Assembly: GCA_028693395.1 (NCBI GenBank)
Contig: JAQUVJ010000002.1
Span: 1 to 63,753, forward strand
DNA from: Candidatus Nanoarchaeia archaeon
GTDB lineage: Archaea; Nanobdellota; Nanobdellia; Woesearchaeales; JAQUVJ01
Direction of reading: 5' to 3'
DNA length: 63,753 nt
Shown piece by piece: positions 1 to 63,753 of this stretch. Position numbers and translations under genes: made by a program. The notes under the pieces are model-generated. The model worked only from the letters and a program-made list of their open reading frames with translations. It was not told where the DNA came from and did no database searches. The number at the start of each line of letters is the position of its first letter. Position 1 is the first letter of the stretch.

Positions 1-50
1 CCATTTTTATCCATATCAATAAATTCAATAATATGCAAAGTAGTTTTCAT
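1..50 (-). CDS. hypothetical protein, N-terminal fragment (continues past left edge)
   Basis: ATG at 50 (MKTTLHIIEFIDMDKN...) overlaps stop of upstream ORF as ATGA; open to window edge. Confidence 0.4.
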   Translation of the reverse strand, partial: MKTTLHIIEFIDMDKN

Positions 51-217
51 TTTGAATCCTTTTTATTAATAAAATCTTTTCCACAAACTGTACAGTGAGC
101 AATTTTATTATTAATAATAACATTATACTCATTAAACAGTCTGTTACCATCACCATATATCTTATCTTGACCTTCATGTTTGCAACTACACTTAGCAACA
201 AAACTATTCTGTGTCAT
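47..217 (-). CDS. small Cys-rich (CxC...CxxC) protein, 56 aa
   Basis: GAGGAG RBS upstream of ATG 217; below ORF-track size cutoff; translationally coupled to next ORF. Confidence 0.5.
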   Translation of the reverse strand: MTQNSFVAKCSCKHEGQDKIYGDGNRLFNEYNVIINNKIAHCTVCGKDFINKKDSK

Positions 218-303
218 AAAGCATCATCTCCTCATCTATCTTAATTAGATACTTATTATATCATAGAACCATAGATAAAGCAATACCTTTTAAAATTCCA
301 ATA

Positions 304-341
304 CAAAAAAAATCTTATGGATTGATCCATAAGATTTTTAG
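304..341. terminator. bidirectional intrinsic terminator
   Basis: 11-bp stem AATCTTATGGA/TCCATAAGATT (311-321/326-336) flanked by A-run and T-run. Confidence 0.7.
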
Positions 342-357
342 CTATCTTTTAATAATA

Positions 358-543
358 TTATTTCTTCATTACATCCAGTCCTTTAACAATATTATCATCT
401 TCCATATAAAAAATATCATGATTATTAATAGACGTAATTCTATTTACATTTGATAAAATTTGGCCCAATCTTTCGTCTGGTCTACTTTCCCAAAAAACTT
501 TAAGTGCTTCTAAAATTACTGGTATTCTATTAGGATCTCTCAT
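358..543 (-). CDS. small helical protein, DUF1040/YihD-like
   Basis: 61-aa ORF; RIPVILEALKVFWESRPDERLGQIL resembles YihD-type proteins (from memory); terminator follows. Confidence 0.5.
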   Translation of the reverse strand: MRDPNRIPVILEALKVFWESRPDERLGQILSNVNRITSINNHDIFYMEDDNIVKGLDVMKK

Positions 544-559
544 TTATAAAATCACCCTT

Positions 560-853
560 TTAATTTAAATTAAAATATTCATTAAATTCTTTCGGTGTAT
601 AAACTTTAAATTCCATTAAATTCGAATCGGGATCAACAAATGCAATATAACATTCTCGATTTTCAATACAAAAATAACTTCTTCCACTAAAAAAAGTATA
701 TACATTCTTTTCAGATGATTCAAACTCAAAATCTTCATAAGAATGGTACGAAATAAATTCTCTAATATCATTAACCATTTTCTTAACATTCTTAACATAT
801 AAATAAAAGATTTTTCTAGGTTTTGTAGATCCAACACTGCCACAATTTGTCAA
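560..853 (-). CDS. hypothetical protein
   Basis: 97-aa ORF with TTG start in track; start uncertain (internal ATG at 778). Confidence 0.5.
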   Translation of the reverse strand: MTNCGSVGSTKPRKIFYLYVKNVKKMVNDIREFISYHSYEDFEFESSEKNVYTFFSGRSYFCIENRECYIAFVDPDSNLMEFKVYTPKEFNEYFNLN

Positions 854-895
854 TCTAAAACCACACTTTCATTTAAAATTAGATCCAATTAAAAA

Positions 896-1234
896 TTATA
901 ATTCTTTTTCAATAAGAGATATTAATTTTTTTAAATCATTTATAACTGCGCTTTTATTTCCCCCAATCGAAATGTAACCTTTATATTGATCGGAAATAAG
1001 ACTTAATTGGATAAATAATGCATCTTCCAAATCACTAATTTCAATTATAGATTTTTTCTTAATTTCAGAATATTTCACTGTACCATTATTTTGATTTTTA
1101 GCTTTTTTTAAAATAAGATAAATAGTAGTCAAATTAATATATTTTGATGAAGAATAAATTTCACCTTTTAATTTTTCTTCAATTTCTTTCAATATAGATT
1201 TAAGATTACCGACATCATCATAGCTAGCAACCAT
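896..1234 (-). CDS. hypothetical protein
   Basis: 112-aa ORF, co-oriented tight packing. Confidence 0.6.
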   Translation of the reverse strand: MVASYDDVGNLKSILKEIEEKLKGEIYSSSKYINLTTIYLILKKAKNQNNGTVKYSEIKKKSIIEISDLEDALFIQLSLISDQYKGYISIGGNKSAVINDLKKLISLIEKEL

Positions 1235-1263
1235 ATTATATCACACCTATCTACATATGTCAA

Positions 1264-1719
1264 TCAACTAATCAAATAATAATTAACAATCCCATCTTTT
1301 TGAATTTCTTTACATAGATTAAATTTTAAACACCCATGAACAATATAATAAAGCCAATTTAAAAAAGACATATTACTCTTTTCAAAATACATGCTTTCAA
1401 CTAATTCAACAACACCATCATCTTGATACGGCTCTATCACTAAAGAATTATCAATGGATTTTAAATATTCCGCATCTTGTTTACTCAAAATAGCACTATC
1501 ATGTTGAAATTCAATATTTCTTATAAATATATTTTTAATAAGAGAAAATAATCTAAAAATGGCATTAAAAGGTTTCGGATCTATGTATGTATGATGGCAA
1601 TGAAATAAAGGATAAAATATATACATATTACCAGTATCAATTTCTTCTTTTACTATTATATGATATGACGGATCTTCACAATAACACTCAATTATTTTCA
1701 TATTATATTGACTATTCAT
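1264..1719 (-). CDS. hypothetical protein
   Basis: AAGAAGGAA RBS 7 nt before ATG 1719; track start 1737 is an upstream TTG. Confidence 0.6.
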   Translation of the reverse strand: MNSQYNMKIIECYCEDPSYHIIVKEEIDTGNMYIFYPLFHCHHTYIDPKPFNAIFRLFSLIKNIFIRNIEFQHDSAILSKQDAEYLKSIDNSLVIEPYQDDGVVELVESMYFEKSNMSFLNWLYYIVHGCLKFNLCKEIQKDGIVNYYLIS

Positions 1720-1871
1720 AAAAATTCCTTCTTTCAATTATTCTTATTCAATTATTTAACTTTTTTATAATTCATAATTTAAAATAGTTATTTATCATGA
1801 CTAATAGTAACAAATTAAAACTATTCTTGAATAATAAGAATAGCTTTATAAAAAAATAAATTTATAAACCA

Positions 1872-2303
1872 TTAATATTTGTATTTATCAATTAAAGAAC
1901 ATGCAGTACGCATCATAACAAACACATCTTCTGAAATTGGTATTGCACCATTACGAAAAGAACTATCAAGAAAATTATAAAGAGCTTCTAAAGATATAAA
2001 TAATTCATTTTTTTCCAATTCATTTTTTTCAATCAAAAACTGAATTTTAGCATCAAGATCCTCTGTATTTATTTCCTTTTCATCGGCATCATTCCATAAA
2101 GTCATTAAACGATAAGCATTGGATATATCCTCATCATCAATTAAATTCTTATTAATTCTATGATCGATGCGAGCTATAACCATTGGCTTATCATCTTTTA
2201 AAGCGCAAAGCTCTATGCATTCGATACCTTCACTTCTAAGATCATTCAAAACTATTTGACTTTTAGTATAACTTGACATGCCATTTATATTTTTCTTATC
2301 CAT
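1872..2303 (-). CDS. hypothetical protein
   Basis: AGAGGTG RBS 7 nt before ATG 2303 (track start 2309 is GTG). Confidence 0.6.
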   Translation of the reverse strand: MDKKNINGMSSYTKSQIVLNDLRSEGIECIELCALKDDKPMVIARIDHRINKNLIDDEDISNAYRLMTLWNDADEKEINTEDLDAKIQFLIEKNELEKNELFISLEALYNFLDSSFRNGAIPISEDVFVMMRTACSLIDKYKY

Positions 2304-2420
2304 TTTCACGCACCTCTTAATTATCTTTTATTCAACAATCTATTATAACACAAGAACAACCAAAAATCAAGGTTGAAAATTAAATCCTTATTAGTTTAAT
2401 TAAAATAATAACAAATTATA

Positions 2421-2453
2421 AAAAACTAGGGGTTTAAACCCCTAGTTTTTTTT
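2421..2453. terminator. bidirectional intrinsic terminator
   Basis: Perfect palindrome CTAGGGGTTTAAACCCCTAG (2426-2445) between A5 and T8; contains the TAG stop of 2442..4805. Confidence 0.75.
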
Positions 2454-4805
2454 GTCCAATAATCTTTCTATCTCCCTTATCCCATACAAAAGATTCTTAA
2501 AAAAGTTTCCATATTTTTTTCCATATTCTGACATAAGTGTTCCTTTTCCTTTTAATTCACCATGTCCTTTTTCTATTTTATTTGCTTTTTCTTCGAATTT
2601 AGATTTAATTCGTTCTAATCTATTATAAAAATCTGAAATAATATTTTTATACTGTTTTAGATGATATAAATAAGATTTTATATAAAATTTTATATCACTA
2701 TTTGTAAAATTATCAACATCTATATCTAAATATTCTCTTTCGCATTCATCCAACTCTGCTAATAAATTCTTATTTATTTTATGTAAATTATTTTTAATCA
2801 TATCGCTATGTTCTATACAAAAATTAACTATTTGAAGTTTTGAAGAATCATATCCATTTAAAAATTCCAAACCGTTGTTTATTGTATATGTTAAATTCGG
2901 AAATATTGAAGTTTCAAAATCTTTAAAAATAAGTTCTTCATTATCATTTACAATTTCTACTAATTGATTATAACTCTGATTCTGATTACTAAGATTTAAA
3001 GAACTAATATATTCATACATTACAACTAGATCTTTAAAATGTATATTAGAATTTTCTATTATATTTCTACCATGTTTAGACATTAATATATTAAATTTTA
3101 AATAATTACCATCTTCAGGTTTAAATCGCATAGCACTAATTAATTCTTCTAAATCATTACAAGAATTTTCAAACATTTCATCTCTAATGGATTTATCTTC
3201 AAATTCTAATACATTTAAAAATTTAATAGAATCCATAAATGATACAGTCTTGTATAAATCATTAAAAAATTTATGAGATGTTATTTCAAAAGGAATTTTA
3301 TATACTAATGAATGCTTAATTAAATTACTATTATGAATTAAAAAATTCATAAATTTAATTATATCTAAACTGGATGTAATATTATTGATAACAAAATTAT
3401 TAATATATCTTATATCTCTATATTTACTATTTTTAAAAACATTTATAAATATTTTTAAATAATCAAAATAATCTGGAATTTTATGACTATTCATAAAATT
3501 TTCAATTCTTTTATCATTATCAATAATATCATCTATACATTCTATATATTCATTGTTATAACCAACATATCTATTATATTCTTTAATTAAAGAAGCTATA
3601 TTTTTTCTATTTTCTATTAGCTCATAAATTCGATTTAAGCTTTTTTTATTCTCCGTTTCATCAATAAAAATGAATAATATTTCAAAATTTTCGGTTTTAT
3701 TGATAATTTTTTCCATAAAATCTTCGTGAAGTTTTAATATTTCAATAACATCTGGATCATTTACAATTAAATTTTCAATCTCAAATAATGATAATTTTTT
3801 TAAATTTTTAATATCATAAACACTCATATAATGTTTAGTGCTATCAGGATATAATTGAAATTTATCAAACATTTTTTTACGTTCATATCTACCTTGTAAT
3901 GATTTATCTTCTTGACGTTTAAGCCAATTATCAAAAGATTCATTAAATACATTTAATATATATTCCAAACAAGATCCATCCGAATAAACTCTTTTTTCAT
4001 TCACATATATAATATCTTTAAATTCATTTTGTTCTTTATTAGAATATAATACAAAAGGTTTAGCTAATAGTCTAGCATGAGGTTTAGGATTTTTTAAATC
4101 TTCCCCACCATCTTCAATCAAATATGCTATAATTGAACCACCAACTATATCACCTTTAAGAGAAGTATAATATGCACCGCCTTGCATATTTTCAGGATTA
4201 TAACCAGGTAATGACATACATGATACCCAACGTTGCCCGGAAGATGCCGCCAAAACATCAGCAGGGTGACAACTAATACATATTCTAAATTTTTTTTCAA
4301 ATATTTGAGAACTTGGCCTTGAACTAAAAACTTTAATAATTTCAGAATCTATATTAAGAGATTTATTATTCAAAAACTTAGATATGCTCATTTTTTGTCC
4401 TTTTTCATTGCTAACAAAACCTTCTAAATACTCTTTTACATTTTTTAATTCATATATACCTAATTTAGCACTTTTTAATTGATCGTCTGTAAATTTTTGA
4501 TAATTTTTTAACATTTTTTGGTATTTATCATTTTCAAAATCTCGTATTATTGTAGAAATTTGATAAAAATTTCCTTCGAATTTATATGGTAAATTTCTTG
4601 GATGTTCTAAATTTTTAATATCATATTCTAGATCAAGATATATTCTTCTTTTATCACCAAATAAAGACTTTAATCTTTCTTTAACTAAACTGGATCTTAA
4701 TTTAGTTAAACGAAGCATTTCTAAAGTTTTATCTTTAGTACCTTGAGCTTTCTCTTTTTCCCAATCTATCGCTGCTAATATCGCATCTAATTCTTTCACG
4801 TACAT
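2442..4805 (-). CDS. large hypothetical protein (787 aa)
   Basis: Longest ORF; GGTGG RBS; central block CISCHPADVLAASSGQRWVSCMS...GGAYYTSLKGDIVGGS, Asn/Ile-rich helical C-terminal half; no family recognised. Confidence 0.75.
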   Translation of the reverse strand: MYVKELDAILAAIDWEKEKAQGTKDKTLEMLRLTKLRSSLVKERLKSLFGDKRRIYLDLEYDIKNLEHPRNLPYKFEGNFYQISTIIRDFENDKYQKMLKNYQKFTDDQLKSAKLGIYELKNVKEYLEGFVSNEKGQKMSISKFLNNKSLNIDSEIIKVFSSRPSSQIFEKKFRICISCHPADVLAASSGQRWVSCMSLPGYNPENMQGGAYYTSLKGDIVGGSIIAYLIEDGGEDLKNPKPHARLLAKPFVLYSNKEQNEFKDIIYVNEKRVYSDGSCLEYILNVFNESFDNWLKRQEDKSLQGRYERKKMFDKFQLYPDSTKHYMSVYDIKNLKKLSLFEIENLIVNDPDVIEILKLHEDFMEKIINKTENFEILFIFIDETENKKSLNRIYELIENRKNIASLIKEYNRYVGYNNEYIECIDDIIDNDKRIENFMNSHKIPDYFDYLKIFINVFKNSKYRDIRYINNFVINNITSSLDIIKFMNFLIHNSNLIKHSLVYKIPFEITSHKFFNDLYKTVSFMDSIKFLNVLEFEDKSIRDEMFENSCNDLEELISAMRFKPEDGNYLKFNILMSKHGRNIIENSNIHFKDLVVMYEYISSLNLSNQNQSYNQLVEIVNDNEELIFKDFETSIFPNLTYTINNGLEFLNGYDSSKLQIVNFCIEHSDMIKNNLHKINKNLLAELDECEREYLDIDVDNFTNSDIKFYIKSYLYHLKQYKNIISDFYNRLERIKSKFEEKANKIEKGHGELKGKGTLMSEYGKKYGNFFKNLLYGIREIERLLDKKN

Positions 4806-4862
4806 TAATAAAAACCACCTTTAAAAACAGTTCTTTTAATTAATTTTCAAATTTGTATTAAA

Positions 4863-4906
4863 TAAAAAAACAGTCTTAAGAATGTTTTAAATTCAAAAGA
4901 CTGTTT
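4863..4906 (-). terminator. terminator-like hairpin in leader of 2442..4805
   Basis: Minus strand AACAGTCTT-19 nt-AAGACTGTT followed by T7. Confidence 0.55.
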
Positions 4907-4924
4907 ATATTAGCCATGATATTT

Positions 4925-5100
4925 ATAAAAACTTAGCCGAAAACCACTAGGTCTTTAGCCTAGTGGATGAAGGCTTATCCTACTGTCATAACCTTGGTTT
5001 TAAATATATTTTCCAATGATATTTTTTGACACATTACAGATGAAAGTGCAAGAAAGCTCCTCACTTTAGCGGGAGTAGTTCACCTACTCATAATATAACC
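4925..5100 (-). ncRNA. candidate structured leader RNA or sRNA
   Basis: ORF-free, locally G+C-enriched; hairpins GAGTAG/CTACTC (5073-5089), AAAGTG/CACTTT (5043-5067), CCACTAGG/CCTAGTGG (4944-4966) plus TTTT. Confidence 0.3.
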
Positions 5101-5115
5101 ATAAGCTTTCTATAA

Positions 5116-5340
5116 TTAATCAATAACAATTTTCAGAATATTGCTATCATTTTTCATATCACTAATAACATTATTTCTTATTTCTTTAAACTTGTCACTT
5201 ATAGTTTTAATTTTATTCACCAATTCTTTAAACTCTTCTTCTTTCAATACTTTATCATGAAAAGAATTATAACTAATTGTTCCTTCCAAATTATTTTGAA
5301 ATCCTACTATTCTTTTATTATCACCAATAGAATATATCAT
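5116..5340 (-). CDS. hypothetical protein
   Basis: 74-aa ORF. Confidence 0.55.
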   Translation of the reverse strand: MIYSIGDNKRIVGFQNNLEGTISYNSFHDKVLKEEEFKELVNKIKTISDKFKEIRNNVISDMKNDSNILKIVID

Positions 5341-5494
5341 ATCTTTATTTTTTTCATATCTTCTTAAAATTTCATCACTGTAATATATTTATTTTTTTCC
5401 GGTTTTGTTATTACTACATCACAGATACTACATACAGGAACATTTTCACATTCTATATTACTATCCGGAAATATTTTTTGAACGCATACAGTTT

Positions 5495-5764
5495 TCAAAA
5501 CATCACGTCCTTTACAGAAAGTGGTTTTACATCAACCAGTGAATCTTCAATTTCTTGTTGAACATCAATACAATATACATTCGCACATAATATAAGCCCA
5601 TGGACTTTATGATCTTCTACAACATACGCAATTGACTGAACAATATACGTTTTTGAATTAATATACACAATTTCACTCACTCTAGGGACAAATGTACAAT
5701 TCAGTAATGGCTCAATAATCCTCTCATTTTTCAATGTAATAAATTGAATAACAGACGTATTCAT
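5495..5764 (-). CDS. hypothetical protein
   Basis: 89-aa ORF, 4-nt overlap with upstream gene. Confidence 0.6.
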   Translation of the reverse strand: MNTSVIQFITLKNERIIEPLLNCTFVPRVSEIVYINSKTYIVQSIAYVVEDHKVHGLILCANVYCIDVQQEIEDSLVDVKPLSVKDVMF

Positions 5765-6012
5765 TCTTCTATCTCCTTTGCTTTTCGATGTAAAAATTCT
5801 TTTGTGATAGGAATATATATTGGAATACTAATAACTTGTCCAACATATATTCCATTTTTACTGATTTTATTATTCATCATAATATCATAAACAATTTTTC
5901 CAACATCTATAACATTTCCCATGTCTTTAAGGGTTATGTTATTAACAATATCCCATAATGTATCCCCCACACGTACTTTATAATCTTCAAATTTAATAAC
6001 CCAATCAAACAT
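5761..6012 (-). CDS. LysM-domain protein
   Basis: YKVRVGDTLWDIVNN...GIYVGQVISIPI matches the LysM pattern (Y.V..GDTLw.I...l..G..l.iP). Confidence 0.6.
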   Translation of the reverse strand: MFDWVIKFEDYKVRVGDTLWDIVNNITLKDMGNVIDVGKIVYDIMMNNKISKNGIYVGQVISIPIYIPITKEFLHRKAKEIEE

Positions 6013-6230
6013 TTCTTATATCTCCTTATTCCACAGGGTAACAATACGATAAGCGTTTTTTAAAGCTTCTTTATAACTATTTTTATCAAATATTGTATCT
6101 TCACCAACAAATACACAATTTACTTCCATAGAACAAATAATTTTATTATCATCTACAGTTCTTATAAATATTTCCCAACACCCATCTTCTTGAAAGTCTT
6201 ATCATCAATATATTATTGACTTCTTATATC

Positions 6231-6656
6231 TTAAAAGTTATATAACACCTTTTTATTTGCAGCATCTATACATTCTTTAATTCTTTCTCCATAATAACTT
6301 TGATTTTTTGGGTTAATATCTTTACCAAATAATTCACAATATGGAATATTTTTATTAAATGAAAAATGCCGACATTTATGAGAACAATATTTATCATTAT
6401 ATGACGAAGGTTCAATAAATTCTTCAAATAAAATAGATAATTCTTCATTTTCTTGTATTTCAATATTTTCTGTAGCTTTACAACATTTAAAATATCTTTC
6501 ACCACATCTATCTTCATCTAATGAAGATAATATTACACCAAAAAGTTTACAATAAGGATTCTTTTCACTATTCATATTCCAATATTTACAACGAATAGAA
6601 CAATATTTTTCATCCCAAGGTCTAATATATTTTATAATTAATATAGGAATATTCAT
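6231..6656 (-). CDS. Cys-rich protein with internal duplication
   Basis: Two copies of D.KYCS..C+.....N.PYC.LFG...C (zinc-binding-like). Confidence 0.6.
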   Translation of the reverse strand: MNIPILIIKYIRPWDEKYCSIRCKYWNMNSEKNPYCKLFGVILSSLDEDRCGERYFKCCKATENIEIQENEELSILFEEFIEPSSYNDKYCSHKCRHFSFNKNIPYCELFGKDINPKNQSYYGERIKECIDAANKKVLYNF

Positions 6657-6673
6657 TTTTATCTTCTTTCTAT

Positions 6674-6925
6674 TTAAAATGCATGATTTCTAAAACGATT
6701 GATTTGTACATCCATATCTTGCATAAGATCATATGATTCCATATATTTTTGCATAGCTTCTGGATTATTTCTTGCTGCTATAGCTCCTTTTCTAGTATCA
6801 TAAAATGCAGGATAATCTTCATAATCAAATGTATCGCACCAGATAATCATATATTTTTTACCTTCTTCAATTCCTCTCTTCGCCCATTCTTTAATATCTT
6901 CTCTTGTAGTAGACATATCAATCAT
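6674..6925 (-). CDS. hypothetical protein
   Basis: 83-aa ORF. Confidence 0.6.
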   Translation of the reverse strand: MIDMSTTREDIKEWAKRGIEEGKKYMIIWCDTFDYEDYPAFYDTRKGAIAARNNPEAMQKYMESYDLMQDMDVQINRFRNHAF

Positions 6926-6944
6926 TCATTTCAAAAAAAAAGTA

Positions 6945-7379
6945 TCACTCTTTTTCAAGAAGAGGGTTTAAACAATTCTTAAAACTTTCACTTTTTAAAA
7001 ATTCTAAATTATCACTGCTTAATGACATACTTACCATATGAAGTAGTGCTCTAAATTCCGACAATTTCTTTTCGGATCGACAAATAGCTTCATCATATCC
7101 AGCCATTATTGAATTAGCAAACCAACCTCTCATTGTATCCAGATTAACATTTGAATTAAATTTACAAAATTCTTCGGCCCATTTAGCAGCATCAATTTCT
7201 CTAATTTCATTAAAAATACGTGTTTTTCTATTTTCTTCTCTTAGTTCAGCTTCCCAACAATCTTGACATATTGTTCTATGAGTTTTTTTACTACTGAAAA
7301 AAGTCGTATATTCTTCAGTATAAAATTTTGAGCATGAACTACATTTTAAAATTGTTTTTACTTTCACCGATACAGACAT
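6945..7379 (-). CDS. hypothetical protein (N-terminal CxxC...CxxC)
   Basis: 144-aa ORF. Confidence 0.6.
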   Translation of the reverse strand: MSVSVKVKTILKCSSCSKFYTEEYTTFFSSKKTHRTICQDCWEAELREENRKTRIFNEIREIDAAKWAEEFCKFNSNVNLDTMRGWFANSIMAGYDEAICRSEKKLSEFRALLHMVSMSLSSDNLEFLKSESFKNCLNPLLEKE

Positions 7380-7399
7380 TTCTAATCCCTCAATTCAGT

Positions 7400-7741
7400 C
7401 TATTCCATACGATTTAAACGTGTTGCACTATTTATAATATATTTAGTGTTTTCCATTCCTTTTAAAATATCATATACAAATGACAAGACATGTTCTTCCA
7501 TTCTTTGATGAGTTACCGATATTAGAAAAGTAGTATAGTTATTACAAAAATCCTCCGAAACAATTTTAATAGTTCCACAATGACCATAAGGATCATAATC
7601 TTTATAAAAATCATAAAAGAAAGAATGTATATAATCTTTGTTCACTTCTTTATTGATCATTTCCAATATTTTATCAACATCATCATTATAGTTGTTACAA
7701 TGAATGTGAATATTCTTTGTTTCAGATATTGTTTTAATCAT
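7400..7741 (-). CDS. hypothetical protein
   Basis: 113-aa ORF. Confidence 0.6.
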   Translation of the reverse strand: MIKTISETKNIHIHCNNYNDDVDKILEMINKEVNKDYIHSFFYDFYKDYDPYGHCGTIKIVSEDFCNNYTTFLISVTHQRMEEHVLSFVYDILKGMENTKYIINSATRLNRME

Positions 7742-7742
7742 T

Positions 7743-8069
7743 TTACATTTTCTTAACCAATTCCCAGTCTATACTTTCATACCCAGCAATAACATCTTTC
7801 AATTTATGATGCTCTGTTATATAGAATGTTTTAGGTCGTCTATCCTCTTCATCCGTAAAATCATTAAATTCTCTTTCATTAAACGCCAGACCGCAAGCTG
7901 TAAAAAGACCATTATCAATAAGAACTAAAACAGCTTTTTTGTCTTTTCTAACTTCTTCCACAGCAATTTCTTTAGATACCTTTTCAGCATTAAGAGATAA
8001 CCATTCCTCTTTTATTATATTATTAGGATTGACATAATAGCCCATATTCAAATCCTCCATTTTTTTCAA
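7743..8069 (-). CDS. hypothetical protein
   Basis: 108-aa ORF abutting next gene. Confidence 0.6.
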   Translation of the reverse strand: MKKMEDLNMGYYVNPNNIIKEEWLSLNAEKVSKEIAVEEVRKDKKAVLVLIDNGLFTACGLAFNEREFNDFTDEEDRRPKTFYITEHHKLKDVIAGYESIDWELVKKM

Positions 8070-8269
8070 ATATTACTAATTATACACTACAATTCAATTC
8101 TTGTCAATAGAAATCATTCCACTTTTTCAAGAGTAATAATCATTCTATATTTTCCACAATTATCAAAACTTAATAACCCTAAAAATGATCTACAAAATTT
8201 TTCTATATCAATACCAGTACTTTCCAGTTTAAAAGTAAGTTTATCCCCTTTATCTGAAAATTCAACATT

Positions 8270-9391
8270 TTAATGATTAATAAGTGATTGACAAAATTTA
8301 TACATATAAGATAATCTATTATGATAATTACCTTTTACTATTTCCATTTTCGGATGAGCAGTAAAATCTCTAATATTGAAATTTTGATAATGTTCCAATA
8401 ATACTCCATCTAATTCATCCCGATAATCTTCATGTCTTCTTAGTCCATCACTCACCCATGGAACGCCCTCAAAAGAAAGGAAAAATCTATAATCATACAA
8501 ATCTTTATAATACGCATCATATATTGAATTAAAAAGATTCAATTCGGAGTCGGATATTTCATAAATATCATTTTCATTTTTATACAATCTATAATAGTAA
8601 TAAGTAACTACAATATCGGTATCAAAAAAACACAATCTATTGCAAGTTTTCAATGCATGGTCATTCGCTTCTATTTGCAATCTGATTATATTAAAATAAT
8701 CTTCATCGGTAATATATCTTTCATCATTTACATTTTGTTCTACATATATCCGACCCATTTCTTCGGCCCAAGATGTATGGAATATTTTAGCCAACATTTT
8801 TACCAGAGTAGTTTTTCCTGTTGATTCTGTACCAGTAATAAGAATCTTTTTTGCAAAGTGTTTTCTAGCTGACCCGCAAATATAGTCCCAATATTGCAAA
8901 GGATTTTTTCTTATTTGTGTAGCTGAAATAGGATATCTTGTCATAGAATAATCAAAATATTTAATATCGTACTCTGGAAAATAAGATTTATAAAATTCAA
9001 CATCATTCAATTCTCCAGTAAAAATAGTAAATTTAATATCCGTTGTATAAGGAGTACAATAATCATAAATAAAACTATTCAAGCATTTACTCCATTGAGG
9101 CCACCCAATGGGATATTCTGGCATATCATTAGGTTCCTTCATAATATGAATTTTTATATTATTAAAACCTTTTAATTCAGTTTTCAGCCAACGCAATCTT
9201 GTATCAGCGGAAATATATTTGATATTTGCTTCTTTACATAATCTCATATCTAACTGAATATTGTCGCAAATGATAATATTCAATTGATCACACTGAGAGT
9301 ATGCATTAAAAATATGAGTAAGATGTCCTCGATGTAAAGGAAAAAATTTTCCGACTAATATACCAACATGAAAATCATTATTGTTCATCAT
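8270..9391 (-). CDS. nadR: NadR-like bifunctional NMN adenylyltransferase / ribosylnicotinamide kinase (no HTH domain)
   Basis: GKFFPLHRGHL (HxGH), ISATQIRKNP (ISxxxxR), P-loop ITGTESTGKTTL with NadR-like context. Confidence 0.8.
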   Translation of the reverse strand: MMNNNDFHVGILVGKFFPLHRGHLTHIFNAYSQCDQLNIIICDNIQLDMRLCKEANIKYISADTRLRWLKTELKGFNNIKIHIMKEPNDMPEYPIGWPQWSKCLNSFIYDYCTPYTTDIKFTIFTGELNDVEFYKSYFPEYDIKYFDYSMTRYPISATQIRKNPLQYWDYICGSARKHFAKKILITGTESTGKTTLVKMLAKIFHTSWAEEMGRIYVEQNVNDERYITDEDYFNIIRLQIEANDHALKTCNRLCFFDTDIVVTYYYYRLYKNENDIYEISDSELNLFNSIYDAYYKDLYDYRFFLSFEGVPWVSDGLRRHEDYRDELDGVLLEHYQNFNIRDFTAHPKMEIVKGNYHNRLSYMYKFCQSLINH

Positions 9392-10250
9392 ATATTCTCC
9401 CTTTTTTTAAAATAGTCCATTCTCTTTTTTCTTTTGAATCTTCCGTCCATTTATAATAGCCATAAAAACTATTAATAAGAAAGCCAAGCCACATAAATAC
9501 AATCGGAAGTACCCAAGTAACAGAATTTCTATCATTTAATACAACCAGAATCCACATGAAAATAGTTATAATATTTGTAAGAATCCAAAATATCCATTGT
9601 TGTGAGTATGCCAACGTCATTAGAATCTGACCAATAATCTGTAATACTTCAGTAGATGAATCCAGAATTGGACCAAGTAATGTTATTCCAGTTATTGCTG
9701 TTATACTGGAATATATTGATTCATTTCTTTGCATAATATGAACAAACCAATGATCTACCATAGAAAGAAATATTCCGAATCCAATCAATGCTAGAATAGA
9801 AGTAATTGTAATAATAAATATACCTTGTTTTGTCAATTTTCTAGGCTTGATATATATTCTAGAAAATTTATCCATATGATATTTTTTCCATACAACCCAA
9901 CCAATAAATTGAAATGGCAGAAAAAAGAACCAATTTAAAATCCAATCACCATAATATCCGCTATACCAAGATATTGCTCCATACATAATAGCATTAATTA
10001 TACCCCAGTAGTAATTAGTAATATTTTCTTTTGCTACTAATACTACACATACTATTCCTGTTATAGCAGCTACGGGTGATATAATCCAATTCAATATAAC
10101 ATCAAAAAATGTATCATAAGGAGTTATATATGAAAAATAAAAAGTGGATCCCATAATAAGAGTAGTAATGAAGCCAACCAATATTTTTTCAAATACATTC
10201 CAAGAACTAAAATCCAAAGATTTTTGAATATATTGTATCATTATTTTCAT
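9378..10250 (-). CDS. pnuC: PnuC-like nicotinamide riboside transporter
   Basis: 290 aa, multiple TM helices rich in W/Y (SWYSGYYGDWILNWFFF); overlaps nadR-like gene by 14 nt. Confidence 0.7.
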   Translation of the reverse strand: MKIMIQYIQKSLDFSSWNVFEKILVGFITTLIMGSTFYFSYITPYDTFFDVILNWIISPVAAITGIVCVVLVAKENITNYYWGIINAIMYGAISWYSGYYGDWILNWFFFLPFQFIGWVVWKKYHMDKFSRIYIKPRKLTKQGIFIITITSILALIGFGIFLSMVDHWFVHIMQRNESIYSSITAITGITLLGPILDSSTEVLQIIGQILMTLAYSQQWIFWILTNIITIFMWILVVLNDRNSVTWVLPIVFMWLGFLINSFYGYYKWTEDSKEKREWTILKKGRIYDEQ

Positions 10251-10280
10251 CTTCTTCCATTTTCACTATTTAATATATCC

Positions 10281-10309
10281 ATTATACACTATGTCATTAA
10301 ATAAGTCAA
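10281..10309 (-). promoter_or_regulatory. sigma70-type promoter for pnuC-nadR
   Basis: Minus strand TTGACT-17 nt-TATAAT. Confidence 0.65.
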
Positions 10310-10364
10310 TGGACAATATTAAACTAGCAATTCAAACAATATAAGAATTTTTAGAATATGATTA

Positions 10365-10436
10365 AAAACTATTCACCACCCGGGCCGACAGTACGAGAAT
10401 TATCTGATTATTAAAAAACTATTCACCACCCGGGCC
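10365..10436 (+). repeat. tandem 50-bp duplication carrying two CCACCCGGGCC boxes
   Basis: AAAAACTATTCACCACCCGGGCC at 10365-10386 and 10415-10436. Confidence 0.85.
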
Positions 10437-10786
10437 AGCTTGGATTTTTATACAGAATATTCAGATAATAAATTACAATCTATTTATGAAAATGATGGCG
10501 ACGGAAAGACCAAGGTATGGATTGAAACATCGTTGGAGATAGCTCTAGAATGGCTTGTATCACATTATCCGTATCGATAAGGTAGTTCGATATGCTTCAC
10601 TGGTCAAGAACGATTCTGGGTCATTTTAGAGGTATGCGACTGAAAATTCCATAAAATCATTTCTATCATCCTTATAAAGCTCATGTCGTCGGATATAGCT
10701 CTAAAATCAACGCAGAGCTATATCCAGATGAAAGGTAATCTGATACGTCCTAATACAAGAAAATCATTCTACAAGTGTTTTAGAAT
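10437..10786. other. G+C-enriched ORF-free element bracketed by inverted CCACCCGGGCC boxes
   Basis: Boxes 10426-10436 and 10787-10797 (inverted); internal GGATATAGCTCT/AGAGCTATATCC 12-bp inverted repeat (10691-10725) plus third copy GGAGATAGCTCT (10545-10556). Confidence 0.5.
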
Positions 10787-10802
10787 GGCCCGGGTGGATA
10801 TA

Positions 10803-10842
10803 TGAAAATAAGAAGAGAGCGGCTTTTAGGGCCGCTCTCTTC
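10803..10842 (-). terminator. intrinsic terminator of cassette 1
   Basis: 12-bp stem GAAGAGAGCGGC/GCCGCTCTCTTC then T-rich run on minus strand. Confidence 0.8.
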
Positions 10843-10853
10843 ATTCATATTAG

Positions 10854-11459
10854 TTAGTTTATTGAGAAAAGAATGTCAAATCCGAATCCTTTCAACATGT
10901 CCAGAATCTTAGTGTTGGCGGGAGCATACCAAGCCTTGTTTTCAGGACTATACTTTCTTATCGGAAGAGTTTTGACATTCTGAAGAGTCTCCCTGTCAAA
11001 AGAAAACTCTATTTTCAGATAATTCATGTCATCTTTAGCTGACCGAACAAGAGATACCTTTTTGAATACTTCTTTGACAACAGTCTTTCCATCCTCAACA
11101 ACCTTTTTGGAAAAATCAATTTCAGCAAAATTCTTTATAATGCTCTTGGGTATCCACTGATCGACTTTGACGGCTTCGACCTCATCCCTGATCGTCTTGA
11201 CTTGATCTTCGGTAAGAGTTTCAAGAATGACATCCCTTGTTACCCATGAACCCAAGCATTCCGGCCCAATTCCCAGAAGTTTTGATCCTGGGTGAGTGAG
11301 TTTCCGGCCGCATCTAGCACAACGACCATCTTTGGGAATGATACCATTTCCTTTGACATAAACGGCCTTGTCAGATTCTTTCGTTATAACGCCGTTGATG
11401 TTATAAGGTACGTTCATTGCCCGTGCGATCCTCGTGCTGATAACAAAAATTTGATTCAT
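10854..11459 (-). CDS. DUF6011-motif protein with HARP-like C-terminal region
   Basis: True start ATG 11459 after AAGGGGGA SD (track start 11549 translates the leader); CARCGRKLTHPGSKLLGIGPEC; C-terminal KIEFSFDRETLQNVKTLPIRKYSPENKAWYAP. Confidence 0.6.
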   Translation of the reverse strand: MNQIFVISTRIARAMNVPYNINGVITKESDKAVYVKGNGIIPKDGRCARCGRKLTHPGSKLLGIGPECLGSWVTRDVILETLTEDQVKTIRDEVEAVKVDQWIPKSIIKNFAEIDFSKKVVEDGKTVVKEVFKKVSLVRSAKDDMNYLKIEFSFDRETLQNVKTLPIRKYSPENKAWYAPANTKILDMLKGFGFDILFSIN

Positions 11460-11520
11460 ATTAAAATCCCCCTTGGTAGATTGATGTTTGGTCGGGATTG
11501 CTCTTCCAACCAACAAGGAT

Positions 11521-11549
11521 ATTCTATCACGTATCAATCGATCCGTCAA
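11521..11549 (-). promoter_or_regulatory. cassette promoter P1
   Basis: TTGACG-17 nt-TGA-TAGAAT; member of 15-copy family. Confidence 0.75.
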
Positions 11550-11635
11550 TAGGGAAATATGATGTTTATATTTTCAGATAACTATCAACCACCCGGGCCA
11601 ACTCGGATTTTTATATAGAATATTCAGATAATAAA

Positions 11636-11785
11636 TTACTTTTTCCCAAGTACATCTTTATTGAATTTAATAGCTTTTTTAGCAAGATCATAAGCGGCGG
11701 AGGTATTTTCACCAATTTCCATAAAAAAACTATGCATTCCCACTATGAACATAAACCATAGAACATATGTAATATATTCTCGCAT
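11636..11785 (-). CDS. small membrane protein, 49 aa
   Basis: GAAAGGTGAT RBS; MREYITYVLWFMFIVGMHSFF...; below track cutoff. Confidence 0.45.
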   Translation of the reverse strand: MREYITYVLWFMFIVGMHSFFMEIGENTSAAYDLAKKAIKFNKDVLGKK

Positions 11786-11852
11786 TAGATATCACCTTTC
11801 TAATTTTCATAATATAAAGAGGGGAGTTTTCAAGACTCACCTCTATCGGATT

Positions 11853-12167
11853 TTAGACTATGAAAGTAATTCTCAGAAATTTCAGTTTGGCTCCATCAGG
11901 AAGAGTAGTGCTACCCTCGGCCAGTCTTGGACCGGAATATTGAACCACGAAAAGAGTGTCGTCCATGTCCAGTGTTACCGACTCCCTGTTGAACGTGAAT
12001 CCTTCCCAGGAAGAGGCCAGAGAATCGGCCAGTTCCTTATGACCGATAACACTCTTCGGGCTATTTTTTATAATCTCTTCAAGAGTAACAGTTTCAACAC
12101 TCATGCCGTAGTTGTTTTCCGAAATCATATTGAGAGAAAAAGCGTTGGAAACGAGAGTCTTTGCCAT
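11853..12167 (-). CDS. DUF1874 / AcrIII-1-like viral ring nuclease (candidate anti-type III CRISPR)
   Basis: True start ATG 12167 after AAGGAGGA SD; MAKTLVSNAFSLNM..., VIGHKE (catalytic His context), VVQYSGPRLAEG match STIV B116 / SIRV1 gp29 family. Confidence 0.8.
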   Translation of the reverse strand: MAKTLVSNAFSLNMISENNYGMSVETVTLEEIIKNSPKSVIGHKELADSLASSWEGFTFNRESVTLDMDDTLFVVQYSGPRLAEGSTTLPDGAKLKFLRITFIV

Positions 12168-12237
12168 TGTGAAATCCTCCTTAGAAATTGTATTTTGTCG
12201 GTCGGGTCGCCTGTTCGCTCTTCCAACCAACAAGGAT

Positions 12238-12266
12238 ATTCTATCACGTATCAATCAATCCGTCAA
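12238..12266 (-). promoter_or_regulatory. cassette promoter P2
   Basis: TTGACG-17 nt-TGA-TAGAAT. Confidence 0.75.
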
Positions 12267-12482
12267 GCATTAAAATCGATTTTTTTGATGATTAAATTTT
12301 CAAACAACTCAACATCCTTTCAATTATATAGTCTGCATATCGGTGAAAAAATATTTTATAGATAATTCTGAATAATCTAACCATCGCCGCCCCGGGCCAA
12401 CTCGGATTTTTTTGCAGAATATTCGTATAGATTGAAAGCAATAAAAAAGACAACTCCTTTTAAGAGTTGTCTTTATATTCTA

Positions 12483-12647
12483 TTATATTTCAGTCAATTT
12501 CAGAATATGATCTTCCGGGTTCTCGTTCGGTGCAGTATATTTCAACCATTCAAAAAAGTCTATATCATCGCCGTCGATAATTCCGGTAATAACTTCGTCC
12601 ATATAAAGATCCAGAAAGGGGCCAAACTTTATTATAATCGTTGTCAT
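12483..12647 (-). CDS. acidic mini-protein, 54 aa
   Basis: AAGGGGGA SD; MTTIIIKFGPFLDLYMDEVITGIIDGDDIDFFEWLKYTAPNENPEDHILKLTEI; terminator AAGACAACTC/GAGTTGTCTT follows. Confidence 0.6.
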   Translation of the reverse strand: MTTIIIKFGPFLDLYMDEVITGIIDGDDIDFFEWLKYTAPNENPEDHILKLTEI

Positions 12648-12708
12648 TTAAAAATCCCCCTTAGATATTAGATGTTTGGTCGGGATCGCTCTTCCAACCA
12701 ACAAGGAT

Positions 12709-12737
12709 ATTCTATCACGTATCAATCAATCCGTCAA
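12709..12737 (-). promoter_or_regulatory. cassette promoter P3
   Basis: TTGACG-17 nt-TGA-TAGAAT. Confidence 0.75.
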
Positions 12738-12830
12738 GCATTAAAATCGATTTTTTCTATGATTAAATAGTTAGATAATAGCTAAAATCGTTATTGAAGT
12801 AACCTCGGAAAAAACCTATTTTAGAACACA

Positions 12831-13020
12831 ACCACGTAAAGTCTTGCAAACACTGGATTCTTAGATTTCTTGTGAATAAGATAACATATTTATAAAGCCT
12901 TGCAAACACTAGCTTTTTTATACACGATCACTAATCTCCTATGTGTCGCAACGAAAAATGGATAAATGGTATAAAGCTACACTTGCAATCTAAAACCGCG
13001 ACAGGATTGAAATTAGGAAT
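12831..13020 (+). ncRNA. hairpin element copy a (candidate structured RNA)
   Basis: Two CGTAAAGYCTTGCAAACACTRG motifs then GATCACTAATCTCC...GCGACAGG...AATTAGG hairpin; paralog of 15542-15780 and 17815-18055. Confidence 0.4.
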
Positions 13021-13192
13021 TGTATATATTATTATAAACAATGCGGCCAGGGTGGATAAAATTGTATATGCTTTTAAAACAATTATGATTATATGAAAAT
13101 GATTATAATTGATATATATTCTAAAAAAACGATTATCAACCACCCGGGCCAGCTTGGATTTTTTCACAGAATATTCATACAAATTGAAGATA

Positions 13193-13240
13193 ATAAAAAA
13201 AAGACTGTTTATTTTTCTCGAAATAAACAGTCTGAAAAAA
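13193..13240. terminator. bidirectional intrinsic terminator
   Basis: AGACTGTTTAT/ATAAACAGTCT 11-bp stem between A8 and A-run. Confidence 0.75.
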
Positions 13241-13243
13241 CTA

Positions 13244-13417
13244 TTAAATTGCATATGTCATTTTTTCGGAAATAAGATAACTTGTATTAATACCTGGATA
13301 ATAAAATTCCATCCATTCCAAAAAACTAAAAATAGTCTCATTATCTTCTACTTCTTGAAGCCAATCATGATAATAATAACTATCTTCAAGAATCTGATAT
13401 GAAGAAGAGCTAGGCAT
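13244..13417 (-). CDS. acidic aromatic-rich mini-protein, 57 aa
   Basis: GGGGGG SD overlapping end of upstream ORF; MPSSSSYQILEDSYYYHDWLQEVEDNETIFSFLEWMEFYYPG... Confidence 0.55.
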   Translation of the reverse strand: MPSSSSYQILEDSYYYHDWLQEVEDNETIFSFLEWMEFYYPGINTSYLISEKMTYAI

Positions 13418-13418
13418 A

Positions 13419-13727
13419 TTAAAAACCCCCCTTATAAAGATTAGTCAGATTATTTTCTACAATTCTCTTGAAACGTCTGGCGAGATTACGATTCGCCATA
13501 TAACGACGTTTCACGGGATTGACAGACTTCTCCAATTTTTCTCTCTTTTTGCCCGTCCAATCCTCAGGGCGAACAAACTCACGACGGACCTGATGATTAG
13601 TGAGTTTCTTGTAATAAGAATTGTCAGAAATATCGTCAGTATTCCGAACAATTTTTTTTGTATCAGCTTTCACTTCGATGCCCATTCCGTCCGTAAAAAT
13701 ATAGCTCTTTCGATAAGTATTTGCCAT
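13419..13727 (-). CDS. basic hypothetical protein, 102 aa
   Basis: AAGGAGGG SD, first gene of P4 cassette. Confidence 0.7.
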   Translation of the reverse strand: MANTYRKSYIFTDGMGIEVKADTKKIVRNTDDISDNSYYKKLTNHQVRREFVRPEDWTGKKREKLEKSVNPVKRRYMANRNLARRFKRIVENNLTNLYKGGF

Positions 13728-13799
13728 ATTAAAAACCCTCCTTGAAAGATAGATGTTTGGTCGGGAACGCTTGACTTCGCTCTTCCAACCAACAAGGAT

Positions 13800-13828
13800 A
13801 TTCTACCATGCTTTATCGAATCCGTCAA
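13800..13828 (-). promoter_or_regulatory. cassette promoter P4
   Basis: TTGACG-17 nt-TGG-TAGAAT. Confidence 0.75.
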
Positions 13829-13910
13829 TAGGGAAATATGATGATTAAATTTTCAGATAATTTATATTCTGGATATTATATTCTGTATTCTGTATTCTGT
13901 ATACACAAAC

Positions 13911-14123
13911 GCGGAATAAATAAATTTTTCTTTTTAGGAGTATTGTGCGGAAAATATAAATTTTTATTAGATGGAATATTGTGCGGAAAATAAATTTTTA
14001 TTAGATGGATATTATGCAAAATAAATGAATTTTTATTAGATGGATAATTTATGCGAAATAAATGAATTTTTATTAGATGGGTATTTATGCGAAAAATATA
14101 AATTTTCGTGTTAGAGGTATGAT
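13911..14123 (+). repeat. six tandem 33-37-bp iteron-like repeats
   Basis: GCGRAAAATAAATGAATTTTTATTAGATGGATAWTTAT units head to tail, no spacers. Confidence 0.85.
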
Positions 14124-14139
14124 TAAAAAGATTCTAATC

Positions 14140-14194
14140 TTTTGCGTAACGTAGTGAAGCAAAAGAGTTTTTGCGTAACGCAGTGAAGCAAAAA
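14140..14194 (+). repeat. two tandem hairpin repeats
   Basis: TTTTGCGTAACGYAGTGAAGCAAAA twice (TTTTGC/GCAAAA stems). Confidence 0.8.
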
Positions 14195-14217
14195 CCTGAT
14201 CGGCTAAAATATTTTTG

Positions 14218-14354
14218 GTCGGCGCAATATATTTTCCTCCAAACTCTTTTTTAACGACTTATATTTTTTCAAACTATTTATAATTATTCAAACTATTTAT
14301 AATTTTTAAAGGCTAAGTACTTTTAACTTTATCATCTTTTTCTATTTTTACTAA
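14218..14354 (+). repeat. long direct repeat, copy 1
   Basis: GTCGGCGCAATATATTTTCCTCCAAACTCTTTTTTAACGACTTATATTTTTT... about 90 percent identical to 14580-14696. Confidence 0.85.
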
Positions 14355-14431
14355 TTCGTCAATTCGTAATATAGTTCTTAGGAATCATCTTTTTCGGTTA
14401 AAAGATGAGTCTTAGGAATCATCTTTTAGAC

Positions 14432-14461
14432 TTGACAAACTATACTATAGTATGATATAAT
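14432..14461 (+). promoter_or_regulatory. near-consensus sigma70 promoter with no downstream ORF
   Basis: TTGACA (14432-14437)-18 nt-TGA-TATAAT (14456-14461), points into ORF-free repeat DNA. Confidence 0.6.
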
Positions 14462-14579
14462 AATTAAAAAAAAACTTTTATTTTAGGAATATTTTTAGAA
14501 ATGCATTCAGAAGGTATGATATGAAATTTTTATAATCGTTCTCAAAATATAAAAATTGCGTCGACCAAAAATTTATCCA

Positions 14580-14696
14580 GTCGGCGCAATATATTTTCCT
14601 CCAAACTCTTTTTTAACGACTTATATTTTTTAAACTATTTATAAAATTTTAAAGGCAAGTACTTTTAACTTTATCATCTTTTTCTATTTTCACTAA
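14580..14696 (+). repeat. long direct repeat, copy 2
   Basis: Paralog of 14218-14354; followed by AATTCCTAAGA/TCTTAGGAATT 11-bp hairpin. Confidence 0.85.
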
Positions 14697-14773
14697 ATTA
14701 TACATAATTCCTAAGATTCATTTTTATATGAGTCTTAGGAATTATTTTATGAACAAAAATATTTCAGAAAATT

Positions 14774-14932
14774 TTAGCTATTATCAATCATATCTTGAGT
14801 ATAAAATGTCTTGCTAGTTTCATAATCACATTCCATACAAAATACTTTGACTGTTATGGAATTTTCTTCAGGATTAGCACAATAATCAAAATCTGTTTCT
14901 TTTCCGCATACAGGACAAAAAACACTATTCAC
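14774..14932 (-). CDS. zinc-ribbon mini-protein, 52 aa
   Basis: GAAAGGAG RBS, GTG start; CPVC...CMEC. Confidence 0.5.
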   Translation of the reverse strand: MNSVFCPVCGKETDFDYCANPEENSITVKVFCMECDYETSKTFYTQDMIDNS

Positions 14933-14956
14933 TACACAACACTCCTTTCAAAATAT

Positions 14957-14988
14957 AAAGAGGGAATTTTTTAGATAATTCCCTCTTT
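14957..14988 (-). terminator. intrinsic terminator
   Basis: AAAGAGGGAATT/AATTCCCTCTTT 12-bp stem. Confidence 0.7.
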
Positions 14989-14999
14989 CATATAAATTT

Positions 15000-15368
15000 C
15001 TATTCCTTGTTCAGTTCAATAGAATTGTAAGTATTATTTATGTCATTCAGATATCGAAGAATATTTGTTGCTTCTTTTGTATTCTTCTTTGTATTAGCAT
15101 CCAAAATAACTATTGGTATCATAATATCATTCTGAGCAACAATTCCCATGTCCCAGAGAGTATAAAGAGTAGTCAATTCCGAACCGTAATTCATTGACCA
15201 CAAAACCCCTTCTATTTCCGAAAAATGAAATACGACTGGTGAGTTCTTGTTGTCCAAAACAAATCTTTCAAACTTCTTGTTAATTTTGCAATCCAAATCC
15301 GTTTTAATGTCACCCTTTTTAATCATACTAGCTAAAGTACCGATGTTTAGAACCTTCGTCTTCATCAT
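15000..15368 (-). CDS. hypothetical protein, 122 aa
   Basis: AAGGGGGA SD 9 nt before ATG; P5 cassette. Confidence 0.7.
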   Translation of the reverse strand: MMKTKVLNIGTLASMIKKGDIKTDLDCKINKKFERFVLDNKNSPVVFHFSEIEGVLWSMNYGSELTTLYTLWDMGIVAQNDIMIPIVILDANTKKNTKEATNILRYLNDINNTYNSIELNKE

Positions 15369-15435
15369 CTGTGAAAATCCCCCTTATAAAGATATTTTGT
15401 CAGTCGGATCGTTTACTCTTCCCTCCGACTGCTAT

Positions 15436-15464
15436 ATATTATCACGGTTTTTTCAATCCGTCAA
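15436..15464 (-). promoter_or_regulatory. cassette promoter P5 (variant)
   Basis: TTGACG-17 nt-TGA-TAATAT; leader hairpin CAGTCGGA/TCCGACTG. Confidence 0.7.
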
Positions 15465-15541
15465 GTAGTATTTTTCATGATTAAATATTCTGATAAATAA
15501 AAACGTCGTATTGACCAAGGAAAATCGTTAATTTTTCAATG

Positions 15542-15780
15542 ACCACGTAAAGCCTTGCAAATACTGGGTTTTTATATTTCTTGTGAATGAAATATCAAAC
15601 TCGTAAACTGTTGCTACGACTACATTTTTTCTATACGATCACTAATCTCTTCTGTATCGGTCTGTTTTTCCATAAAACAGTATAACTGCACACGTCTAAA
15701 ATTTTCATTGCGACACAGAGGAGATTAGTAATGTTTAGACCGCTCTAACATTTATAAACTGTTGATATTACTGGATTTTT
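15542..15780 (+). ncRNA. hairpin element copy b (candidate structured RNA)
   Basis: 15-bp stem ACTAATCTCTTCTGT (15641-15655) / ACAGAGGAGATTAGT (15715-15729) with one U-G pair valid only on plus-strand RNA; flanked by three TTGCAA-type 22-mers. Confidence 0.45.
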
Positions 15781-15875
15781 CAAGTCGATAAATTCTAAAA
15801 AACATCATGCTAAAAAATCTCATTGACCCCCTGGCCTTCCCGAAGAATGCAGAATATTCCGTCATGTAGAATATA

Positions 15876-15912
15876 ATAAAAAAGACGGCTCTTTTATGGG
15901 AGTCGTCTTTAT
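15876..15912 (-). terminator. intrinsic terminator
   Basis: AAGACGGCTC/GAGTCGTCTT stem with flanking A/T runs. Confidence 0.65.
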
Positions 15913-15920
15913 ATTTTTAA

Positions 15921-16325
15921 TTAAAGAGTAATTTCAGCCATTTCGGGAATTTCAACCCTTACCTTCCTCGGTCTGCCTCTAGGTCTCTTTTCAGCCACCG
16001 GAGCATTCGGATCCACAGGCTTCCTCGGTCTACCTCTAGGTCTCTTCTCAGCCACAGGTGCATTCGGATCAATCATCTTCTTTGGTCTCCCCCTTCCTCT
16101 CTTTTCTACTACAAGAAACCCGCTATCAACCAATGTATTGACAAAATCAATTACATTCGGCATATTCAGAGTTGTAGCAATATTCTCAACAACTACCCCC
16201 TCGTCCTTTGGAACACTGAAAAATACCGCCTTGAAATTCTCGTCCTTATTAAAACGAGCATTTTGAATAAGATTGAAAGTATTCGCCTTATTTCCTCTCT
16301 TCACTACTGCCTTTACGTTCATCAT
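15921..16325 (-). CDS. AT-hook repeat DNA-binding protein
   Basis: Start ATG 16325 after AAGGAGG; three RGRP AT-hook cores (KRGRGRPKK, KRPRGRPRK twice) in tandem PVAEKRPRGRPRKxVDPNA repeats. Confidence 0.7.
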   Translation of the reverse strand: MMNVKAVVKRGNKANTFNLIQNARFNKDENFKAVFFSVPKDEGVVVENIATTLNMPNVIDFVNTLVDSGFLVVEKRGRGRPKKMIDPNAPVAEKRPRGRPRKPVDPNAPVAEKRPRGRPRKVRVEIPEMAEITL

Positions 16326-16400
16326 CACCATTACCTCCTTGAATTTTAATTTCTTTTCAATTTCTTTATGATTATATCTTATCATAAAGAAATTCGTTTG

Positions 16401-16718
16401 TCAAGCTCTTTTTTCAAACTTTTTAATCAATCCATCCAAAAAGCTATTTTCTCTAACTATTTTGGAGATTGCTGTTTCAATATGAGAATCCAACAATCCC
16501 TCCGCATAAATATCGTTGTAAAATTCTCTTTCCGATGTTACCTGATAATATTTGTTTACGGCCCAGAAAATATCCCAAGTGATTCTTTTTCTGAAATTCT
16601 GAAAATCCTTGGAATTAAAAACTTTTTCAATATGAGCCGCTGTTTCTGATGGATGTTTTCCTACAAAATCATTGATCTCATTTTTAATCTTCTCATAAAG
16701 TGTCTTGCTCATTTTCAT
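16401..16718 (-). CDS. hypothetical protein, 105 aa
   Basis: GAGGGGGA SD; first gene of P6 cassette. Confidence 0.7.
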   Translation of the reverse strand: MKMSKTLYEKIKNEINDFVGKHPSETAAHIEKVFNSKDFQNFRKRITWDIFWAVNKYYQVTSEREFYNDIYAEGLLDSHIETAISKIVRENSFLDGLIKKFEKRA

Positions 16719-16770
16719 TCAGAAATCCCCCTCTATTTTGTTTTCAAGTGTCTTCCGAACCAACAAGGAT

Positions 16771-16799
16771 ATTCTACCATGCTTCAATCAATCCGTCAA
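16771..16799 (-). promoter_or_regulatory. cassette promoter P6
   Basis: TTGACG-17 nt-TGG-TAGAAT. Confidence 0.75.
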
Positions 16800-16904
16800 T
16801 AGGTTATTTTCGATTTTCTTGTAGATTAAATTTTCAAACAACTTCCCACCACCCGGGCCAGACGTACAAAAATTTTTTCAATATTCAAATTATCAGAATA
16901 TAAG

Positions 16905-16941
16905 AAAAAAGCGACTCCCTTAAAAGAGTCGCTTTTTTTTC
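16905..16941. terminator. intrinsic terminator
   Basis: AGCGACTC/GAGTCGCT stem between A6 and T8. Confidence 0.75.
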
Positions 16942-16944
16942 TAT

Positions 16945-17298
16945 TTAAAATTCTCTTCTCAAATAATAAGTGCAACCAAAACCTTCACCCAATGTTTCAT
17001 CATCATTATAAGGATACAGAATACCTCTTACTTCCGTTATTCTTGCCGTAACTGTCCCCCAACAGGTTACATTCTGAGTTTTTTTACTATTCAATTTTCG
17101 AGAAGTGATTTTATACTGAAAAGCTGGATAGATGATATTTTTTGCGTTGTATCTAATTTCAAATTTAGTTCCAACAAAAGCTTGATCAACAAATACATTC
17201 GATTCTGTATTCCACTCATCACCCTTTACAGAATCGATCATCCAAACTTCCCCGGCGAACTCAACGATGGGTTTTTTGCTCATATCGATTTTTTTCAT
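16945..17298 (-). CDS. hypothetical protein, 117 aa
   Basis: True start ATG 17298 after AAGGGGGA SD; track start 17373 translates the conserved leader. Confidence 0.7.
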   Translation of the reverse strand: MKKIDMSKKPIVEFAGEVWMIDSVKGDEWNTESNVFVDQAFVGTKFEIRYNAKNIIYPAFQYKITSRKLNSKKTQNVTCWGTVTARITEVRGILYPYNDDETLGEGFGCTYYLRREF

Positions 17299-17363
17299 TA
17301 TAAAATCCCCCTTGAAAATAGATGTTTTGGTCGGGATCGCTCTCTCTCTCAACCAACAAGGAT

Positions 17364-17392
17364 ATTCTACCATAAAAAAATCAATACGTCAA
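17364..17392 (-). promoter_or_regulatory. cassette promoter P7
   Basis: TTGACG-17 nt-TGG-TAGAAT. Confidence 0.75.
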
Positions 17393-17449
17393 TAAGAAAA
17401 TATGATGTTTATATTTTCAAATAACTCCCCACCATAATAAACAGTACAA

Positions 17450-17737
17450 AAATTATCAAACTATTCAAAATAAAAATAATATATTAAAAAAACAAGTTAA
17501 TTGAAAAAACCCAAAATTTTTGAATACGTTAATTATACCTAAAATAGAAAAAACTATGAAAGTTAATTTAAAAAAACCTTTTTTTTTTGGTAAATTGTCA
17601 GATAATTTAGATTAGTCGGAAGATATTATTAAAAACAAAATTTTATCAATTATTTCATTATTTCATTAATTCATCATAAAAATATAAATTCTATAAAGAT
17701 TCAGATTATAGGATATATATTTTTTTGTCTTTAAATT
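17450..17737 (+). repeat. long dispersed direct repeat, copy 1
   Basis: Blocks AAACTATTCAAAATAAAAATAATATATTAAAAAAACAAGTTAATTGAAAAAACCC and TTCTATAAAGATTCAGATTATAGGATATATATTTTTTTGTCTTTAAATTC recur at 18810-19003. Confidence 0.8.
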
Positions 17738-17814
17738 CGGATAACTATCTCGTTCATTATACCATTTCAGATTTCAAAATTTCCCCTAGAAAAACCTATT
17801 TCATAATCTAATCT

Positions 17815-18055
17815 CGTAAAGCCTTGCAAACACTAGCTTTCTCAACTTCTCATTTTAAAAAATCCAACCTTGTAAAACCTTGCTATCACTAGCTTTTTTG
17901 ACCACGATCACTAATCTCTTCTGTACGGGGTTTTTAATACACATATCCATACAATCTTGCGTCTTCATTTCTAAAAACGCGACACAGAGCAAAATAGTAA
18001 TCGTAAGCCTTGTCTAACATTTATAAAACCTTGCAATTACTAGGTTTTTTATTTT
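17815..18055 (+). ncRNA. hairpin element copy c (candidate structured RNA)
   Basis: Same layout as copies a and b; arms 17910-17924 / 17984-17998 (12 of 15 pairs) plus inner CGGGGTTTTTA/TAAAAACGCG pairing. Confidence 0.4.
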
Positions 18056-18375
18056 TGATATTCCAGAAAAAAGATATATAAAAACTTTTACACCCGGGCC
18101 AAACGTACAAAAATTTTTTTAATATTCAGACTATCAAAATATAATAAAAAATGACCCTTTAAATTTTTCTTCTGAAAGAGCAGGGTCAGACTCTTCCAGC
18201 AACACTCATTTTTATAAATACTATGAATACCAAAATGAGAAAATATTCATAGCTTGAAACGATTCTTAAAAATTAAAATATTTAGATAATTGGAAATGCA
18301 GAATCAACATCTCCAATTACCTGTCTTTTTATAATACCTCATAAACAATAAAAGACAAAATGTTTACGGGATAAA

Positions 18376-18422
18376 TTAAAAAATTTTAATACGAGTAGAA
18401 AGGAGGATAACTACTCGTATTA
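18376..18422 (-). terminator. terminator downstream of tRNA-Leu
   Basis: 12-bp stem TAATACGAGTAG/CTACTCGTATTA then T-run on minus strand; second 13-bp hairpin at 18428-18461. Confidence 0.7.
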
Positions 18423-18547
18423 AAAGTGAAATGATTATTATTTCGAGCTAATAATCATTTCAATGGAACAAGAAATACCGTTGCGTTGTGCTTGTATCGC
18501 CGCATGGGGTCGGCAAAATTAAACTTTCTGATATTAAATTTTTTAAA

Positions 18548-18634
18548 TGGTGCGAGAGGGGGGACTCGAACCCCCAATCCCCTCCGGGCGAAGCATTTTA
18601 AGTGCTTTGCGTATCCCAATTCCGCCACTCTCGC
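18548..18634 (-). tRNA. tRNA-Leu (anticodon UAA), class II, CCA encoded
   Basis: Acceptor GCGAGAG/CTCTCGC, U8, D-arm GCGGAATTGGGATACGC, anticodon stem AAGCA/TGCTT with loop CTTAAAA, long variable arm, T-arm GGGGG-TTCGAGT-CCCCC, A-CCA end. Confidence 0.9.
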
Positions 18635-18681
18635 ACTTTTCTCTTTATTCACTTGTCAAGGTCGTTTCGCTCAACATGTAT

Positions 18682-18710
18682 ATAATACCATAGGATCAAT
18701 AAGATGTCAA
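18682..18710 (-). promoter_or_regulatory. promoter for tRNA-Leu
   Basis: TTGACA-17 nt-TGG-TATTAT, about 40 nt upstream of the tRNA 5' end. Confidence 0.65.
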
Positions 18711-18809
18711 TAACTAAAATCAATGTTTAAATTATCAAAAAACTTACTTACCCTTCAAACCATCCCGAAGAATGCAGAATATTCCGTCAACCACCCAGGC
18801 CATCGCCCA

Positions 18810-19003
18810 GAAATTATTAAACTATTCAAAATAAAAATAATATATTAAAAAACAAGTTAATTGAAAAAACCCTAAATTTCTTGAAAAATTGAATTGAATG
18901 GAAAATGACATAAAAATATAAATTGAAACAAAAAATATAAAATTTCATATTTATTCTATAAAGATTCAGATTATAGGATATATATTTTTTTGTCTTTAAA
19001 TTC
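18810..19003 (+). repeat. long dispersed direct repeat, copy 2
   Basis: Paralog of 17450-17737; bracketed by boxes at 18791-18801 and 19011-19021. Confidence 0.8.
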
Positions 19004-19055
19004 CCCTCATCCACCCGGGCCAACTAAATATAAATTTCAGATAATTTTCTATATA

Positions 19056-19094
19056 ATAAAAATGCGCTATCCCTCAAAGATAGCGCATTTTTTA
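19056..19094. terminator. intrinsic terminator
   Basis: ATGCGCTATC/GATAGCGCAT stem between A5 and T6. Confidence 0.75.
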
Positions 19095-19099
19095 GATTA

Positions 19100-19945
19100 T
19101 TAAACTATTTCATAATCCCATTTTTCCCAGTTATTTATATTGTACAATTTCCCTTTCCAATTAAACTTTATTTTATTATCCATATCAACTACAACAAATG
19201 TATCAGCTTTCTCTCCTGCAATCGTTACATAACCATTCAATATTCTAATTCTTTCACCATGATTCAATTTTCTCTTTTTTGTATTTTGTTTCATGGAAGT
19301 ACTGGAATATCCAGTCGTTTCAACCTTTTTTCTCCAATTATATGAACGCTCTTTTTCCTCATATGAATAATTATCAGCCAAATCCAAATTATCCAACTTA
19401 TTAAACATTTCCATCGGCATTCGTATTAAATGTTCAAATGTCAACGTATCCATATAATCAGAATACTCAGGAATCAAAGTAATATCAGCATTATGAATAG
19501 TTTTTTTAATTTTCATTTTCATCGCTGCTGCAACACGATTTCCCATAACATCCAAATACAAGATATAACCTTCACGACCACCCTTATGAATAAATATATC
19601 AATTATAATATTTTTTCCAAACAAATCCATTATAGCCTCTTTCAATGTCTTTCCCCTATAACTAACATTAAAACGAGAATTCAACCTATCATAAAACGTT
19701 TCAATAATTACTTCCCTTTTCTCTTCTCTCTTGGTACTAGTAGCTTTTTCATATCCCCTATAGCTACCAGGCATATATCCAGATACCAAATACTTTTTCA
19801 TTATACCATACTCTTCATTGAGCATCTTCATCATCTCGTCATTCCCACCACGATCAGGATGATGTATTCTTACTAATCTCCTATACTCATTCTTCAATAC
19901 AGAATCATCTTTGATCACAGAAGTATTAAAAAACTGCATCATCAT
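19100..19945 (-). CDS. J-domain (DnaJ-like) protein, 281 aa
   Basis: N-terminal YRRLVRIHHPDRGGNDEMMKMLNEEY with HPD tripeptide; rest unrecognised. Confidence 0.75.
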   Translation of the reverse strand: MMMQFFNTSVIKDDSVLKNEYRRLVRIHHPDRGGNDEMMKMLNEEYGIMKKYLVSGYMPGSYRGYEKATSTKREEKREVIIETFYDRLNSRFNVSYRGKTLKEAIMDLFGKNIIIDIFIHKGGREGYILYLDVMGNRVAAAMKMKIKKTIHNADITLIPEYSDYMDTLTFEHLIRMPMEMFNKLDNLDLADNYSYEEKERSYNWRKKVETTGYSSTSMKQNTKKRKLNHGERIRILNGYVTIAGEKADTFVVVDMDNKIKFNWKGKLYNINNWEKWDYEIV

Positions 19946-20178
19946 CGACCCCCCACAAGAATAAACTGATTCACTCTTTTCATCGGAATGACTGAACTAT
20001 TAAACTGTTCAATACTCATCCCAATTATCTCATCATCACTAACTACAATTACCTGATTGTTTTTATCATTGCTATATGTAAAACGAAATGACACCCTATC
20101 CGACCCCATTATCCCACGAAAAACTCCCCTAATTCTCGGATTCTTCGGATCAGTCTTTTTCATCTCATACTTCATCAT
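19942..20178 (-). CDS. hypothetical protein, 78 aa
   Basis: True start ATG 20178 after AGAGGAG; stop overlaps J-domain gene start (ATGA). Confidence 0.6.
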   Translation of the reverse strand: MMKYEMKKTDPKNPRIRGVFRGIMGSDRVSFRFTYSNDKNNQVIVVSDDEIIGMSIEQFNSSVIPMKRVNQFILVGGR

Positions 20179-20207
20179 CTCATCTCCTCTCATCAACCAA
20201 CAAGGAT

Positions 20208-20236
20208 ATTCTATCATATTAAAATCAATCCGTCAA
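20208..20236 (-). promoter_or_regulatory. cassette promoter P8
   Basis: TTGACG-17 nt-TGA-TAGAAT; leader truncated (no hairpin). Confidence 0.75.
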
Positions 20237-20272
20237 TAAGAAAATATGATGTTTATATTTTCAGATAACTTA

Positions 20273-20479
20273 AAAATGAACTTTTCCCTGATAGGTACTT
20301 AAAACTTTTTCCATTTGATTACTTTTCCCTGATAGGTACTTAAAACTTTTTCCAGCTTATAAACTATTCAAAATATCCAAAATTAAAGAAACCATTGCAA
20401 TTACCAGCTTTATCAAAATTTTACAACCCTTCTGAAAATAAAATGAACTTTTCCCTGATAGGTACTTATAAACTTTTTT
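20273..20479. repeat. three copies of a 33-40-nt CRISPR-repeat-like unit
   Basis: ACTTTTCCCTGATAGGTACTTAAAACTTTTTCC at 20280-20312, 20321-20353, 20447-20478; gaps 8 nt and about 93 nt. Confidence 0.8.
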
Positions 20480-20497
20480 AAAAATTTATAAATTCTT

Positions 20498-20629
20498 TGC
20501 AACAGTGTTGCATTTTAATATAAATTCTTTGCAACAGTGTTGCATTTTAATATAAATTTATATTAAAAAATAATATAAAACTCATAGACCGTTGCAAACA
20601 CTATATAAAAGTTTTGCAACAGTGTTGCA
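20498..20629. promoter_or_regulatory. three palindromic operator-like sites
   Basis: TGCAACAGTGTTGCA at 20498-20512, 20530-20544, 20615-20629. Confidence 0.6.
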
Positions 20630-20724
20630 TTAAAAGTCGGTGTGTATACAGAATACTTTACACAAAATTATCCACAAAAATATATTACACTATATGTAGC
20701 ATTAAAAAAAATATATTACACTAA

Positions 20725-21000
20725 TCCTTAGAGCATTATAGAGCTTAGAGCATCGTATAGAGCTATCCTTAGAGCATCGTATAGAGCTATCCTTAGAGCT
20801 TAGAGCTATCCTTAGAGCATCGTATAGAGCATTATAGAGCTTAGAGCATCGTATAGAGCATTATAGAGCTTAGAGCTATCCTTAGAGCATTGTATAGAGC
20901 TTAGAGCTATCCTTAGAGCATTGTATAGAGCTATCCTTAGAGTTATTTTTAGAGTATTGTATAAGGACGTATAGAGTATTGTATAGAGTATAAGATATAG
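20725..21000 (+). repeat. mosaic minisatellite built on TAGAGC
   Basis: 20 exact TAGAGC in about 215 bp, spaced 7/10/12 bp in units TTAGAGC, ATTATAGAGC, ATCGTATAGAGC, TATCCTTAGAGC; decays to TAGAG toward 21000. Confidence 0.9.
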
Positions 21001-21220
21001 AATTATTTAAAGAATTAGGTATATGTATTAAATTGTATGGATATTGATTATTGCTGTATTTGTTTAATTTATGGGAAATATTTGTTTTATATGGGAATTA
21101 GGTATATGTATTAAATTGTGTGGGGAGTTTTGTATACAATATAACCGTTGGAAACACTGATAAAATGCTGATAAAATGAAAATGGAATTTATTTTGAAAA
21201 AGTTTTTGTTTATATGAAAA

Positions 21221-21245
21221 AGAGCGGGTTTTGGGGACCCGCTCT
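21221..21245. terminator. intrinsic terminator (family copy 1 of 3)
   Basis: AGAGCGGGT/ACCCGCTCT stem, A5/T5 flanks; same hairpin at 22727-22751 and 25994-26018. Confidence 0.8.
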
Positions 21246-21291
21246 TTTTCTATCGTATATTATTTAGATTTAGATTTCAAAATTCTCTCCT

Positions 21292-21465
21292 TTATATTGA
21301 TGAACTGATTTCTTGTTTTACTTTTTCGTTAGAGTAGAACTGGCTCTTTATTTCTATATGATTGCAATTTTTATTCATACATATTTTTTTGTATGTAAAC
21401 TTATCTACTTTCTCCAGAATGGAATAGTCCATATTACTTTGACATGATGGGCATCTAAAAATCAT
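21292..21465 (-). CDS. zinc-ribbon mini-protein, 57 aa
   Basis: AAGGAGGAG RBS; MIFRCPSCQSN...CMNKNC; distal gene of hicA-like cassette. Confidence 0.55.
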   Translation of the reverse strand: MIFRCPSCQSNMDYSILEKVDKFTYKKICMNKNCNHIEIKSQFYSNEKVKQEISSSI

Positions 21466-21556
21466 TATTCTATCTCCTCCTTATATGTAAAACGATAAAA
21501 TCTATAAACTCTTCCAATGACATTTCCTGTATTTGTTTCTTAGTCATAATCATATC

Positions 21557-21778
21557 TTATTTATAGACCGCTTCAAACTCCTTCATATTAATTCCATTTT
21601 CTTTGAGAATCCGGCGAAGAAGTGTAGTCTTTACTTCGCCGCTTCTGGGAAATACAACCATTTTTGATGGATCGTATGTTTTTTTCATTTTTTGATGTCC
21701 GGTCCCTCCATTGTCGACATATCCGAGTTTTTCAAAAGCTTTTTTTACTCTGTCGCCGCGATAATCAAAACGTGCCAT
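21557..21778 (-). CDS. hicA: HicA-like mRNA interferase toxin, copy 1 (no HicB seen)
   Basis: 73 aa; KLGY..NGGTGHQKM...VVFPRSGEVKTTLLRRILKENGI fits HicA pattern (G.GSxH...P.H...l...l+.Ilkq.Gi). Confidence 0.7.
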   Translation of the reverse strand: MARFDYRGDRVKKAFEKLGYVDNGGTGHQKMKKTYDPSKMVVFPRSGEVKTTLLRRILKENGINMKEFEAVYK

Positions 21779-21833
21779 CTATATTACCCCCTCAAGATTT
21801 TATGTGTTGGTCGTTCTATCAACCAACAAGGAT

Positions 21834-21862
21834 AGTATATCACACTCTCGTCAATCCGTCAA
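21834..21862 (-). promoter_or_regulatory. cassette promoter P9
   Basis: TTGACG-17 nt-TGA-TATACT. Confidence 0.75.
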
Positions 21863-21967
21863 GAGCTTTTCTAAAGAATTTATTTTCAAAAAACTTTTCT
21901 TGTTTATACACTCATCATCATCAATTATATAGACTGTATATCGGTGAAAAAAAGTTATTTAATTATT

Positions 21968-22007
21968 GAAAAAGGGATGAATTTATTAAAAACTCATCCC
22001 TTTTTTT
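21968..22007. terminator. intrinsic terminator
   Basis: AAAGGGATGA/TCATCCCTTT stem then T7. Confidence 0.75.
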
Positions 22008-22013
22008 GATTAT

Positions 22014-22604
22014 TTATTCCATATAAACACTACCATCTTCGTAAAATTCAAACCCATTTTTATCCAAATATTTTATCAAATAAGAATCTGATGATTTATC
22101 TTTATATTTTTCTTTTAGAATGTCACCTACTACTAAAGTATAATAATGAAACAGTGAAAGAACTGCATTGACGAATTCATTTACATCATTTTCTATTGTA
22201 TATATATCTGCTTCTTCAAGAAGAATTTTAAAATTTCCAAGAGTTTCATACAACATAAAACTTCTTGAAGTGATAATAATATCAAAATCTTTAAATGCTC
22301 CTTCATAAAAATACCTTTTCATTTTATCTTTAATTCTAGCATGATCATTTGAAAGAATTTTCATTGCATCGGAAGCTTTAATTCTTCCATTAAAAGAGCA
22401 ATATGAAAGACTTTTTTTGTCCATAGTAAAAAATACATCTGCAATATGAACAACACTAGGAATATATGTAAGGGCGTGTTTTATATCCTCATTATCCAAT
22501 TCAATAGAATCAACACCGTATTTTTTAAATGTTTCAATCGCATAATTCTTTGCTTCGTCGGAAAGTTCATTGATGGTATACAGATCTAAAGTGATAGTTC
22601 TCAT
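22014..22604 (-). CDS. hypothetical protein, 196 aa
   Basis: GAGGAGG SD; P10 cassette; N-terminal LYTINELSDEAKNYAIE and C-terminal FEFYEDGSVY recall plasmid/phage accessory proteins, family not identified. Confidence 0.7.
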   Translation of the reverse strand: MRTITLDLYTINELSDEAKNYAIETFKKYGVDSIELDNEDIKHALTYIPSVVHIADVFFTMDKKSLSYCSFNGRIKASDAMKILSNDHARIKDKMKRYFYEGAFKDFDIIITSRSFMLYETLGNFKILLEEADIYTIENDVNEFVNAVLSLFHYYTLVVGDILKEKYKDKSSDSYLIKYLDKNGFEFYEDGSVYME

Positions 22605-22659
22605 TGTATTACCTCCTCAAAATTTTTATATGCTGGCCGTTTTATCAACCAACAAGGAT

Positions 22660-22688
22660 AGTATATCACACTCTCGTCAATCCGTCAA
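22660..22688 (-). promoter_or_regulatory. cassette promoter P10
   Basis: TTGACG-17 nt-TGA-TATACT. Confidence 0.75.
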
Positions 22689-22726
22689 GAACTTTTTTAA
22701 AGAATTTATTTTCAGATAATAAAAAA

Positions 22727-22751
22727 AGAGCGGGTTTTGGGGACCTGCTCT
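22727..22751. terminator. intrinsic terminator (family copy 2)
   Basis: AGAGCGGGT/ACCTGCTCT stem with A7/T5 flanks. Confidence 0.75.
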
Positions 22752-22827
22752 TTTTCACTATTCTTTTACAAAATCTTCAACAATTTCACAATTAATTTGT
22801 TTAAATTGATTAAAATGTACCATAAAT

Positions 22828-23001
22828 TCATCTATAGCTTTTAAAGTGTAAGGGATCATAACGATATCCCATATCTTTTGCTTTTTTTAAAACTTCTTGA
22901 ATTTTTTCATTATACTCTATCATAAAGGCTAACGAGCCTCTATAAATACAATCTTTTTGATATTCATTTAAATTTTGAAGATCAAGAATTTTATCACCCA
23001 T
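22828..23001 (-). CDS. hypothetical mini-protein, 57 aa
   Basis: ATG 23001 abuts upstream stop (TAAATG); a 33-aa ORF overlaps its 3' end out of frame, so a frameshifted longer gene is possible. Confidence 0.4.
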   Translation of the reverse strand: MGDKILDLQNLNEYQKDCIYRGSLAFMIEYNEKIQEVLKKAKDMGYRYDPLHFKSYR

Positions 23002-23289
23002 TTAATTTTTCTCCTTTTTTATTTGAATAAATTTTTCTAATTCTTTAATTTTTTCATATCGTTCTGTACATGTAGTCATTAGTTTCATTATTTCAGATTC
23101 CAAGAATTTTACTCGATTATTTAAAGTTTTAATTTCTTCATCTTTAATGTCTAGAATATTCTCCCATTGTCTATTATTATCGCTCTTATCTTTTTCCGTT
23201 TTTTCTTTCATTTCCATCATATTTATAGACATTTTTTGAATAAGATAATACATCGCCTTATCTTCTCTTCGCATTTCCATTATCATCAA
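23002..23289 (-). CDS. coiled-coil hypothetical protein
   Basis: 95-aa ORF. Confidence 0.6.
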   Translation of the reverse strand: MMIMEMRREDKAMYYLIQKMSINMMEMKEKTEKDKSDNNRQWENILDIKDEEIKTLNNRVKFLESEIMKLMTTCTERYEKIKELEKFIQIKKEKN

Positions 23290-23295
23290 TCCTTT

Positions 23296-23541
23296 CTATC
23301 TATTTGTAATTGTTTCAGCAAGAATTTCTGTTATTTTCCCATCACTACGTAATACACGAATATGTATCTGATTATCATGTATTACTTCGCCTTTAATGAT
23401 ATATTTTGTTTTACTGATATTCCCTTCTTCTCTGAAATTGAATTCTACTTCCATTTCACCACCTTTTGTTCTCGGCCCCGTTGCTTTTACTTCGTTACCA
23501 TCAATAAAAAGTTTTGTCCAGAAATTTCTAACAAATTTCAT
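23296..23541 (-). CDS. hypothetical protein
   Basis: 81-aa ORF, AAGGAGGA-type RBS. Confidence 0.65.
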   Translation of the reverse strand: MKFVRNFWTKLFIDGNEVKATGPRTKGGEMEVEFNFREEGNISKTKYIIKGEVIHDNQIHIRVLRSDGKITEILAETITNR

Positions 23542-23555
23542 AATTTTAGTCCTCC

Positions 23556-23870
23556 TTAGATATAATTTCCTATTTCAGATATAGACAGAATAAAATTTCT
23601 TGCCATTGTAATATTTTTAAAAAATATATTTTCTTTTATCATTTTATTATTCTTATCGTAAAAAGAGATATAGAAACCAAGTCCATCTTTAATAATCTGA
23701 AAAGTTCCATCGTGGGTTTTTTGTATATCAGTATATCCACAAGAAAGACCGTAGTTGCTTATGAAAATTCTACCATTTTTCTTTATATAAAATTTTCTAA
23801 TCATCTCATCTGACATTTTAGAACGGTCAATTTTAAAAGCATCTTCTGTAGAACGATTATTATAGCTCAT
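23556..23870 (-). CDS. hypothetical protein, 104 aa
   Basis: True start ATG 23870 after GAGAGGAG; P11 cassette. Confidence 0.65.
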   Translation of the reverse strand: MSYNNRSTEDAFKIDRSKMSDEMIRKFYIKKNGRIFISNYGLSCGYTDIQKTHDGTFQIIKDGLGFYISFYDKNNKMIKENIFFKNITMARNFILSISEIGNYI

Positions 23871-23895
23871 TTCTTCATCTCCTCTCAATGCAAGT

Positions 23896-23924
23896 AGTAT
23901 ACCATGTTTTCGTCAATACGTCAA
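23896..23924 (-). promoter_or_regulatory. cassette promoter P11
   Basis: TTGACG-17 nt-TGG-TATACT; overlaps 3' end of 23921..24388. Confidence 0.7.
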
Positions 23925-24388
23925 GCAGTTATTTTAAAATCTTTATTTTCAGATAATAAATTAGCTATATGATTTCTGTTATGTCCAAAATCAAAATCAA
24001 TGTCTCTTACATTTAATCCAAAACTTTGTATATTGTATTCTGTATACACTTCAACGTTTCCTTGAAAATTTTTATCATAAAAAAGATTTCCAATTTTAAT
24101 CATTCCATGAAATGACCAAGGAACTTCATGTCTAAAAGTAATAATTGTTTTTGCGTCTAGATTATTTTTTCTTGCAATTTTTTTCATAATAGCAGCATTT
24201 TCAAGACAACTCCAATATTTGGAGTTTATGCATTCATTAAAAGGACGGATATCATTTACTTTATTTTTAAAAATTTCCGGGCAATATACATTTATTTTTT
24301 TTCCATTTTGTGTTATTCCCCAATTAAGAAAAGCATTATTGAATAATTCGGAAATTTCATATTTAAAATTTTCTATACGATACATCAT
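23921..24388 (-). CDS. hypothetical protein (possible Cys-His-Asp papain-like fold)
   Basis: 155 aa; YWSCLENAAIM ... FHGMIKIG ... D; fold assignment is speculative. Confidence 0.55.
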   Translation of the reverse strand: MMYRIENFKYEISELFNNAFLNWGITQNGKKINVYCPEIFKNKVNDIRPFNECINSKYWSCLENAAIMKKIARKNNLDAKTIITFRHEVPWSFHGMIKIGNLFYDKNFQGNVEVYTEYNIQSFGLNVRDIDFDFGHNRNHIANLLSENKDFKITA

Positions 24389-24390
24389 TT

Positions 24391-24702
24391 TTATACAGCA
24401 ATTTTCTTATTTAAATTAAAAAGAATGTTATTTATATCAATTTTTTCTCCAATTTCATAAACATTATAGAAAATACAAGGGAATGTGAATTTATCATTAT
24501 ATTCATCTGCTTTTAATTGATATATAAATATATTAGTTTTTCGTATTTCTTTATTGCCATGTTTATTTTCTATAAATTTAATAAAATCACAAACATCATC
24601 CAATTCATCAAACTCGCATATAAATTGCCTTTGTTCTTTAAATATTTTATTTTCACTTATAATTACAAAAATTTCAGCTTTATATTTTGCATAAATTGTC
24701 AT
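24391..24702 (-). CDS. hypothetical protein
   Basis: 103-aa ORF. Confidence 0.6.
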   Translation of the reverse strand: MTIYAKYKAEIFVIISENKIFKEQRQFICEFDELDDVCDFIKFIENKHGNKEIRKTNIFIYQLKADEYNDKFTFPCIFYNVYEIGEKIDINNILFNLNKKIAV

Positions 24703-24709
24703 AATTTTA

Positions 24710-24967
24710 TCACCCTTCTATAAAATATAGTTGAGCTTTTTGTTCACCTGTATATCTATGATTATCAATAATTTTCAGAAGATAATAGCCGCCTGTATGA
24801 ATAGCGTCATATTCTTTAAAATCAATATTTTTTCCACGCCATGGGTTATTATTTAATCTTTCAAAATCTTCTATATAAAGTCTACCATTGCCATGTCTAA
24901 TATAAGCACGTCCTTGAGGTGTATGTGAAATTTTTGAGACTTTTCTAAATTTTTTAATATTCATCAT
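24710..24967 (-). CDS. hypothetical protein
   Basis: 85-aa ORF abutting neighbours. Confidence 0.6.
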   Translation of the reverse strand: MMNIKKFRKVSKISHTPQGRAYIRHGNGRLYIEDFERLNNNPWRGKNIDFKEYDAIHTGGYYLLKIIDNHRYTGEQKAQLYFIEG

Positions 24968-25300
24968 TTATCTTCCTTTCATATTAGTATATTCAAAATC
25001 ATCCAATAATACTCGTTCTTCACAACTGTATATATTATTACCATTAACAACAATCATATCATCCCTAGGTATATCCATCATATAAATTTCAAAATCTTCA
25101 TATGTATCGTCATTTAATATATTCACTATTTTTAGAGATAATCTACCATCAAATAAAATTGATTTTTCAGCATATATATATTCTGAGTTATATTTATCAT
25201 CAAATGAATTTATAATAAAATCTACACATTCATCAACATTATAACCATTCCATCGAAGAACTTGAATTGTTGTATTTTTAGGAACCATTGTCATTATCAT
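24968..25300 (-). CDS. hypothetical protein
   Basis: 110-aa ORF; AGAGGTG RBS. Confidence 0.6.
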   Translation of the reverse strand: MIMTMVPKNTTIQVLRWNGYNVDECVDFIINSFDDKYNSEYIYAEKSILFDGRLSLKIVNILNDDTYEDFEIYMMDIPRDDMIVVNGNNIYSCEERVLLDDFEYTNMKGR

Positions 25301-25326
25301 AAAAACACCTCTTTATTTTAAAATAG

Positions 25327-25358
25327 TATAGGGGGTTATATTATTTCAACCCCCTATA
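25327..25358 (-). terminator. terminator-like hairpin after ardA-like gene
   Basis: TATAGGGGG/CCCCCTATA stem. Confidence 0.6.
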
Positions 25359-25368
25359 TATAGTGTAA

Positions 25369-25872
25369 TTAAAATATTCTTATAACGTGACCATTTTCAG
25401 TTTCAATATATCCATCATGACCTAAATCTTTGCCTATTGCTTCATAATCAATATAACATTTTAGATTATCTGATACTTCACCAAACAATCCTTCATCGAC
25501 TAATTCTTCAGCAACTTCTTCCAAATCTGAATTAGCATAGAATTCATAATCACCATCATCATAAATTGCAAGTGCTGTATTCCAATCTTTTTCAACTTCA
25601 TATATTGCTTCAAGTCTATCTATCTCATCATTATCATCAATATTAGCAACACTTTCAAAAAAATTATTCAACTTTTCCAAATCTGTATCTTCTGTAATTT
25701 CATAATCATCAAGTTCAATTTCAGAATCTACGATAACAGCAGTAGTAACATCTTCGCATCCAAGAGTTTCAAGAGCTTCTTCCAATTCTGAATCTAAAAA
25801 AGGAAGATCCAACCAAATAATATTATCCTCAGTACGCTTATACATATTTGTCAAGGCTATTCTATTATTCAT
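25369..25872 (-). CDS. ardA: ArdA-like antirestriction protein (DNA mimic)
   Basis: True start ATG 25872 after GAGGAGG; highly acidic; C-terminal CYIDYEAIGKDLGHDGYIETENGHVIRIF matches ArdA YfDYEafaRDL...G..f motif. Confidence 0.7.
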   Translation of the reverse strand: MNNRIALTNMYKRTEDNIIWLDLPFLDSELEEALETLGCEDVTTAVIVDSEIELDDYEITEDTDLEKLNNFFESVANIDDNDEIDRLEAIYEVEKDWNTALAIYDDGDYEFYANSDLEEVAEELVDEGLFGEVSDNLKCYIDYEAIGKDLGHDGYIETENGHVIRIF

Positions 25873-25927
25873 AAATGTTACCTCCTCTAGATTTTGTGTG
25901 CCGGTCGTTTTATCAACCAACAAGGAT

Positions 25928-25956
25928 AGTATATCACATTCTCGTCAATCCGTCAA
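25928..25956 (-). promoter_or_regulatory. cassette promoter P12
   Basis: TTGACG-17 nt-TGA-TATACT. Confidence 0.75.
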
Positions 25957-25993
25957 GAACTTTTTTAAAGAATTTATTTTCAGATAATAAAAA

Positions 25994-26018
25994 AGAGCGG
26001 GTTTTGGAGACCCGCTCT
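25994..26018. terminator. intrinsic terminator (family copy 3)
   Basis: AGAGCGGGT/ACCCGCTCT stem, A/T flanks. Confidence 0.8.
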
Positions 26019-26026
26019 TTTTTTTG

Positions 26027-26248
26027 TTATTTATAGACCGCTTCAAACTCCTTCATACTAATTCCGTTTTCTCGAAGAATTCGGCGAAGAAGTGTTGTCT
26101 TTACTTCGCCGCTTCTGGGAAATACGACCATCTTACTTGGATCGTCGACTTTCTTCATTTTCTGATGCCCGGTCCCGCCATTATCTGAGTATCCGAGTTT
26201 TTCAAAAGCTTTCTTCACCCTATCTCCGCGATAATCAAAACGTGACAT
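26027..26248 (-). CDS. hicA: HicA-like mRNA interferase toxin, copy 2
   Basis: 73 aa, 7 substitutions versus 21557..21778; own promoter and terminator. Confidence 0.7.
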   Translation of the reverse strand: MSRFDYRGDRVKKAFEKLGYSDNGGTGHQKMKKVDDPSKMVVFPRSGEVKTTLLRRILRENGISMKEFEAVYK

Positions 26249-26306
26249 TTTTTATGCCCTCCTTAGAAATTAGTTTTTGTCGGTCGTCATTCTGTCCGAC
26301 TGCTAT

Positions 26307-26335
26307 ATAATATCATACTCTTATCAATCCGTCAA
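26307..26335 (-). promoter_or_regulatory. cassette promoter P13 (variant)
   Basis: TTGACG-17 nt-TGA-TATTAT; leader hairpin GTCGG/CCGAC. Confidence 0.7.
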
Positions 26336-26338
26336 GTA

Positions 26339-26710
26339 TCATTTAAATTTTGTCGGATTAGCAAAATAAAACCGATTGAAAATTTCCTCTTTAATATAAT
26401 TTCTCAAAAAATATTTATCAGCTAAATAGTTAGAATATTTTCCATTGATATAAACTGTCAACTCCTTATTTTTATTTGATGGTATATCTTTCCACAAATA
26501 AGCTGTAAAATCTACCCATCCACAATAATAACCATTTTCATCCATACAATGAAAGGAGCTTCTAATTTCAAAATTTTTCTTTTGTTCAGTAATTTCATGT
26601 TTAATGTCAAAGCCAGAACCATGAGGCAGACAGAAATCAAGAAATTCAATCTTGGTATCTGCATCCATATTTTTAATTGCATTGTATATATGTTTTAATT
26701 CTTTTGACAT
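26339..26710 (-). CDS. hypothetical protein, 123 aa
   Basis: AAAGGAG RBS then ATG 26710 (track start 26719 abuts the SD). Confidence 0.65.
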   Translation of the reverse strand: MSKELKHIYNAIKNMDADTKIEFLDFCLPHGSGFDIKHEITEQKKNFEIRSSFHCMDENGYYCGWVDFTAYLWKDIPSNKNKELTVYINGKYSNYLADKYFLRNYIKEEIFNRFYFANPTKFK

Positions 26711-26741
26711 ATTTACCATCTCCTTTTTAGTTGATAAAATG

Positions 26742-26770
26742 ATTATACCATAAATTTATCAATCCGTCAA
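26742..26770 (-). promoter_or_regulatory. cassette promoter P14
   Basis: TTGACG-17 nt-TGG-TATAAT. Confidence 0.75.
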
Positions 26771-26777
26771 GTAGCTT

Positions 26778-26975
26778 TTAATCCAAATACATTTTAATTT
26801 CTTCCATATCTTTGTTCATTATATAATTTCGTATCGACACCATAACGCCAATCCTAGTTCTATTCATATTTTTATCATTTTCATGTTTAAAAGGCAATTC
26901 ATTTTCTTTTAAAAGAGAATTGATCATTTTATCTATTATCTTCGCAATATGCATTTCAGCTTTTGTCATTTTCAA
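26778..26975 (-). CDS. hypothetical protein, 65 aa
   Basis: AAGGAGGAG SD 6 nt before TTG start. Confidence 0.55.
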   Translation of the reverse strand: MKMTKAEMHIAKIIDKMINSLLKENELPFKHENDKNMNRTRIGVMVSIRNYIMNKDMEEIKMYLD

Positions 26976-27008
26976 TTTTATCTCCTCCTTTATTTTTGAA
27001 ACACCATC

Positions 27009-27037
27009 ATGTTATCATAAATTCGTCAATCTGTCAA
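27009..27037 (-). promoter_or_regulatory. cassette promoter P15 (outermost)
   Basis: TTGACA-17 nt-TGA-TAACAT. Confidence 0.6.
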
Positions 27038-27079
27038 TAGAAAAATTGTAGGGATTATCTTATCCCTACAATTAATTTT

Positions 27080-27340
27080 TTACTTTTGTTCAATTGATTT
27101 TATTAAATTTTCTAAATCTTTATAATCTATTCCATCATGATGAATTATATTATTTTGAATTTCTTTAAGTTTTTGATACATTAAAACTGCCATCGAGAAG
27201 AAATGCGCATAATCTTCTTCTTTTTCAGTTTCACCACGTCTCCAAAATTCACAAATACTTTTATTATTTTCAACCAATTCTAAACTATTATGTACTTCAT
27301 CTTTAAATAATTTTATTGAATTATTAGGCATATTTCTCAT
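27080..27340 (-). CDS. hypothetical protein
   Basis: 86-aa ORF; terminator ATTGTAGGGA/TCCCTACAAT at 27046-27072. Confidence 0.6.
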   Translation of the reverse strand: MRNMPNNSIKLFKDEVHNSLELVENNKSICEFWRRGETEKEEDYAHFFSMAVLMYQKLKEIQNNIIHHDGIDYKDLENLIKSIEQK

Positions 27341-27867
27341 TCATTTATCACTTCCTTTATAAAAATACACTGAAGAATTAGATTTGATAAATAAAAGAAA
27401 CCAATGAAAAAAGTAATAATTAAAGGTGAAATGAATGTAAGGTATAAAGAAATCAAAAAATTTAGAAATTTAAAACTCATTTTTATTGTATAATCTTTTT
27501 TAGTTTCTACCTTTTTAATTACTTGATCAACTACAAAATTCCAATGCATATTAAATAATACTAGAATAAGTAAAGATATAATAATGTGAAATATTGACAG
27601 TCTATATATTTCAACATCTATTGTTTGCATAAAATATTTGGAAATTTTAAAAAATGATATTAATAATATAATAGTTATTGAAAGCATAATCATATTCACA
27701 GCAAAAATTTTAATTTTATTACCTTTTTTAGCTAATTTTTCATTAATTTCATTATGCTTCAATGCTAGTAGAAATATAATTAAACTACATATTGCAATTG
27801 ATGATATTGATAATGATACAGGTGAAAAATTATTAGTTAGATAATTTAAAATAATACTTATATCCAT
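27337..27867 (-). CDS. multi-pass membrane protein
   Basis: 176 aa, about 5 hydrophobic helices. Confidence 0.6.
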   Translation of the reverse strand: MDISIILNYLTNNFSPVSLSISSIAICSLIIFLLALKHNEINEKLAKKGNKIKIFAVNMIMLSITIILLISFFKISKYFMQTIDVEIYRLSIFHIIISLLILVLFNMHWNFVVDQVIKKVETKKDYTIKMSFKFLNFLISLYLTFISPLIITFFIGFFYLSNLILQCIFIKEVINE

Positions 27868-27870
27868 GAA

Positions 27871-29115
27871 TTACACCTTAAATTTAGAAAATACTGGGAA
27901 TCTTAAAGATTTATTACCATTTTTATCTTGTGAAATATCTTGATATTTTAGTTCAATAGAAGTTCCAATTAATTTATCTTTATTTTCCCATATAAATTCA
28001 CGCAATTCATCTGAAAAACCAGTACCAACATCTACACTAATATTATCATTATCTTCTAAAATGCAGCTTATAGAACCCATCATATTTTCATATTTTCCTT
28101 GCCCTTCATTTATTGATTTTACTTTCATATCAATTTCATTAAAAAATTTAACTTTTAATAAATTATTAGAACGTTTAAAATCATAGCTAATGTCAGGATT
28201 TCTTAACATACAACCTTCATATCCTTGTTCAACATATTCTTTAGTTAAATTTTCAATATCTTCCAAATTATTATTTATTTTTATTGCTTTAATAAATTGA
28301 ATGTTATTAAATGAATATGTCCTATCTAATTGCTCAATTCTTTTTTGCATTTCCTCAGTTGGTATAATTGTATCATTTATTCCCAAAGCAAAAATATTAT
28401 AACTTATTTTATTTTTATCACCAATATCATAATTAACATTTGACATTATAGAAGATTGAATACTGACAAAATTTTGATCTTTTGTAAATAATTCACCATC
28501 AAAGAATGTTATATCGTGTTCAGCATCTATGATTTTATGAATAGATTTTAAAATTTTATCAAAACCTGTAAATTCTTTTCCACTTCTTGACCATAAAATA
28601 TTAGGCGTATTTAATGTCCAAAAACATCTCAAACCATCCATTTTAGGAGTCGCATAAAAATATTCCGTATTGTAATTTCGTTCAGAATCGTATTTATTTG
28701 CTAATTGTACTTTAAATTCCGGGATAAATTCTTTTCCATATACTCTATTTATTAAAGAAGCACCTAGATTGCATTTTAAATCTCTTTTTAAAATCATTTT
28801 AAATACATCTTGTGTTTCTTTTGTATATGAAGAAAGTATTCCGTCAATAACATTTCTAGCTGTATTTCCAGTTATTTTTCTTTTAGATAGATTATGTAAA
28901 AGTTTAAATATATCATCTCCCTCATCTTCTATCGTTTTTGATCCTATCCCAGAAAAATTTTCAATATTTGTTATATAAAAATTATGATTAGGATTATATG
29001 TCCACCATAAAATATTTTTTAATATTTCATTTTTTTGTATTGATTTCAAAATAGATATTTTTTTATTAGTTTTAGGTTCCAGTCTTAGAATATCTAGATA
29101 TCCAAAAATCCTCAA
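27871..29115 (-). CDS. lig: ATP-dependent DNA ligase
   Basis: Motif I ATPKMDGLR (KxDG), motif IV EGCMLRNP, motif V LLKVKFF. Confidence 0.85.
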   Translation of the reverse strand: MRIFGYLDILRLEPKTNKKISILKSIQKNEILKNILWWTYNPNHNFYITNIENFSGIGSKTIEDEGDDIFKLLHNLSKRKITGNTARNVIDGILSSYTKETQDVFKMILKRDLKCNLGASLINRVYGKEFIPEFKVQLANKYDSERNYNTEYFYATPKMDGLRCFWTLNTPNILWSRSGKEFTGFDKILKSIHKIIDAEHDITFFDGELFTKDQNFVSIQSSIMSNVNYDIGDKNKISYNIFALGINDTIIPTEEMQKRIEQLDRTYSFNNIQFIKAIKINNNLEDIENLTKEYVEQGYEGCMLRNPDISYDFKRSNNLLKVKFFNEIDMKVKSINEGQGKYENMMGSISCILEDNDNISVDVGTGFSDELREFIWENKDKLIGTSIELKYQDISQDKNGNKSLRFPVFSKFKV

Positions 29116-29128
29116 ATTGAAATCTCCT

Positions 29129-29671
29129 TTATGAATATATTTTATTTAAAAAATTACTATTTTTAAAATCATCATTTTCGTTAGAATATCTTGTACATTC
29201 ATCACAATCATCACAATCATCTACTTCATCTACATCATCTATTTCATCTATTTCATCTTCATTAAATTCTTCTAAATCTTTTGTTAGATCCATAGCTGAC
29301 CACACATATTGTTTTGTTTCATTTTCAGCACCATTAACAAAAAACTCTTTTCTAATTTTTTTAGAATGCATGATATTTCTTACTTGTGAAGATAGTATTT
29401 TTTCTTTTTGTCTAAATTCGTTAAGATCATCCATTTGAAAGCCATAAATAATACTCATTAGTTCAGCAGTTATTTGATTCACTGTAGTATATCCATATCT
29501 CATTGATAAATATTTTGCAACAATTCTTACAACTTTACCTTTAATTTTATCATCCATCCAAAAAGAAGCAAAAACTTCATAAGCAGCATCTTTACAATCA
29601 CAAATTGCCATTTTATTCATTTTATTCATTTTATTCATAATTTTATACCATCCTTCACTATTGAATTTCAA
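29129..29671 (-). CDS. hypothetical protein with acidic Cys-containing tail
   Basis: 180 aa; MNK x3 from 9-bp tandem repeat; DEIDEIDDVDEVDDCDDCDEC. Confidence 0.6.
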   Translation of the reverse strand: MKFNSEGWYKIMNKMNKMNKMAICDCKDAAYEVFASFWMDDKIKGKVVRIVAKYLSMRYGYTTVNQITAELMSIIYGFQMDDLNEFRQKEKILSSQVRNIMHSKKIRKEFFVNGAENETKQYVWSAMDLTKDLEEFNEDEIDEIDDVDEVDDCDDCDECTRYSNENDDFKNSNFLNKIYS

Positions 29672-30845
29672 TAAGATATTTAATTGTATTTTGTTCTTCT
29701 TTATAGATAACTATCTCATCATTATAAAGAAATCCTGTTGCTTTATGTGCATACAAAGAATCGTAATCACCTTTTGCTCTCAATTTAAAAAAATCCATCT
29801 TACCCGATTCTTGAAAATGAGAATGAACATTATACGGATTTCCAGTATGTACATTATAAAGTGCCATAAATGCTTTTTTACTACTCCCTCTAGCCCAGTA
29901 TGATCCGTTTATAGATGTATAACCTTCTGATTTTTTAGCTGTTGGGGAATAGTACGTCCCATTTCCAAATAGTTTGCCGGTAATTACTGCATTAGGACGA
30001 AGAAGCAATCCTGTTTGAATAATTGACCACCAATTTTCATTTCTACTACCATGCCATAGTAAATCCATAGTTTTATTATTTGAAGTATCCCAATGTTTTT
30101 TAAACTTATCGTCAGTTTTTTTATTTGTAACTTCATAAGCATTTACAAATTTATGAGAAATTTCGCCTAATTTATTTTTAATTAATTGTATTGTTGTATT
30201 ATCTGAAATTAAAGAAATATTCAAATTCATAGCTTCAAGAATTGTCAACGAAGAATCTGATTCTTTTTCAATTTTCTCGTCTTTTATTTGAGTAGCAAAG
30301 TTATCTAACAAAGATTGTTCTCGCATATAAATTTCCATCAATTTATCTTTTGAAGTTTCATTATATAAGAAATAATTTACTTTGTTCATTTTTCTTGGAA
30401 TTATCTTAAATAAGTCAAGAAGTAAATTATTTATAGAATTCTTATCTTTATAATCTATATCATTTAACTTTATCATTATTTCTTGTGCATCATCTAATTG
30501 TAATTGTGTGGCTGTAGTAACATTATAGTTTTCTTTAACACTATCCCTACTAAAACTTTGCAATAATTTGACAAGTGAATTTACACTATTATCTAATATT
30601 TCTTTAAATCCAGTTTTAGATTCTTTAGTTGGAATTAGATATAAATGCGTAACATCTTCATAACCTTTATTTACTTTTTCATTATATTTTTTATCCCATT
30701 GTCTTATCGGATATCGTGTATTATCTGATTTTGCTCCAATTCTTCCCCATGTTGCAATAAATGTACCATCCCCATTATCTTGCATCTCATAAAATTTATT
30801 ATTATTGTTATTTGTAACCATCACTAACTTAACATAATTAGGCAA
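29658..30845 (-). CDS. PARP-like ADP-ribosyltransferase with WGR domain
   Basis: FYEMQDNGDGTFIATWGRIGAK (WGR); catalytic LWHGSR (H), GNGTYYSP (Y), LYNDEIVIY...KYLIEI (E) resembling the PARP1 H-Y-E signature. Confidence 0.8.
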   Translation of the reverse strand: MPNYVKLVMVTNNNNNKFYEMQDNGDGTFIATWGRIGAKSDNTRYPIRQWDKKYNEKVNKGYEDVTHLYLIPTKESKTGFKEILDNSVNSLVKLLQSFSRDSVKENYNVTTATQLQLDDAQEIMIKLNDIDYKDKNSINNLLLDLFKIIPRKMNKVNYFLYNETSKDKLMEIYMREQSLLDNFATQIKDEKIEKESDSSLTILEAMNLNISLISDNTTIQLIKNKLGEISHKFVNAYEVTNKKTDDKFKKHWDTSNNKTMDLLWHGSRNENWWSIIQTGLLLRPNAVITGKLFGNGTYYSPTAKKSEGYTSINGSYWARGSSKKAFMALYNVHTGNPYNVHSHFQESGKMDFFKLRAKGDYDSLYAHKATGFLYNDEIVIYKEEQNTIKYLIEIQ

Positions 30846-30851
30846 TTATTA

Positions 30852-31307
30852 TCACCTCCGATATTTTTCAATAATTCTTTTTGTGTCGTTTCTAATTTCA
30901 GAAATCATTTTCGTTGTAATTTCATTATTAGTATTAGTATTTAAATCAACTAAATACTGCCAAAAATCTAACCATGTATAATTATCTTCCATTGATGCAT
31001 CAAAATATAAATCATTTTCAACTTCTTTTCCAGATAAATAAAAATACCCTAATACAGTTAGTTTGAGACAATATACATTTCCTTTTTTAAACAAAGTTAA
31101 ATAATTTTTTAAAAACAAATCATCTATTTTTTCTTCAATTTCTTCTTTAGTAAATTCATAAAAATTATTTGAAAGTATAGAATCAATTAATTCTTTTCTT
31201 GCTAAACTATTATCATTTTGATATGCATTATCTATACCGACTAGAACAGCCCATTCTAAACTATCATTTCTTCTGCTTGTTTTCATGAGGGATTTTTGAC
31301 CATCCAT
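30852..31307 (-). CDS. hypothetical protein
   Basis: 151-aa ORF; start uncertain (ATG 31286 alternative); a 50-aa TM ORF 31264..31416 overlaps its 5' end. Confidence 0.55.
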   Translation of the reverse strand: MDGQKSLMKTSRRNDSLEWAVLVGIDNAYQNDNSLARKELIDSILSNNFYEFTKEEIEEKIDDLFLKNYLTLFKKGNVYCLKLTVLGYFYLSGKEVENDLYFDASMEDNYTWLDFWQYLVDLNTNTNNEITTKMISEIRNDTKRIIEKYRR

Positions 31308-31428
31308 GTATTTTATAATTTAAATATTCATTTTCCACCCAAACATAACCAATAGCAACTATTATAAGCATCGCAATAAGAACACAAGATAAAATTATAA
31401 TTAAATTTGTAGTCATAATTATTTCAAC

Positions 31429-32034
31429 TTAATTTAAATTCGTTTCTTCAAAATAGTCAATATATTTAAATCTTTTTGAATTGCGAAAAGGAAAATTTGT
31501 TTGATTAATATTACTTATTTCTTCAATACCTTCTGAAAAATCTAAAAGATATTCAATTGACTGAGGCTTATAATCCCAAGCATCTACACATACATTGATA
31601 ATTGTAGTATTATTTAATGATCTAATTTTTTGAAATATTCCATGAACATGACCACAGAACCAGAGAGTATTTTCTTTTTGAGCCCATGCAGGATCATGAG
31701 CTATATAAATATCTTGATTTTTATATTTAATCTTTAGATGACCATGAACAGCATTAAATCCAATATCATAATAATCATATACAGACAAATTATCATGATT
31801 GCCAGCAATAAGAATTTTTGTGCCATTTAATCTTTGAATAATTTCTTTTGTTTCACCTTTACTACAATTTAAACTAATATCACCAAGAATATAACATATA
31901 TCATCTTTTCCAACAATATTATTATATTCCTTGATAATATGCTTATTCATTTCAAATCTTGTTGTAAATGGACGATTGCAATATTTAATTATATTTTCAT
32001 GATAAAAATGGGGATCGGAAGTGAAATAGATCAT
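31429..32034 (-). CDS. calcineurin-like metallophosphoesterase
   Basis: DPHFYH, GDIS, GNHD, AHDP, GHVH motif series. Confidence 0.8.
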   Translation of the reverse strand: MIYFTSDPHFYHENIIKYCNRPFTTRFEMNKHIIKEYNNIVGKDDICYILGDISLNCSKGETKEIIQRLNGTKILIAGNHDNLSVYDYYDIGFNAVHGHLKIKYKNQDIYIAHDPAWAQKENTLWFCGHVHGIFQKIRSLNNTTIINVCVDAWDYKPQSIEYLLDFSEGIEEISNINQTNFPFRNSKRFKYIDYFEETNLN

Positions 32035-32047
32035 TAATAATTCCTTT

Positions 32048-32596
32048 CTAAATATATAAATCCAGCAATAAACCAGTTATTTCAAATTGATTATAAATAA
32101 ATCTATGCAGTTCTTCTGGCTCAATTATTCTTATTATTTGGTAGTTATCAGGAGTTTTCATATCAATACTTTGCACTAAAATGCATGGGTAATCAGAATA
32201 TTTGAAATTTTCAATAAAACATAAATTTATAGATTTCTTTTGCATTTCCTCATTTCTTCTCTCTATTGCTCTTCTAAAATCTTCCATAAATTTATTATAA
32301 TCTATTTTTAACATTTTACCATTTACTTCATTTAAAATATTAACTTTTTGGTATCCATTCACTATATCTTTCTCAATAAAGAATCTTTTCATTTCACCAC
32401 GAACTAATTTTGTTTGATATGTTGTATAGTTTTTATTTTTATTAAGTTCAATTAAAGAGCTATTAAAAATAGTTTTTCTTTTTCTATTTTCAGAATCCAT
32501 CTTGTATGTACTTCTTATTCTTATTATTTCATTATTGGAATATGAATTTCTTGAAAGTGTTGAGCTATTAATAACTGACTCTTGCATTAAAATCAC
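32048..32596 (-). CDS. hypothetical protein
   Basis: 182-aa ORF. Confidence 0.6.
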   Translation of the reverse strand: MILMQESVINSSTLSRNSYSNNEIIRIRSTYKMDSENRKRKTIFNSSLIELNKNKNYTTYQTKLVRGEMKRFFIEKDIVNGYQKVNILNEVNGKMLKIDYNKFMEDFRRAIERRNEEMQKKSINLCFIENFKYSDYPCILVQSIDMKTPDNYQIIRIIEPEELHRFIYNQFEITGLLLDLYI

Positions 32597-32832
32597 TCAC
32601 TTCCATATACAGCAAAAAGAATAAAAAGTGAACTGAATGCGCCATAAAGAACATGAGAAATAATAGCAAAAAATTCACTTATATCAACATAAAAAAGATA
32701 ACAAAGAAGACTGATAAAAACAGTAATTAAATATATTACTATTTGTAATTCTCTTTTTTGATATCTCATAAATTCATGAATGATTGCCAATGCACAACAC
32801 GAAAGAAATGTCAGAATTAGACTAATCAGCAT
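32593..32832 (-). CDS. small membrane protein
   Basis: ATG 32832 directly after upstream stop; track start 32874 would overlap by 41 nt. Confidence 0.55.
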   Translation of the reverse strand: MLISLILTFLSCCALAIIHEFMRYQKRELQIVIYLITVFISLLCYLFYVDISEFFAIISHVLYGAFSSLFILFAVYGSE

Positions 32833-32833
32833 T

Positions 32834-33157
32834 TTAATAACATGTTGGCATTTCCATGCCATGATATTCTTCATAAATTTCTAGAAATTTATCTTCATAA
32901 AGATGATTAAAAAATCCAACTTCATCTAAAAATATATAAGAATTTGGTGCTGCTGTACATTTTTGTGTTTTATTAAAATAATGTATTAGTGTTTTATCTC
33001 CAAGTTTTTCTAAAACTATAGTTTCTATAAAACTTTTACCCAGAAATTCTTTAACTTCTTCTAGATTCTCACCAGTCCATTTAATTGCTTCTATTGTCGG
33101 AATTTTTCTTTTGAATGTTCGAACATAATTTTCTTTATTATGCATAATATATATCAC
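32834..33157 (-). CDS. hypothetical protein
   Basis: 107-aa ORF. Confidence 0.6.
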   Translation of the reverse strand: MIYIMHNKENYVRTFKRKIPTIEAIKWTGENLEEVKEFLGKSFIETIVLEKLGDKTLIHYFNKTQKCTAAPNSYIFLDEVGFFNHLYEDKFLEIYEEYHGMEMPTCY

Positions 33158-33170
33158 CCTTTCATAATTT

Positions 33171-33407
33171 TTAAGAATGATCTATAAATTGAAAATGAGC
33201 AGAATTAAATGACCCGGATTTTTCTTTAAGAGTGAGTTTTGTATGCCATGATCTCACATCCACACTATCAATTGTATAATAATCATTTTTAACTAAGCCT
33301 TTTTTTATTGGATCATCATTAGATCCCCATTTAACTTGATCGGGATCATAATCAACAAATCTCACAACATCGCCAACTTTGAATTCATAATTATAATCTC
33401 TTTCCAA
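33171..33407 (-). CDS. hypothetical protein
   Basis: Track GTG 33419 lies inside the SD AAGGTGGAG; TTG 33407 is spaced 6 nt. Confidence 0.5.
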   Translation of the reverse strand: MERDYNYEFKVGDVVRFVDYDPDQVKWGSNDDPIKKGLVKNDYYTIDSVDVRSWHTKLTLKEKSGSFNSAHFQFIDHS

Positions 33408-33486
33408 TCCAATCTCCACCTTTCTATTATGTTATTATAACATAGAATTTAAAAAAAGTAAAGAGGGTAGTTTAACTACCCTCTTT

Positions 33487-34542
33487 TTAATTCTTCCATA
33501 GTGCTGAAGGCTTGAAAAGAGTAACCTTGGCTATTTCTTTCCAACCACTAGAACTAGTTTTTATAAAATTTGCGACTTGAAGAACAGTTCTAAGACTAAG
33601 TGATCTCAATTTTGTAGCATTATCATTAATCCAATCAACCATTTCACTTATTTGTTCCGGCTCCAAATTTAAATTATCAATCATATCAGTATTCATAATT
33701 ACATGATTAATTCTGATTAAAATTTCTTCAGCTTCATGAACGCCCAGATCAAGATAAATAGACCTTGACACCAGAGCAGAAAGATGAGGGGCCAATTTAT
33801 TTCCTTTACTAATCATCTTATCAAAATTAAGATTGCTTATAAAAACTACTGTACCATTAAATTCAAAACGATTAGGAATATCTGCTTCTTCCAGTGCTTT
33901 AGAGACAGTATTCCAGCTTATAACTCTTTTAAGACCAGAATCCAGAGCAGCTTTAAGGATATTCAAAGCAACATCATCATAAAATACAGAATCAGCATCA
34001 TCAAAAACAAGAACATTTCCTTCATCTTTATGTTCCCAAAGAGACATATACAACCCAATAGGCGAACACTGACCTTTGATAAATGTATATTTTTGAATTA
34101 TTCCATCTTCATGAGCTTTTTCAAGTTTTGTTTCAACACCATAGGTTTTACCAACACCAGGAGCAGCAGAAATAATTAAACTTTTAATAGAATTGTAAAT
34201 AATACCATCAGTCATTATATTCATTACATTAAAACGACTACTTATTCTTTCAATCATTTCACTTGGAGTTTCTTTTTTGGTATTGACAATATCAGCAGTT
34301 TCTTCTATATTAGATGAATCTGTATTATTATTATTATTTACCGCTTCTCTATCCGTATAATGAAAATCTGTCATATTTACCCAAATCCCTTTTGACTTTC
34401 CATTTATATTTACAAAAATCTTGCCATCTTTATCCGAATTTCCATTGGGGATAAATCTTGTTTCAACAAAATCTCTTACAACCTCAAATTCACCATTGAT
34501 AACTTGTCCGTAAGAAACTCCTTCTTTGATGTAAACTCGCAT
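33487..34542 (-). CDS. AAA+/P-loop ATPase
   Basis: Walker A SAAPGVGKTY, Walker B VLVFDDADS; N-terminal 110 aa unrecognised. Confidence 0.7.
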   Translation of the reverse strand: MRVYIKEGVSYGQVINGEFEVVRDFVETRFIPNGNSDKDGKIFVNINGKSKGIWVNMTDFHYTDREAVNNNNNTDSSNIEETADIVNTKKETPSEMIERISSRFNVMNIMTDGIIYNSIKSLIISAAPGVGKTYGVETKLEKAHEDGIIQKYTFIKGQCSPIGLYMSLWEHKDEGNVLVFDDADSVFYDDVALNILKAALDSGLKRVISWNTVSKALEEADIPNRFEFNGTVVFISNLNFDKMISKGNKLAPHLSALVSRSIYLDLGVHEAEEILIRINHVIMNTDMIDNLNLEPEQISEMVDWINDNATKLRSLSLRTVLQVANFIKTSSSGWKEIAKVTLFKPSALWKN

Positions 34543-34598
34543 GATTTTGTAACCTCCGTCGTTTTAAGATTTTTTTCTTCTTCGTCTCAACAGAAGCT

Positions 34599-34627
34599 AT
34601 TATATCACACGGTTTAAATAAAATCAA
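34599..34627 (-). promoter_or_regulatory. sigma70-type promoter for ATPase gene
   Basis: TTGATT-17 nt-TGA-TATAAT. Confidence 0.6.
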
Positions 34628-34649
34628 GCCGTTTTAACTTAAAACGGCT
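34627..34649 (-). terminator. terminator hairpin after 34687..35031
   Basis: AGCCGTTTTA/TAAAACGGCT stem. Confidence 0.6.
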
Positions 34650-34686
34650 CAACAAAGATAGATTGAATTTTTAGATTTTAAAATTC

Positions 34687-35031
34687 TTATAACCAACTTG
34701 CATCAATTATTTCAGGCGTTCCAAGAGCTTCAATAAGTTTTAAATATAAATTATGTGAGTTAAATGATCCCCATGATAAATTTAAAGAGTTATAAAATTC
34801 ATAGATATCACAATCCGTGTCCACATTACAAATTAGAAACTCATTGTTCTTTCCACTTATATACAATCCGCAATCTATTTGTTTAAATAAATCTTGCATC
34901 GATTTAGTTTTATTAAAATTTAAATTATTTTTATTCATATATTCTTTTATAATCATCATAACAGTATGATAATTCTTTTCATGCAATTCCCAACCTATTC
35001 CAAATATTGAATCAATATTACTATATTTCAT
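34687..35031 (-). CDS. hypothetical protein
   Basis: 114-aa ORF. Confidence 0.6.
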   Translation of the reverse strand: MKYSNIDSIFGIGWELHEKNYHTVMMIIKEYMNKNNLNFNKTKSMQDLFKQIDCGLYISGKNNEFLICNVDTDCDIYEFYNSLNLSWGSFNSHNLYLKLIEALGTPEIIDASWL

Positions 35032-35078
35032 TTAAAAAATCCTTTCTAAATTAAAAATTAATAAAGGGGGTGTTCTCA

Positions 35079-35372
35079 TTGATAAATTTAACAGGTATAT
35101 TTTGTATTAATAATTTATTAATTATTAGTTTGCTAATATGTATTACATTTGCATTACTTATGGTTCAAATTTCATTTACGAAATTTATGAAGACTAAAGA
35201 AAAGAAATTATTAATTCCCTTTGCTAATGGGGTTTTATATATTTTTATGAATATCGATTGGCTTATTACACAACAAACATTAGAAGTTGGTTATTTACGT
35301 GATATTATATGGAATATAATAGAATTATGTTTTATATATATTATAATTATTTTAATTAAAGATAATTATTAA
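35079..35372 (+). CDS. small membrane protein
   Basis: AAAGGGGG SD 8 nt before TTG 35079 (track GTG 35070 abuts the SD); 3 hydrophobic helices. Confidence 0.5.
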   Translation: MINLTGIFCINNLLIISLLICITFALLMVQISFTKFMKTKEKKLLIPFANGVLYIFMNIDWLITQQTLEVGYLRDIIWNIIELCFIYIIIILIKDNY

Positions 35373-35662
35373 TCTATTATAACATTTACCTGTGAATTTG
35401 AATTTAAAATATCATTTTTCATTTTTTCAATTTCTTTTAATTCGTCATATTTTTGTCTAATAATTTCTTGTTCTTTTTCATATAATGTCAATAAATCAAT
35501 TCCTTTATATGCCATTTTTTCAAGATTTTTTAATACGATATTAAAATCTGGTGCAAATTTTTCATATATATAACCAATTACATTCCCTGTATTATCTAAA
35601 AGCTGATAATGTTTATGATTATCAGCTTTATTTAATTTAAAAAAATAATCTTCTTCAGACAT
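35369..35662 (-). CDS. hypothetical protein
   Basis: 97-aa ORF. Confidence 0.6.
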   Translation of the reverse strand: MSEEDYFFKLNKADNHKHYQLLDNTGNVIGYIYEKFAPDFNIVLKNLEKMAYKGIDLLTLYEKEQEIIRQKYDELKEIEKMKNDILNSNSQVNVIID

Positions 35663-35744
35663 ATTTTAAAACCCTTTCTTTTTTTAGTTTTAAGTCACTT
35701 TTTAAAATCTTCATCAAAAAATTTAAAATTTTTTGAAAATAATT

Positions 35745-35987
35745 CTATTCTTTAAAAAATTCATTAAGCAAAGAATATAAATTTTTTAATTCTTCTAATG
35801 ATAATGAAATGCCTTTTCCAAAAATTTGTTTATATGGATCTTCATTTTCTTTCATTTTTCTAATATCATAATAAATTTTTGTGTCTTTAGTATCTGACAC
35901 TTCCAATTCAGAAAATTTTGTGACCCATCCAGATTTGTCTGATTTTGAAATATATCCAATAAGTGATTTTTCTTTAAATTCAGCCAT
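35745..35987 (-). CDS. PC4/YdbC-like ssDNA-binding protein
   Basis: GW.TKF...YYDIRKM...GKGISLSLEELKNLYSLL fits the bacterial PC4-like (YdbC) pattern. Confidence 0.6.
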   Translation of the reverse strand: MAEFKEKSLIGYISKSDKSGWVTKFSELEVSDTKDTKIYYDIRKMKENEDPYKQIFGKGISLSLEELKNLYSLLNEFFKE

Positions 35988-36000
35988 TTAAAATTCCCCT

Positions 36001-36576
36001 CTATTTCATTATGTTATTAACTTTATTTAAAATTGTTTGATTAAAATTATCAAATTCTTCTATTAAACTTTTAGAAAGTTCTGTTAGTGTAGCTTCTACT
36101 GCTTTTGGTATTGAACTTTTTATCAAACTTACATCAAAAATTAAATTTTTAACTTGTTCTTCAATTTCTCTATTTTTAAAATCTAAATTACCAATAATAT
36201 CTAAAATATTTACATCTGAAAATAATGAAATTTTTTCATTTATTTTGAACACCTTTGAATCTATTCTATCTAATCTACTATTCACTACATGATTATTCTT
36301 AATAAATTTATCTTTATCTAACAGCAATTGTTCTATTTTAGTATTTAAATTTCTAATTTGATTATTAATTTTAGTTATATCATCTTTAATTATATTATTT
36401 GATATAATAAGACATTGTATATCTTCTTTAATAAAATTTTTAGAATGAATTAAAGATTCTATTTTTTCATTTAATTCTTTGTTATTTTTTTTCAAATCAA
36501 TAATTGTAAATACAATTAACATTAATACCAAACTAATAATCATTATTACAACCAAATTAATATTTTCCATAATCAT
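36001..36576 (-). CDS. N-terminally anchored coiled-coil protein
   Basis: TM helix then heptad-rich Asn/Ile/Lys region. Confidence 0.6.
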   Translation of the reverse strand: MIMENINLVVIMIISLVLMLIVFTIIDLKKNNKELNEKIESLIHSKNFIKEDIQCLIISNNIIKDDITKINNQIRNLNTKIEQLLLDKDKFIKNNHVVNSRLDRIDSKVFKINEKISLFSDVNILDIIGNLDFKNREIEEQVKNLIFDVSLIKSSIPKAVEATLTELSKSLIEEFDNFNQTILNKVNNIMK

Positions 36577-36758
36577 TATCCTTTATAAAAATTTTGATAA
36601 TTCTGTTTAATTATTTTAGATTTTTCTTGAACATAACTATGACTGCTATTAACTTTAATAATCATTTCATTGACTGAATTTTTAAAATCAATTAAACTTC
36701 TTTTAAAATTTTCTGCCGCTAAATAAGATCTTCTCGTTAATTTTTTTAAGTTTTCCAT
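36576..36758 (-). CDS. hypothetical protein
   Basis: 60-aa ORF abutting both neighbours. Confidence 0.5.
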   Translation of the reverse strand: MENLKKLTRRSYLAAENFKRSLIDFKNSVNEMIIKVNSSHSYVQEKSKIIKQNYQNFYKG

Positions 36759-37222
36759 TATTGACCATCCTCAATTATTTTTTCGTATGCTTTTTTCAAT
36801 GAATCTTTAATATGACTAATATTAAAATTATAAGATTCGGTATTTTTTTCAAGTTCTTCTAGTTTTAAATTAATATTATTTATATTTTCTATTAAGTTTT
36901 TTAGAATTTCATCATCTAAATTTTCTGATTTATTAATTAAATCTACGCTTTCAATTAAAACTTGAAGTTCTTTATTATTATTTAAAATATATGTTTCTAA
37001 ATTTGTTTTAATATTAGAAATGTCATGATATTTCACTTGAAGATTAGAAACTTTCTCTTCTAAATAGTTAATTGTGCTTCTATCTTCATCTCTATCAATT
37101 TCAAGTAGTGTTATTTTTTTCTTTAAATTATTAAATATTGTATTAATCGCACAAAAACTCTGATAAACTATAATAGCTATTATAATTATACTAATAATCA
37201 CAAATTGCATAATTATCATCAT
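36758..37222 (-). CDS. N-terminally anchored coiled-coil protein
   Basis: Same architecture as 36001..36576. Confidence 0.6.
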   Translation of the reverse strand: MMIIMQFVIISIIIIAIIVYQSFCAINTIFNNLKKKITLLEIDRDEDRSTINYLEEKVSNLQVKYHDISNIKTNLETYILNNNKELQVLIESVDLINKSENLDDEILKNLIENINNINLKLEELEKNTESYNFNISHIKDSLKKAYEKIIEDGQ

Positions 37223-37673
37223 CTCCTTTTATACCTTGAAATTCTTTGCATATTTCCCATATAGTTATCGGTTTAGTAGTTAAAAATTTAACATAATGCG
37301 AATAGTTTTTAAAATGTAAAAAATCATAATGATCATACCCTAAAAGAGTTCTATTAGTTTTAAATATATAACTAGTTTTAAATTCTTTTAATTTTTCCAA
37401 TATTTGTTCTGAATAATTTAAATTTTTTAATATACGCGGCTTGAATATATTAGAGCCGTCGATATCAATGCTTTCAAAATGTTCTTTTAAAATCTTAACA
37501 TTGTCATATTCATAAAATTCAATAACATACATCTTTTTTTCATCATCATAATAAAGCGTCAATTCTTTATATTTAATTTCCGAGTTAAAAGATGTTAAAT
37601 TTTCAAAAGGCATAGGAATAATAATAATTTCTTCCCTTCTAATTTTAATTGCGCCAAAATCCGAATTATACAT
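37191..37673 (-). CDS. hypothetical protein
   Basis: 160-aa ORF. Confidence 0.6.
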   Translation of the reverse strand: MYNSDFGAIKIRREEIIIIPMPFENLTSFNSEIKYKELTLYYDDEKKMYVIEFYEYDNVKILKEHFESIDIDGSNIFKPRILKNLNYSEQILEKLKEFKTSYIFKTNRTLLGYDHYDFLHFKNYSHYVKFLTTKPITIWEICKEFQGIKGDDDNYAICDY

Positions 37674-37764
37674 TTCTTAATCAACCTTTCTTTAAAAACT
37701 ACAATCTCATTATTATCATTATAGCATAAAAACTATTCAATGTCAATAAAAAAAGACTTCTGAT

Positions 37765-38436
37765 TTAGAAGTCTTTTTTTGCTTTAATAAAATTCTTTTT
37801 TGTTTTGCTGAATGAATCTTGAAAAATAATCTGAAAACCTTTATATTCAAAAAAATTATCAGGTATGATATAATGATAAATCTTTTTAGAAAAAAATAAT
37901 TTTTTTTCCATATAATCAATTCCTAATTTATCATGGAAAGTGATCATAGAATTAGCTACAAATTCTGTGCATGACATTCTTTTATTACAATCAAAATTCA
38001 TTGAAAAATCATAAGGAATCCCAATAAAGCTTTTTGCATTATTAATAACAATTGAAATTTCCTCTGAATTTAAATTGGGTCTTGCAATTACTAACATGTC
38101 GCAACGTAAAAATCGATAAATACTTTCTTCAAAAACCCCATCTTGCATAGAATGTAGTACTTTACCATCACCGATATAAATTCCCACATGAGAGAATAGT
38201 CCTGGAATAAAATAAACATCTAAAAAATCAACATAACCTCGAATTAAAACATCACCTGGTTGAACAGTATTTAAAATTTTTAATTCATCTTGTTCATTTA
38301 AGCGATAGCCTTTAGGATTATAAACAATAAAAAATGGATATGGGAAAATTTTAATTCTACCAAAAATTTTAAGAAATGCTGACCAAATTGCATATAATTT
38401 CACTTTTAATACATTTTTTAAAAACTGTAATTTCAT
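37765..38436 (-). CDS. YiiX-like permuted papain-fold (C92) hydrolase
   Basis: PGDVLIRG...FSHVGIYIGDGKVLHS...RMSCTEFV pattern. Confidence 0.5.
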   Translation of the reverse strand: MKLQFLKNVLKVKLYAIWSAFLKIFGRIKIFPYPFFIVYNPKGYRLNEQDELKILNTVQPGDVLIRGYVDFLDVYFIPGLFSHVGIYIGDGKVLHSMQDGVFEESIYRFLRCDMLVIARPNLNSEEISIVINNAKSFIGIPYDFSMNFDCNKRMSCTEFVANSMITFHDKLGIDYMEKKLFFSKKIYHYIIPDNFFEYKGFQIIFQDSFSKTKKNFIKAKKDF

Positions 38437-38460
38437 AAAAATCTCCTAAAAATTAAATTA

Positions 38461-39240
38461 TTATCTATTATTTAAAAAATAATCTATGGTTACATCGTCT
38501 ATTTTCCCATCAAATCTCATATCAAATAATATTTGACTTAATTTAGAGATTAAATCATCAACATATTCAGAATCATTATTTTTAGAAATGGCTAAAAATG
38601 CCATTTCTTTTGCTAGCACCATGACAATTCTAGAGTGTGGCAACTCTTCATTTCTTGCTCTCATTTGCCATTCAGTGAACAAGATAGCTAAAATGTCATT
38701 AACGTAGACATCAATTACACCATCTCTTAGTTTTCTAACACCATCTAAATTATCAATAACGTCAACAACTTCATATATGTTTCTATCTTGAAATTCACGA
38801 ATAACCGGAAAATTAAATCCTTTATTAACTCCAATAGTTTTATTTTTAAATGATTGCGGCCACGGTTCAATAGGCAATTCCGTAAAATTTCTATTAATAA
38901 CTGCAACTAATCCCTCTTCCATTAAAAAAATGGAATAATCGACCCAAGGTCTTTCATCTGGTCTAAAATATGGAGGGAATAAAGCTAAAATTTCACCCGA
39001 TTCGAGTTTTTTAATACCTTCTGACCAACTAATAGGAACAAATTTAAAAGTGTAATCTTCTAACTTTTCATCAACAATTTTTAATAAATCAACATAAATG
39101 TCAGATGATTCATTATTTTCATTAACATATGCATATGGAGGATAACTTTCGTCATGATATAACTCAACTTCTATTATATTAGCAAATAAATTAATTGGAT
39201 AAATAAACAAAAATATAATCAAAAAAAATATTTTATACAC
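38461..39240 (-). CDS. secreted solute-binding-like protein (SBP family 3-like)
   Basis: Signal peptide MYKIFFLIIFLFIYPINLFA; YPPYAY...W.EG...L..G.. pattern. Confidence 0.45.
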   Translation of the reverse strand: MYKIFFLIIFLFIYPINLFANIIEVELYHDESYPPYAYVNENNESSDIYVDLLKIVDEKLEDYTFKFVPISWSEGIKKLESGEILALFPPYFRPDERPWVDYSIFLMEEGLVAVINRNFTELPIEPWPQSFKNKTIGVNKGFNFPVIREFQDRNIYEVVDVIDNLDGVRKLRDGVIDVYVNDILAILFTEWQMRARNEELPHSRIVMVLAKEMAFLAISKNNDSEYVDDLISKLSQILFDMRFDGKIDDVTIDYFLNNR

Positions 39241-39371
39241 TCTGCACTTCTCCTAAATTTAAGTTTAAACAATCATTTCTGCAATGACAGTTTCTACTTT
39301 ATTAAGTTTTATTTTAATATAAAAAAAGAGGAGCTAATATAGCTCCTCTTCTTAATTTAACCAATTTTTAA

Positions 39372-40826
39372 TTAAAAACTTACGTTAGTTTTAAATCTAA
39401 TTAGATGGTCGTCCGTTTTGTTAAGATTCTCAAATTTTAGATTATCATAACTAAGTTCAAATGATAGTGAAGGTGTATATTTATGAATAACACCAACTGA
39501 CCAATTTGTAACTTTTTGATCAACTGTATTTTCTTGTGTTACCAGTACATATCGACCAAATGTAGACCATGTATCAGACCATTTTTGTTCAAGTTTACCA
39601 AACCAAGCATTTGTTCTTTCATCAAATGCCATATTACTTCTACTTACAGCAAATACTACATCAGCACTATATTTTGCAAAAGGATCATTCTGAAGAACAA
39701 ATCCAGCATCCCAATTATTATATTCAACCCAAAGATTTGTATATTTTAGAGTTGACTGAGGAACAAAGAAACCTACTCTATAAGCGTTAGGATTAGATTC
39801 ATTTGTTACCATCCAGAAAGGATCAAGATTCTGTCTCCAATATTCACCAAATACTAGGAAATAATTTCTAAAATTATATCTAGAATTAATATTATATGCA
39901 GTTACATTATCATTAGTTCCTAGAGTAGTAGCATCTTTAAAATTCCAATGGAAATATTGTAGACCTATTTGGAAATTTTCTGTAGCAAAATCGGCTCTTG
40001 CACCATAAGCTAGAACATCACTATTTGGATCCATAAGATCTTTATTATGAGTATTTCCAAAATCTTCTCTATTTATAAAAGCAGATGCATAGAAATTAGC
40101 ATTGAAAACTTTTGTAAATAAGAAACCATCTTTTTGAACATCTGTAAACCAAGGTTTATTATCTACATGGTATCCCCAATCAAGAGTAAATCTACCAATA
40201 GTCATATCAAAATCAAATGGCATCTTTACTTTAATAAAGAAATTTTTCCAATATAGATTATCAAGATTAGTATCGTTATCAGCAGCTAGAGTTGCATGAA
40301 AACTTACTTTATCATCTACAATTTTTCCGAAATGCAGTTCAGCGGTATCAAATCTAAACTTTTCTTTATTTGAAAGGCCATATACTGAATCATTTTCACC
40401 AGCAAAATCCGCAAAAAATGTAAACTGACCTGATAGTTTCCATCCACCAAGATTATCTTCAAGAACTGCTACTCTGGAATCCAGTTCATTTACTTTTACA
40501 CCAAGTGCAACAAGTTCATTTTTAAATTCAATTACAAGTTGTTTTAGAAGTGCCACATCTTGTTTAGACGCTTTCATAAGATCTACATTTGCTAGAGTTC
40601 TGGCTACAACAGATGCTAATTCATATCTTGTAGCAGGTTTATTTCCCCTAAAAGTTCCATCCTCATATCCAGTTACAATGCCTCTTGCATTTAACTGTGA
40701 TACTGCATCATATGCCCAATTGCCTAGAGGTACATCAACAAAAGGATTAATATTACCAAATCCAATACTAGCAATACTAAATACCATAAATACTGATACT
40801 ACTACACTAAAAATTACTTTTTTCAA
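39372..40826 (-). CDS. SLH-domain outer-membrane porin
   Basis: Signal peptide; SLH motif FVDVPLGNWAYDAVSQLNARGIVTGYEDGTFRGNKPATRYELASVVAR; coiled-coil linker; alternating beta-strand C-terminal half ending in Phe. Confidence 0.75.
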   Translation of the reverse strand: MKKVIFSVVVSVFMVFSIASIGFGNINPFVDVPLGNWAYDAVSQLNARGIVTGYEDGTFRGNKPATRYELASVVARTLANVDLMKASKQDVALLKQLVIEFKNELVALGVKVNELDSRVAVLEDNLGGWKLSGQFTFFADFAGENDSVYGLSNKEKFRFDTAELHFGKIVDDKVSFHATLAADNDTNLDNLYWKNFFIKVKMPFDFDMTIGRFTLDWGYHVDNKPWFTDVQKDGFLFTKVFNANFYASAFINREDFGNTHNKDLMDPNSDVLAYGARADFATENFQIGLQYFHWNFKDATTLGTNDNVTAYNINSRYNFRNYFLVFGEYWRQNLDPFWMVTNESNPNAYRVGFFVPQSTLKYTNLWVEYNNWDAGFVLQNDPFAKYSADVVFAVSRSNMAFDERTNAWFGKLEQKWSDTWSTFGRYVLVTQENTVDQKVTNWSVGVIHKYTPSLSFELSYDNLKFENLNKTDDHLIRFKTNVSF

Positions 40827-41054
40827 GATTCAAAAACCCTCCAAAAATATATAATATTGTTTTTGAATTGTTTTAATATAAAAGTTGCCTCGTTTCCTTT
40901 TAATTAAATCAATTCTTCAAAAGACATAGGATTAATCCCATCATTTAATTTCTTAAACGTCATAGGATTTCTAATAGAAATTTGCGCTATTTTACTAATT
41001 ATTATAGAAATATCACCACACTTTCTTATGGAAAGAATTTTAGAATTTAAAATC

Positions 41055-41240
41055 CTATTCTTCTTCATTTATTTCCATATCTTCAAAAGTAATATCTACA
41101 TCATCTTGAATTGCTAGAGAATTAACTCCTTCTTTTTTCAGAAGATTAATAACTTTACCTTTAATCTTTTCAATTGCTTTACCATTGCCCGCTAGACTAA
41201 ATAGAATTCTCACATCATGGTTTTCAACTGTACTTTTCAC
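41055..41240 (-). CDS. hypothetical protein
   Basis: 61-aa ORF, GTG start after AAAGGATGA. Confidence 0.5.
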   Translation of the reverse strand: MKSTVENHDVRILFSLAGNGKAIEKIKGKVINLLKKEGVNSLAIQDDVDITFEDMEINEEE

Positions 41241-41264
41241 TTAAATCATCCTTTCAATATTAAC

Positions 41265-41309
41265 TTCTAAGATTTTTCTATTTTAACACATTGAAATCGT
41301 TTTGTCAAG
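41265..41309 (-). promoter_or_regulatory. duplicated promoter, copy A
   Basis: TTGACA-17 nt-TAAAAT; 45 bp identical to 42485-42529. Confidence 0.6.
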
Positions 41310-41714
41310 CTATTTTTTAAAATAAGATTCAAAGTCATTTTTAACTTTTTCTTCATCAAGAAAGTGTGGAAAATTTTTAATTATTAAGTCTAAAAAGTTT
41401 TTAAAAAGATTCAATAAATCAATTTCATTGTTCATTAAAATATTATTTGTTAAGATAAATGAATATGTTGGTATAGAAACTAAATCACCAGTATCATCTA
41501 ATTCTAGAATTGTTTTTTTAATGATAACACTACCAAAAAAACCTTTACGATCATGATTTTCAAAAATTGAAATAATAGTAGATATGGGAATATCATCATC
41601 TTTTACAATTTTAGAATATTCTTTTTTAAAAACTTCAAAAGCTTCATTATACTGCATTTTATCTGAACAATATACAGTAGTTTCTTTTTCATTAAATTCA
41701 ACATTAAATCCCAC
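41310..41714 (-). CDS. hypothetical protein
   Basis: 134-aa ORF, GTG start after AAAGGTGA. Confidence 0.6.
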   Translation of the reverse strand: MGFNVEFNEKETTVYCSDKMQYNEAFEVFKKEYSKIVKDDDIPISTIISIFENHDRKGFFGSVIIKKTILELDDTGDLVSIPTYSFILTNNILMNNEIDLLNLFKNFLDLIIKNFPHFLDEEKVKNDFESYFKK

Positions 41715-41746
41715 TATTCATCATCACCTTTCAAAAGAAGATTTAA

Positions 41747-42388
41747 CTAAACATTTAAATTAGTTAGTTCTTCTTTCATTGCTACTAAATCTCCTATTCC
41801 CAAATCTAAATTATCTTTATTCAAAAGTTTAGAATTTAAACCTATAAAATTTGGTGAAGATTTTTTTTCAAAATAATTTCCTTCGTCAAAAACTTTTCCG
41901 AAATTAAAAACAACTTTACAAAATTTGACTTTTTTAAGTTCTTCTGCAAAATTTAAAAATTCATTCAAATCTTTTAGAAAATCACTTTTATTAATGCCTA
42001 TTTTTTGAATTTCTTCTATTTCATAAGCTTTTTCAGTTGGAATTGTATCGTGCAAAAAGGCATTGTGTTTAATAAATCTAATTGCTATTTGATTGGATCT
42101 AACATTAGAACAATTAAAATGAAAAGGCCCAATGTTATAATTTAAAATCCAATTTCCACTATTATTAGTTGTTATAAGTGCTTTTTTTTGTTTAAAAAAA
42201 TCACGCATTGGTTGCAATTCTTTATCAACTAATTCACTTATTTTTGTGTCATTTAAATCTTTTCTTTTAGATTTAACATAATCAAAAAGAACTGATGGAT
42301 TAAAACCTGAGATGATGGTATTTTTCACATTTGATAGTTCTAAAATCTCATTTAACAACATCTTGTAATTCTTTTCCAATTTTAGCAA
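41747..42388 (-). CDS. hypothetical protein
   Basis: 213-aa ORF; start uncertain (TTG 42388 or ATG 42361). Confidence 0.55.
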   Translation of the reverse strand: MLKLEKNYKMLLNEILELSNVKNTIISGFNPSVLFDYVKSKRKDLNDTKISELVDKELQPMRDFFKQKKALITTNNSGNWILNYNIGPFHFNCSNVRSNQIAIRFIKHNAFLHDTIPTEKAYEIEEIQKIGINKSDFLKDLNEFLNFAEELKKVKFCKVVFNFGKVFDEGNYFEKKSSPNFIGLNSKLLNKDNLDLGIGDLVAMKEELTNLNV

Positions 42389-42484
42389 CTTCTTTCTTAG
42401 TTATCTTATAATTAATTTTATAATTTTAAATTAATTGATAAAATTTATAAGCCACTAAGTTTTTAACCAAGTGGCTTAATAATT

Positions 42485-42529
42485 TCTAAGATTTTTCTAT
42501 TTTAACACATTGAAATCGTTTTGTCAAGT
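42485..42529 (-). promoter_or_regulatory. duplicated promoter, copy B
   Basis: Identical 45-mer; followed by hairpin AAGCCACT/AGTGGCTT in the leader. Confidence 0.6.
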
Positions 42530-42720
42530 TATTTTTTAAGATAAACTTTTAATGCTTTTTTAACTAAATCATTTTCTAAATCTTCTGTTGAAACATCTTT
42601 GCATTGATTTAAACATGCACACATTCTTCTTGCTAGTTCTGGATCATCCGTTTCAAATAAAATTTTATCTTCTTCATCAATAACATTATCATCTTTGGTT
42701 AAAAATATAAATTCCGTCAT
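42529..42720 (-). CDS. hypothetical acidic protein
   Basis: 63-aa ORF. Confidence 0.55.
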   Translation of the reverse strand: MTEFIFLTKDDNVIDEEDKILFETDDPELARRMCACLNQCKDVSTEDLENDLVKKALKVYLKK

Positions 42721-42734
42721 AATTAAACCTTCTT

Positions 42735-43748
42735 TTAATCAATAGTATGTTTAAAAAATTCACTTCTCATAATTTCAGATGCTTCATTATTTACAAATTT
42801 CTGCAATCTTTTAGTTTCTTCATTTGTTAGATCAAAATTAAATTCTTTTTCAAAATCTTTAAGAATATCTAAATTATACTCTTTAAGCACATTACCAAAA
42901 TCTTTTTTTGATACTTCCCCAATATGAGATAATACATTATGAAGTCGATTTATTGTAATAAATTCAAGAATTGCTTCTCTTGCTTCATTTTCAGTATCAG
43001 ACATATTAATTTCTTTTACTACTTTAATTTTATTACTTTTCATTTTTTCAGAAAATTTATCATTCTTATTTTTAAGAATAACTCTTTGACCATTACCAAA
43101 TTGATGTTCAATAAGAGGTTTAATTACAACACCCTCAGTAATATTATTTTCAATAGATGGTAAATGAAAAAGTTTGTGTATCATATCAGGTTCATCATTC
43201 GGATAATTTAAACATTCATCAAGTGTTCCTACAAAAAGAGTAGGAGTAAAAAGAATATTACAATTTTCAAATACTTGTGTTGCTAATTCCCAATTCATAT
43301 ATTGATTTCCATTTTCAGTAGGCGTAGCAATATCAAATGCAATAAAATCATTATGAGGACAGTATTGAATTCTTCCTTGAATTTTTTTAGAACCTGGTAC
43401 TTTATTCACATCTGGGTGATTATATACACCACCAAAATTCTCACCAAATATAATAATGCTTTCAATATTATTTAACGGATACATTGACTGTACTTCTTTT
43501 AGAGCACACTGAAATCTTGTTCTATACTTTTCTAAATTATCTAGCATACAGTCAAAATTTGATCCATCCGTAACTACATCCGAACGTCTTGCTATTTTAA
43601 TATCATTTTTTGAAATAATATACGAACCATTTGAGCCATCTACTTTAGGAAGAACTACCCATTTTACATTTCTATCTACAACTTCTCTAATAAAAAATAA
43701 AGTTTTTTCTTGATATGAATTTTCTATTTCACTAAATTTTTTCCACAT
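42735..43748 (-). CDS. rnlB: RNA ligase 2 (T4 Rnl2 family)
   Basis: KFSEIENSY N-terminus, KVDGSN nucleotidyl-transfer motif, RVILKNKNDKFSEKMKS, ITINRLHNVLSHIGE...DFGNV parallel T4 Rnl2. Confidence 0.85.
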   Translation of the reverse strand: MWKKFSEIENSYQEKTLFFIREVVDRNVKWVVLPKVDGSNGSYIISKNDIKIARRSDVVTDGSNFDCMLDNLEKYRTRFQCALKEVQSMYPLNNIESIIIFGENFGGVYNHPDVNKVPGSKKIQGRIQYCPHNDFIAFDIATPTENGNQYMNWELATQVFENCNILFTPTLFVGTLDECLNYPNDEPDMIHKLFHLPSIENNITEGVVIKPLIEHQFGNGQRVILKNKNDKFSEKMKSNKIKVVKEINMSDTENEAREAILEFITINRLHNVLSHIGEVSKKDFGNVLKEYNLDILKDFEKEFNFDLTNEETKRLQKFVNNEASEIMRSEFFKHTID

Positions 43749-43773
43749 TTATCATCATCCTTTCTTTTAATCA

Positions 43774-43802
43774 ATTATAGCATATAATTAACAATTTGTC
43801 AA
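43774..43802 (-). promoter_or_regulatory. consensus sigma70 promoter for Rnl2 gene
   Basis: TTGACA-17 nt-TATAAT. Confidence 0.7.
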
Positions 43803-43805
43803 GGG

Positions 43806-43958
43806 TTAATGATCCATCTTTGACTTCCCATTTAAGTCTTCTATTTGATCATTTATTTTTTTAATAATCTCATCTGAGCAAAACCAGCAATCCCATCCAC
43901 ATCTTTTTGTAGGTGTACATCTTTGACAAATTTCTGAAAAAGTTTGACATTCAATCAT
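43806..43958 (-). CDS. Cys-rich mini-protein, 50 aa
   Basis: MIECQTFSEICQRCTPTKRCGWDCWFCSDE...; below track cutoff. Confidence 0.45.
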   Translation of the reverse strand: MIECQTFSEICQRCTPTKRCGWDCWFCSDEIIKKINDQIEDLNGKSKMDH

Positions 43959-43979
43959 AATTTTAATTAACCTTCTTTA

Positions 43980-44888
43980 TCATATAAATTTAAATTTTCT
44001 TGACATATGTATTTCTGGATAATTTTTAGAAAATATTAATAATTCTTGATTTTTTCCTTTTTGCTTTCCTAAATCTTCTTTACTAAATGCCATACTATAC
44101 GCCCATCCAGTTTCAATCATTTGATAATCTTTATATAATTCTTTTATTTGATTACTATTATTATATGACATTAACCACATAATATTAGTATTATCTAAAA
44201 TTTCTTTTAATTTATAATGATCAAAATTTTTATGAGTATTACCATTTTCACCATATAATCTATTATTTTTTTTAATTAACCAATATGGGGGATCTAAATA
44301 TATAAAATCAACAGAATTTTTATTTTTTATTAGCGATTCTTCAAAAGAACCTCCCTGTATTTTTATATTAATATTTTTATATATTGATAATCCATCTATT
44401 AATTGTTTTGTAAAATCTTTTCTATTTAATGCAGAATAACCTCCACTATAGCCAGTACCAGAAAAACTACATAAATTTACATAATAAAAGTATGCAGCAT
44501 TTGTTATATTTTTCTCAAAAGGAGTTTTTAATAATCTATAAAAATCCTCTTTTCCATAAGATAAACATTCATATAGATTTTTTATAAGATTATCATTATC
44601 ATGTATTAAATAATGATAAAAATTTAATAATCTATCATAAACATCATATGCATATACATTAACATTAAATGAAGATAACGCAAATTCTACTGAACCACCA
44701 CCACAAAAAGGACTTAACATTTGTTTTATATTATTTGGAATTAAAGACATTAATATTGATATAGCTCTAAATTTACCACCTGGATACCATATAGGAGATA
44801 TTAGATATTTTTTATTTTTATTTAAATCCCATATATTATTTTTTATATGAATATTTTCTATTTTTGTATTATTTATTTTAAAACCCAA
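43980..44888 (-). CDS. dam: DNA adenine methyltransferase (Dam/D12 class)
   Basis: WYPGGK near N-terminus, FCGGGSVEF AdoMet motif, catalytic DPPY. Confidence 0.85.
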   Translation of the reverse strand: MGFKINNTKIENIHIKNNIWDLNKNKKYLISPIWYPGGKFRAISILMSLIPNNIKQMLSPFCGGGSVEFALSSFNVNVYAYDVYDRLLNFYHYLIHDNDNLIKNLYECLSYGKEDFYRLLKTPFEKNITNAAYFYYVNLCSFSGTGYSGGYSALNRKDFTKQLIDGLSIYKNINIKIQGGSFEESLIKNKNSVDFIYLDPPYWLIKKNNRLYGENGNTHKNFDHYKLKEILDNTNIMWLMSYNNSNQIKELYKDYQMIETGWAYSMAFSKEDLGKQKGKNQELLIFSKNYPEIHMSRKFKFI

Positions 44889-44993
44889 ATTTTATCATCA
44901 TCCTTTCTTCAAAATTATAGCACACATTGAATTTTTATGCAACCTAAAATTAAAATTAATAATAAGGATTAAAAAATTAAAAAGGTTGTGTTT

Positions 44994-45164
44994 ATGTTGA
45001 ATGTAATTAAAGAATTAGATGTTATTTTATCTGAATATTATAAGAATGTAATTGAGATTGCATTTTGTGATAAATGCCATGAAGAAAGTAATGCAGAAGA
45101 TTTAATTTATTTAGATGATATTAAATTATGCAAAGATTGTTATGACAAAAAAGAAGGGGTTTAA
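44994..45164 (+). CDS. zinc-ribbon mini-protein, 56 aa
   Basis: CDKC...CKDC; ends in bidirectional terminator AAGAAGGGGTTTAAACCCCTTCTT. Confidence 0.5.
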   Translation: MLNVIKELDVILSEYYKNVIEIAFCDKCHEESNAEDLIYLDDIKLCKDCYDKKEGV

Positions 45165-45631
45165 ACCCCTTCTTTTTTAATTAAATTTTCAAATTGATTG
45201 CTAAATTCAATTTTTAAATTGTCAGAAATTTCTTTAGCTTTAATTAAAATTTCTCTGGCTTCTTCTTTTGAAACTTCTCTATCTGTATAGCTAAAAATTT
45301 CAGAAACTAATTTAGAATCTGGCAAACCTTTGTATTTAACATTACTTCCTCGATAATAAAAATTAAAATCATCAATAACAAAAAGTTTTTTTCCATTATA
45401 TAATAAATCTGTTCTTAATGAATAACTTTTAGTAGTTTCTTTTCTTATTTCAGATTTTAAACTAAATTTATCATTAATTAAAATATTTTTAGTGAACTCT
45501 CGAAGAAGTTTTTGTTGATCTTTCGGATTTAAATTTTCAAAATCACCTTTAAAATAATGACTTTTCTTATTGAGAATTTTAGATAGTAGTGCATTTATTT
45601 CTTTTACAATATTAACCATTTTATAAAACAC
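45161..45631 (-). CDS. hypothetical protein
   Basis: 156-aa ORF. Confidence 0.6.
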   Translation of the reverse strand: MFYKMVNIVKEINALLSKILNKKSHYFKGDFENLNPKDQQKLLREFTKNILINDKFSLKSEIRKETTKSYSLRTDLLYNGKKLFVIDDFNFYYRGSNVKYKGLPDSKLVSEIFSYTDREVSKEEAREILIKAKEISDNLKIEFSNQFENLIKKEGV

Positions 45632-45681
45632 CCTCTTAAAAAATTAATTATATAATTAATTTTTTAATTTTATTCATCTTT

Positions 45682-46650
45682 TTAAACTTCAACTCCTATA
45701 ACAGTACCATTTTCTTTTCCTGTATATCGAGGGTCTTCTAACTGTCTTCTTATATTTTCATTATTTTTTGCCATATAAACACCATATATAAATTTATAAA
45801 CATCATTTTTATTTGCTTTATCCAATTCCAGATTATCATTTTCAAGCATTCTATTTATAAAAGGTATTGAACTAATTATAAGATTTATACATGCAGCATA
45901 CATTTTTCGATTTAAAGTAAATAATGTACCAAATCTCATGCTATCATAATAAGTATCTGAATATTGTTTCCAATCTTTAAAATTACAATTTCTAATAAAA
46001 TCACGATTTAATGAAAATAAATTCATATAATTATCATAATAGTTATATGAAATATCAGATATATTAAAATTTATTGCATTATTAGAATATAGATATGTAA
46101 TAATATGATTTCCTTCATTAAGAAGCATCTCATATACTTGTCTAGAAAATTTATTATCTTCCACATAATAATATTCTAAATTGCTATTATTAAAATGATT
46201 TTTATTTTCAATCAATGTTATTTGATAATGTTCTTCTAGTAATGCTGTATATTGTAATATAAAATGAAAAACATCTATAATTTCTTCACAAATTAAAAGA
46301 CTTGAATTATATAAGTCTTCTTTGTTTTTATAAAATTTTACTTTGTTATAATAGTTATTGACTGCATCTTGTACTTCAAATATCTCATCATTCATTGCAA
46401 TATAATTATGATTATAAATATGTTGATATAAACATTTAATTAGTTCATAACCTTTTACATCATTATTAAAATGTCTTTTTTTAATCATATTAGAATTTAA
46501 ATTATTTCTCATCATATCATATTGTGTTTTAAGACATTGTGATAATACATAGCCAGCTAATTGTGAATGTGAATCAAAATTATAAGATTCTAATTCTTTA
46601 ATTTTTTCTATAATGATATTTTTATTTTGTAAAATTGATAGCATACTCAT
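45682..46650 (-). CDS. hypothetical protein (possible all-alpha NTP pyrophosphohydrolase-like)
   Basis: 322 aa; EEIIDVFHFILQ resembles MazG/dimeric-dUTPase metal-binding helices; weak. Confidence 0.35.
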   Translation of the reverse strand: MSMLSILQNKNIIIEKIKELESYNFDSHSQLAGYVLSQCLKTQYDMMRNNLNSNMIKKRHFNNDVKGYELIKCLYQHIYNHNYIAMNDEIFEVQDAVNNYYNKVKFYKNKEDLYNSSLLICEEIIDVFHFILQYTALLEEHYQITLIENKNHFNNSNLEYYYVEDNKFSRQVYEMLLNEGNHIITYLYSNNAINFNISDISYNYYDNYMNLFSLNRDFIRNCNFKDWKQYSDTYYDSMRFGTLFTLNRKMYAACINLIISSIPFINRMLENDNLELDKANKNDVYKFIYGVYMAKNNENIRRQLEDPRYTGKENGTVIGVEV

Positions 46651-46652
46651 CT

Positions 46653-46874
46653 CTATTTTTCCTCATTATTTTTAAAAAATTCTTTTTTTAAGTTTTTATA
46701 TACTTCTAAGTTTTTGTTAGCAGTTTCCCATAATCCAATTTTCATAGATCTATAAACTTCATCATCACCAAATTTATCTTTATATAATTTAGTTGTACAT
46801 AACTTATCTAAATTATGTATTAATTCTAGCACTAAATTGGAATTTTCACTCAAAAAATTTTTCAGCGAAGACAT
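46653..46874 (-). CDS. hypothetical protein
   Basis: 73-aa ORF. Confidence 0.55.
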   Translation of the reverse strand: MSSLKNFLSENSNLVLELIHNLDKLCTTKLYKDKFGDDEVYRSMKIGLWETANKNLEVYKNLKKEFFKNNEEK

Positions 46875-46876
46875 AT

Positions 46877-48049
46877 TTAATCAACCTTCTCTAATCCATC
46901 AGGATCATAAGGAACTTCTATACCTTCTTCCGATGCTGCTTTTATTGTTTCTTCAGAAATTTCATCATCTAACATTAATTTAGTTACTTTTGATATATTT
47001 TTATTAACAAATTCTTCGGATTCTAGCAGAATTTTTTCATAATAATCTTTATCTTCCAGAAGTCTTTTGGCAAAATCTTTTTTATAGAATTTTTTAACTT
47101 CTTTAATTGCATCTTTTTCTTTCATATCTGGATTATCTCTCATTACATCTTTAACATCAGAATTTAAATAACACCATGCACCAGCTTGACATAAAATTTC
47201 TGTTGTTACAAGAAATTCACAAAAAGATTCTAATATATTTTCTTCTGTAAATCCTAATGAATAATCAAATTGAATAACTGTATTTTGAAATGGTCTAAAT
47301 AATCTATTTTTTGTAGGTGTTGAAAGTTTAACACCTTGACCTTTTTCATCAGGTTTTATTTTATTTATTCTTACAATAATATCAGCAGTATGATGAAGTG
47401 CATAGCCACCAGGCATATTAAATATATCACCATAACGATCTTGATTAGCTCTAGCTTGATTGATAAAAATAATGCCAGCATTCATTTTTTTAACTTTAGT
47501 TCTAATACGTCTTAAATTCCTAGTCAGAACTTTGGATTGCGCTGCAATTTCTATTTGCTCAGCACTTCTTGAAACCTCGTCATTTGTAGGTGTTGCTGCA
47601 ATAGAATCCCATATAATAATAATAGGCTCTTCTAAAGTATTAGCATCAAGTTTTGCTTTATAAATATCTTCAATAATTGAAAAGCATTCTTCCATTGTAT
47701 CCGGTGCTGCATAAATCATATTGTCTAAATCTACATTAAATTGTTTAATACGAGGTTTTGTCATTGAACGTTCTGTATCTAAAAATACAGTTTCAATTTT
47801 TTGCTTTTGAATTTCAGAAATTAATTGTAAAACTAAACTTGTTTTTGAGGCTCCTTCAGGCCCATATAAACATATCATCTTACCTGATAATGGAATTCCT
47901 CCAGTTTTAGGTTTACCTGATAGTAAATAATTAATAGTTGGTATTCCAGTATTAACAAACTGAACTTCTGTAAGAATATCTACATTAATTGCATTTGGGT
48001 ATTTTTTTGTAAGAAAACTTTTAATATCTTTAGCCATTTGTATTTTCAA
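46877..48049 (-). CDS. RecA/UvsX-family recombinase
   Basis: Walker A YGPEGASKTS; QSKVLTRNLRRI, IIFINQ, TPTKNRLFRPFQ parallel RecA motifs. Confidence 0.75.
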   Translation of the reverse strand: MKIQMAKDIKSFLTKKYPNAINVDILTEVQFVNTGIPTINYLLSGKPKTGGIPLSGKMICLYGPEGASKTSLVLQLISEIQKQKIETVFLDTERSMTKPRIKQFNVDLDNMIYAAPDTMEECFSIIEDIYKAKLDANTLEEPIIIIWDSIAATPTNDEVSRSAEQIEIAAQSKVLTRNLRRIRTKVKKMNAGIIFINQARANQDRYGDIFNMPGGYALHHTADIIVRINKIKPDEKGQGVKLSTPTKNRLFRPFQNTVIQFDYSLGFTEENILESFCEFLVTTEILCQAGAWCYLNSDVKDVMRDNPDMKEKDAIKEVKKFYKKDFAKRLLEDKDYYEKILLESEEFVNKNISKVTKLMLDDEISEETIKAASEEGIEVPYDPDGLEKVD

Positions 48050-48332
48050 CTTCCTTTAATAGATTATTTATTTTTTTAATTTTATTTTCTTCAACTTTTG
48101 CTTCAAAAATTTTACCAAACATAACTTTAAGTTGTTGTATCATAATTTCAACATCGCCTAGTTCTTCTATAATTTCTTCAATAGAATTAGGTCGTTTTCT
48201 AACATAGTGCGATAATGCAACTGTCAATTCAGCACATTCTTCCATAGCTTGATGGCATTGTGAATCTTTTCCTCTTATTTCAATTATTTTCTTATATAAT
48301 TCAATATTATCAATCATTTTTAAACACCTCAC
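48030..48332 (-). CDS. MazG-like nucleotide pyrophosphohydrolase
   Basis: AMEECAELTVAL ... EELGDVEIMIQQL (ExxE...ExxD helices). Confidence 0.7.
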   Translation of the reverse strand: MRCLKMIDNIELYKKIIEIRGKDSQCHQAMEECAELTVALSHYVRKRPNSIEEIIEELGDVEIMIQQLKVMFGKIFEAKVEENKIKKINNLLKEVENTNG

Positions 48333-48431
48333 TTGTTATTGAAATTATATCACAAAATATTTTTTTTGTAAAGTACCTACATAAAATAAAAATTAATTAT
48401 GATTATATAACTTAAGGGTAGGCTTATTGAT

Positions 48432-49217
48432 ATGAAAATGACAAAAGATATTTTAGATAAATTATTTGGTGAAAAATTATTTAATAAATATATCACTGTG
48501 CCCATAGTATTAGCAACGATGATTAGTTTAGGCGCATTAGGTTTTAATATACAATTAATTCAAGAGTTTGAATACTCTAAAATAACTTTATTGATAATGA
48601 ATATATTATTAATTATATTCGGTTTTATCATAATAATTGCTAAAATAAATGAAATTAATTCAAATGTAAATATTAATAAAACTTATTTAGAAGAATTTAA
48701 TAATTTAATTGAAAATATAAATAATAATTATGATAGTATAATTCATAAGATAGAAATTTTGTTAGTTAATAATGGTGATATGATTGTTATTTTAAAAGAA
48801 ATAAATGAAGAGTTAAAAGGTATACCTAATATTAAAGCTTTACATTTAATTTTAGAACTTAAAAATAAAGGGTTATGGAATGAACTATTTAATGATTGTT
48901 TAAATTACACTTTAACATATAATCAAAATAATGCAAAAATAATAGACAGACAATTTGAAGATCACACTAAAAAGACCATTAAAAATTATATGGATTTTGT
49001 TAAAAAAAATATAAAATTATATCGACTTAATCCAAAAATGCTACCAGAAATAGAAACAGTTATTGCAAAACATAAGAAATTGATTAATGATGAAATTAGT
49101 AAAGATAAAAGAATTGATGAGAAATTATATACCATTTCAAATTTATTACAAGCTATGCATGATGATATCAACGCATTGGTTGAACGAAATTTACGCGAGC
49201 AACAGACAAATATTTAA
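48432..49217 (+). CDS. membrane-anchored coiled-coil protein
   Basis: Two TM helices then helical domain; upstream of PAS-GAF gene. Confidence 0.6.
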   Translation: MKMTKDILDKLFGEKLFNKYITVPIVLATMISLGALGFNIQLIQEFEYSKITLLIMNILLIIFGFIIIIAKINEINSNVNINKTYLEEFNNLIENINNNYDSIIHKIEILLVNNGDMIVILKEINEELKGIPNIKALHLILELKNKGLWNELFNDCLNYTLTYNQNNAKIIDRQFEDHTKKTIKNYMDFVKKNIKLYRLNPKMLPEIETVIAKHKKLINDEISKDKRIDEKLYTISNLLQAMHDDINALVERNLREQQTNI

Positions 49218-49231
49218 AGGGGTCAGAAATT

Positions 49232-50680
49232 ATGGATAAAATTTCGATGATCATAGTTTATTTTTTATTTTTTATTATATTTTTATTTTTTATTCAATAC
49301 ATTTTAAATATTAATAAAGATAAAAATAATTGTAAGATTATTAAATATTATAAAAATTTACCAAAACCAGTAATTATAATTGATATATTACATAATCGAA
49401 TTGCTGATTATAATGATGATGCTGAAAATCTGTTTAATTTGAATATTGAATATGTTAAAAATTTAAGCATATTTGATAATTTTGACGATTATCTTGCAAT
49501 TAAAAATAATATTAGAGATTCAATTGAAGGAGATTTTATAACACAAAATATAATGCTTAAAAACTCTTTATATAGTATTCATTATACTATTATAAGAGAG
49601 AATAATAAAAAATTTTTATGTATTCTTTTTGATGATATCTCTAATAAATTTGATTATTTAAAAAATTTAGGAATATTTTCATCCATAATTGAAGAAAGCC
49701 CTGATGGAATTATATTAGCAAAATATATAGATTATAATAAATCTCCTATTATTATTTATATGAATAAAACATTAGAAGAAATTACTGGTTATAATAGATT
49801 TGATGTTATTCAAAAACCTCTTAATAGTTTATTTGAAATGAATGTAGATGAAAAAACATTACAAAATATTGAAAAAAATATATATTCATTACGCCCAAGT
49901 ACTTTGGATTATCAATATATAAATAAATTTGGTGAAATAAATTGGGTTGTGACTGATATTATTCCTGTAAATAATATAAACATTTCCAATTCTTTAAAAG
50001 TTCTAGATAAAATGAACATACTTAAAAAGATTGAAGGTTATAATAATATTGATAATTTAGGAATTGACATTTTTATTTCCATACATCAAAAAGATATTAC
50101 TGATGTTAAACATTATGAAAATTCTTCAAAATCTTTTATATCCAGATTACAAAATACTTTAAAAGAAAAAATAACTTTTCATGAAAATATAGTTAGAAGT
50201 ATTATATCAATTTTAAATACAAATGTCAATAACACGATGATTATAAACGATGTTCTAAAAATAATAGGTGAGCTTTTCAATGCTGATCGTTGTTATATTT
50301 TTAAATTATATGAAAAGAAAGATTATTTATATATGGATTATTTATATGAATGGGTCGAAGAAGGAATTACTCCAGAAATAAACAATCCAACTTTAAGCAA
50401 TATATCATTTTCAGACGTTGGCGCGTATGATTTATATGCAAATTTAATAAGCAATAGAATTTCTAAAATTATAGTTTCGGATATTAAAGACCCTGCATTG
50501 AAATTCACTTTGGATGCACAAAATATTAAATCTATGATAGCTTGTCCTATATTTAAAGAAGAAAAATTAGTGGGATATATTGGAATTGATGATTGTACAA
50601 ATGAAGATAGAAATTGGGATACTCAAGTTGAATTAGTCTTAAGAAAAGTGAGTGACAGTTTAAGTAATTTTATACATTAA
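49232..50680 (+). CDS. membrane-anchored PAS-GAF sensor protein without output domain
   Basis: N-terminal TM; PAS-like IIEESPDGIILAKY...IIYMNKTLEEITGYNRFDVIQKPLNSLF; GAF-like LKIIGELFNADRCYIFKLYE...MIACPIFKEEKLVGYIGIDDC. Confidence 0.65.
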   Translation: MDKISMIIVYFLFFIIFLFFIQYILNINKDKNNCKIIKYYKNLPKPVIIIDILHNRIADYNDDAENLFNLNIEYVKNLSIFDNFDDYLAIKNNIRDSIEGDFITQNIMLKNSLYSIHYTIIRENNKKFLCILFDDISNKFDYLKNLGIFSSIIEESPDGIILAKYIDYNKSPIIIYMNKTLEEITGYNRFDVIQKPLNSLFEMNVDEKTLQNIEKNIYSLRPSTLDYQYINKFGEINWVVTDIIPVNNINISNSLKVLDKMNILKKIEGYNNIDNLGIDIFISIHQKDITDVKHYENSSKSFISRLQNTLKEKITFHENIVRSIISILNTNVNNTMIINDVLKIIGELFNADRCYIFKLYEKKDYLYMDYLYEWVEEGITPEINNPTLSNISFSDVGAYDLYANLISNRISKIIVSDIKDPALKFTLDAQNIKSMIACPIFKEEKLVGYIGIDDCTNEDRNWDTQVELVLRKVSDSLSNFIH

Positions 50681-50739
50681 AAAATAGTCTTGCGGATTAG
50701 GTTCTGCAAGACTATTATTTTAAATTATATTAAAATCTA

Positions 50740-51246
50740 TTATTTTAAAACAATAGCCAATGTCAAAACTCCGACTGCTGTTTTAGAAGAAGAATCATCT
50801 ATTTGTGATACTGCAAAAGCTCCTAATCCTAAAGTAAATAATTTATCCATTAATGTTTTTTGCTTTTGTTTTCTTACTTCTTCCGCTTTTACATCATATA
50901 GCATTTTATAATTATTTACATTCATATCTTTATATTCAATAATCTGATCTTTTAAATCAACTGTCTTTTTTAATACATCAATTCTTTCATCTTGAATAAT
51001 ATTTCTTTCTTGATGCAGTTTTCTTAATTCTTCTATCGTCTTATTTAAATACTCACTATCTTCTTTATACTGATCCAATAGTTTTTGACTGGTTACTAAA
51101 TCATTGAATATATCTTCTCTTACTGCTATATAGTTATTATTCAATTTATATACAGGTTTTTCATTACTATAAGACATTCCTGCAAAATATGAGAAAAAGT
51201 TAACTAAAAAGACTAAAAAAACTGCTATTTTTACTTTTTTATTCAT
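50740..51246 (-). CDS. secreted/anchored coiled-coil protein
   Basis: AGGTG RBS then ATG 51246; signal-like MNKKVKIAVFLVFLV, hydrophobic C-terminus. Confidence 0.55.
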   Translation of the reverse strand: MNKKVKIAVFLVFLVNFFSYFAGMSYSNEKPVYKLNNNYIAVREDIFNDLVTSQKLLDQYKEDSEYLNKTIEELRKLHQERNIIQDERIDVLKKTVDLKDQIIEYKDMNVNNYKMLYDVKAEEVRKQKQKTLMDKLFTLGLGAFAVSQIDDSSSKTAVGVLTLAIVLK

Positions 51247-51273
51247 TTCTATATACACCTACTTTATTTTAAA

Positions 51274-52317
51274 TTATCTAATTTTATATCTTATTATTAC
51301 TATTCCAGAACCGCCGTTGCCACCTACTGTTGGAGTTCCTCTCCACGCACCGCCACCACCGCCCCCGCCTGTATTTTGAGTTGCTGATGCAGCTATAATT
51401 GTTTCAGTATTTCCTGATGCGTGACCTCCATTACCACCACCACCTAAACCTCCGTATCCAATAGTTCCAGTTCCAGAACCAATATATTGGCTACCGCCTC
51501 CACCACCAGCATAATAAGTTAAAGTACCATTTATTTTAGATTGTAAACCATTACCACCATTACCGCTTATATTATTAGAAGTTGCATTTTTACCTATTTC
51601 TCCTGCTCCACCTCCACCTCCACTACCATACGGATTAGGCTGGCCTAATCCACCAGAAAAACCTTGAGTCGTAGTTCCAGTTCCACCAGTACCAACATTA
51701 GTTCCTTCTGAAGACCCTGCACCACCACCAGAACCGCCTGATTTTCCATTTTTTAAAGAACTTGCAGTTTCACCATATACACCACCACCCCCACCGCCAA
51801 TAGAAATTATATTATTAAAAGATGAATTTGATCCATTAATTCCTCTAGTTGCTTCTGTATTTCTAGTTAAACCACTAACAGGACCATTACCGCCAGCACC
51901 AATGACTACAGAATAATTTCCTTTATTAATAAACATGGGAGATTCTGGTTGACTATTTCCACCTGATAATTCACCTTTTACATTAGAACGATAACCTCCT
52001 GCACCTCCACCACCAGCTAAATCACCACCACCGCCACCACCACCAGCAACAACTAAATATTCAATTTCACCTTCACCACTTAATATTTCAAAATTACTAC
52101 TACTAGTAAAAGTATGAACTTTATAAGTTATACCATTATCAGTAAATTCAGTAATTATACCACCAATAGCATTAATAAATGATTTTTTATTATTTTCAAT
52201 TAAATAATCATTAGTAAGCCATATTCTGGAATCACTAGTTATTTCTTCATTACTAATAATTCCACCATATAACGATTTAAATTTATCAATTCCTAATATA
52301 CTACCGCTGAATTTCAT
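51274..52317 (-). CDS. glycine-rich tail-fibre-like protein
   Basis: Repeated GGGGGG/GGxGG runs over 250 aa as in phage glycine-rich fibre proteins. Confidence 0.6.
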   Translation of the reverse strand: MKFSGSILGIDKFKSLYGGIISNEEITSDSRIWLTNDYLIENNKKSFINAIGGIITEFTDNGITYKVHTFTSSSNFEILSGEGEIEYLVVAGGGGGGGDLAGGGGAGGYRSNVKGELSGGNSQPESPMFINKGNYSVVIGAGGNGPVSGLTRNTEATRGINGSNSSFNNIISIGGGGGGVYGETASSLKNGKSGGSGGGAGSSEGTNVGTGGTGTTTQGFSGGLGQPNPYGSGGGGGAGEIGKNATSNNISGNGGNGLQSKINGTLTYYAGGGGGSQYIGSGTGTIGYGGLGGGGNGGHASGNTETIIAASATQNTGGGGGGGAWRGTPTVGGNGGSGIVIIRYKIR

Positions 52318-52322
52318 AAGAA

Positions 52323-52661
52323 CTAAATAATATCATATTCAGTTAAAGATAATATTAAATCTACTTTATCGTTACCATTTGATAAAGCTTGTAATATATC
52401 ATTTTCCATTATAATAGCTCCTACTAAATCGCCTAAAGGTTTGGCAGAAGCATTTGCAGGGATATTCAAATCTTTAACAAAATAAAAACTATTTTCTCCT
52501 TTTTTTAAATTAATAGATAATGGTACATCTTCATTTGTTAAATTTGAAGCTTGTATATGTGTTATTTTAGCTGCTTTATTTACAGAACATGTATAAATAT
52601 TCTGTTCTGTATCCGTTAAATGAACAGCAAAATTTTTAATTCCATTTATTTTAATAGTCAT
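52323..52661 (-). CDS. hypothetical virion-associated protein
   Basis: 112-aa ORF between two fibre-like genes. Confidence 0.55.
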   Translation of the reverse strand: MTIKINGIKNFAVHLTDTEQNIYTCSVNKAAKITHIQASNLTNEDVPLSINLKKGENSFYFVKDLNIPANASAKPLGDLVGAIIMENDILQALSNGNDKVDLILSLTEYDII

Positions 52662-52678
52662 AATCTCTAATCATCCTT

Positions 52679-53266
52679 TTAATATGATTCAATAAAATTT
52701 ATAGTTAAAATAGTTTCTTCTTTAACAAAGTCATTTATATCACCAGTTCTAACTACATCGGTTATATCACCAGTTCTAACTACATCGGTTATATCACCAG
52801 TTCTAACTACATCGGATATATCATCTTGAGTTATAACATTTGTATTAACTAAAGTGTTTATTTCTGTTACATTTACCCATCCATATTCAATTCCTTGATA
52901 AACAAAAAGACCGCCAGAATTAGGGATATCTAAAACAATATCTTCTTCACTACTTTCAATCTTTTTACCATTTCTATCAATAGTTTGAGTACCAGATAAA
53001 TTTTTCCATCCGATTTGATCACCAATTTCTGGATTTAAAGGTAATGTTAAAGTAATATCACCATGCATAAGATATCCTGTATTGGATTCAGCATCGGTAG
53101 AAATTGTTATGTATTCCCATGATAGACCACCTTTGCCTCCTCCAGTATTTAATTCTTCAACATTAACACCATTTATTTTACTTACATATATATCTTTCCA
53201 CTTTTTTTGAATTGTTCCTAATGTTTGTAAATTATCGACGTTAGGAACAATATTTCTATAATCCAT
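52679..53266 (-). CDS. tail-fibre-like protein with 9-aa tandem repeats
   Basis: GGGGA RBS 7 nt before ATG 53266; DITDVVRTG x3 from 27-bp DNA repeats at 52739-52820. Confidence 0.55.
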   Translation of the reverse strand: MDYRNIVPNVDNLQTLGTIQKKWKDIYVSKINGVNVEELNTGGGKGGLSWEYITISTDAESNTGYLMHGDITLTLPLNPEIGDQIGWKNLSGTQTIDRNGKKIESSEEDIVLDIPNSGGLFVYQGIEYGWVNVTEINTLVNTNVITQDDISDVVRTGDITDVVRTGDITDVVRTGDINDFVKEETILTINFIESY

Positions 53267-53347
53267 AAAATAATCCCCACTTCCATAAAAAATCATTCTA
53301 TTATTAATTTTGATTTTTTCTTTCTATTTACTTTTTAAAAAAACTTG

Positions 53348-53376
53348 TTGACTTCTTAAATAATCTATGATATAAT
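53348..53376 (+). promoter_or_regulatory. sigma70-type promoter
   Basis: TTGACT-17 nt-TGA-TATAAT. Confidence 0.7.
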
Positions 53377-53413
53377 CATTTTGTTATAACAAATTGAAAG
53401 GAAGTTGATTGTG

Positions 53414-53587
53414 ATGAATGTAGTAACAGCAGGAGAAAAAGGTAAGGCCGGAGTTCTAGTAGGGGAATTTGAAAATCTAAAATACAGTAAAATGAAAGCT
53501 GGAATGGCAAGAAAATCTTATGGTTCGGGTGGATGGTCGGAAATTAAAACTCCTGATGGTGAAGTTATTAGAGTAGATAATCCTTAA
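53414..53587 (+). CDS. hypothetical protein, 57 aa
   Basis: AGGAAG RBS 9 nt before ATG 53414. Confidence 0.5.
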   Translation: MNVVTAGEKGKAGVLVGEFENLKYSKMKAGMARKSYGSGGWSEIKTPDGEVIRVDNP

Positions 53588-53599
53588 AACTTGAACTTA

Positions 53600-53631
53600 A
53601 AACTCTCTCATTTAAACGAGAGAGTTTTTTT
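53600..53631 (+). terminator. intrinsic terminator
   Basis: AACTCTCTC/GAGAGAGTT stem then T7. Confidence 0.8.
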
Positions 53632-53639
53632 ATATCCTA

Positions 53640-53668
53640 TTTACTTTTTTTAGAAACTATGATATAAT
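53640..53668 (+). promoter_or_regulatory. sigma70-type promoter
   Basis: TTTACT-17 nt-TGA-TATAAT. Confidence 0.6.
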
Positions 53669-53694
53669 AGATATATGAAAGGATTTGATTAAAT

Positions 53695-54027
53695 ATGAAA
53701 AAACTAGATATAATTGATGTTGTTAAAGATTTAATTGATAGCACAAAAATTCTTTTAAAAAAAGATTTTAAAAATACATGTTCTCATGATGAAGTTTATA
53801 GAGGTGGTGCAATTTGGACTATTTGTAGTCAATGTGGAAAAAAATGGGCTGATGATGAAGGTGGAATGTCAGAATATCAAGATCCAGAAGAATGGGATGA
53901 TGCTCAAAAAGCTATTGATAATGGTGAAGAATTATTAAAACGACTAGAAGAATTTGTTAAAGCTAGATATGGCATTTCTTATAGAGCTATTACAAAAAAT
54001 GATGGAAAGGACTGTTTAAATGACTAG
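53695..54027 (+). CDS. hypothetical protein (CxxC)
   Basis: 110-aa ORF. Confidence 0.6.
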   Translation: MKKLDIIDVVKDLIDSTKILLKKDFKNTCSHDEVYRGGAIWTICSQCGKKWADDEGGMSEYQDPEEWDDAQKAIDNGEELLKRLEEFVKARYGISYRAITKNDGKDCLND

Positions 54028-54811
54028 TGCAAATTATGAAATGTGTACTGATCCTCTTGATATGGAAAATTCTGAAATATTAGGTGATGGTGAAGATATT
54101 TATACTGAAGAAGAAATAGAAGAACTTAATAAAAAGGAAAAAGAAGCGGCATTTTCTGAATATTTTAATAAGCTAAATAATATTCCTATTAGTGATGATT
54201 TTAAGCATAAACTAATTGAAGTTGTTTTAATGTTACTTAATAAAGGGCATAGTGGTAGTTCATATGATTATACAGTTAGTAGGATTTTATATTATCTATA
54301 TAAAAATATTTCTTTAGAAAAAATTAAAACGGACTTACCTGAATATTATAAAGAAGATGCTGATTCATTTGAAAGAACAATTGCAGAAAATATTATTGAT
54401 GTAATAGAAAAATTTAGGTCTTATTTTAATAATCCACAATATTCAATGTTTTTTATTGATCTTCTTCAGAAATTATTTTATCATAATCCAATTAATAAAT
54501 ATATTACATTTGAAGATGATAAATGGGGAGAGAATACTTTTAATCTTGATAAATCTGTTAAACATTCACTTTATCAGCATAAGGAATCTAGTGATGTTTT
54601 TAAAGAAGTTGATGAAGATGGTAAAATAAATATTTTCCAGATAGGTTATTTTATTTTTGAAGATGAAGATGGTTATACGTATACCAATGGGAATAGCATA
54701 ATTGATTTAAATGATTATGATTATTGGCATCCACATTCTATATTAGTAACAAAAGATATTGTTCAAAGATTAATAAACGAATATAGAAGTCATAATGTTC
54801 TATTTAATTAA
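54020..54811 (+). CDS. hypothetical protein
   Basis: 263-aa ORF. Confidence 0.6.
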   Translation: MTSANYEMCTDPLDMENSEILGDGEDIYTEEEIEELNKKEKEAAFSEYFNKLNNIPISDDFKHKLIEVVLMLLNKGHSGSSYDYTVSRILYYLYKNISLEKIKTDLPEYYKEDADSFERTIAENIIDVIEKFRSYFNNPQYSMFFIDLLQKLFYHNPINKYITFEDDKWGENTFNLDKSVKHSLYQHKESSDVFKEVDEDGKINIFQIGYFIFEDEDGYTYTNGNSIIDLNDYDYWHPHSILVTKDIVQRLINEYRSHNVLFN

Positions 54812-54826
54812 AAGGGGGACTTTAAT

Positions 54827-55381
54827 ATGATAGAAAGTTTACAGCGTGATGATTGTTTAGTAGTGATTGATTATCAAAAAGATTTTGTAGATGGTCTTCT
54901 TCCATGTAATCAGCCAGCTAAAGATATTGAAAATTTTATAATTGAATGTGTAGAAGAATTTCACAGTATTAATAATGAAGGAAATGTTATTATTACATTG
55001 GATACTCATGAAATTCCTAAATATACAATTTCAAATGAAGGTAAATATTATCCAAAACATTGCGAAAAATATACCGAAGGTTGGTTGCCTTATGGTAAAC
55101 TAAAAAATTATATGAATTATACAAATACACATGTAATAGAAAAAGATACTTTTGGATCTATTCATTTAGTTAATTACCTTCATACTAACATGAAATTTAA
55201 AAATATTTATGTTACTGGTGTTGCAACTAATGTGTGTGTTTTGCATAATGTAATTTTAATGTATAATATGCTTCCAGATGTTAAAATTAATGTTCTAGCT
55301 AAAGGGTGCGCCTCTTTTGATGAAACATTGCATAAACAAGCATTAAAATTAATGGAAGGTTTTGTTAACGTAATTTATTAG
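54827..55381 (+). CDS. pncA: nicotinamidase / isochorismatase-family hydrolase
   Basis: LVVIDYQKDFV (Asp), later Lys, VTGVATNVCVLHN (nucleophile Cys). Confidence 0.7.
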   Translation: MIESLQRDDCLVVIDYQKDFVDGLLPCNQPAKDIENFIIECVEEFHSINNEGNVIITLDTHEIPKYTISNEGKYYPKHCEKYTEGWLPYGKLKNYMNYTNTHVIEKDTFGSIHLVNYLHTNMKFKNIYVTGVATNVCVLHNVILMYNMLPDVKINVLAKGCASFDETLHKQALKLMEGFVNVIY

Positions 55382-55434
55382 ATTATTATAAGGGTTGAAA
55401 TTTAAATTTCAACCCTTATAATTTTTAGAAAGGG

Positions 55435-56376
55435 TTGATGAAATTGATTAAAATAAATGGAAATGTTATTGAAAACACAAATTATCCTAATGGTGAAATT
55501 AAATTAAATACAAAAAGTATCGTAGATTTTATATATGATTCTCGTATGATATCATCAAACTCTGAAAATAAGAATATAATTAGTTTTTATCCATACAATC
55601 CTAATGATATTTTAGAATTAGTATTTACTACTAATTATATAAAACAATGTTATAATAATATATTTTCTGAATTTATACTTGATATTAAATATTTACCATA
55701 TTCGAGAATGGATAGAATTAAAAATCTAAAAAATGATGTATTTTCTTTAAAATATTATTGCGATATAATCAATAATCTAGGTTATAGTAAAATACAAGTA
55801 GAAGATTGTCATTCTGATGTTGGGGTTGCATTACTAAATAATAGTATAAATGTGAATTCATTTATGTATAAATTTAAAAATACATATTTAAATGTATATG
55901 ATGAATCTTTATTAAAAGGTGATTTTTATATTGATGCTGAAAGATTAAATATACATGAAATTATGCAAAAACATACTTATATAGTTTATCCAGATACTAC
56001 TGCAATTAAAAGATATAGTGAAATGTTTAAAGAATATAAAAAAATAATTTCATTTAAAAATAGAAATTGGGAAACTGGAAAAATTGAATCTATCGAAGTT
56101 ATAAATAGTAATAAGGAATCTATAACTAAAAATTCAATTGCTTGTATTGTTGATGATATATGTAGTTATGGTGGAACTTTTATTGGAGTTTCTGAAAAGT
56201 TGCGTGAAATGGGTTTTGGAACTATAGTATTAGCTGTTACACATTGTGAAAATAGTATATTTTCAGGAAACATATTTAATGAAAATTCATATATAAATTA
56301 TGTAATTACTTCCAATTCTATATTGAATCCAAAAAATGTTGAATGCTTAAATAAATTAACAATAATGGAAATTTAA
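55435..56376 (+). CDS. ribose-phosphate pyrophosphokinase-like (Prs or ADPR-pyrophosphokinase)
   Basis: YPNGE, YLPYSRMDR, EDCHSD, PRPP-loop IVDDICSYGGTF; divergent from housekeeping Prs; start TTG 55435 or ATG 55438. Confidence 0.7.
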   Translation: MMKLIKINGNVIENTNYPNGEIKLNTKSIVDFIYDSRMISSNSENKNIISFYPYNPNDILELVFTTNYIKQCYNNIFSEFILDIKYLPYSRMDRIKNLKNDVFSLKYYCDIINNLGYSKIQVEDCHSDVGVALLNNSINVNSFMYKFKNTYLNVYDESLLKGDFYIDAERLNIHEIMQKHTYIVYPDTTAIKRYSEMFKEYKKIISFKNRNWETGKIESIEVINSNKESITKNSIACIVDDICSYGGTFIGVSEKLREMGFGTIVLAVTHCENSIFSGNIFNENSYINYVITSNSILNPKNVECLNKLTIMEI

Positions 56377-56392
56377 TGGAAAGGTCTGATTA

Positions 56393-57886
56393 TTGATGTT
56401 TGATTACAACCCAATGCTTTTGACAGACTTTTATAAAACAATACATTATAAATTATACCCAGAAAATTCTAATAAAATATATTCTTATTGGATACCAAGA
56501 CAAAGTAGATTAGAATATGATAAAGTTGTAGTTTTTGGTATTCAAGCATTTATTCAAGAATATTTAATTGATTATTTTAATAAATATTTTTTTGAAAAAG
56601 ATATAAATGAAATTTTACGAGAGTATATGAGATTAATAGAATATACTTTTAATTCAAATATTATTATTGAAGATTTAAATCATATTAAAAAACTTCATAA
56701 ATTGGGATATCTACCATTAGAAATTAAAGCTATTAAAGAGGGATCGTTAGTAAATATAGGAATACCAATTATTGAAGTAAGTAATACAGATAATGAATAT
56801 TTTTGGCTTGTTAATTATTTAGAAACTTTATTATCTTCTTCTATTTGGCATCCTATGACATCAGCAACTATATCATATATGTTTAGAAATATTGTAAATA
56901 AATATTATAATATTTCATCTGATATTAAAACTAAACATGGTGCTATGGGTGATTTTTCTTTAAGAGGTCAAACATCTATTAATTCGGGTATAGCTTCAAG
57001 TGCAGCATTTTTAACATCATTTTCTAAAACAGCAACGATACCTTCAATTCTATATCTTGAAAAATATTACAATTGCGATATTAAAAGTGAAATTGTTGGT
57101 ACGGGAACACCTTCTACTGAACACTCCGTAATGTGTTCTTATGGTAAAGAAAATGAATTTGAAGTATATGAAAAAATACTAGATATCTATAAATCTGGTC
57201 CTATAAGTATAGTTTCAGATACTTATGATTATTGGAATGTTTTAACTAATTTTATTCCTAGATTAAAAGATAAAATAATGTTAAGAAAGGGTAAAGTTTT
57301 AATACGTGGTGATAGTGGTAACCCTGTTGATATTGTATGTGGCAATGAATATTCAGATAATATTAATGAAAGAAAAGGAACGGTGGAAATTTTATGGGAT
57401 TTATTTGGTGGCACAATAAATTCAAAAGGATATAAAGTTTTAGATTCACATATAGGGTGTATTTATGGCGACGCAATTACTTTACAAAGAGCAGAAGAAA
57501 TATATACAAAATTGATAAATAAAGGTTTCTCTGTTGAAAATGTAGCTTTAGGTGTTGGTTCTTATAGTTTACAATACGTAACTAGAGATACTTTTGGGTT
57601 TGCTATGAAAGCTACACATCTTGAATATAAAAATAACGAATTTATAGCATTATTTAAAGACCCAATAACAAGTAAAGATACAGTAAAAAAATCTCCAAAA
57701 GGAATATGCTATGTATATAAAATTGGAGAGCAATATCATTTAATGGATAATTTTAATTCTGAAAGTATTAAATTAGTAGAATACAATAATCAATTAGAAA
57801 CTATTTTTAAGAATGGTGTTATAATGAGAAAACAATCATTAAAAAATATTAGAAATATTTTACATTCATACTCTGGAGGATTTTAA
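56393..57886 (+). CDS. nadV: nicotinamide phosphoribosyltransferase-like (NAMPT/NadV or Namat)
   Basis: NPMLLTDFYKTIHY N-terminus typical of NAMPT; about 495 aa; GDFSLRGQTS; adjacent to Prs-like gene. Confidence 0.8.
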   Translation: MMFDYNPMLLTDFYKTIHYKLYPENSNKIYSYWIPRQSRLEYDKVVVFGIQAFIQEYLIDYFNKYFFEKDINEILREYMRLIEYTFNSNIIIEDLNHIKKLHKLGYLPLEIKAIKEGSLVNIGIPIIEVSNTDNEYFWLVNYLETLLSSSIWHPMTSATISYMFRNIVNKYYNISSDIKTKHGAMGDFSLRGQTSINSGIASSAAFLTSFSKTATIPSILYLEKYYNCDIKSEIVGTGTPSTEHSVMCSYGKENEFEVYEKILDIYKSGPISIVSDTYDYWNVLTNFIPRLKDKIMLRKGKVLIRGDSGNPVDIVCGNEYSDNINERKGTVEILWDLFGGTINSKGYKVLDSHIGCIYGDAITLQRAEEIYTKLINKGFSVENVALGVGSYSLQYVTRDTFGFAMKATHLEYKNNEFIALFKDPITSKDTVKKSPKGICYVYKIGEQYHLMDNFNSESIKLVEYNNQLETIFKNGVIMRKQSLKNIRNILHSYSGGF

Positions 57887-57887
57887 A

Positions 57888-58631
57888 ATGATAGTAAATT
57901 TTGAACTTGTTAAAAAGATTAAAAGTTGGATTAAAGAATATTTTGATAACAATTCAAATAGTCAAGTAGGTCCAAAAGCTATTATTGGTATTTCTGGTGG
58001 TAAAGATAGTGCTGTATGCGCTAAACTATTGTGTGATACAATTGGCCCAGAAAACGTGACATGTGTATTGATGATGTCAGAAGAAACAAAAAAAGATATG
58101 GATTATGCAATTGAATTTGTTACTTCTTATTTAAAAGCTAATATTGTTTTAATTGATCCAAAATATATTTCTGAATTAAAAAAATTATTTAAAATGACAA
58201 TAGATGATAATTTATCAGAACAAGCATCTATTAATATTACACCTAGAATACGAATGACTATTCTTTATATGTTAGCAAGTACTTTACATGCTAGAGTATG
58301 TGGGACTGGTAACTTGTCTGAAAGAACTGTTGGTTATTTTACAAAATGGGGCGATGGAGCTTGTGATTTTAATCCTATTGGCAATTTAACATGCACAGAA
58401 GTTTTAGAAATTGGTAATATTTTAGAAATTCCATCTTATATAATGAATAGACAACCAGAAGATGGTGTTTCTGGAAAAACAGATGAAGAAAACATGGGAT
58501 TTTCTTATAAAGAATTAGATGATTATATAAGAAAAACTAATTTTGCTTCATTTAATTATCCAAAAATACTTATTATGGAAAAAGCAAATCGTCATAAAAA
58601 TAATCCAATTCCAATGTTTGAAATTAATTAA
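57888..58631 (+). CDS. nadE: NH3-dependent NAD+ synthetase
   Basis: PP-loop GISGGKDSAV; FTKWGDGACDFNPIG typical of NadE. Confidence 0.8.
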   Translation: MIVNFELVKKIKSWIKEYFDNNSNSQVGPKAIIGISGGKDSAVCAKLLCDTIGPENVTCVLMMSEETKKDMDYAIEFVTSYLKANIVLIDPKYISELKKLFKMTIDDNLSEQASINITPRIRMTILYMLASTLHARVCGTGNLSERTVGYFTKWGDGACDFNPIGNLTCTEVLEIGNILEIPSYIMNRQPEDGVSGKTDEENMGFSYKELDDYIRKTNFASFNYPKILIMEKANRHKNNPIPMFEIN

Positions 58632-58640
58632 GATTTGAAA

Positions 58641-58670
58641 AAGTAGATTCTTTAGGGGTCTACTTTTTTT
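58641..58670 (+). terminator. intrinsic terminator
   Basis: AAGTAGA/TCTACTT stem then T7. Confidence 0.7.
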
Positions 58671-58671
58671 A

Positions 58672-58700
58672 TTGACAGATTACTAATTTTATGATATAAT
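58672..58700 (+). promoter_or_regulatory. consensus sigma70 promoter
   Basis: TTGACA-17 nt-TGA-TATAAT. Confidence 0.75.
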
Positions 58701-58725
58701 CTATATAGAAAGGAAGTGTTTGAAA

Positions 58726-59817
58726 TTGAATTCTAAAGATTATTTGAATATCCCTACATATGATGAGTGTATGTCATTAGTAGAATCAAACCCAGATGCT
58801 TTTATAACCAAAGATGAAAATGTAGATGGTATTGATGTAACTACATTCGGTTATCGACTTGCATCATATTCTGATTTTACTCTTAATGGTGCTAGAAATA
58901 TGAGAGGAATTACATTTAGAAAAGACACTAAAAAACTCATTGCTCTTCCTTTTCATAAGTTTTTTAATTATAATGAGAATCCTTATACAATGGACGAATC
59001 AATTAAAAATAAAAATATTGTGAGAATTACAGAAAAATATGATGGCTCTCTTATTTATTTTTTTATAATAAATGGAAAACTATATGCTAAAACAAAAATG
59101 AATTGTTTTAGTGAACAATCTGAATGGGCCATGAAAATTGTAGAAAACATTTCCTTGCTTAAAAAGGGCATTATTGATCTTATAAATAAAGGATTCACAC
59201 CTATGTTTGAATTTATCTCGCCTAGAAATCAAATAGTTATTCTTTATTCATCAGAAGAACTTGTATATCTCGGTGCTAGAAATATGAATACAGGCGAATA
59301 TAATTTTGAATATAAAATGAAAGATTGTAAAAATGCCGAATATCTTCCTTTTGATTCTATTGAAACTTTAAATAAAATTCTTAAAGATTATTATGGTCAT
59401 GAAGGTGTTGTTGTAACTTTTGAAGATGGTGATATGGTAAAATTCAAAACATCTGAATATTTTAATCTTCATAAAGTTAAAGAAAATATTTATAATGAAA
59501 AGGCTATAGCTAATCTAATTCTTAATGAAAAAATAGATGATATAAAAGCTGCATTTTCGACATCGAAAGAATTAGTTGATTATATTGAAGATATGGAATT
59601 TAAAATTAAAAAACATTATTTTAAATTAATTAATCATGCACAGAAGTTTTATAATTTTAATAAAGAACTTGATAGGAAAAATTATGCTATCAATGGTCAA
59701 AAAGAACTTTCTAAAATAGAATTTGGTCTTGCTATGGAATTTTATCTTAATGGAATGTATGATATTGAAAAATTTAAGGAACGATTTATTGATAAAAAAA
59801 TGTGGGAAGAAGAATAA
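58726..59817 (+). CDS. rnlA: RNA ligase 1 (T4 RnlA family)
   Basis: FGYRLASYSDF, NMRGITF, FHKFFNYNENPYTM, TEKYDGSL (ligase Lys), PMFEFISPRNQIVILY parallel T4 Rnl1; TTG 58726 is better spaced from AGGAAG than the track start 58720. Confidence 0.85.
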   Translation: MNSKDYLNIPTYDECMSLVESNPDAFITKDENVDGIDVTTFGYRLASYSDFTLNGARNMRGITFRKDTKKLIALPFHKFFNYNENPYTMDESIKNKNIVRITEKYDGSLIYFFIINGKLYAKTKMNCFSEQSEWAMKIVENISLLKKGIIDLINKGFTPMFEFISPRNQIVILYSSEELVYLGARNMNTGEYNFEYKMKDCKNAEYLPFDSIETLNKILKDYYGHEGVVVTFEDGDMVKFKTSEYFNLHKVKENIYNEKAIANLILNEKIDDIKAAFSTSKELVDYIEDMEFKIKKHYFKLINHAQKFYNFNKELDRKNYAINGQKELSKIEFGLAMEFYLNGMYDIEKFKERFIDKKMWEEE

Positions 59818-59834
59818 TTGAAAGGTAGTGATAA

Positions 59835-60326
59835 TTGATGAATATTGATAGTATGGATTATTCAAAACGGATTAAATTTCTTGAAACATATTTAGTTTTG
59901 ACAGGTAATGAATCGCATTTAAATAATTATGTATCAAAATTTTCTTTAAGTAAAAAAGAAAAGTTTAAAGTTAATGCTATTTTAATGGAAAATTGGCTTA
60001 AAAAATCTTCTGATGAAATTAAATTTATTAAAAAAGAACTTAAAAATCTTGTTCTCATAATGAAAAAACACTCACGTCGAAATGGATTTGACGTACAATA
60101 TTATAATTATAAAAAACAATTTTCAGATTGTCAAAGTAAATTGTCTAAAATACAAAAAGAGCATCGTCTTGTTTCAGTTCTTCATTGTGTTTATTGGAAT
60201 AATTTTATTCCAGAGATTAATGCAAAAAAGAATTTGAATTGGATTCATCTAGCAATGTATACTCAAGATTTAAAAATTGATAATATTGACCGAATTAAAA
60301 ATTTTATTAAACAATTAAAATCATGA
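59835..60326 (+). CDS. hypothetical protein
   Basis: 163-aa ORF. Confidence 0.6.
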   Translation: MMNIDSMDYSKRIKFLETYLVLTGNESHLNNYVSKFSLSKKEKFKVNAILMENWLKKSSDEIKFIKKELKNLVLIMKKHSRRNGFDVQYYNYKKQFSDCQSKLSKIQKEHRLVSVLHCVYWNNFIPEINAKKNLNWIHLAMYTQDLKIDNIDRIKNFIKQLKS

Positions 60327-60679
60327 TTAAAATAAACGAAGCATCTCTTAAACCTAAACGCATTATTTCTTATTATTATGACGGAAATATGAAAAATTTA
60401 GAAGAATTTATAACTTTAATCAATAAACGAGCAGATCCTAGTGCTTTAAGATTTTTTATTGATAAAAGTGAAAATGAAATTATAAATGATTCTATTTTAG
60501 ATAACTGTCATTATTGGTGTTGTTCTTTTGTGAAAGGTCAATATATTTGTGCTGACTTTAAAGATTTAGATTTTGATTTATGTTCAGATAGTTATTATCG
60601 TGATGTTAATATATTTTCTATTGATGAAGATGAATTTAATTGGCGTTATGATATTAAAAAAAGTAAATGGACAGAATAA
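60323..60679 (+). CDS. hypothetical protein
   Basis: 118-aa ORF, ATGA overlap. Confidence 0.6.
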   Translation: MIKINEASLKPKRIISYYYDGNMKNLEEFITLINKRADPSALRFFIDKSENEIINDSILDNCHYWCCSFVKGQYICADFKDLDFDLCSDSYYRDVNIFSIDEDEFNWRYDIKKSKWTE

Positions 60680-60696
60680 GAAAGGATTGATTAATT

Positions 60697-60864
60697 ATGA
60701 GTTTCACTACTTTTAGACTTATTTTTGCAATAATTAGTATTATTATAATTTCTATTAAATTACATCATTTAGCTATTAAACGTAATGAAAATGTAAATAT
60801 TATATATTCATTTTTTGGTGGTTTATCTATAGGTTTTCTTTTTGGAATGTTAACGATTGGTTAA
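60697..60864 (+). CDS. small membrane protein, 55 aa
   Basis: AAAGGA RBS; two hydrophobic segments; below track cutoff. Confidence 0.5.
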   Translation: MSFTTFRLIFAIISIIIISIKLHHLAIKRNENVNIIYSFFGGLSIGFLFGMLTIG

Positions 60865-60921
60865 AATTTATTAATTTTTGTTAAATCATTGAAACTGATT
60901 AAGAAAGGTGTTGAATTATAA

Positions 60922-61290
60922 ATGAGATTTCAGAGTGTTTACGATGAAAAAGGATTTTTAATTTTTGATAATAAGATAATTATTAACAAATTATGTTATG
61001 AGTCAGATGATATTGATAAACTGATTCACAACTTAACACTTTTTGAAAATGATATTGGTGCTTATGGAAAAGTTTTTGAAGGATATGAATGTGGGATGGG
61101 TTGGGATGAAATACAAGAAATTGCATTTATAGAAACGCCTGATATAATTATAATTGGAACTGGATGGGTGACAAATCAAATATTTTTTGATATTTTAAAT
61201 GAATTTTTTGATGAAAAGTTAACAGATTATTTAATTGATATTAATGATGATGGTAATTTATATTGGAGTTTAAATCCTGATGGAAACTAA
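60922..61290 (+). CDS. hypothetical protein
   Basis: 122-aa ORF. Confidence 0.6.
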   Translation: MRFQSVYDEKGFLIFDNKIIINKLCYESDDIDKLIHNLTLFENDIGAYGKVFEGYECGMGWDEIQEIAFIETPDIIIIGTGWVTNQIFFDILNEFFDEKLTDYLIDINDDGNLYWSLNPDGN

Positions 61291-61513
61291 AATTTATTAT
61301 ACTTTAGATTATATTGGACAAAACATTAAAGAATGCCAAGAACTAGAAAAGCAAGGAAAATTAGAAGAAGCAAAAAATAAAGAAAAAGAAATGATTGGAA
61401 AAATAACAAATTCTGAAGGAATATATATTGGATATAATTTATATATGATTGGTAATGGAAAAGTTAGGACTGTTAAAGAAATTGAATTCATAAAAAATAA
61501 AGGTGGAATTTAA
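61280..61513 (+). CDS. hypothetical protein
   Basis: 77-aa ORF. Confidence 0.55.
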   Translation: METKIYYTLDYIGQNIKECQELEKQGKLEEAKNKEKEMIGKITNSEGIYIGYNLYMIGNGKVRTVKEIEFIKNKGGI

Positions 61514-61515
61514 AA

Positions 61516-62013
61516 GTGAAAAAATTTATCATTGCAATTATGTTTGTTATGATGATTTCTAGTACAGCTTTTGGACATGATTATTGCGGTCAAAAATGTA
61601 AAGAAGTTTATAAAGAAAAAAATGATGAAAATACTTATTTTTATGTAGCAGAAGGTTGTGCTGCACATAGAGCATTTCAAGAATTTAAATTATATGAAAT
61701 GGATATAGGCGGTGTTGATGTAGGCTATTTTGTAGATAAAATTAATGAAATTCCTAATCAAACAAATGCTACTGTGATGTGGTTAGCACAAACTCCTAAT
61801 TCAAAGAAACCATTATATGTTAAAATAACTCTTATTCTTCTTGATTTTCCACAGCCAAACATGCAAATGGGAATTGTTATGGATGTTCAATTTAAAAATG
61901 ATGATTATGTGAATTTTGATGTTAAAACAACTTCTGAACTTAGTGGTCGTGGTTATAGGACAAGTACAGTTTATGGATTTTTTGATTTTATGATAGATTA
62001 TCTAGCTGAATAA
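61516..62013 (+). CDS. secreted hypothetical protein
   Basis: Signal peptide MKKFIIAIMFVMMISSTAFG. Confidence 0.6.
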   Translation: MKKFIIAIMFVMMISSTAFGHDYCGQKCKEVYKEKNDENTYFYVAEGCAAHRAFQEFKLYEMDIGGVDVGYFVDKINEIPNQTNATVMWLAQTPNSKKPLYVKITLILLDFPQPNMQMGIVMDVQFKNDDYVNFDVKTTSELSGRGYRTSTVYGFFDFMIDYLAE

Positions 62014-62023
62014 GAAGGGGTGT

Positions 62024-62347
62024 ATGTTAATTTTGGGACATTTTCTTAATAAATTAGCAGATATATATTGTTATTTTTTTGATCATAAAGTTCATACACT
62101 TTTTCATACTGTAATTTATGATGGAAAATTCCCAAAGCATATTTTTGAAACAATTAAAAAAAATGCTTATTGGTCTCCAGAAGAAATAATTGAAGGATGC
62201 TTACAGATTGAAAAAGATGAATTTATAAACTCAAATAATTCTAAAGTTAAAGTTATCTGTAAAGAATGTATTCGTTGTGGAAAGATTTTTGTGGAAGCGG
62301 AAATTTTGGATGATAATGAATTAAAACTACAAGAACCTATTAGTTAA
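62024..62347 (+). CDS. hypothetical protein
   Basis: 107-aa ORF. Confidence 0.55.
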   Translation: MLILGHFLNKLADIYCYFFDHKVHTLFHTVIYDGKFPKHIFETIKKNAYWSPEEIIEGCLQIEKDEFINSNNSKVKVICKECIRCGKIFVEAEILDDNELKLQEPIS

Positions 62348-62375
62348 TAATTTTATTTTTAAAAGGGGTTTTTTT

Positions 62376-63278
62376 ATGAAATATTTTGTTTATGATATTA
62401 AGAATGAAGAATTTATTTTTACGACGACTTCTTTTAAAGATAAAATTTTTCCCGATCTGGTTTTTCCTGGTTGGCATAACTTTAATTATTGTGTTCCTAA
62501 TAGTACTTATTATACTCCATATATGATTTATCTTGAAAAATACAAATACATTAGACTTGCATTTGGTAAGAATTATCATATTAGATTAAATGAGCTTGCA
62601 CATTGTATTAATGATTATCAAAAAAATAAATTAAAAAGATTTATTATTATTGATTCTTTTGATCGAGTTATTCATGCTGATGTATTTAGAAATATATTTA
62701 TTGAAAATTATAATAATGGTTATTATAATGATAGATTTTATAATAAAATTTCTCAAAATATGATATTTAACAAACGAAAAAGGAATTATATTAAAGCTAT
62801 AAATGCAAACCAAGAAGGAAATGAAATTAAATTTTATAGTAATTATTGGAAATGTGATAAATTGACATATTCTTTTAGAAATGATTCTGTTCCTGGAATT
62901 CGTCATAGTAAGAATTATCATCATTTTAGAAAAGTTAGAACTTTAAATGAACTTAAAAATGTATTTGACGAAAAAGATTTAAATTCTCAACTTGATGAAT
63001 TTATTAAAGATGATTCGTTGCTTGAATGGTCAGACGATAGTGAAATTATTGAAAAAGAATATAATTATGAAGATTATAATATTAAAACATCACCAAATTT
63101 TAAAATAGTTGTAAATAAAAGGATTGCTAGAAAAAGAAATATTCCTACATATTGGGATGATGTATATATTCATAATGAAAAGAATTGGAAGCGAAATAGT
63201 AAAGCCAGAAAATCTTGGGGAAAACATATTTTGAAAGGACGTGTAAAAAATATTGAATACAGCGATATTGAGTTATAA
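62376..63278 (+). CDS. hypothetical basic protein
   Basis: 300-aa ORF, AAAGGGG RBS. Confidence 0.65.
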   Translation: MKYFVYDIKNEEFIFTTTSFKDKIFPDLVFPGWHNFNYCVPNSTYYTPYMIYLEKYKYIRLAFGKNYHIRLNELAHCINDYQKNKLKRFIIIDSFDRVIHADVFRNIFIENYNNGYYNDRFYNKISQNMIFNKRKRNYIKAINANQEGNEIKFYSNYWKCDKLTYSFRNDSVPGIRHSKNYHHFRKVRTLNELKNVFDEKDLNSQLDEFIKDDSLLEWSDDSEIIEKEYNYEDYNIKTSPNFKIVVNKRIARKRNIPTYWDDVYIHNEKNWKRNSKARKSWGKHILKGRVKNIEYSDIEL

Positions 63279-63753
63279 TCATATATTAGTTTTACTTGTA
63301 ATTATTATTTTTTCATTTATTGGGTTTGGATTTTTTATATTTAATGCAGTGACAAATACAATGAAATATAATCATAAGCAATTAAAAGATATTCATACTT
63401 CTATATTTGATAATCACATGGAATTAAAAGACCAAATATTACAAAATGAATTAATGATGGATGAAAAAGATTATAAAATAAAAGAAGAACTTAAAAATAA
63501 AATTGAATTAAGATATAAAGATAGTTGTAATTTTGTTTCATCTATTTCAAAGGAAAATAAAGAAAGATTTGATCCATTAGAAAAATTTATACTTGATTTT
63601 TTTGCGGGTGCTAAAAATGATATTCATAAACTATATGAAAATTATGATAAATTAAATGAAAATCATGAATCTTTCGATCAATTAATTAATTATCTAGATA
63701 ATAAAATTGATCACGTTATTGATATATTAGAAAAATATAAAAAAGATGTAATA
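63268..63753 (+). CDS. N-terminally anchored coiled-coil protein, partial (runs off right edge)
   Basis: Open frame to window end; TTG 63268 precedes a TM helix LVLLVIIIFSFIGFGFFIF; start uncertain; same architecture as 36001..36576. Confidence 0.5.
   Translation, partial: MSYNHILVLLVIIIFSFIGFGFFIFNAVTNTMKYNHKQLKDIHTSIFDNHMELKDQILQNELMMDEKDYKIKEELKNKIELRYKDSCNFVSSISKENKERFDPLEKFILDFFAGAKNDIHKLYENYDKLNENHESFDQLINYLDNKIDHVIDILEKYKKDVI

Follow-up and report, generated by a model that had tools for sequence, protein, structure and literature searches.

The window, a 63,753-nucleotide stretch of DNA, is a contig of an uncultured phage that was probably mis-binned. Four consecutive open reading frames (ORFs) on its forward strand encode, in order, a nicotinamidase-like (PncA-like) cysteine hydrolase of the isochorismatase family (positions 54827 to 55381, 184 aa), a Prs-like protein of the Adps (ADPR pyrophosphokinase) type (55435 to 56376, 313 aa), a NAMPT-like transferase of the Namat family with what we term an 'A/S' pocket (56393 to 57886, 497 aa), and an NH3-dependent NAD+ synthetase, NadE (57888 to 58631, 247 aa). 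An earlier note on this DNA, made by inspection, had described four consecutive NAD+ genes; their coordinates are confirmed and profile matches support the families. The genes are separated by gaps of 53, 16, and 1 nt, the last placing the start of NadE 1 nt past the stop of the transferase gene, and a Shine-Dalgarno sequence precedes each of them. For both the Prs-like and the NAMPT-like ORF, the true start is likely an ATG (at 55438 and 56396, respectively) located one codon 3′ of the listed TTG.

Two features could delimit the transcription unit. Upstream of the block, a terminator-like hairpin on the forward strand (53599 to 53628; an 11-pair stem and then a T run, consensus match only) is a possible 5′ boundary. 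Between NadE and RnlA, a sigma-70-like promoter on the same strand (58672 to 58700; TTGACA-17-TATAAT with TG, matching at 12/12 positions) might mark the 3′ boundary. Both boundaries come from consensus scans whose hits do not exceed background, the total of promoter-like sites in the region being no higher than in shuffled sequence.

The PncA-like ORF matches the Isochorismatase family in Pfam (PF00857, E = 4e-20), and among solved structures its best relatives include PncA of B. subtilis (5ZN8, identified as such in PMC13398362) and the nicotinamidases of S. mutans, S. pneumoniae, and P. horikoshii. Its triad, D15/K106/C137, and metal ligands, D59/H61/H78, match the Asp-Lys-Cys triad and Asp/His/His metal site of the PncA pattern (PMC13398362), and are invariant in 87 to 88 of 88 cluster-associated homologues. 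The protein falls below the E. coli PncA equivalog model (17.6 bits, cut-off 174), and nicotinamide is its presumed substrate. NadE reaches its equivalog model (TIGR00552, 175 bits, cut-off 63.65), matches PF02540 (2e-48), and has an SGGKDS PP-motif at residue 36; a glutaminase domain is absent from its 247 residues.

Assignment of the Prs-like and NAMPT-like proteins

NARP1, a phage pathway that restores NAD+ once bacterial defences have degraded it, consists of Adps and Namat and is known from phages Bas63, SPbetaL1, FADO, and ICP1 (Osterman et al, 10.1101/2024.02.11.579819; structures in PMC12774641 and PMC13586617), and 97% of Adps genes adjoin a Namat homologue (Osterman et al, 10.1101/2024.02.11.579819). 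The corresponding genes in the window lie on the same strand with a gap of 16 nt. The earlier note was right that the Prs-like protein differs clearly from housekeeping Prs: the match to the ribose-phosphate diphosphokinase model TIGR01251 is weak (59 bits, cut-off 113), the match to the phage family phrog_619 is strong (2e-60), and in our tree the protein falls within the Adps clade, with support of 100 against E. coli Prs and nine Prs proteins from the order of the bin. Within this clade it is bracketed by the characterised Adps proteins of ICP1, SPbetaL1, FADO, and P. foliorum. Published features of Adps are a catalytic β-hairpin lysine (ICP1 K185), the acceptor residues R87/H121/D161/D212/D213, a remodelled PP loop, and the loss of the C-terminal α11-α12 (PMC13586617). 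The window protein retains R91, H126, D187, K208 (equivalent to ICP1 K185), and D240/D241. Its PP loop is of the Adps type, C243-S-Y-G-G-T-F249, as in SPbetaL1, FADO, and P. foliorum, where Prs has [IV]-D-T-G-G-T, and its C terminus is short, with 63 residues past the PP loop compared to 85 to 93 in Prs.

The NAMPT-like ORF contains NAMPT_N and NAPRTase domains, scores 508 bits against NF006629 (cut-off 405), and matches phrog_448 at 3e-168. Its best PDB match is the Namat of SPbetaL1 (9W5W/9W5X, 496 bits), ahead of mammalian NAMPT (~228) and KVP40 NadV (188), and Namat proteins, including the window transferase, part from KVP40 and mammalian NAMPT in the tree with support of 100. The published Namat clamp comprises an SCH motif, GS-X-Phi-X-Phi-X-Phi-TRD, in which positions 3 and 7 are aromatic, and, in the SCL loop, an Arg/Lys/Tyr that stacks. 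This adenine clamp is kept in the window transferase as R39 (in PRQSR) and G389-S-Y391-S-L-Q-Y395-V-T-R-D399, and the catalytic core (F188, R191, H244, R305, D307) is intact.

The NARP1 layout proposed in the earlier note holds: phylogeny puts the pair in the Adps and Namat clades, the published residue signatures agree, and on these grounds the two proteins are predicted to be a NARP1-type Adps/Namat pair and not housekeeping Prs and NAMPT. The window shares with NARP1 the adjacent Adps- and Namat-clade pair, the PP loop and catalytic Lys of Adps, and the Namat clamp (loop Arg and GS-aromatic-x-x-x-aromatic-x-TRD), as well as a predicted first step from ADPR to ADPR-PP. A NARP2-type route, which had also been suggested, does not fit. 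NARP2 of Vibrio phage KVP40 (Nampt and Nmnat), in which Nampt prefers PRPP and the phage has no Adps, resembles the window in combining a NAMPT-family enzyme and an NMN adenylyltransferase in one phage genome, but the window transferase lies in the Namat clade, outside the KVP40 Nampt clade, lacks the nicotinamide-binding Asp, and has Adps as its neighbour. The only adenylyltransferase in the window is of the NadR type and is paired with PnuC, which is the layout of NARP3.

The nicotinamide pocket and its linked genes

Seven residues contact nicotinamide in published Namat: F189, R192, D215, A242, R306, D13′, and Y15′. Five of these are kept in the window transferase and two are changed, to A214 (SPbetaL1 D215) and S241 (A242). 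Ala/Ser at positions 215/242 is found in the window transferase and in each of its 120 closest homologues, compared with Asp/Ala in the characterised Namat proteins of SPbetaL1, FADO, ICP1, and P. foliorum and in KVP40 and mammalian NAMPTs. On this feature the window transferase is, as judged from its sequence, not a standard NARP1 member. Asp219 of NAMPT, the equivalent of Namat D215, defines substrate specificity (PMC7096376), and in SPbetaL1 Namat the D215A mutation reduces NAD+ synthesis 8-fold without abolishing it. With the A/S and Asp/Ala (D/A) groups defined by position 215, an unbiased column scan identified position 242 as the best discriminator after 215, and 9 of the top 10 columns lie ≤5 residues from pocket elements. 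The A/S type forms one deep clade (47 tree rows, ~32 clusters at 50% identity) in which Asp was never regained; the window transferase belongs to this clade (support 99), where L027 is its sister. Clamp residue R40 is invariant (91/91) in the clade and position 392 is always aromatic (91/91), these being the clamp residues that matter most in Namat mutagenesis. Position 396 holds the second clamp aromatic; 65 of 91 A/S proteins have Cys there, and the window transferase has Tyr.

We surveyed 169 Namat loci, 91 of the A/S and 78 of the D/A type, for neighbouring genes within 3 kb. PncA-like genes occur near 83/91 A/S genes, NadE near 80/91, and Adps near 86/91, counts that, given the single origin of the A/S type, describe the PncA/NadE link as a clade trait and effectively one evolutionary event, not 91 independent observations. 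Neither PncA nor NadE was found within 3 kb of any D/A gene (0/78), also at loose thresholds. After clustering at 80% identity, PncA accompanies 13/14 and NadE 12/14 of the A/S clusters, and both are at 0/33 for D/A. The order of the genes varies, with at least four arrangements among the A/S loci, and the gene set is constant. The earlier note had taken PncA and NadE to make the pathway more complete than those described. The genes are indeed present, but they are not simply a completion: they mark a distinct subfamily of Namat with a remodelled D215A/A242S pocket and co-occur only with it, which points to a nicotinate-routed variant and not to NARP1 with extras.

These data bear on the reading that the operon is ordinary NARP1 with accessories, in which the transferase would join nicotinamide and ADPR-PP while PncA and NadE boost host Preiss-Handler flux in parallel. 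The intact catalytic core and clamp, together with the residual activity of SPbetaL1 D215A, are what this model would predict. However, the amide-binding Asp is missing from every member of the deep clade with no reversion, PncA and NadE are not linked to Asp/Ala-type Namat, and a co-expressed nicotinamidase would compete for nicotinamide, making the model very unlikely.

A possible route through nicotinic acid

We propose, with a probability of about one half, that the four genes form a NARP1-derived cassette that rebuilds NAD+ via nicotinic acid. The proposal draws on the gene identities, clade memberships, conserved catalytic residues, pocket change, and exclusive PncA/NadE linkage that we observe. 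In this process, the PncA-like hydrolase would deamidate nicotinamide freed by defence NADases to give nicotinate, and the Adps homologue would use ATP to pyrophosphorylate its presumed substrate, ADP-ribose, to ADPR-PP. The transferase, with its adenine clamp kept, the amide-binding Asp lost (Ala214), and a Ser gained (Ser241), would then join nicotinate and ADPR-PP into deamido-NAD (NaAD) directly, and NadE would amidate NaAD to NAD+ with ammonia and ATP. A further argument for nicotinate is that a Namat dependent on nicotinamide would lose its substrate to a nicotinamidase encoded in the same operon.

The substrate assignment for A/S enzymes rests on two residues and the gene context. That the A/S Namat homologue is a nicotinate:ADPR-pyrophosphate transferase that makes NaAD in one step, with PncA, Adps, transferase, and NadE constituting a fourth NAD+ reconstitution route, is a tentative suggestion to which we give slightly less than even odds. 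If true, Adps and the transferase would replace PncB and NadD of the Preiss-Handler pathway, recycling ADP-ribose, in a route that is native to Clostridia, usually beside an NrtR-like regulator gene, and that many gut and environmental phages carry as counter-defence. We found no description of the reaction of nicotinate with ADPR-PP to NaAD, or of this NARP1 variant, in the searchable literature. The cassette would differ from characterised NARP1 in its D215A and A242S pocket, in the nicotinamidase-like gene and NadE that usually accompany A/S pairs and are absent beside characterised-type Namat, and in the predicted product of the transferase, NaAD rather than NAD+.

The main rival to a direct-NaAD pathway is the classical route through NaMN. 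In such a hybrid Preiss-Handler pathway, the PncA-like enzyme would supply nicotinate, the Prs-like protein PRPP, the A/S transferase NaMN, NadD of the host NaAD, and NadE of the phage NAD+. The window resembles the Preiss-Handler pathway (PncA-PncB-NadD-NadE), for which classical pncB-nadD-nadE clusters have been published in gut jumbo phages (PMC11662467), in having a nicotinamidase first, NadE last, and deamidated intermediates. SPbetaL1 Namat retains the ability to use PRPP in vitro, so that NaMN could be formed from PRPP, clamp position 396 is non-aromatic in most viral A/S proteins, and NadD is general in bacteria, so the host could supply the missing step. Nonetheless, we consider this pathway unlikely. 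In the tree, the Prs-like protein sits amid Adps proteins confirmed by experiment, whose remodelled PP loop it shares, and R40 and aromatic 392, which have no known role except adenine binding, are invariant in the A/S clade. Published classical phage clusters include NadD, whereas NadD/NMNAT was found within 6 kb of 0/91 A/S loci in a search that, run identically, recovers NadD near D/A chromosomal loci. Neither NadD (TIGR00482) nor a second NAPRTase-family gene was detected anywhere in the assembly, this contig included, and the window transferase scores 25.9 bits against the PncB-type model TIGR01513 (cut-off 297). Adps and a clamp-bearing Namat stand in place of a PncB-type NAPRTase and NadD, implying that the ADP-ribosyl part derives from ADP-ribose and not from PRPP and ATP.

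The proposed nicotinate-routed cassette has a parallel in NARP1-AP (Adps-Adpp-Namat) of Vibrio phage Gary (10.64898/2026.01.28.702374), likewise a NARP1 operon with an added enzyme for adapting the input metabolite. The accessory in NARP1-AP is a macro-domain ADPR-1″-phosphate phosphatase that acts on the ADPR side, whereas those in the window would work at the pyridine side, next to a transferase that has itself changed. No macro-domain gene was seen in the window operon.

Other candidate anti-defence genes and biological role

A second NAD+-related module lies on the reverse strand. Its first gene encodes a PnuC-like nicotinamide riboside transporter (9378 to 10250; PF04973 NMN_transporter, 3e-33), the 3′ end of which overlaps by 14 nt the start of the second gene, encoding a NadR-like bifunctional NMN adenylyltransferase/ribosylnicotinamide kinase (8270 to 9391; AAA_28, 2e-24). 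The earlier note had correctly placed a NadR-like NMNAT at 8.3 kb but missed the adjoining PnuC gene. The NadR-like protein has the motifs GKFFPLHRGH (NMNAT, at its start), ISATQIR, and GTESTGKT, with a Walker A present and an HTH domain absent, and its top hit in the PDB is 9X6F/9X6H, the NARP3 enzyme Bas30_86 (190 bits, E = 9e-55). The pair has the layout of NARP3 (PnuC-like Bas30_87 and NadR-like Bas30_86 of phage TrudiRoth; PMC13464706) and is predicted to import nicotinamide riboside; the two-gene layout, the lack of an HTH, and Bas30_86 as the best solved relative are common to both. In contrast to NARP3, which was described in Enterobacteriaceae phages, the putative window pair occurs in a low-GC phage outside that group, where it forms its own module, 45 kb away from the operon and on the other strand.

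Directly upstream of the operon, 15 nt from the PncA-like gene, the forward strand encodes a 263-aa Tad3-family protein (54020 to 54811) that is a candidate inhibitor of type I Thoeris ThsB; Tad3 inhibitors are ThsB-binding homodimers. The window protein matches Pfam PF25185 with 49.2 bits (cut-off 27; E = 5e-13) over residues 111-209, covering 89/119 profile positions, and the precomputed Pfam assignment agrees. The protein has no PDB match by sequence, its AF2 model (pLDDT 41) is unusable for fold comparison, and no relatives were found in the other 168 loci. Because the phage has both this gene and the separate PnuC/NadR pair, the block seems to belong to an arsenal directed at defences that deplete NAD+, and we infer a counter-defence role for the cassette.

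The closest homologues of the operon are chromosomal Clostridium operons, most of them adjoining an NrtR-like regulator, and NARP2 raised NAD+ without any defence system present. The cassette could therefore be an auxiliary module that raises NAD+ for replication, derived from an NrtR-regulated Clostridia ADPR-recycling salvage operon and having no specific link to NADase defences. We regard this as quite unlikely, as the characterised NARP1 operons of the sister clades counter SIR2-HerA, DSR2, and Thoeris, the gene block opens with the Tad3-family homologue, and the NARP3-like pair is present on the same phage. Metabolic boosting of this kind concerns the biological role of the module and would fit any of the proposed chemistries.

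The four-gene phage operon and its NARP1-type pair

The four-gene NAD+ operon described in the earlier note was found again as forward-strand open reading frames with exactly the same coordinates, spanning positions 54827-58631. The first gene encodes a PncA-like isochorismatase-family hydrolase (54827-55381, +; PF00857, 4e-20), and is followed by a Prs-like gene (55435-56376, +) that matches TIGR01251 weakly, at 59 bits against a cut-off of 113, and phrog_619 strongly. The third gene encodes a NAMPT-like protein (56393-57886, +; NF006629, 508 bits; phrog_448, 3e-168) and the fourth a NadE (57888-58631, +; TIGR00552, 175 bits). The genes are separated by gaps of 53, 16, and 1 nt, with a Shine-Dalgarno sequence before each. 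Promoter-like sites around the operon are not enriched over shuffled sequence (74 vs 65 ± 7), and transcription-unit boundaries drawn from them are therefore suggestions only. The solved structures nearest to the PncA-like protein include B. subtilis PncA (5ZN8). The nicotinamidase triad D15/K106/C137 and metal site D59/H61/H78 are kept almost without exception in the PncA-like proteins, which is the pattern of PncA (PMC13398362).

The contig is clearly from a phage, its genes including those for an ATP-dependent DNA ligase, a polymerase, a UvsX-like recombinase closest to Firmicute phage recombinases (~27-32% identity), RNA ligases of the Rnl1 and Rnl2 types, and a fibre-like protein rich in glycine. 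Its GC content is 26.6%, where most large contigs of the archaeal bin have 20-23%, and by tetranucleotide composition it and contig C17 are the only two outliers of the bin. No spacer or rRNA link between the contig and the bin was found, and the bin has no 16S gene; the phage contig was probably mis-binned. The 1.12 Mb assembly contains neither Prs nor NadD nor another NAPRTase-family gene (PncB). However, since the contig departs from the bin in tetranucleotide composition and shares no spacer or rRNA link with it, the gene content of the bin says nothing of the real host, and the missing genes were dropped as evidence against a classical route.

The Prs-like and NAMPT-like proteins were placed in trees with characterised enzymes or operons from SPbetaL1, FADO, and ICP1, together with Paenibacillus foliorum (locus L146 of our survey), E. 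coli Prs, nine Prs from the order of the bin, KVP40 NadV, and one mammalian NAMPT. The sequence of ICP1 Adps, the enzyme that converts ADPR to ADPR-PP, was taken from the ICP1 phage record. The Prs-like protein nests in the Adps clade, bracketed by characterised Adps and with a support of 100 against all Prs. It retains the residues R91, H126, D187, D240, and D241 of the ICP1 Adps structure, and its K208 is the catalytic lysine, equivalent to K185 of ICP1. Its PP loop, DDICSYGGTF, is of the Adps type, the Prs counterpart being DD[MI][IV]DTGGT, and its C terminus is shortened as in Adps. A PDB search with this protein returned Prs chains only (E ~1e-4), with the ICP1 Adps structures not among the matches. 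The NAMPT-like protein scores 496 bits against SPbetaL1 Namat (PDB 9W5W/9W5X, chain identity confirmed) and ~228 bits against mammalian NAMPT, and lies within the radiation of Namat, which joins nicotinamide and ADPR-PP into NAD+, with a support of 100 against KVP40 and mammalian NAMPT. The published selectivity clamp is present, with the loop arginine R39 and the motif GS-Y-S-L-Q-Y-V-TRD, which has aromatics at positions 3 and 7. Neither protein clusters with housekeeping Prs or NAMPT. The trees, the PP loop and catalytic lysine, and the clamp agree, and therefore support the NARP1 layout that the earlier note had proposed for this pair. Another structure that groups with Namat, PDB 9KE8/9KEO, named 'nicotinamide phosphoribosyltransferase', scores 393 bits to the window protein; its clamp motif, GAQTYQRNTRD, lacks an aromatic at positions 3 or 7.

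Pocket type and gene context of the transferase

The nicotinamide pocket of Namat comprises seven residues in the published structure: F189, R192, D215, A242, R306, D13', and Y15'. In SPbetaL1 Namat, D215 hydrogen-bonds the nicotinamide amide and the D215A mutation lowers NAD+ synthesis 8-fold. Asp219, its counterpart in human NAMPT, is described as fundamental to the choice of substrate (PMC7096376). The window transferase keeps five of the seven residues, with Ala214 replacing D215 and Ser241 replacing A242. In work by Khan et al. in 2006, the NAMPT mutant D219S reportedly accepted nicotinic acid. The Ala/Ser pocket is present in all 120 of the 120 closest homologues from a search of 5.8 billion proteins, most of which are chromosomal Clostridium genes. 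Among the best 149 representatives at 50% identity, 114 have Asp/Ala and ~31 have Ala, Ser, or Val at position 215 with Ser at 242. Position 215 was used to define the two groups; in an unbiased scan of ~490 columns, 242 then separates them best, and nine of the ten top discriminating columns are within 5 residues of F189, D215, A242, or R306 of the pocket. The Ala/Ser (A/S) and Asp/Ala (D/A) groups differ mainly at the pyridine site.

We surveyed 169 loci, with ~6 kb of flank on either side of the transferase gene, drawn from IMG/VR (80), GTDB species genomes (80), reference phages, three exact-protein contexts, and the window. Single-protein scans of viral contigs recovered only three relatives of the Adps-like protein (32-35% identity) and none of the PncA-like protein; relatives for the survey were recovered by alignment-based scans. 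Within 3 kb of the transferase gene, the 91 A/S loci encode Adps in 86 cases, a PncA-like protein in 83, NadE in 80, and both of the latter in 73. At the 78 D/A loci, Adps is found at 64 within the same distance, and PncA-like protein, NadE, and the combination at none. With a loose threshold and the whole flank, the counts become 88/91 vs 0/78 for PncA-like proteins and 80/91 vs 0/78 for NadE, and after clustering at 80% identity PncA-like proteins accompany 13 and NadE 12 of 14 A/S clusters, with 0/33 for D/A. The characterised NARP1 operons are all Asp/Ala and have neither gene. NadD is absent from the ~6 kb flanks of all A/S loci (0/91), and the same search detects it near D/A chromosomal loci.

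Gene order at A/S loci varies, so the gene set has been retained through rearrangement. Adps-Namat-NadE-PncA is the order at 41 loci, PncA-Adps-Namat-NadE at 19 including the window, Adps-PncA-Namat-NadE at 10, and Adps-PncA-Namat at 9, with several rarer arrangements besides. One metagenomic locus (L028; ENA ERZ27258100 k141_86551, 3910-8592) has PnuC-Adps-PncA-Namat-NadE in one gene string, flanked by IS605-type OrfB/TnpB genes, with a longer than usual NadE of 369 aa. An NrtR-like regulator gene (Nudix and winged-helix) lies beside 17 of the 22 chromosomal A/S loci (Clostridium; e.g. L111 and L114-L116), at L030, and beside 40 of the 58 bacterial loci of the Asp/Ala type. This distribution suggests NrtR-type control as a general feature of bacterial NARP1-like operons, and adjacency to NrtR, which occurs with both pocket types, was rejected as uninformative for telling them apart.

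Independent origins of the non-Asp pocket were sought and none were found in the tree: A/S, S/S, V/S, and A/G proteins form one clade with a support of 97-99, which persists when the tree is built with both pocket columns removed. The link to PncA and NadE thus belongs to a single deep clade (~32 clusters at 50% identity) rather than to many independent events, and Fisher p-values for the linkage, for want of replicated events, overstate the evidence. Function is argued instead by the long retention of the gene set, its reshuffled order, and the lack of reversion to Asp.

A proposed nicotinate-routed pathway and its alternatives

In the pathway we propose, the PncA-like enzyme would deamidate nicotinamide to nicotinate and Adps would pyrophosphorylate ADPR to ADPR-PP. 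The A/S transferase would then join nicotinate and ADPR-PP into NaAD, which NadE would amidate to NAD+. We put the probability of this direct route from nicotinate and ADPR-PP to NaAD at roughly 0.45-0.5. The nicotinate-routed reading accounts for all four genes, and on sequence grounds we provisionally class the whole operon as a nicotinate-routed NARP1 derivative. If the transferase still used nicotinamide, as in plain NARP1 with accessory genes, the co-expressed nicotinamidase would use up the nicotinamide that the transferase needs, which weakens that reading, the least likely of the three.

The other choice concerns the donor. In a classical hybrid pathway the transferase would use PRPP and the route would run through NaMN. 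PRPP is usable by Namat in vitro, most viral A/S proteins have Cys at the second clamp position, 396, and the NadD needed to process NaMN can come from hosts. However, none of the 91 A/S loci encodes NadD, and the partner enzyme sits among verified Adps in the tree. Further, R40 and an aromatic at 392 are shared by 91/91 A/S proteins, and of the clamp mutants of SPbetaL1 Namat the R40/392 double mutant was affected most severely. These three lines of evidence favour ADPR-PP as the donor, and we consider the PRPP hybrid unlikely. Position 396, which is Y396 in SPbetaL1, is Cys in 65/91 A/S proteins (IMG/VR loci L031-L110) and Tyr in the window and Clostridium proteins; the Cys may represent a sub-variant of the adenine clamp.

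The cassette is described nowhere in the literature searched (NARP1 with nicotinamidase, NadE, NaAD, or nicotinic acid; 'NARP4'), and the NARP1 papers searched make no mention of nicotinic acid, NadE, isochorismatase, or Clostridium homologues. The nearest publication describes salvage or classical Preiss-Handler genes (pncB-nadD-nadE) in gut jumbo phages and takes the NAMPT homologues for ordinary NAMPT (PMC11662467). Public records do contain the cassette, with generic annotations: Phage Phass-1, an uncultured gut phage (OQ749652.1, L191), has at 4992-8094 a nicotinamidase, a 'ribose-phosphate pyrophosphokinase', and a 'NAMPT' in the window order. This likeness is one of gene order and generic annotation; Phass-1 uses genetic code 15, and the genes lie beside a large tRNA array.

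NAD+ depletion is among the commonest outcomes of anti-phage immunity, occurring in Thoeris, DSR1/2, SIR2-HerA, SEFIR, and other systems, and NARP1 is the main known phage means of undoing it. If the proposed pathway is correct, the NAMPT/Namat family would gain a new enzyme specificity, and ADP-ribose would be recyclable via deamidated intermediates in phages and Clostridia. The pathway would also explain the many phage 'NAMPT' genes that adjoin nicotinamidase and NadE, provide a simple two-residue rule for annotating such genes, and change predictions of which defences and host backgrounds (e.g. high-nicotinamidase hosts) are overcome.

Other NAD+ and candidate counter-defence genes in the window

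A NadR-like NMNAT/RNK gene (8270-9391, -), which keeps its NMNAT and kinase motifs and has no HTH domain, overlaps a PnuC transporter gene (9378-10250, -). The earlier note had read the NadR-like gene as giving, together with NAMPT, a NARP2-type route. The overlap with PnuC, the missing HTH, and Bas30_86, a NARP3 enzyme, as closest solved relative indicate the NARP3 layout instead, in which PnuC is likewise paired with an HTH-less NadR-like protein. As annotated, the window phage would combine a NARP1 variant with this NARP3-like pair, stacking two NAD+ rebuilding modules. In the work of Osterman et al. (10.1101/2024.02.11.579819), NARP1 and NARP2 were not found together in any phage.

Immediately upstream of the PncA-like gene, at a distance of 15 nt, lies a gene for a 263 aa candidate Tad3-family protein (54020-54811, +; Pfam Tad3, 49 bits, threshold 27). 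Tad3 inhibits type I Thoeris by blocking ThsB. The homologue search of 5.8 billion proteins returned only the protein itself, the gene does not recur at the other 168 loci, and the protein has no PDB match by sequence and a single-sequence AF2 model with a pLDDT of 41. The gene after the operon encodes RnlA, a T4-type RNA ligase 1 (58720-59817, +), and is preceded by a perfect promoter-like site (58672-58700); an Rnl2-type RNA ligase is encoded at 42735-43748 (-). The two RNA ligases suggest tRNA repair as a further counter-defence. A 482-aa protein (49232-50680, +) has PAS and GAF sensor domains with no recognisable output domain, which is unusual for a phage. Finally, a 322-aa protein (45682-46650, -) weakly matches MazG-like nucleoside triphosphate pyrophosphohydrolases (phrog_173, 4e-07) and is possibly another modifier of a nucleotide signal or nucleotide pool.
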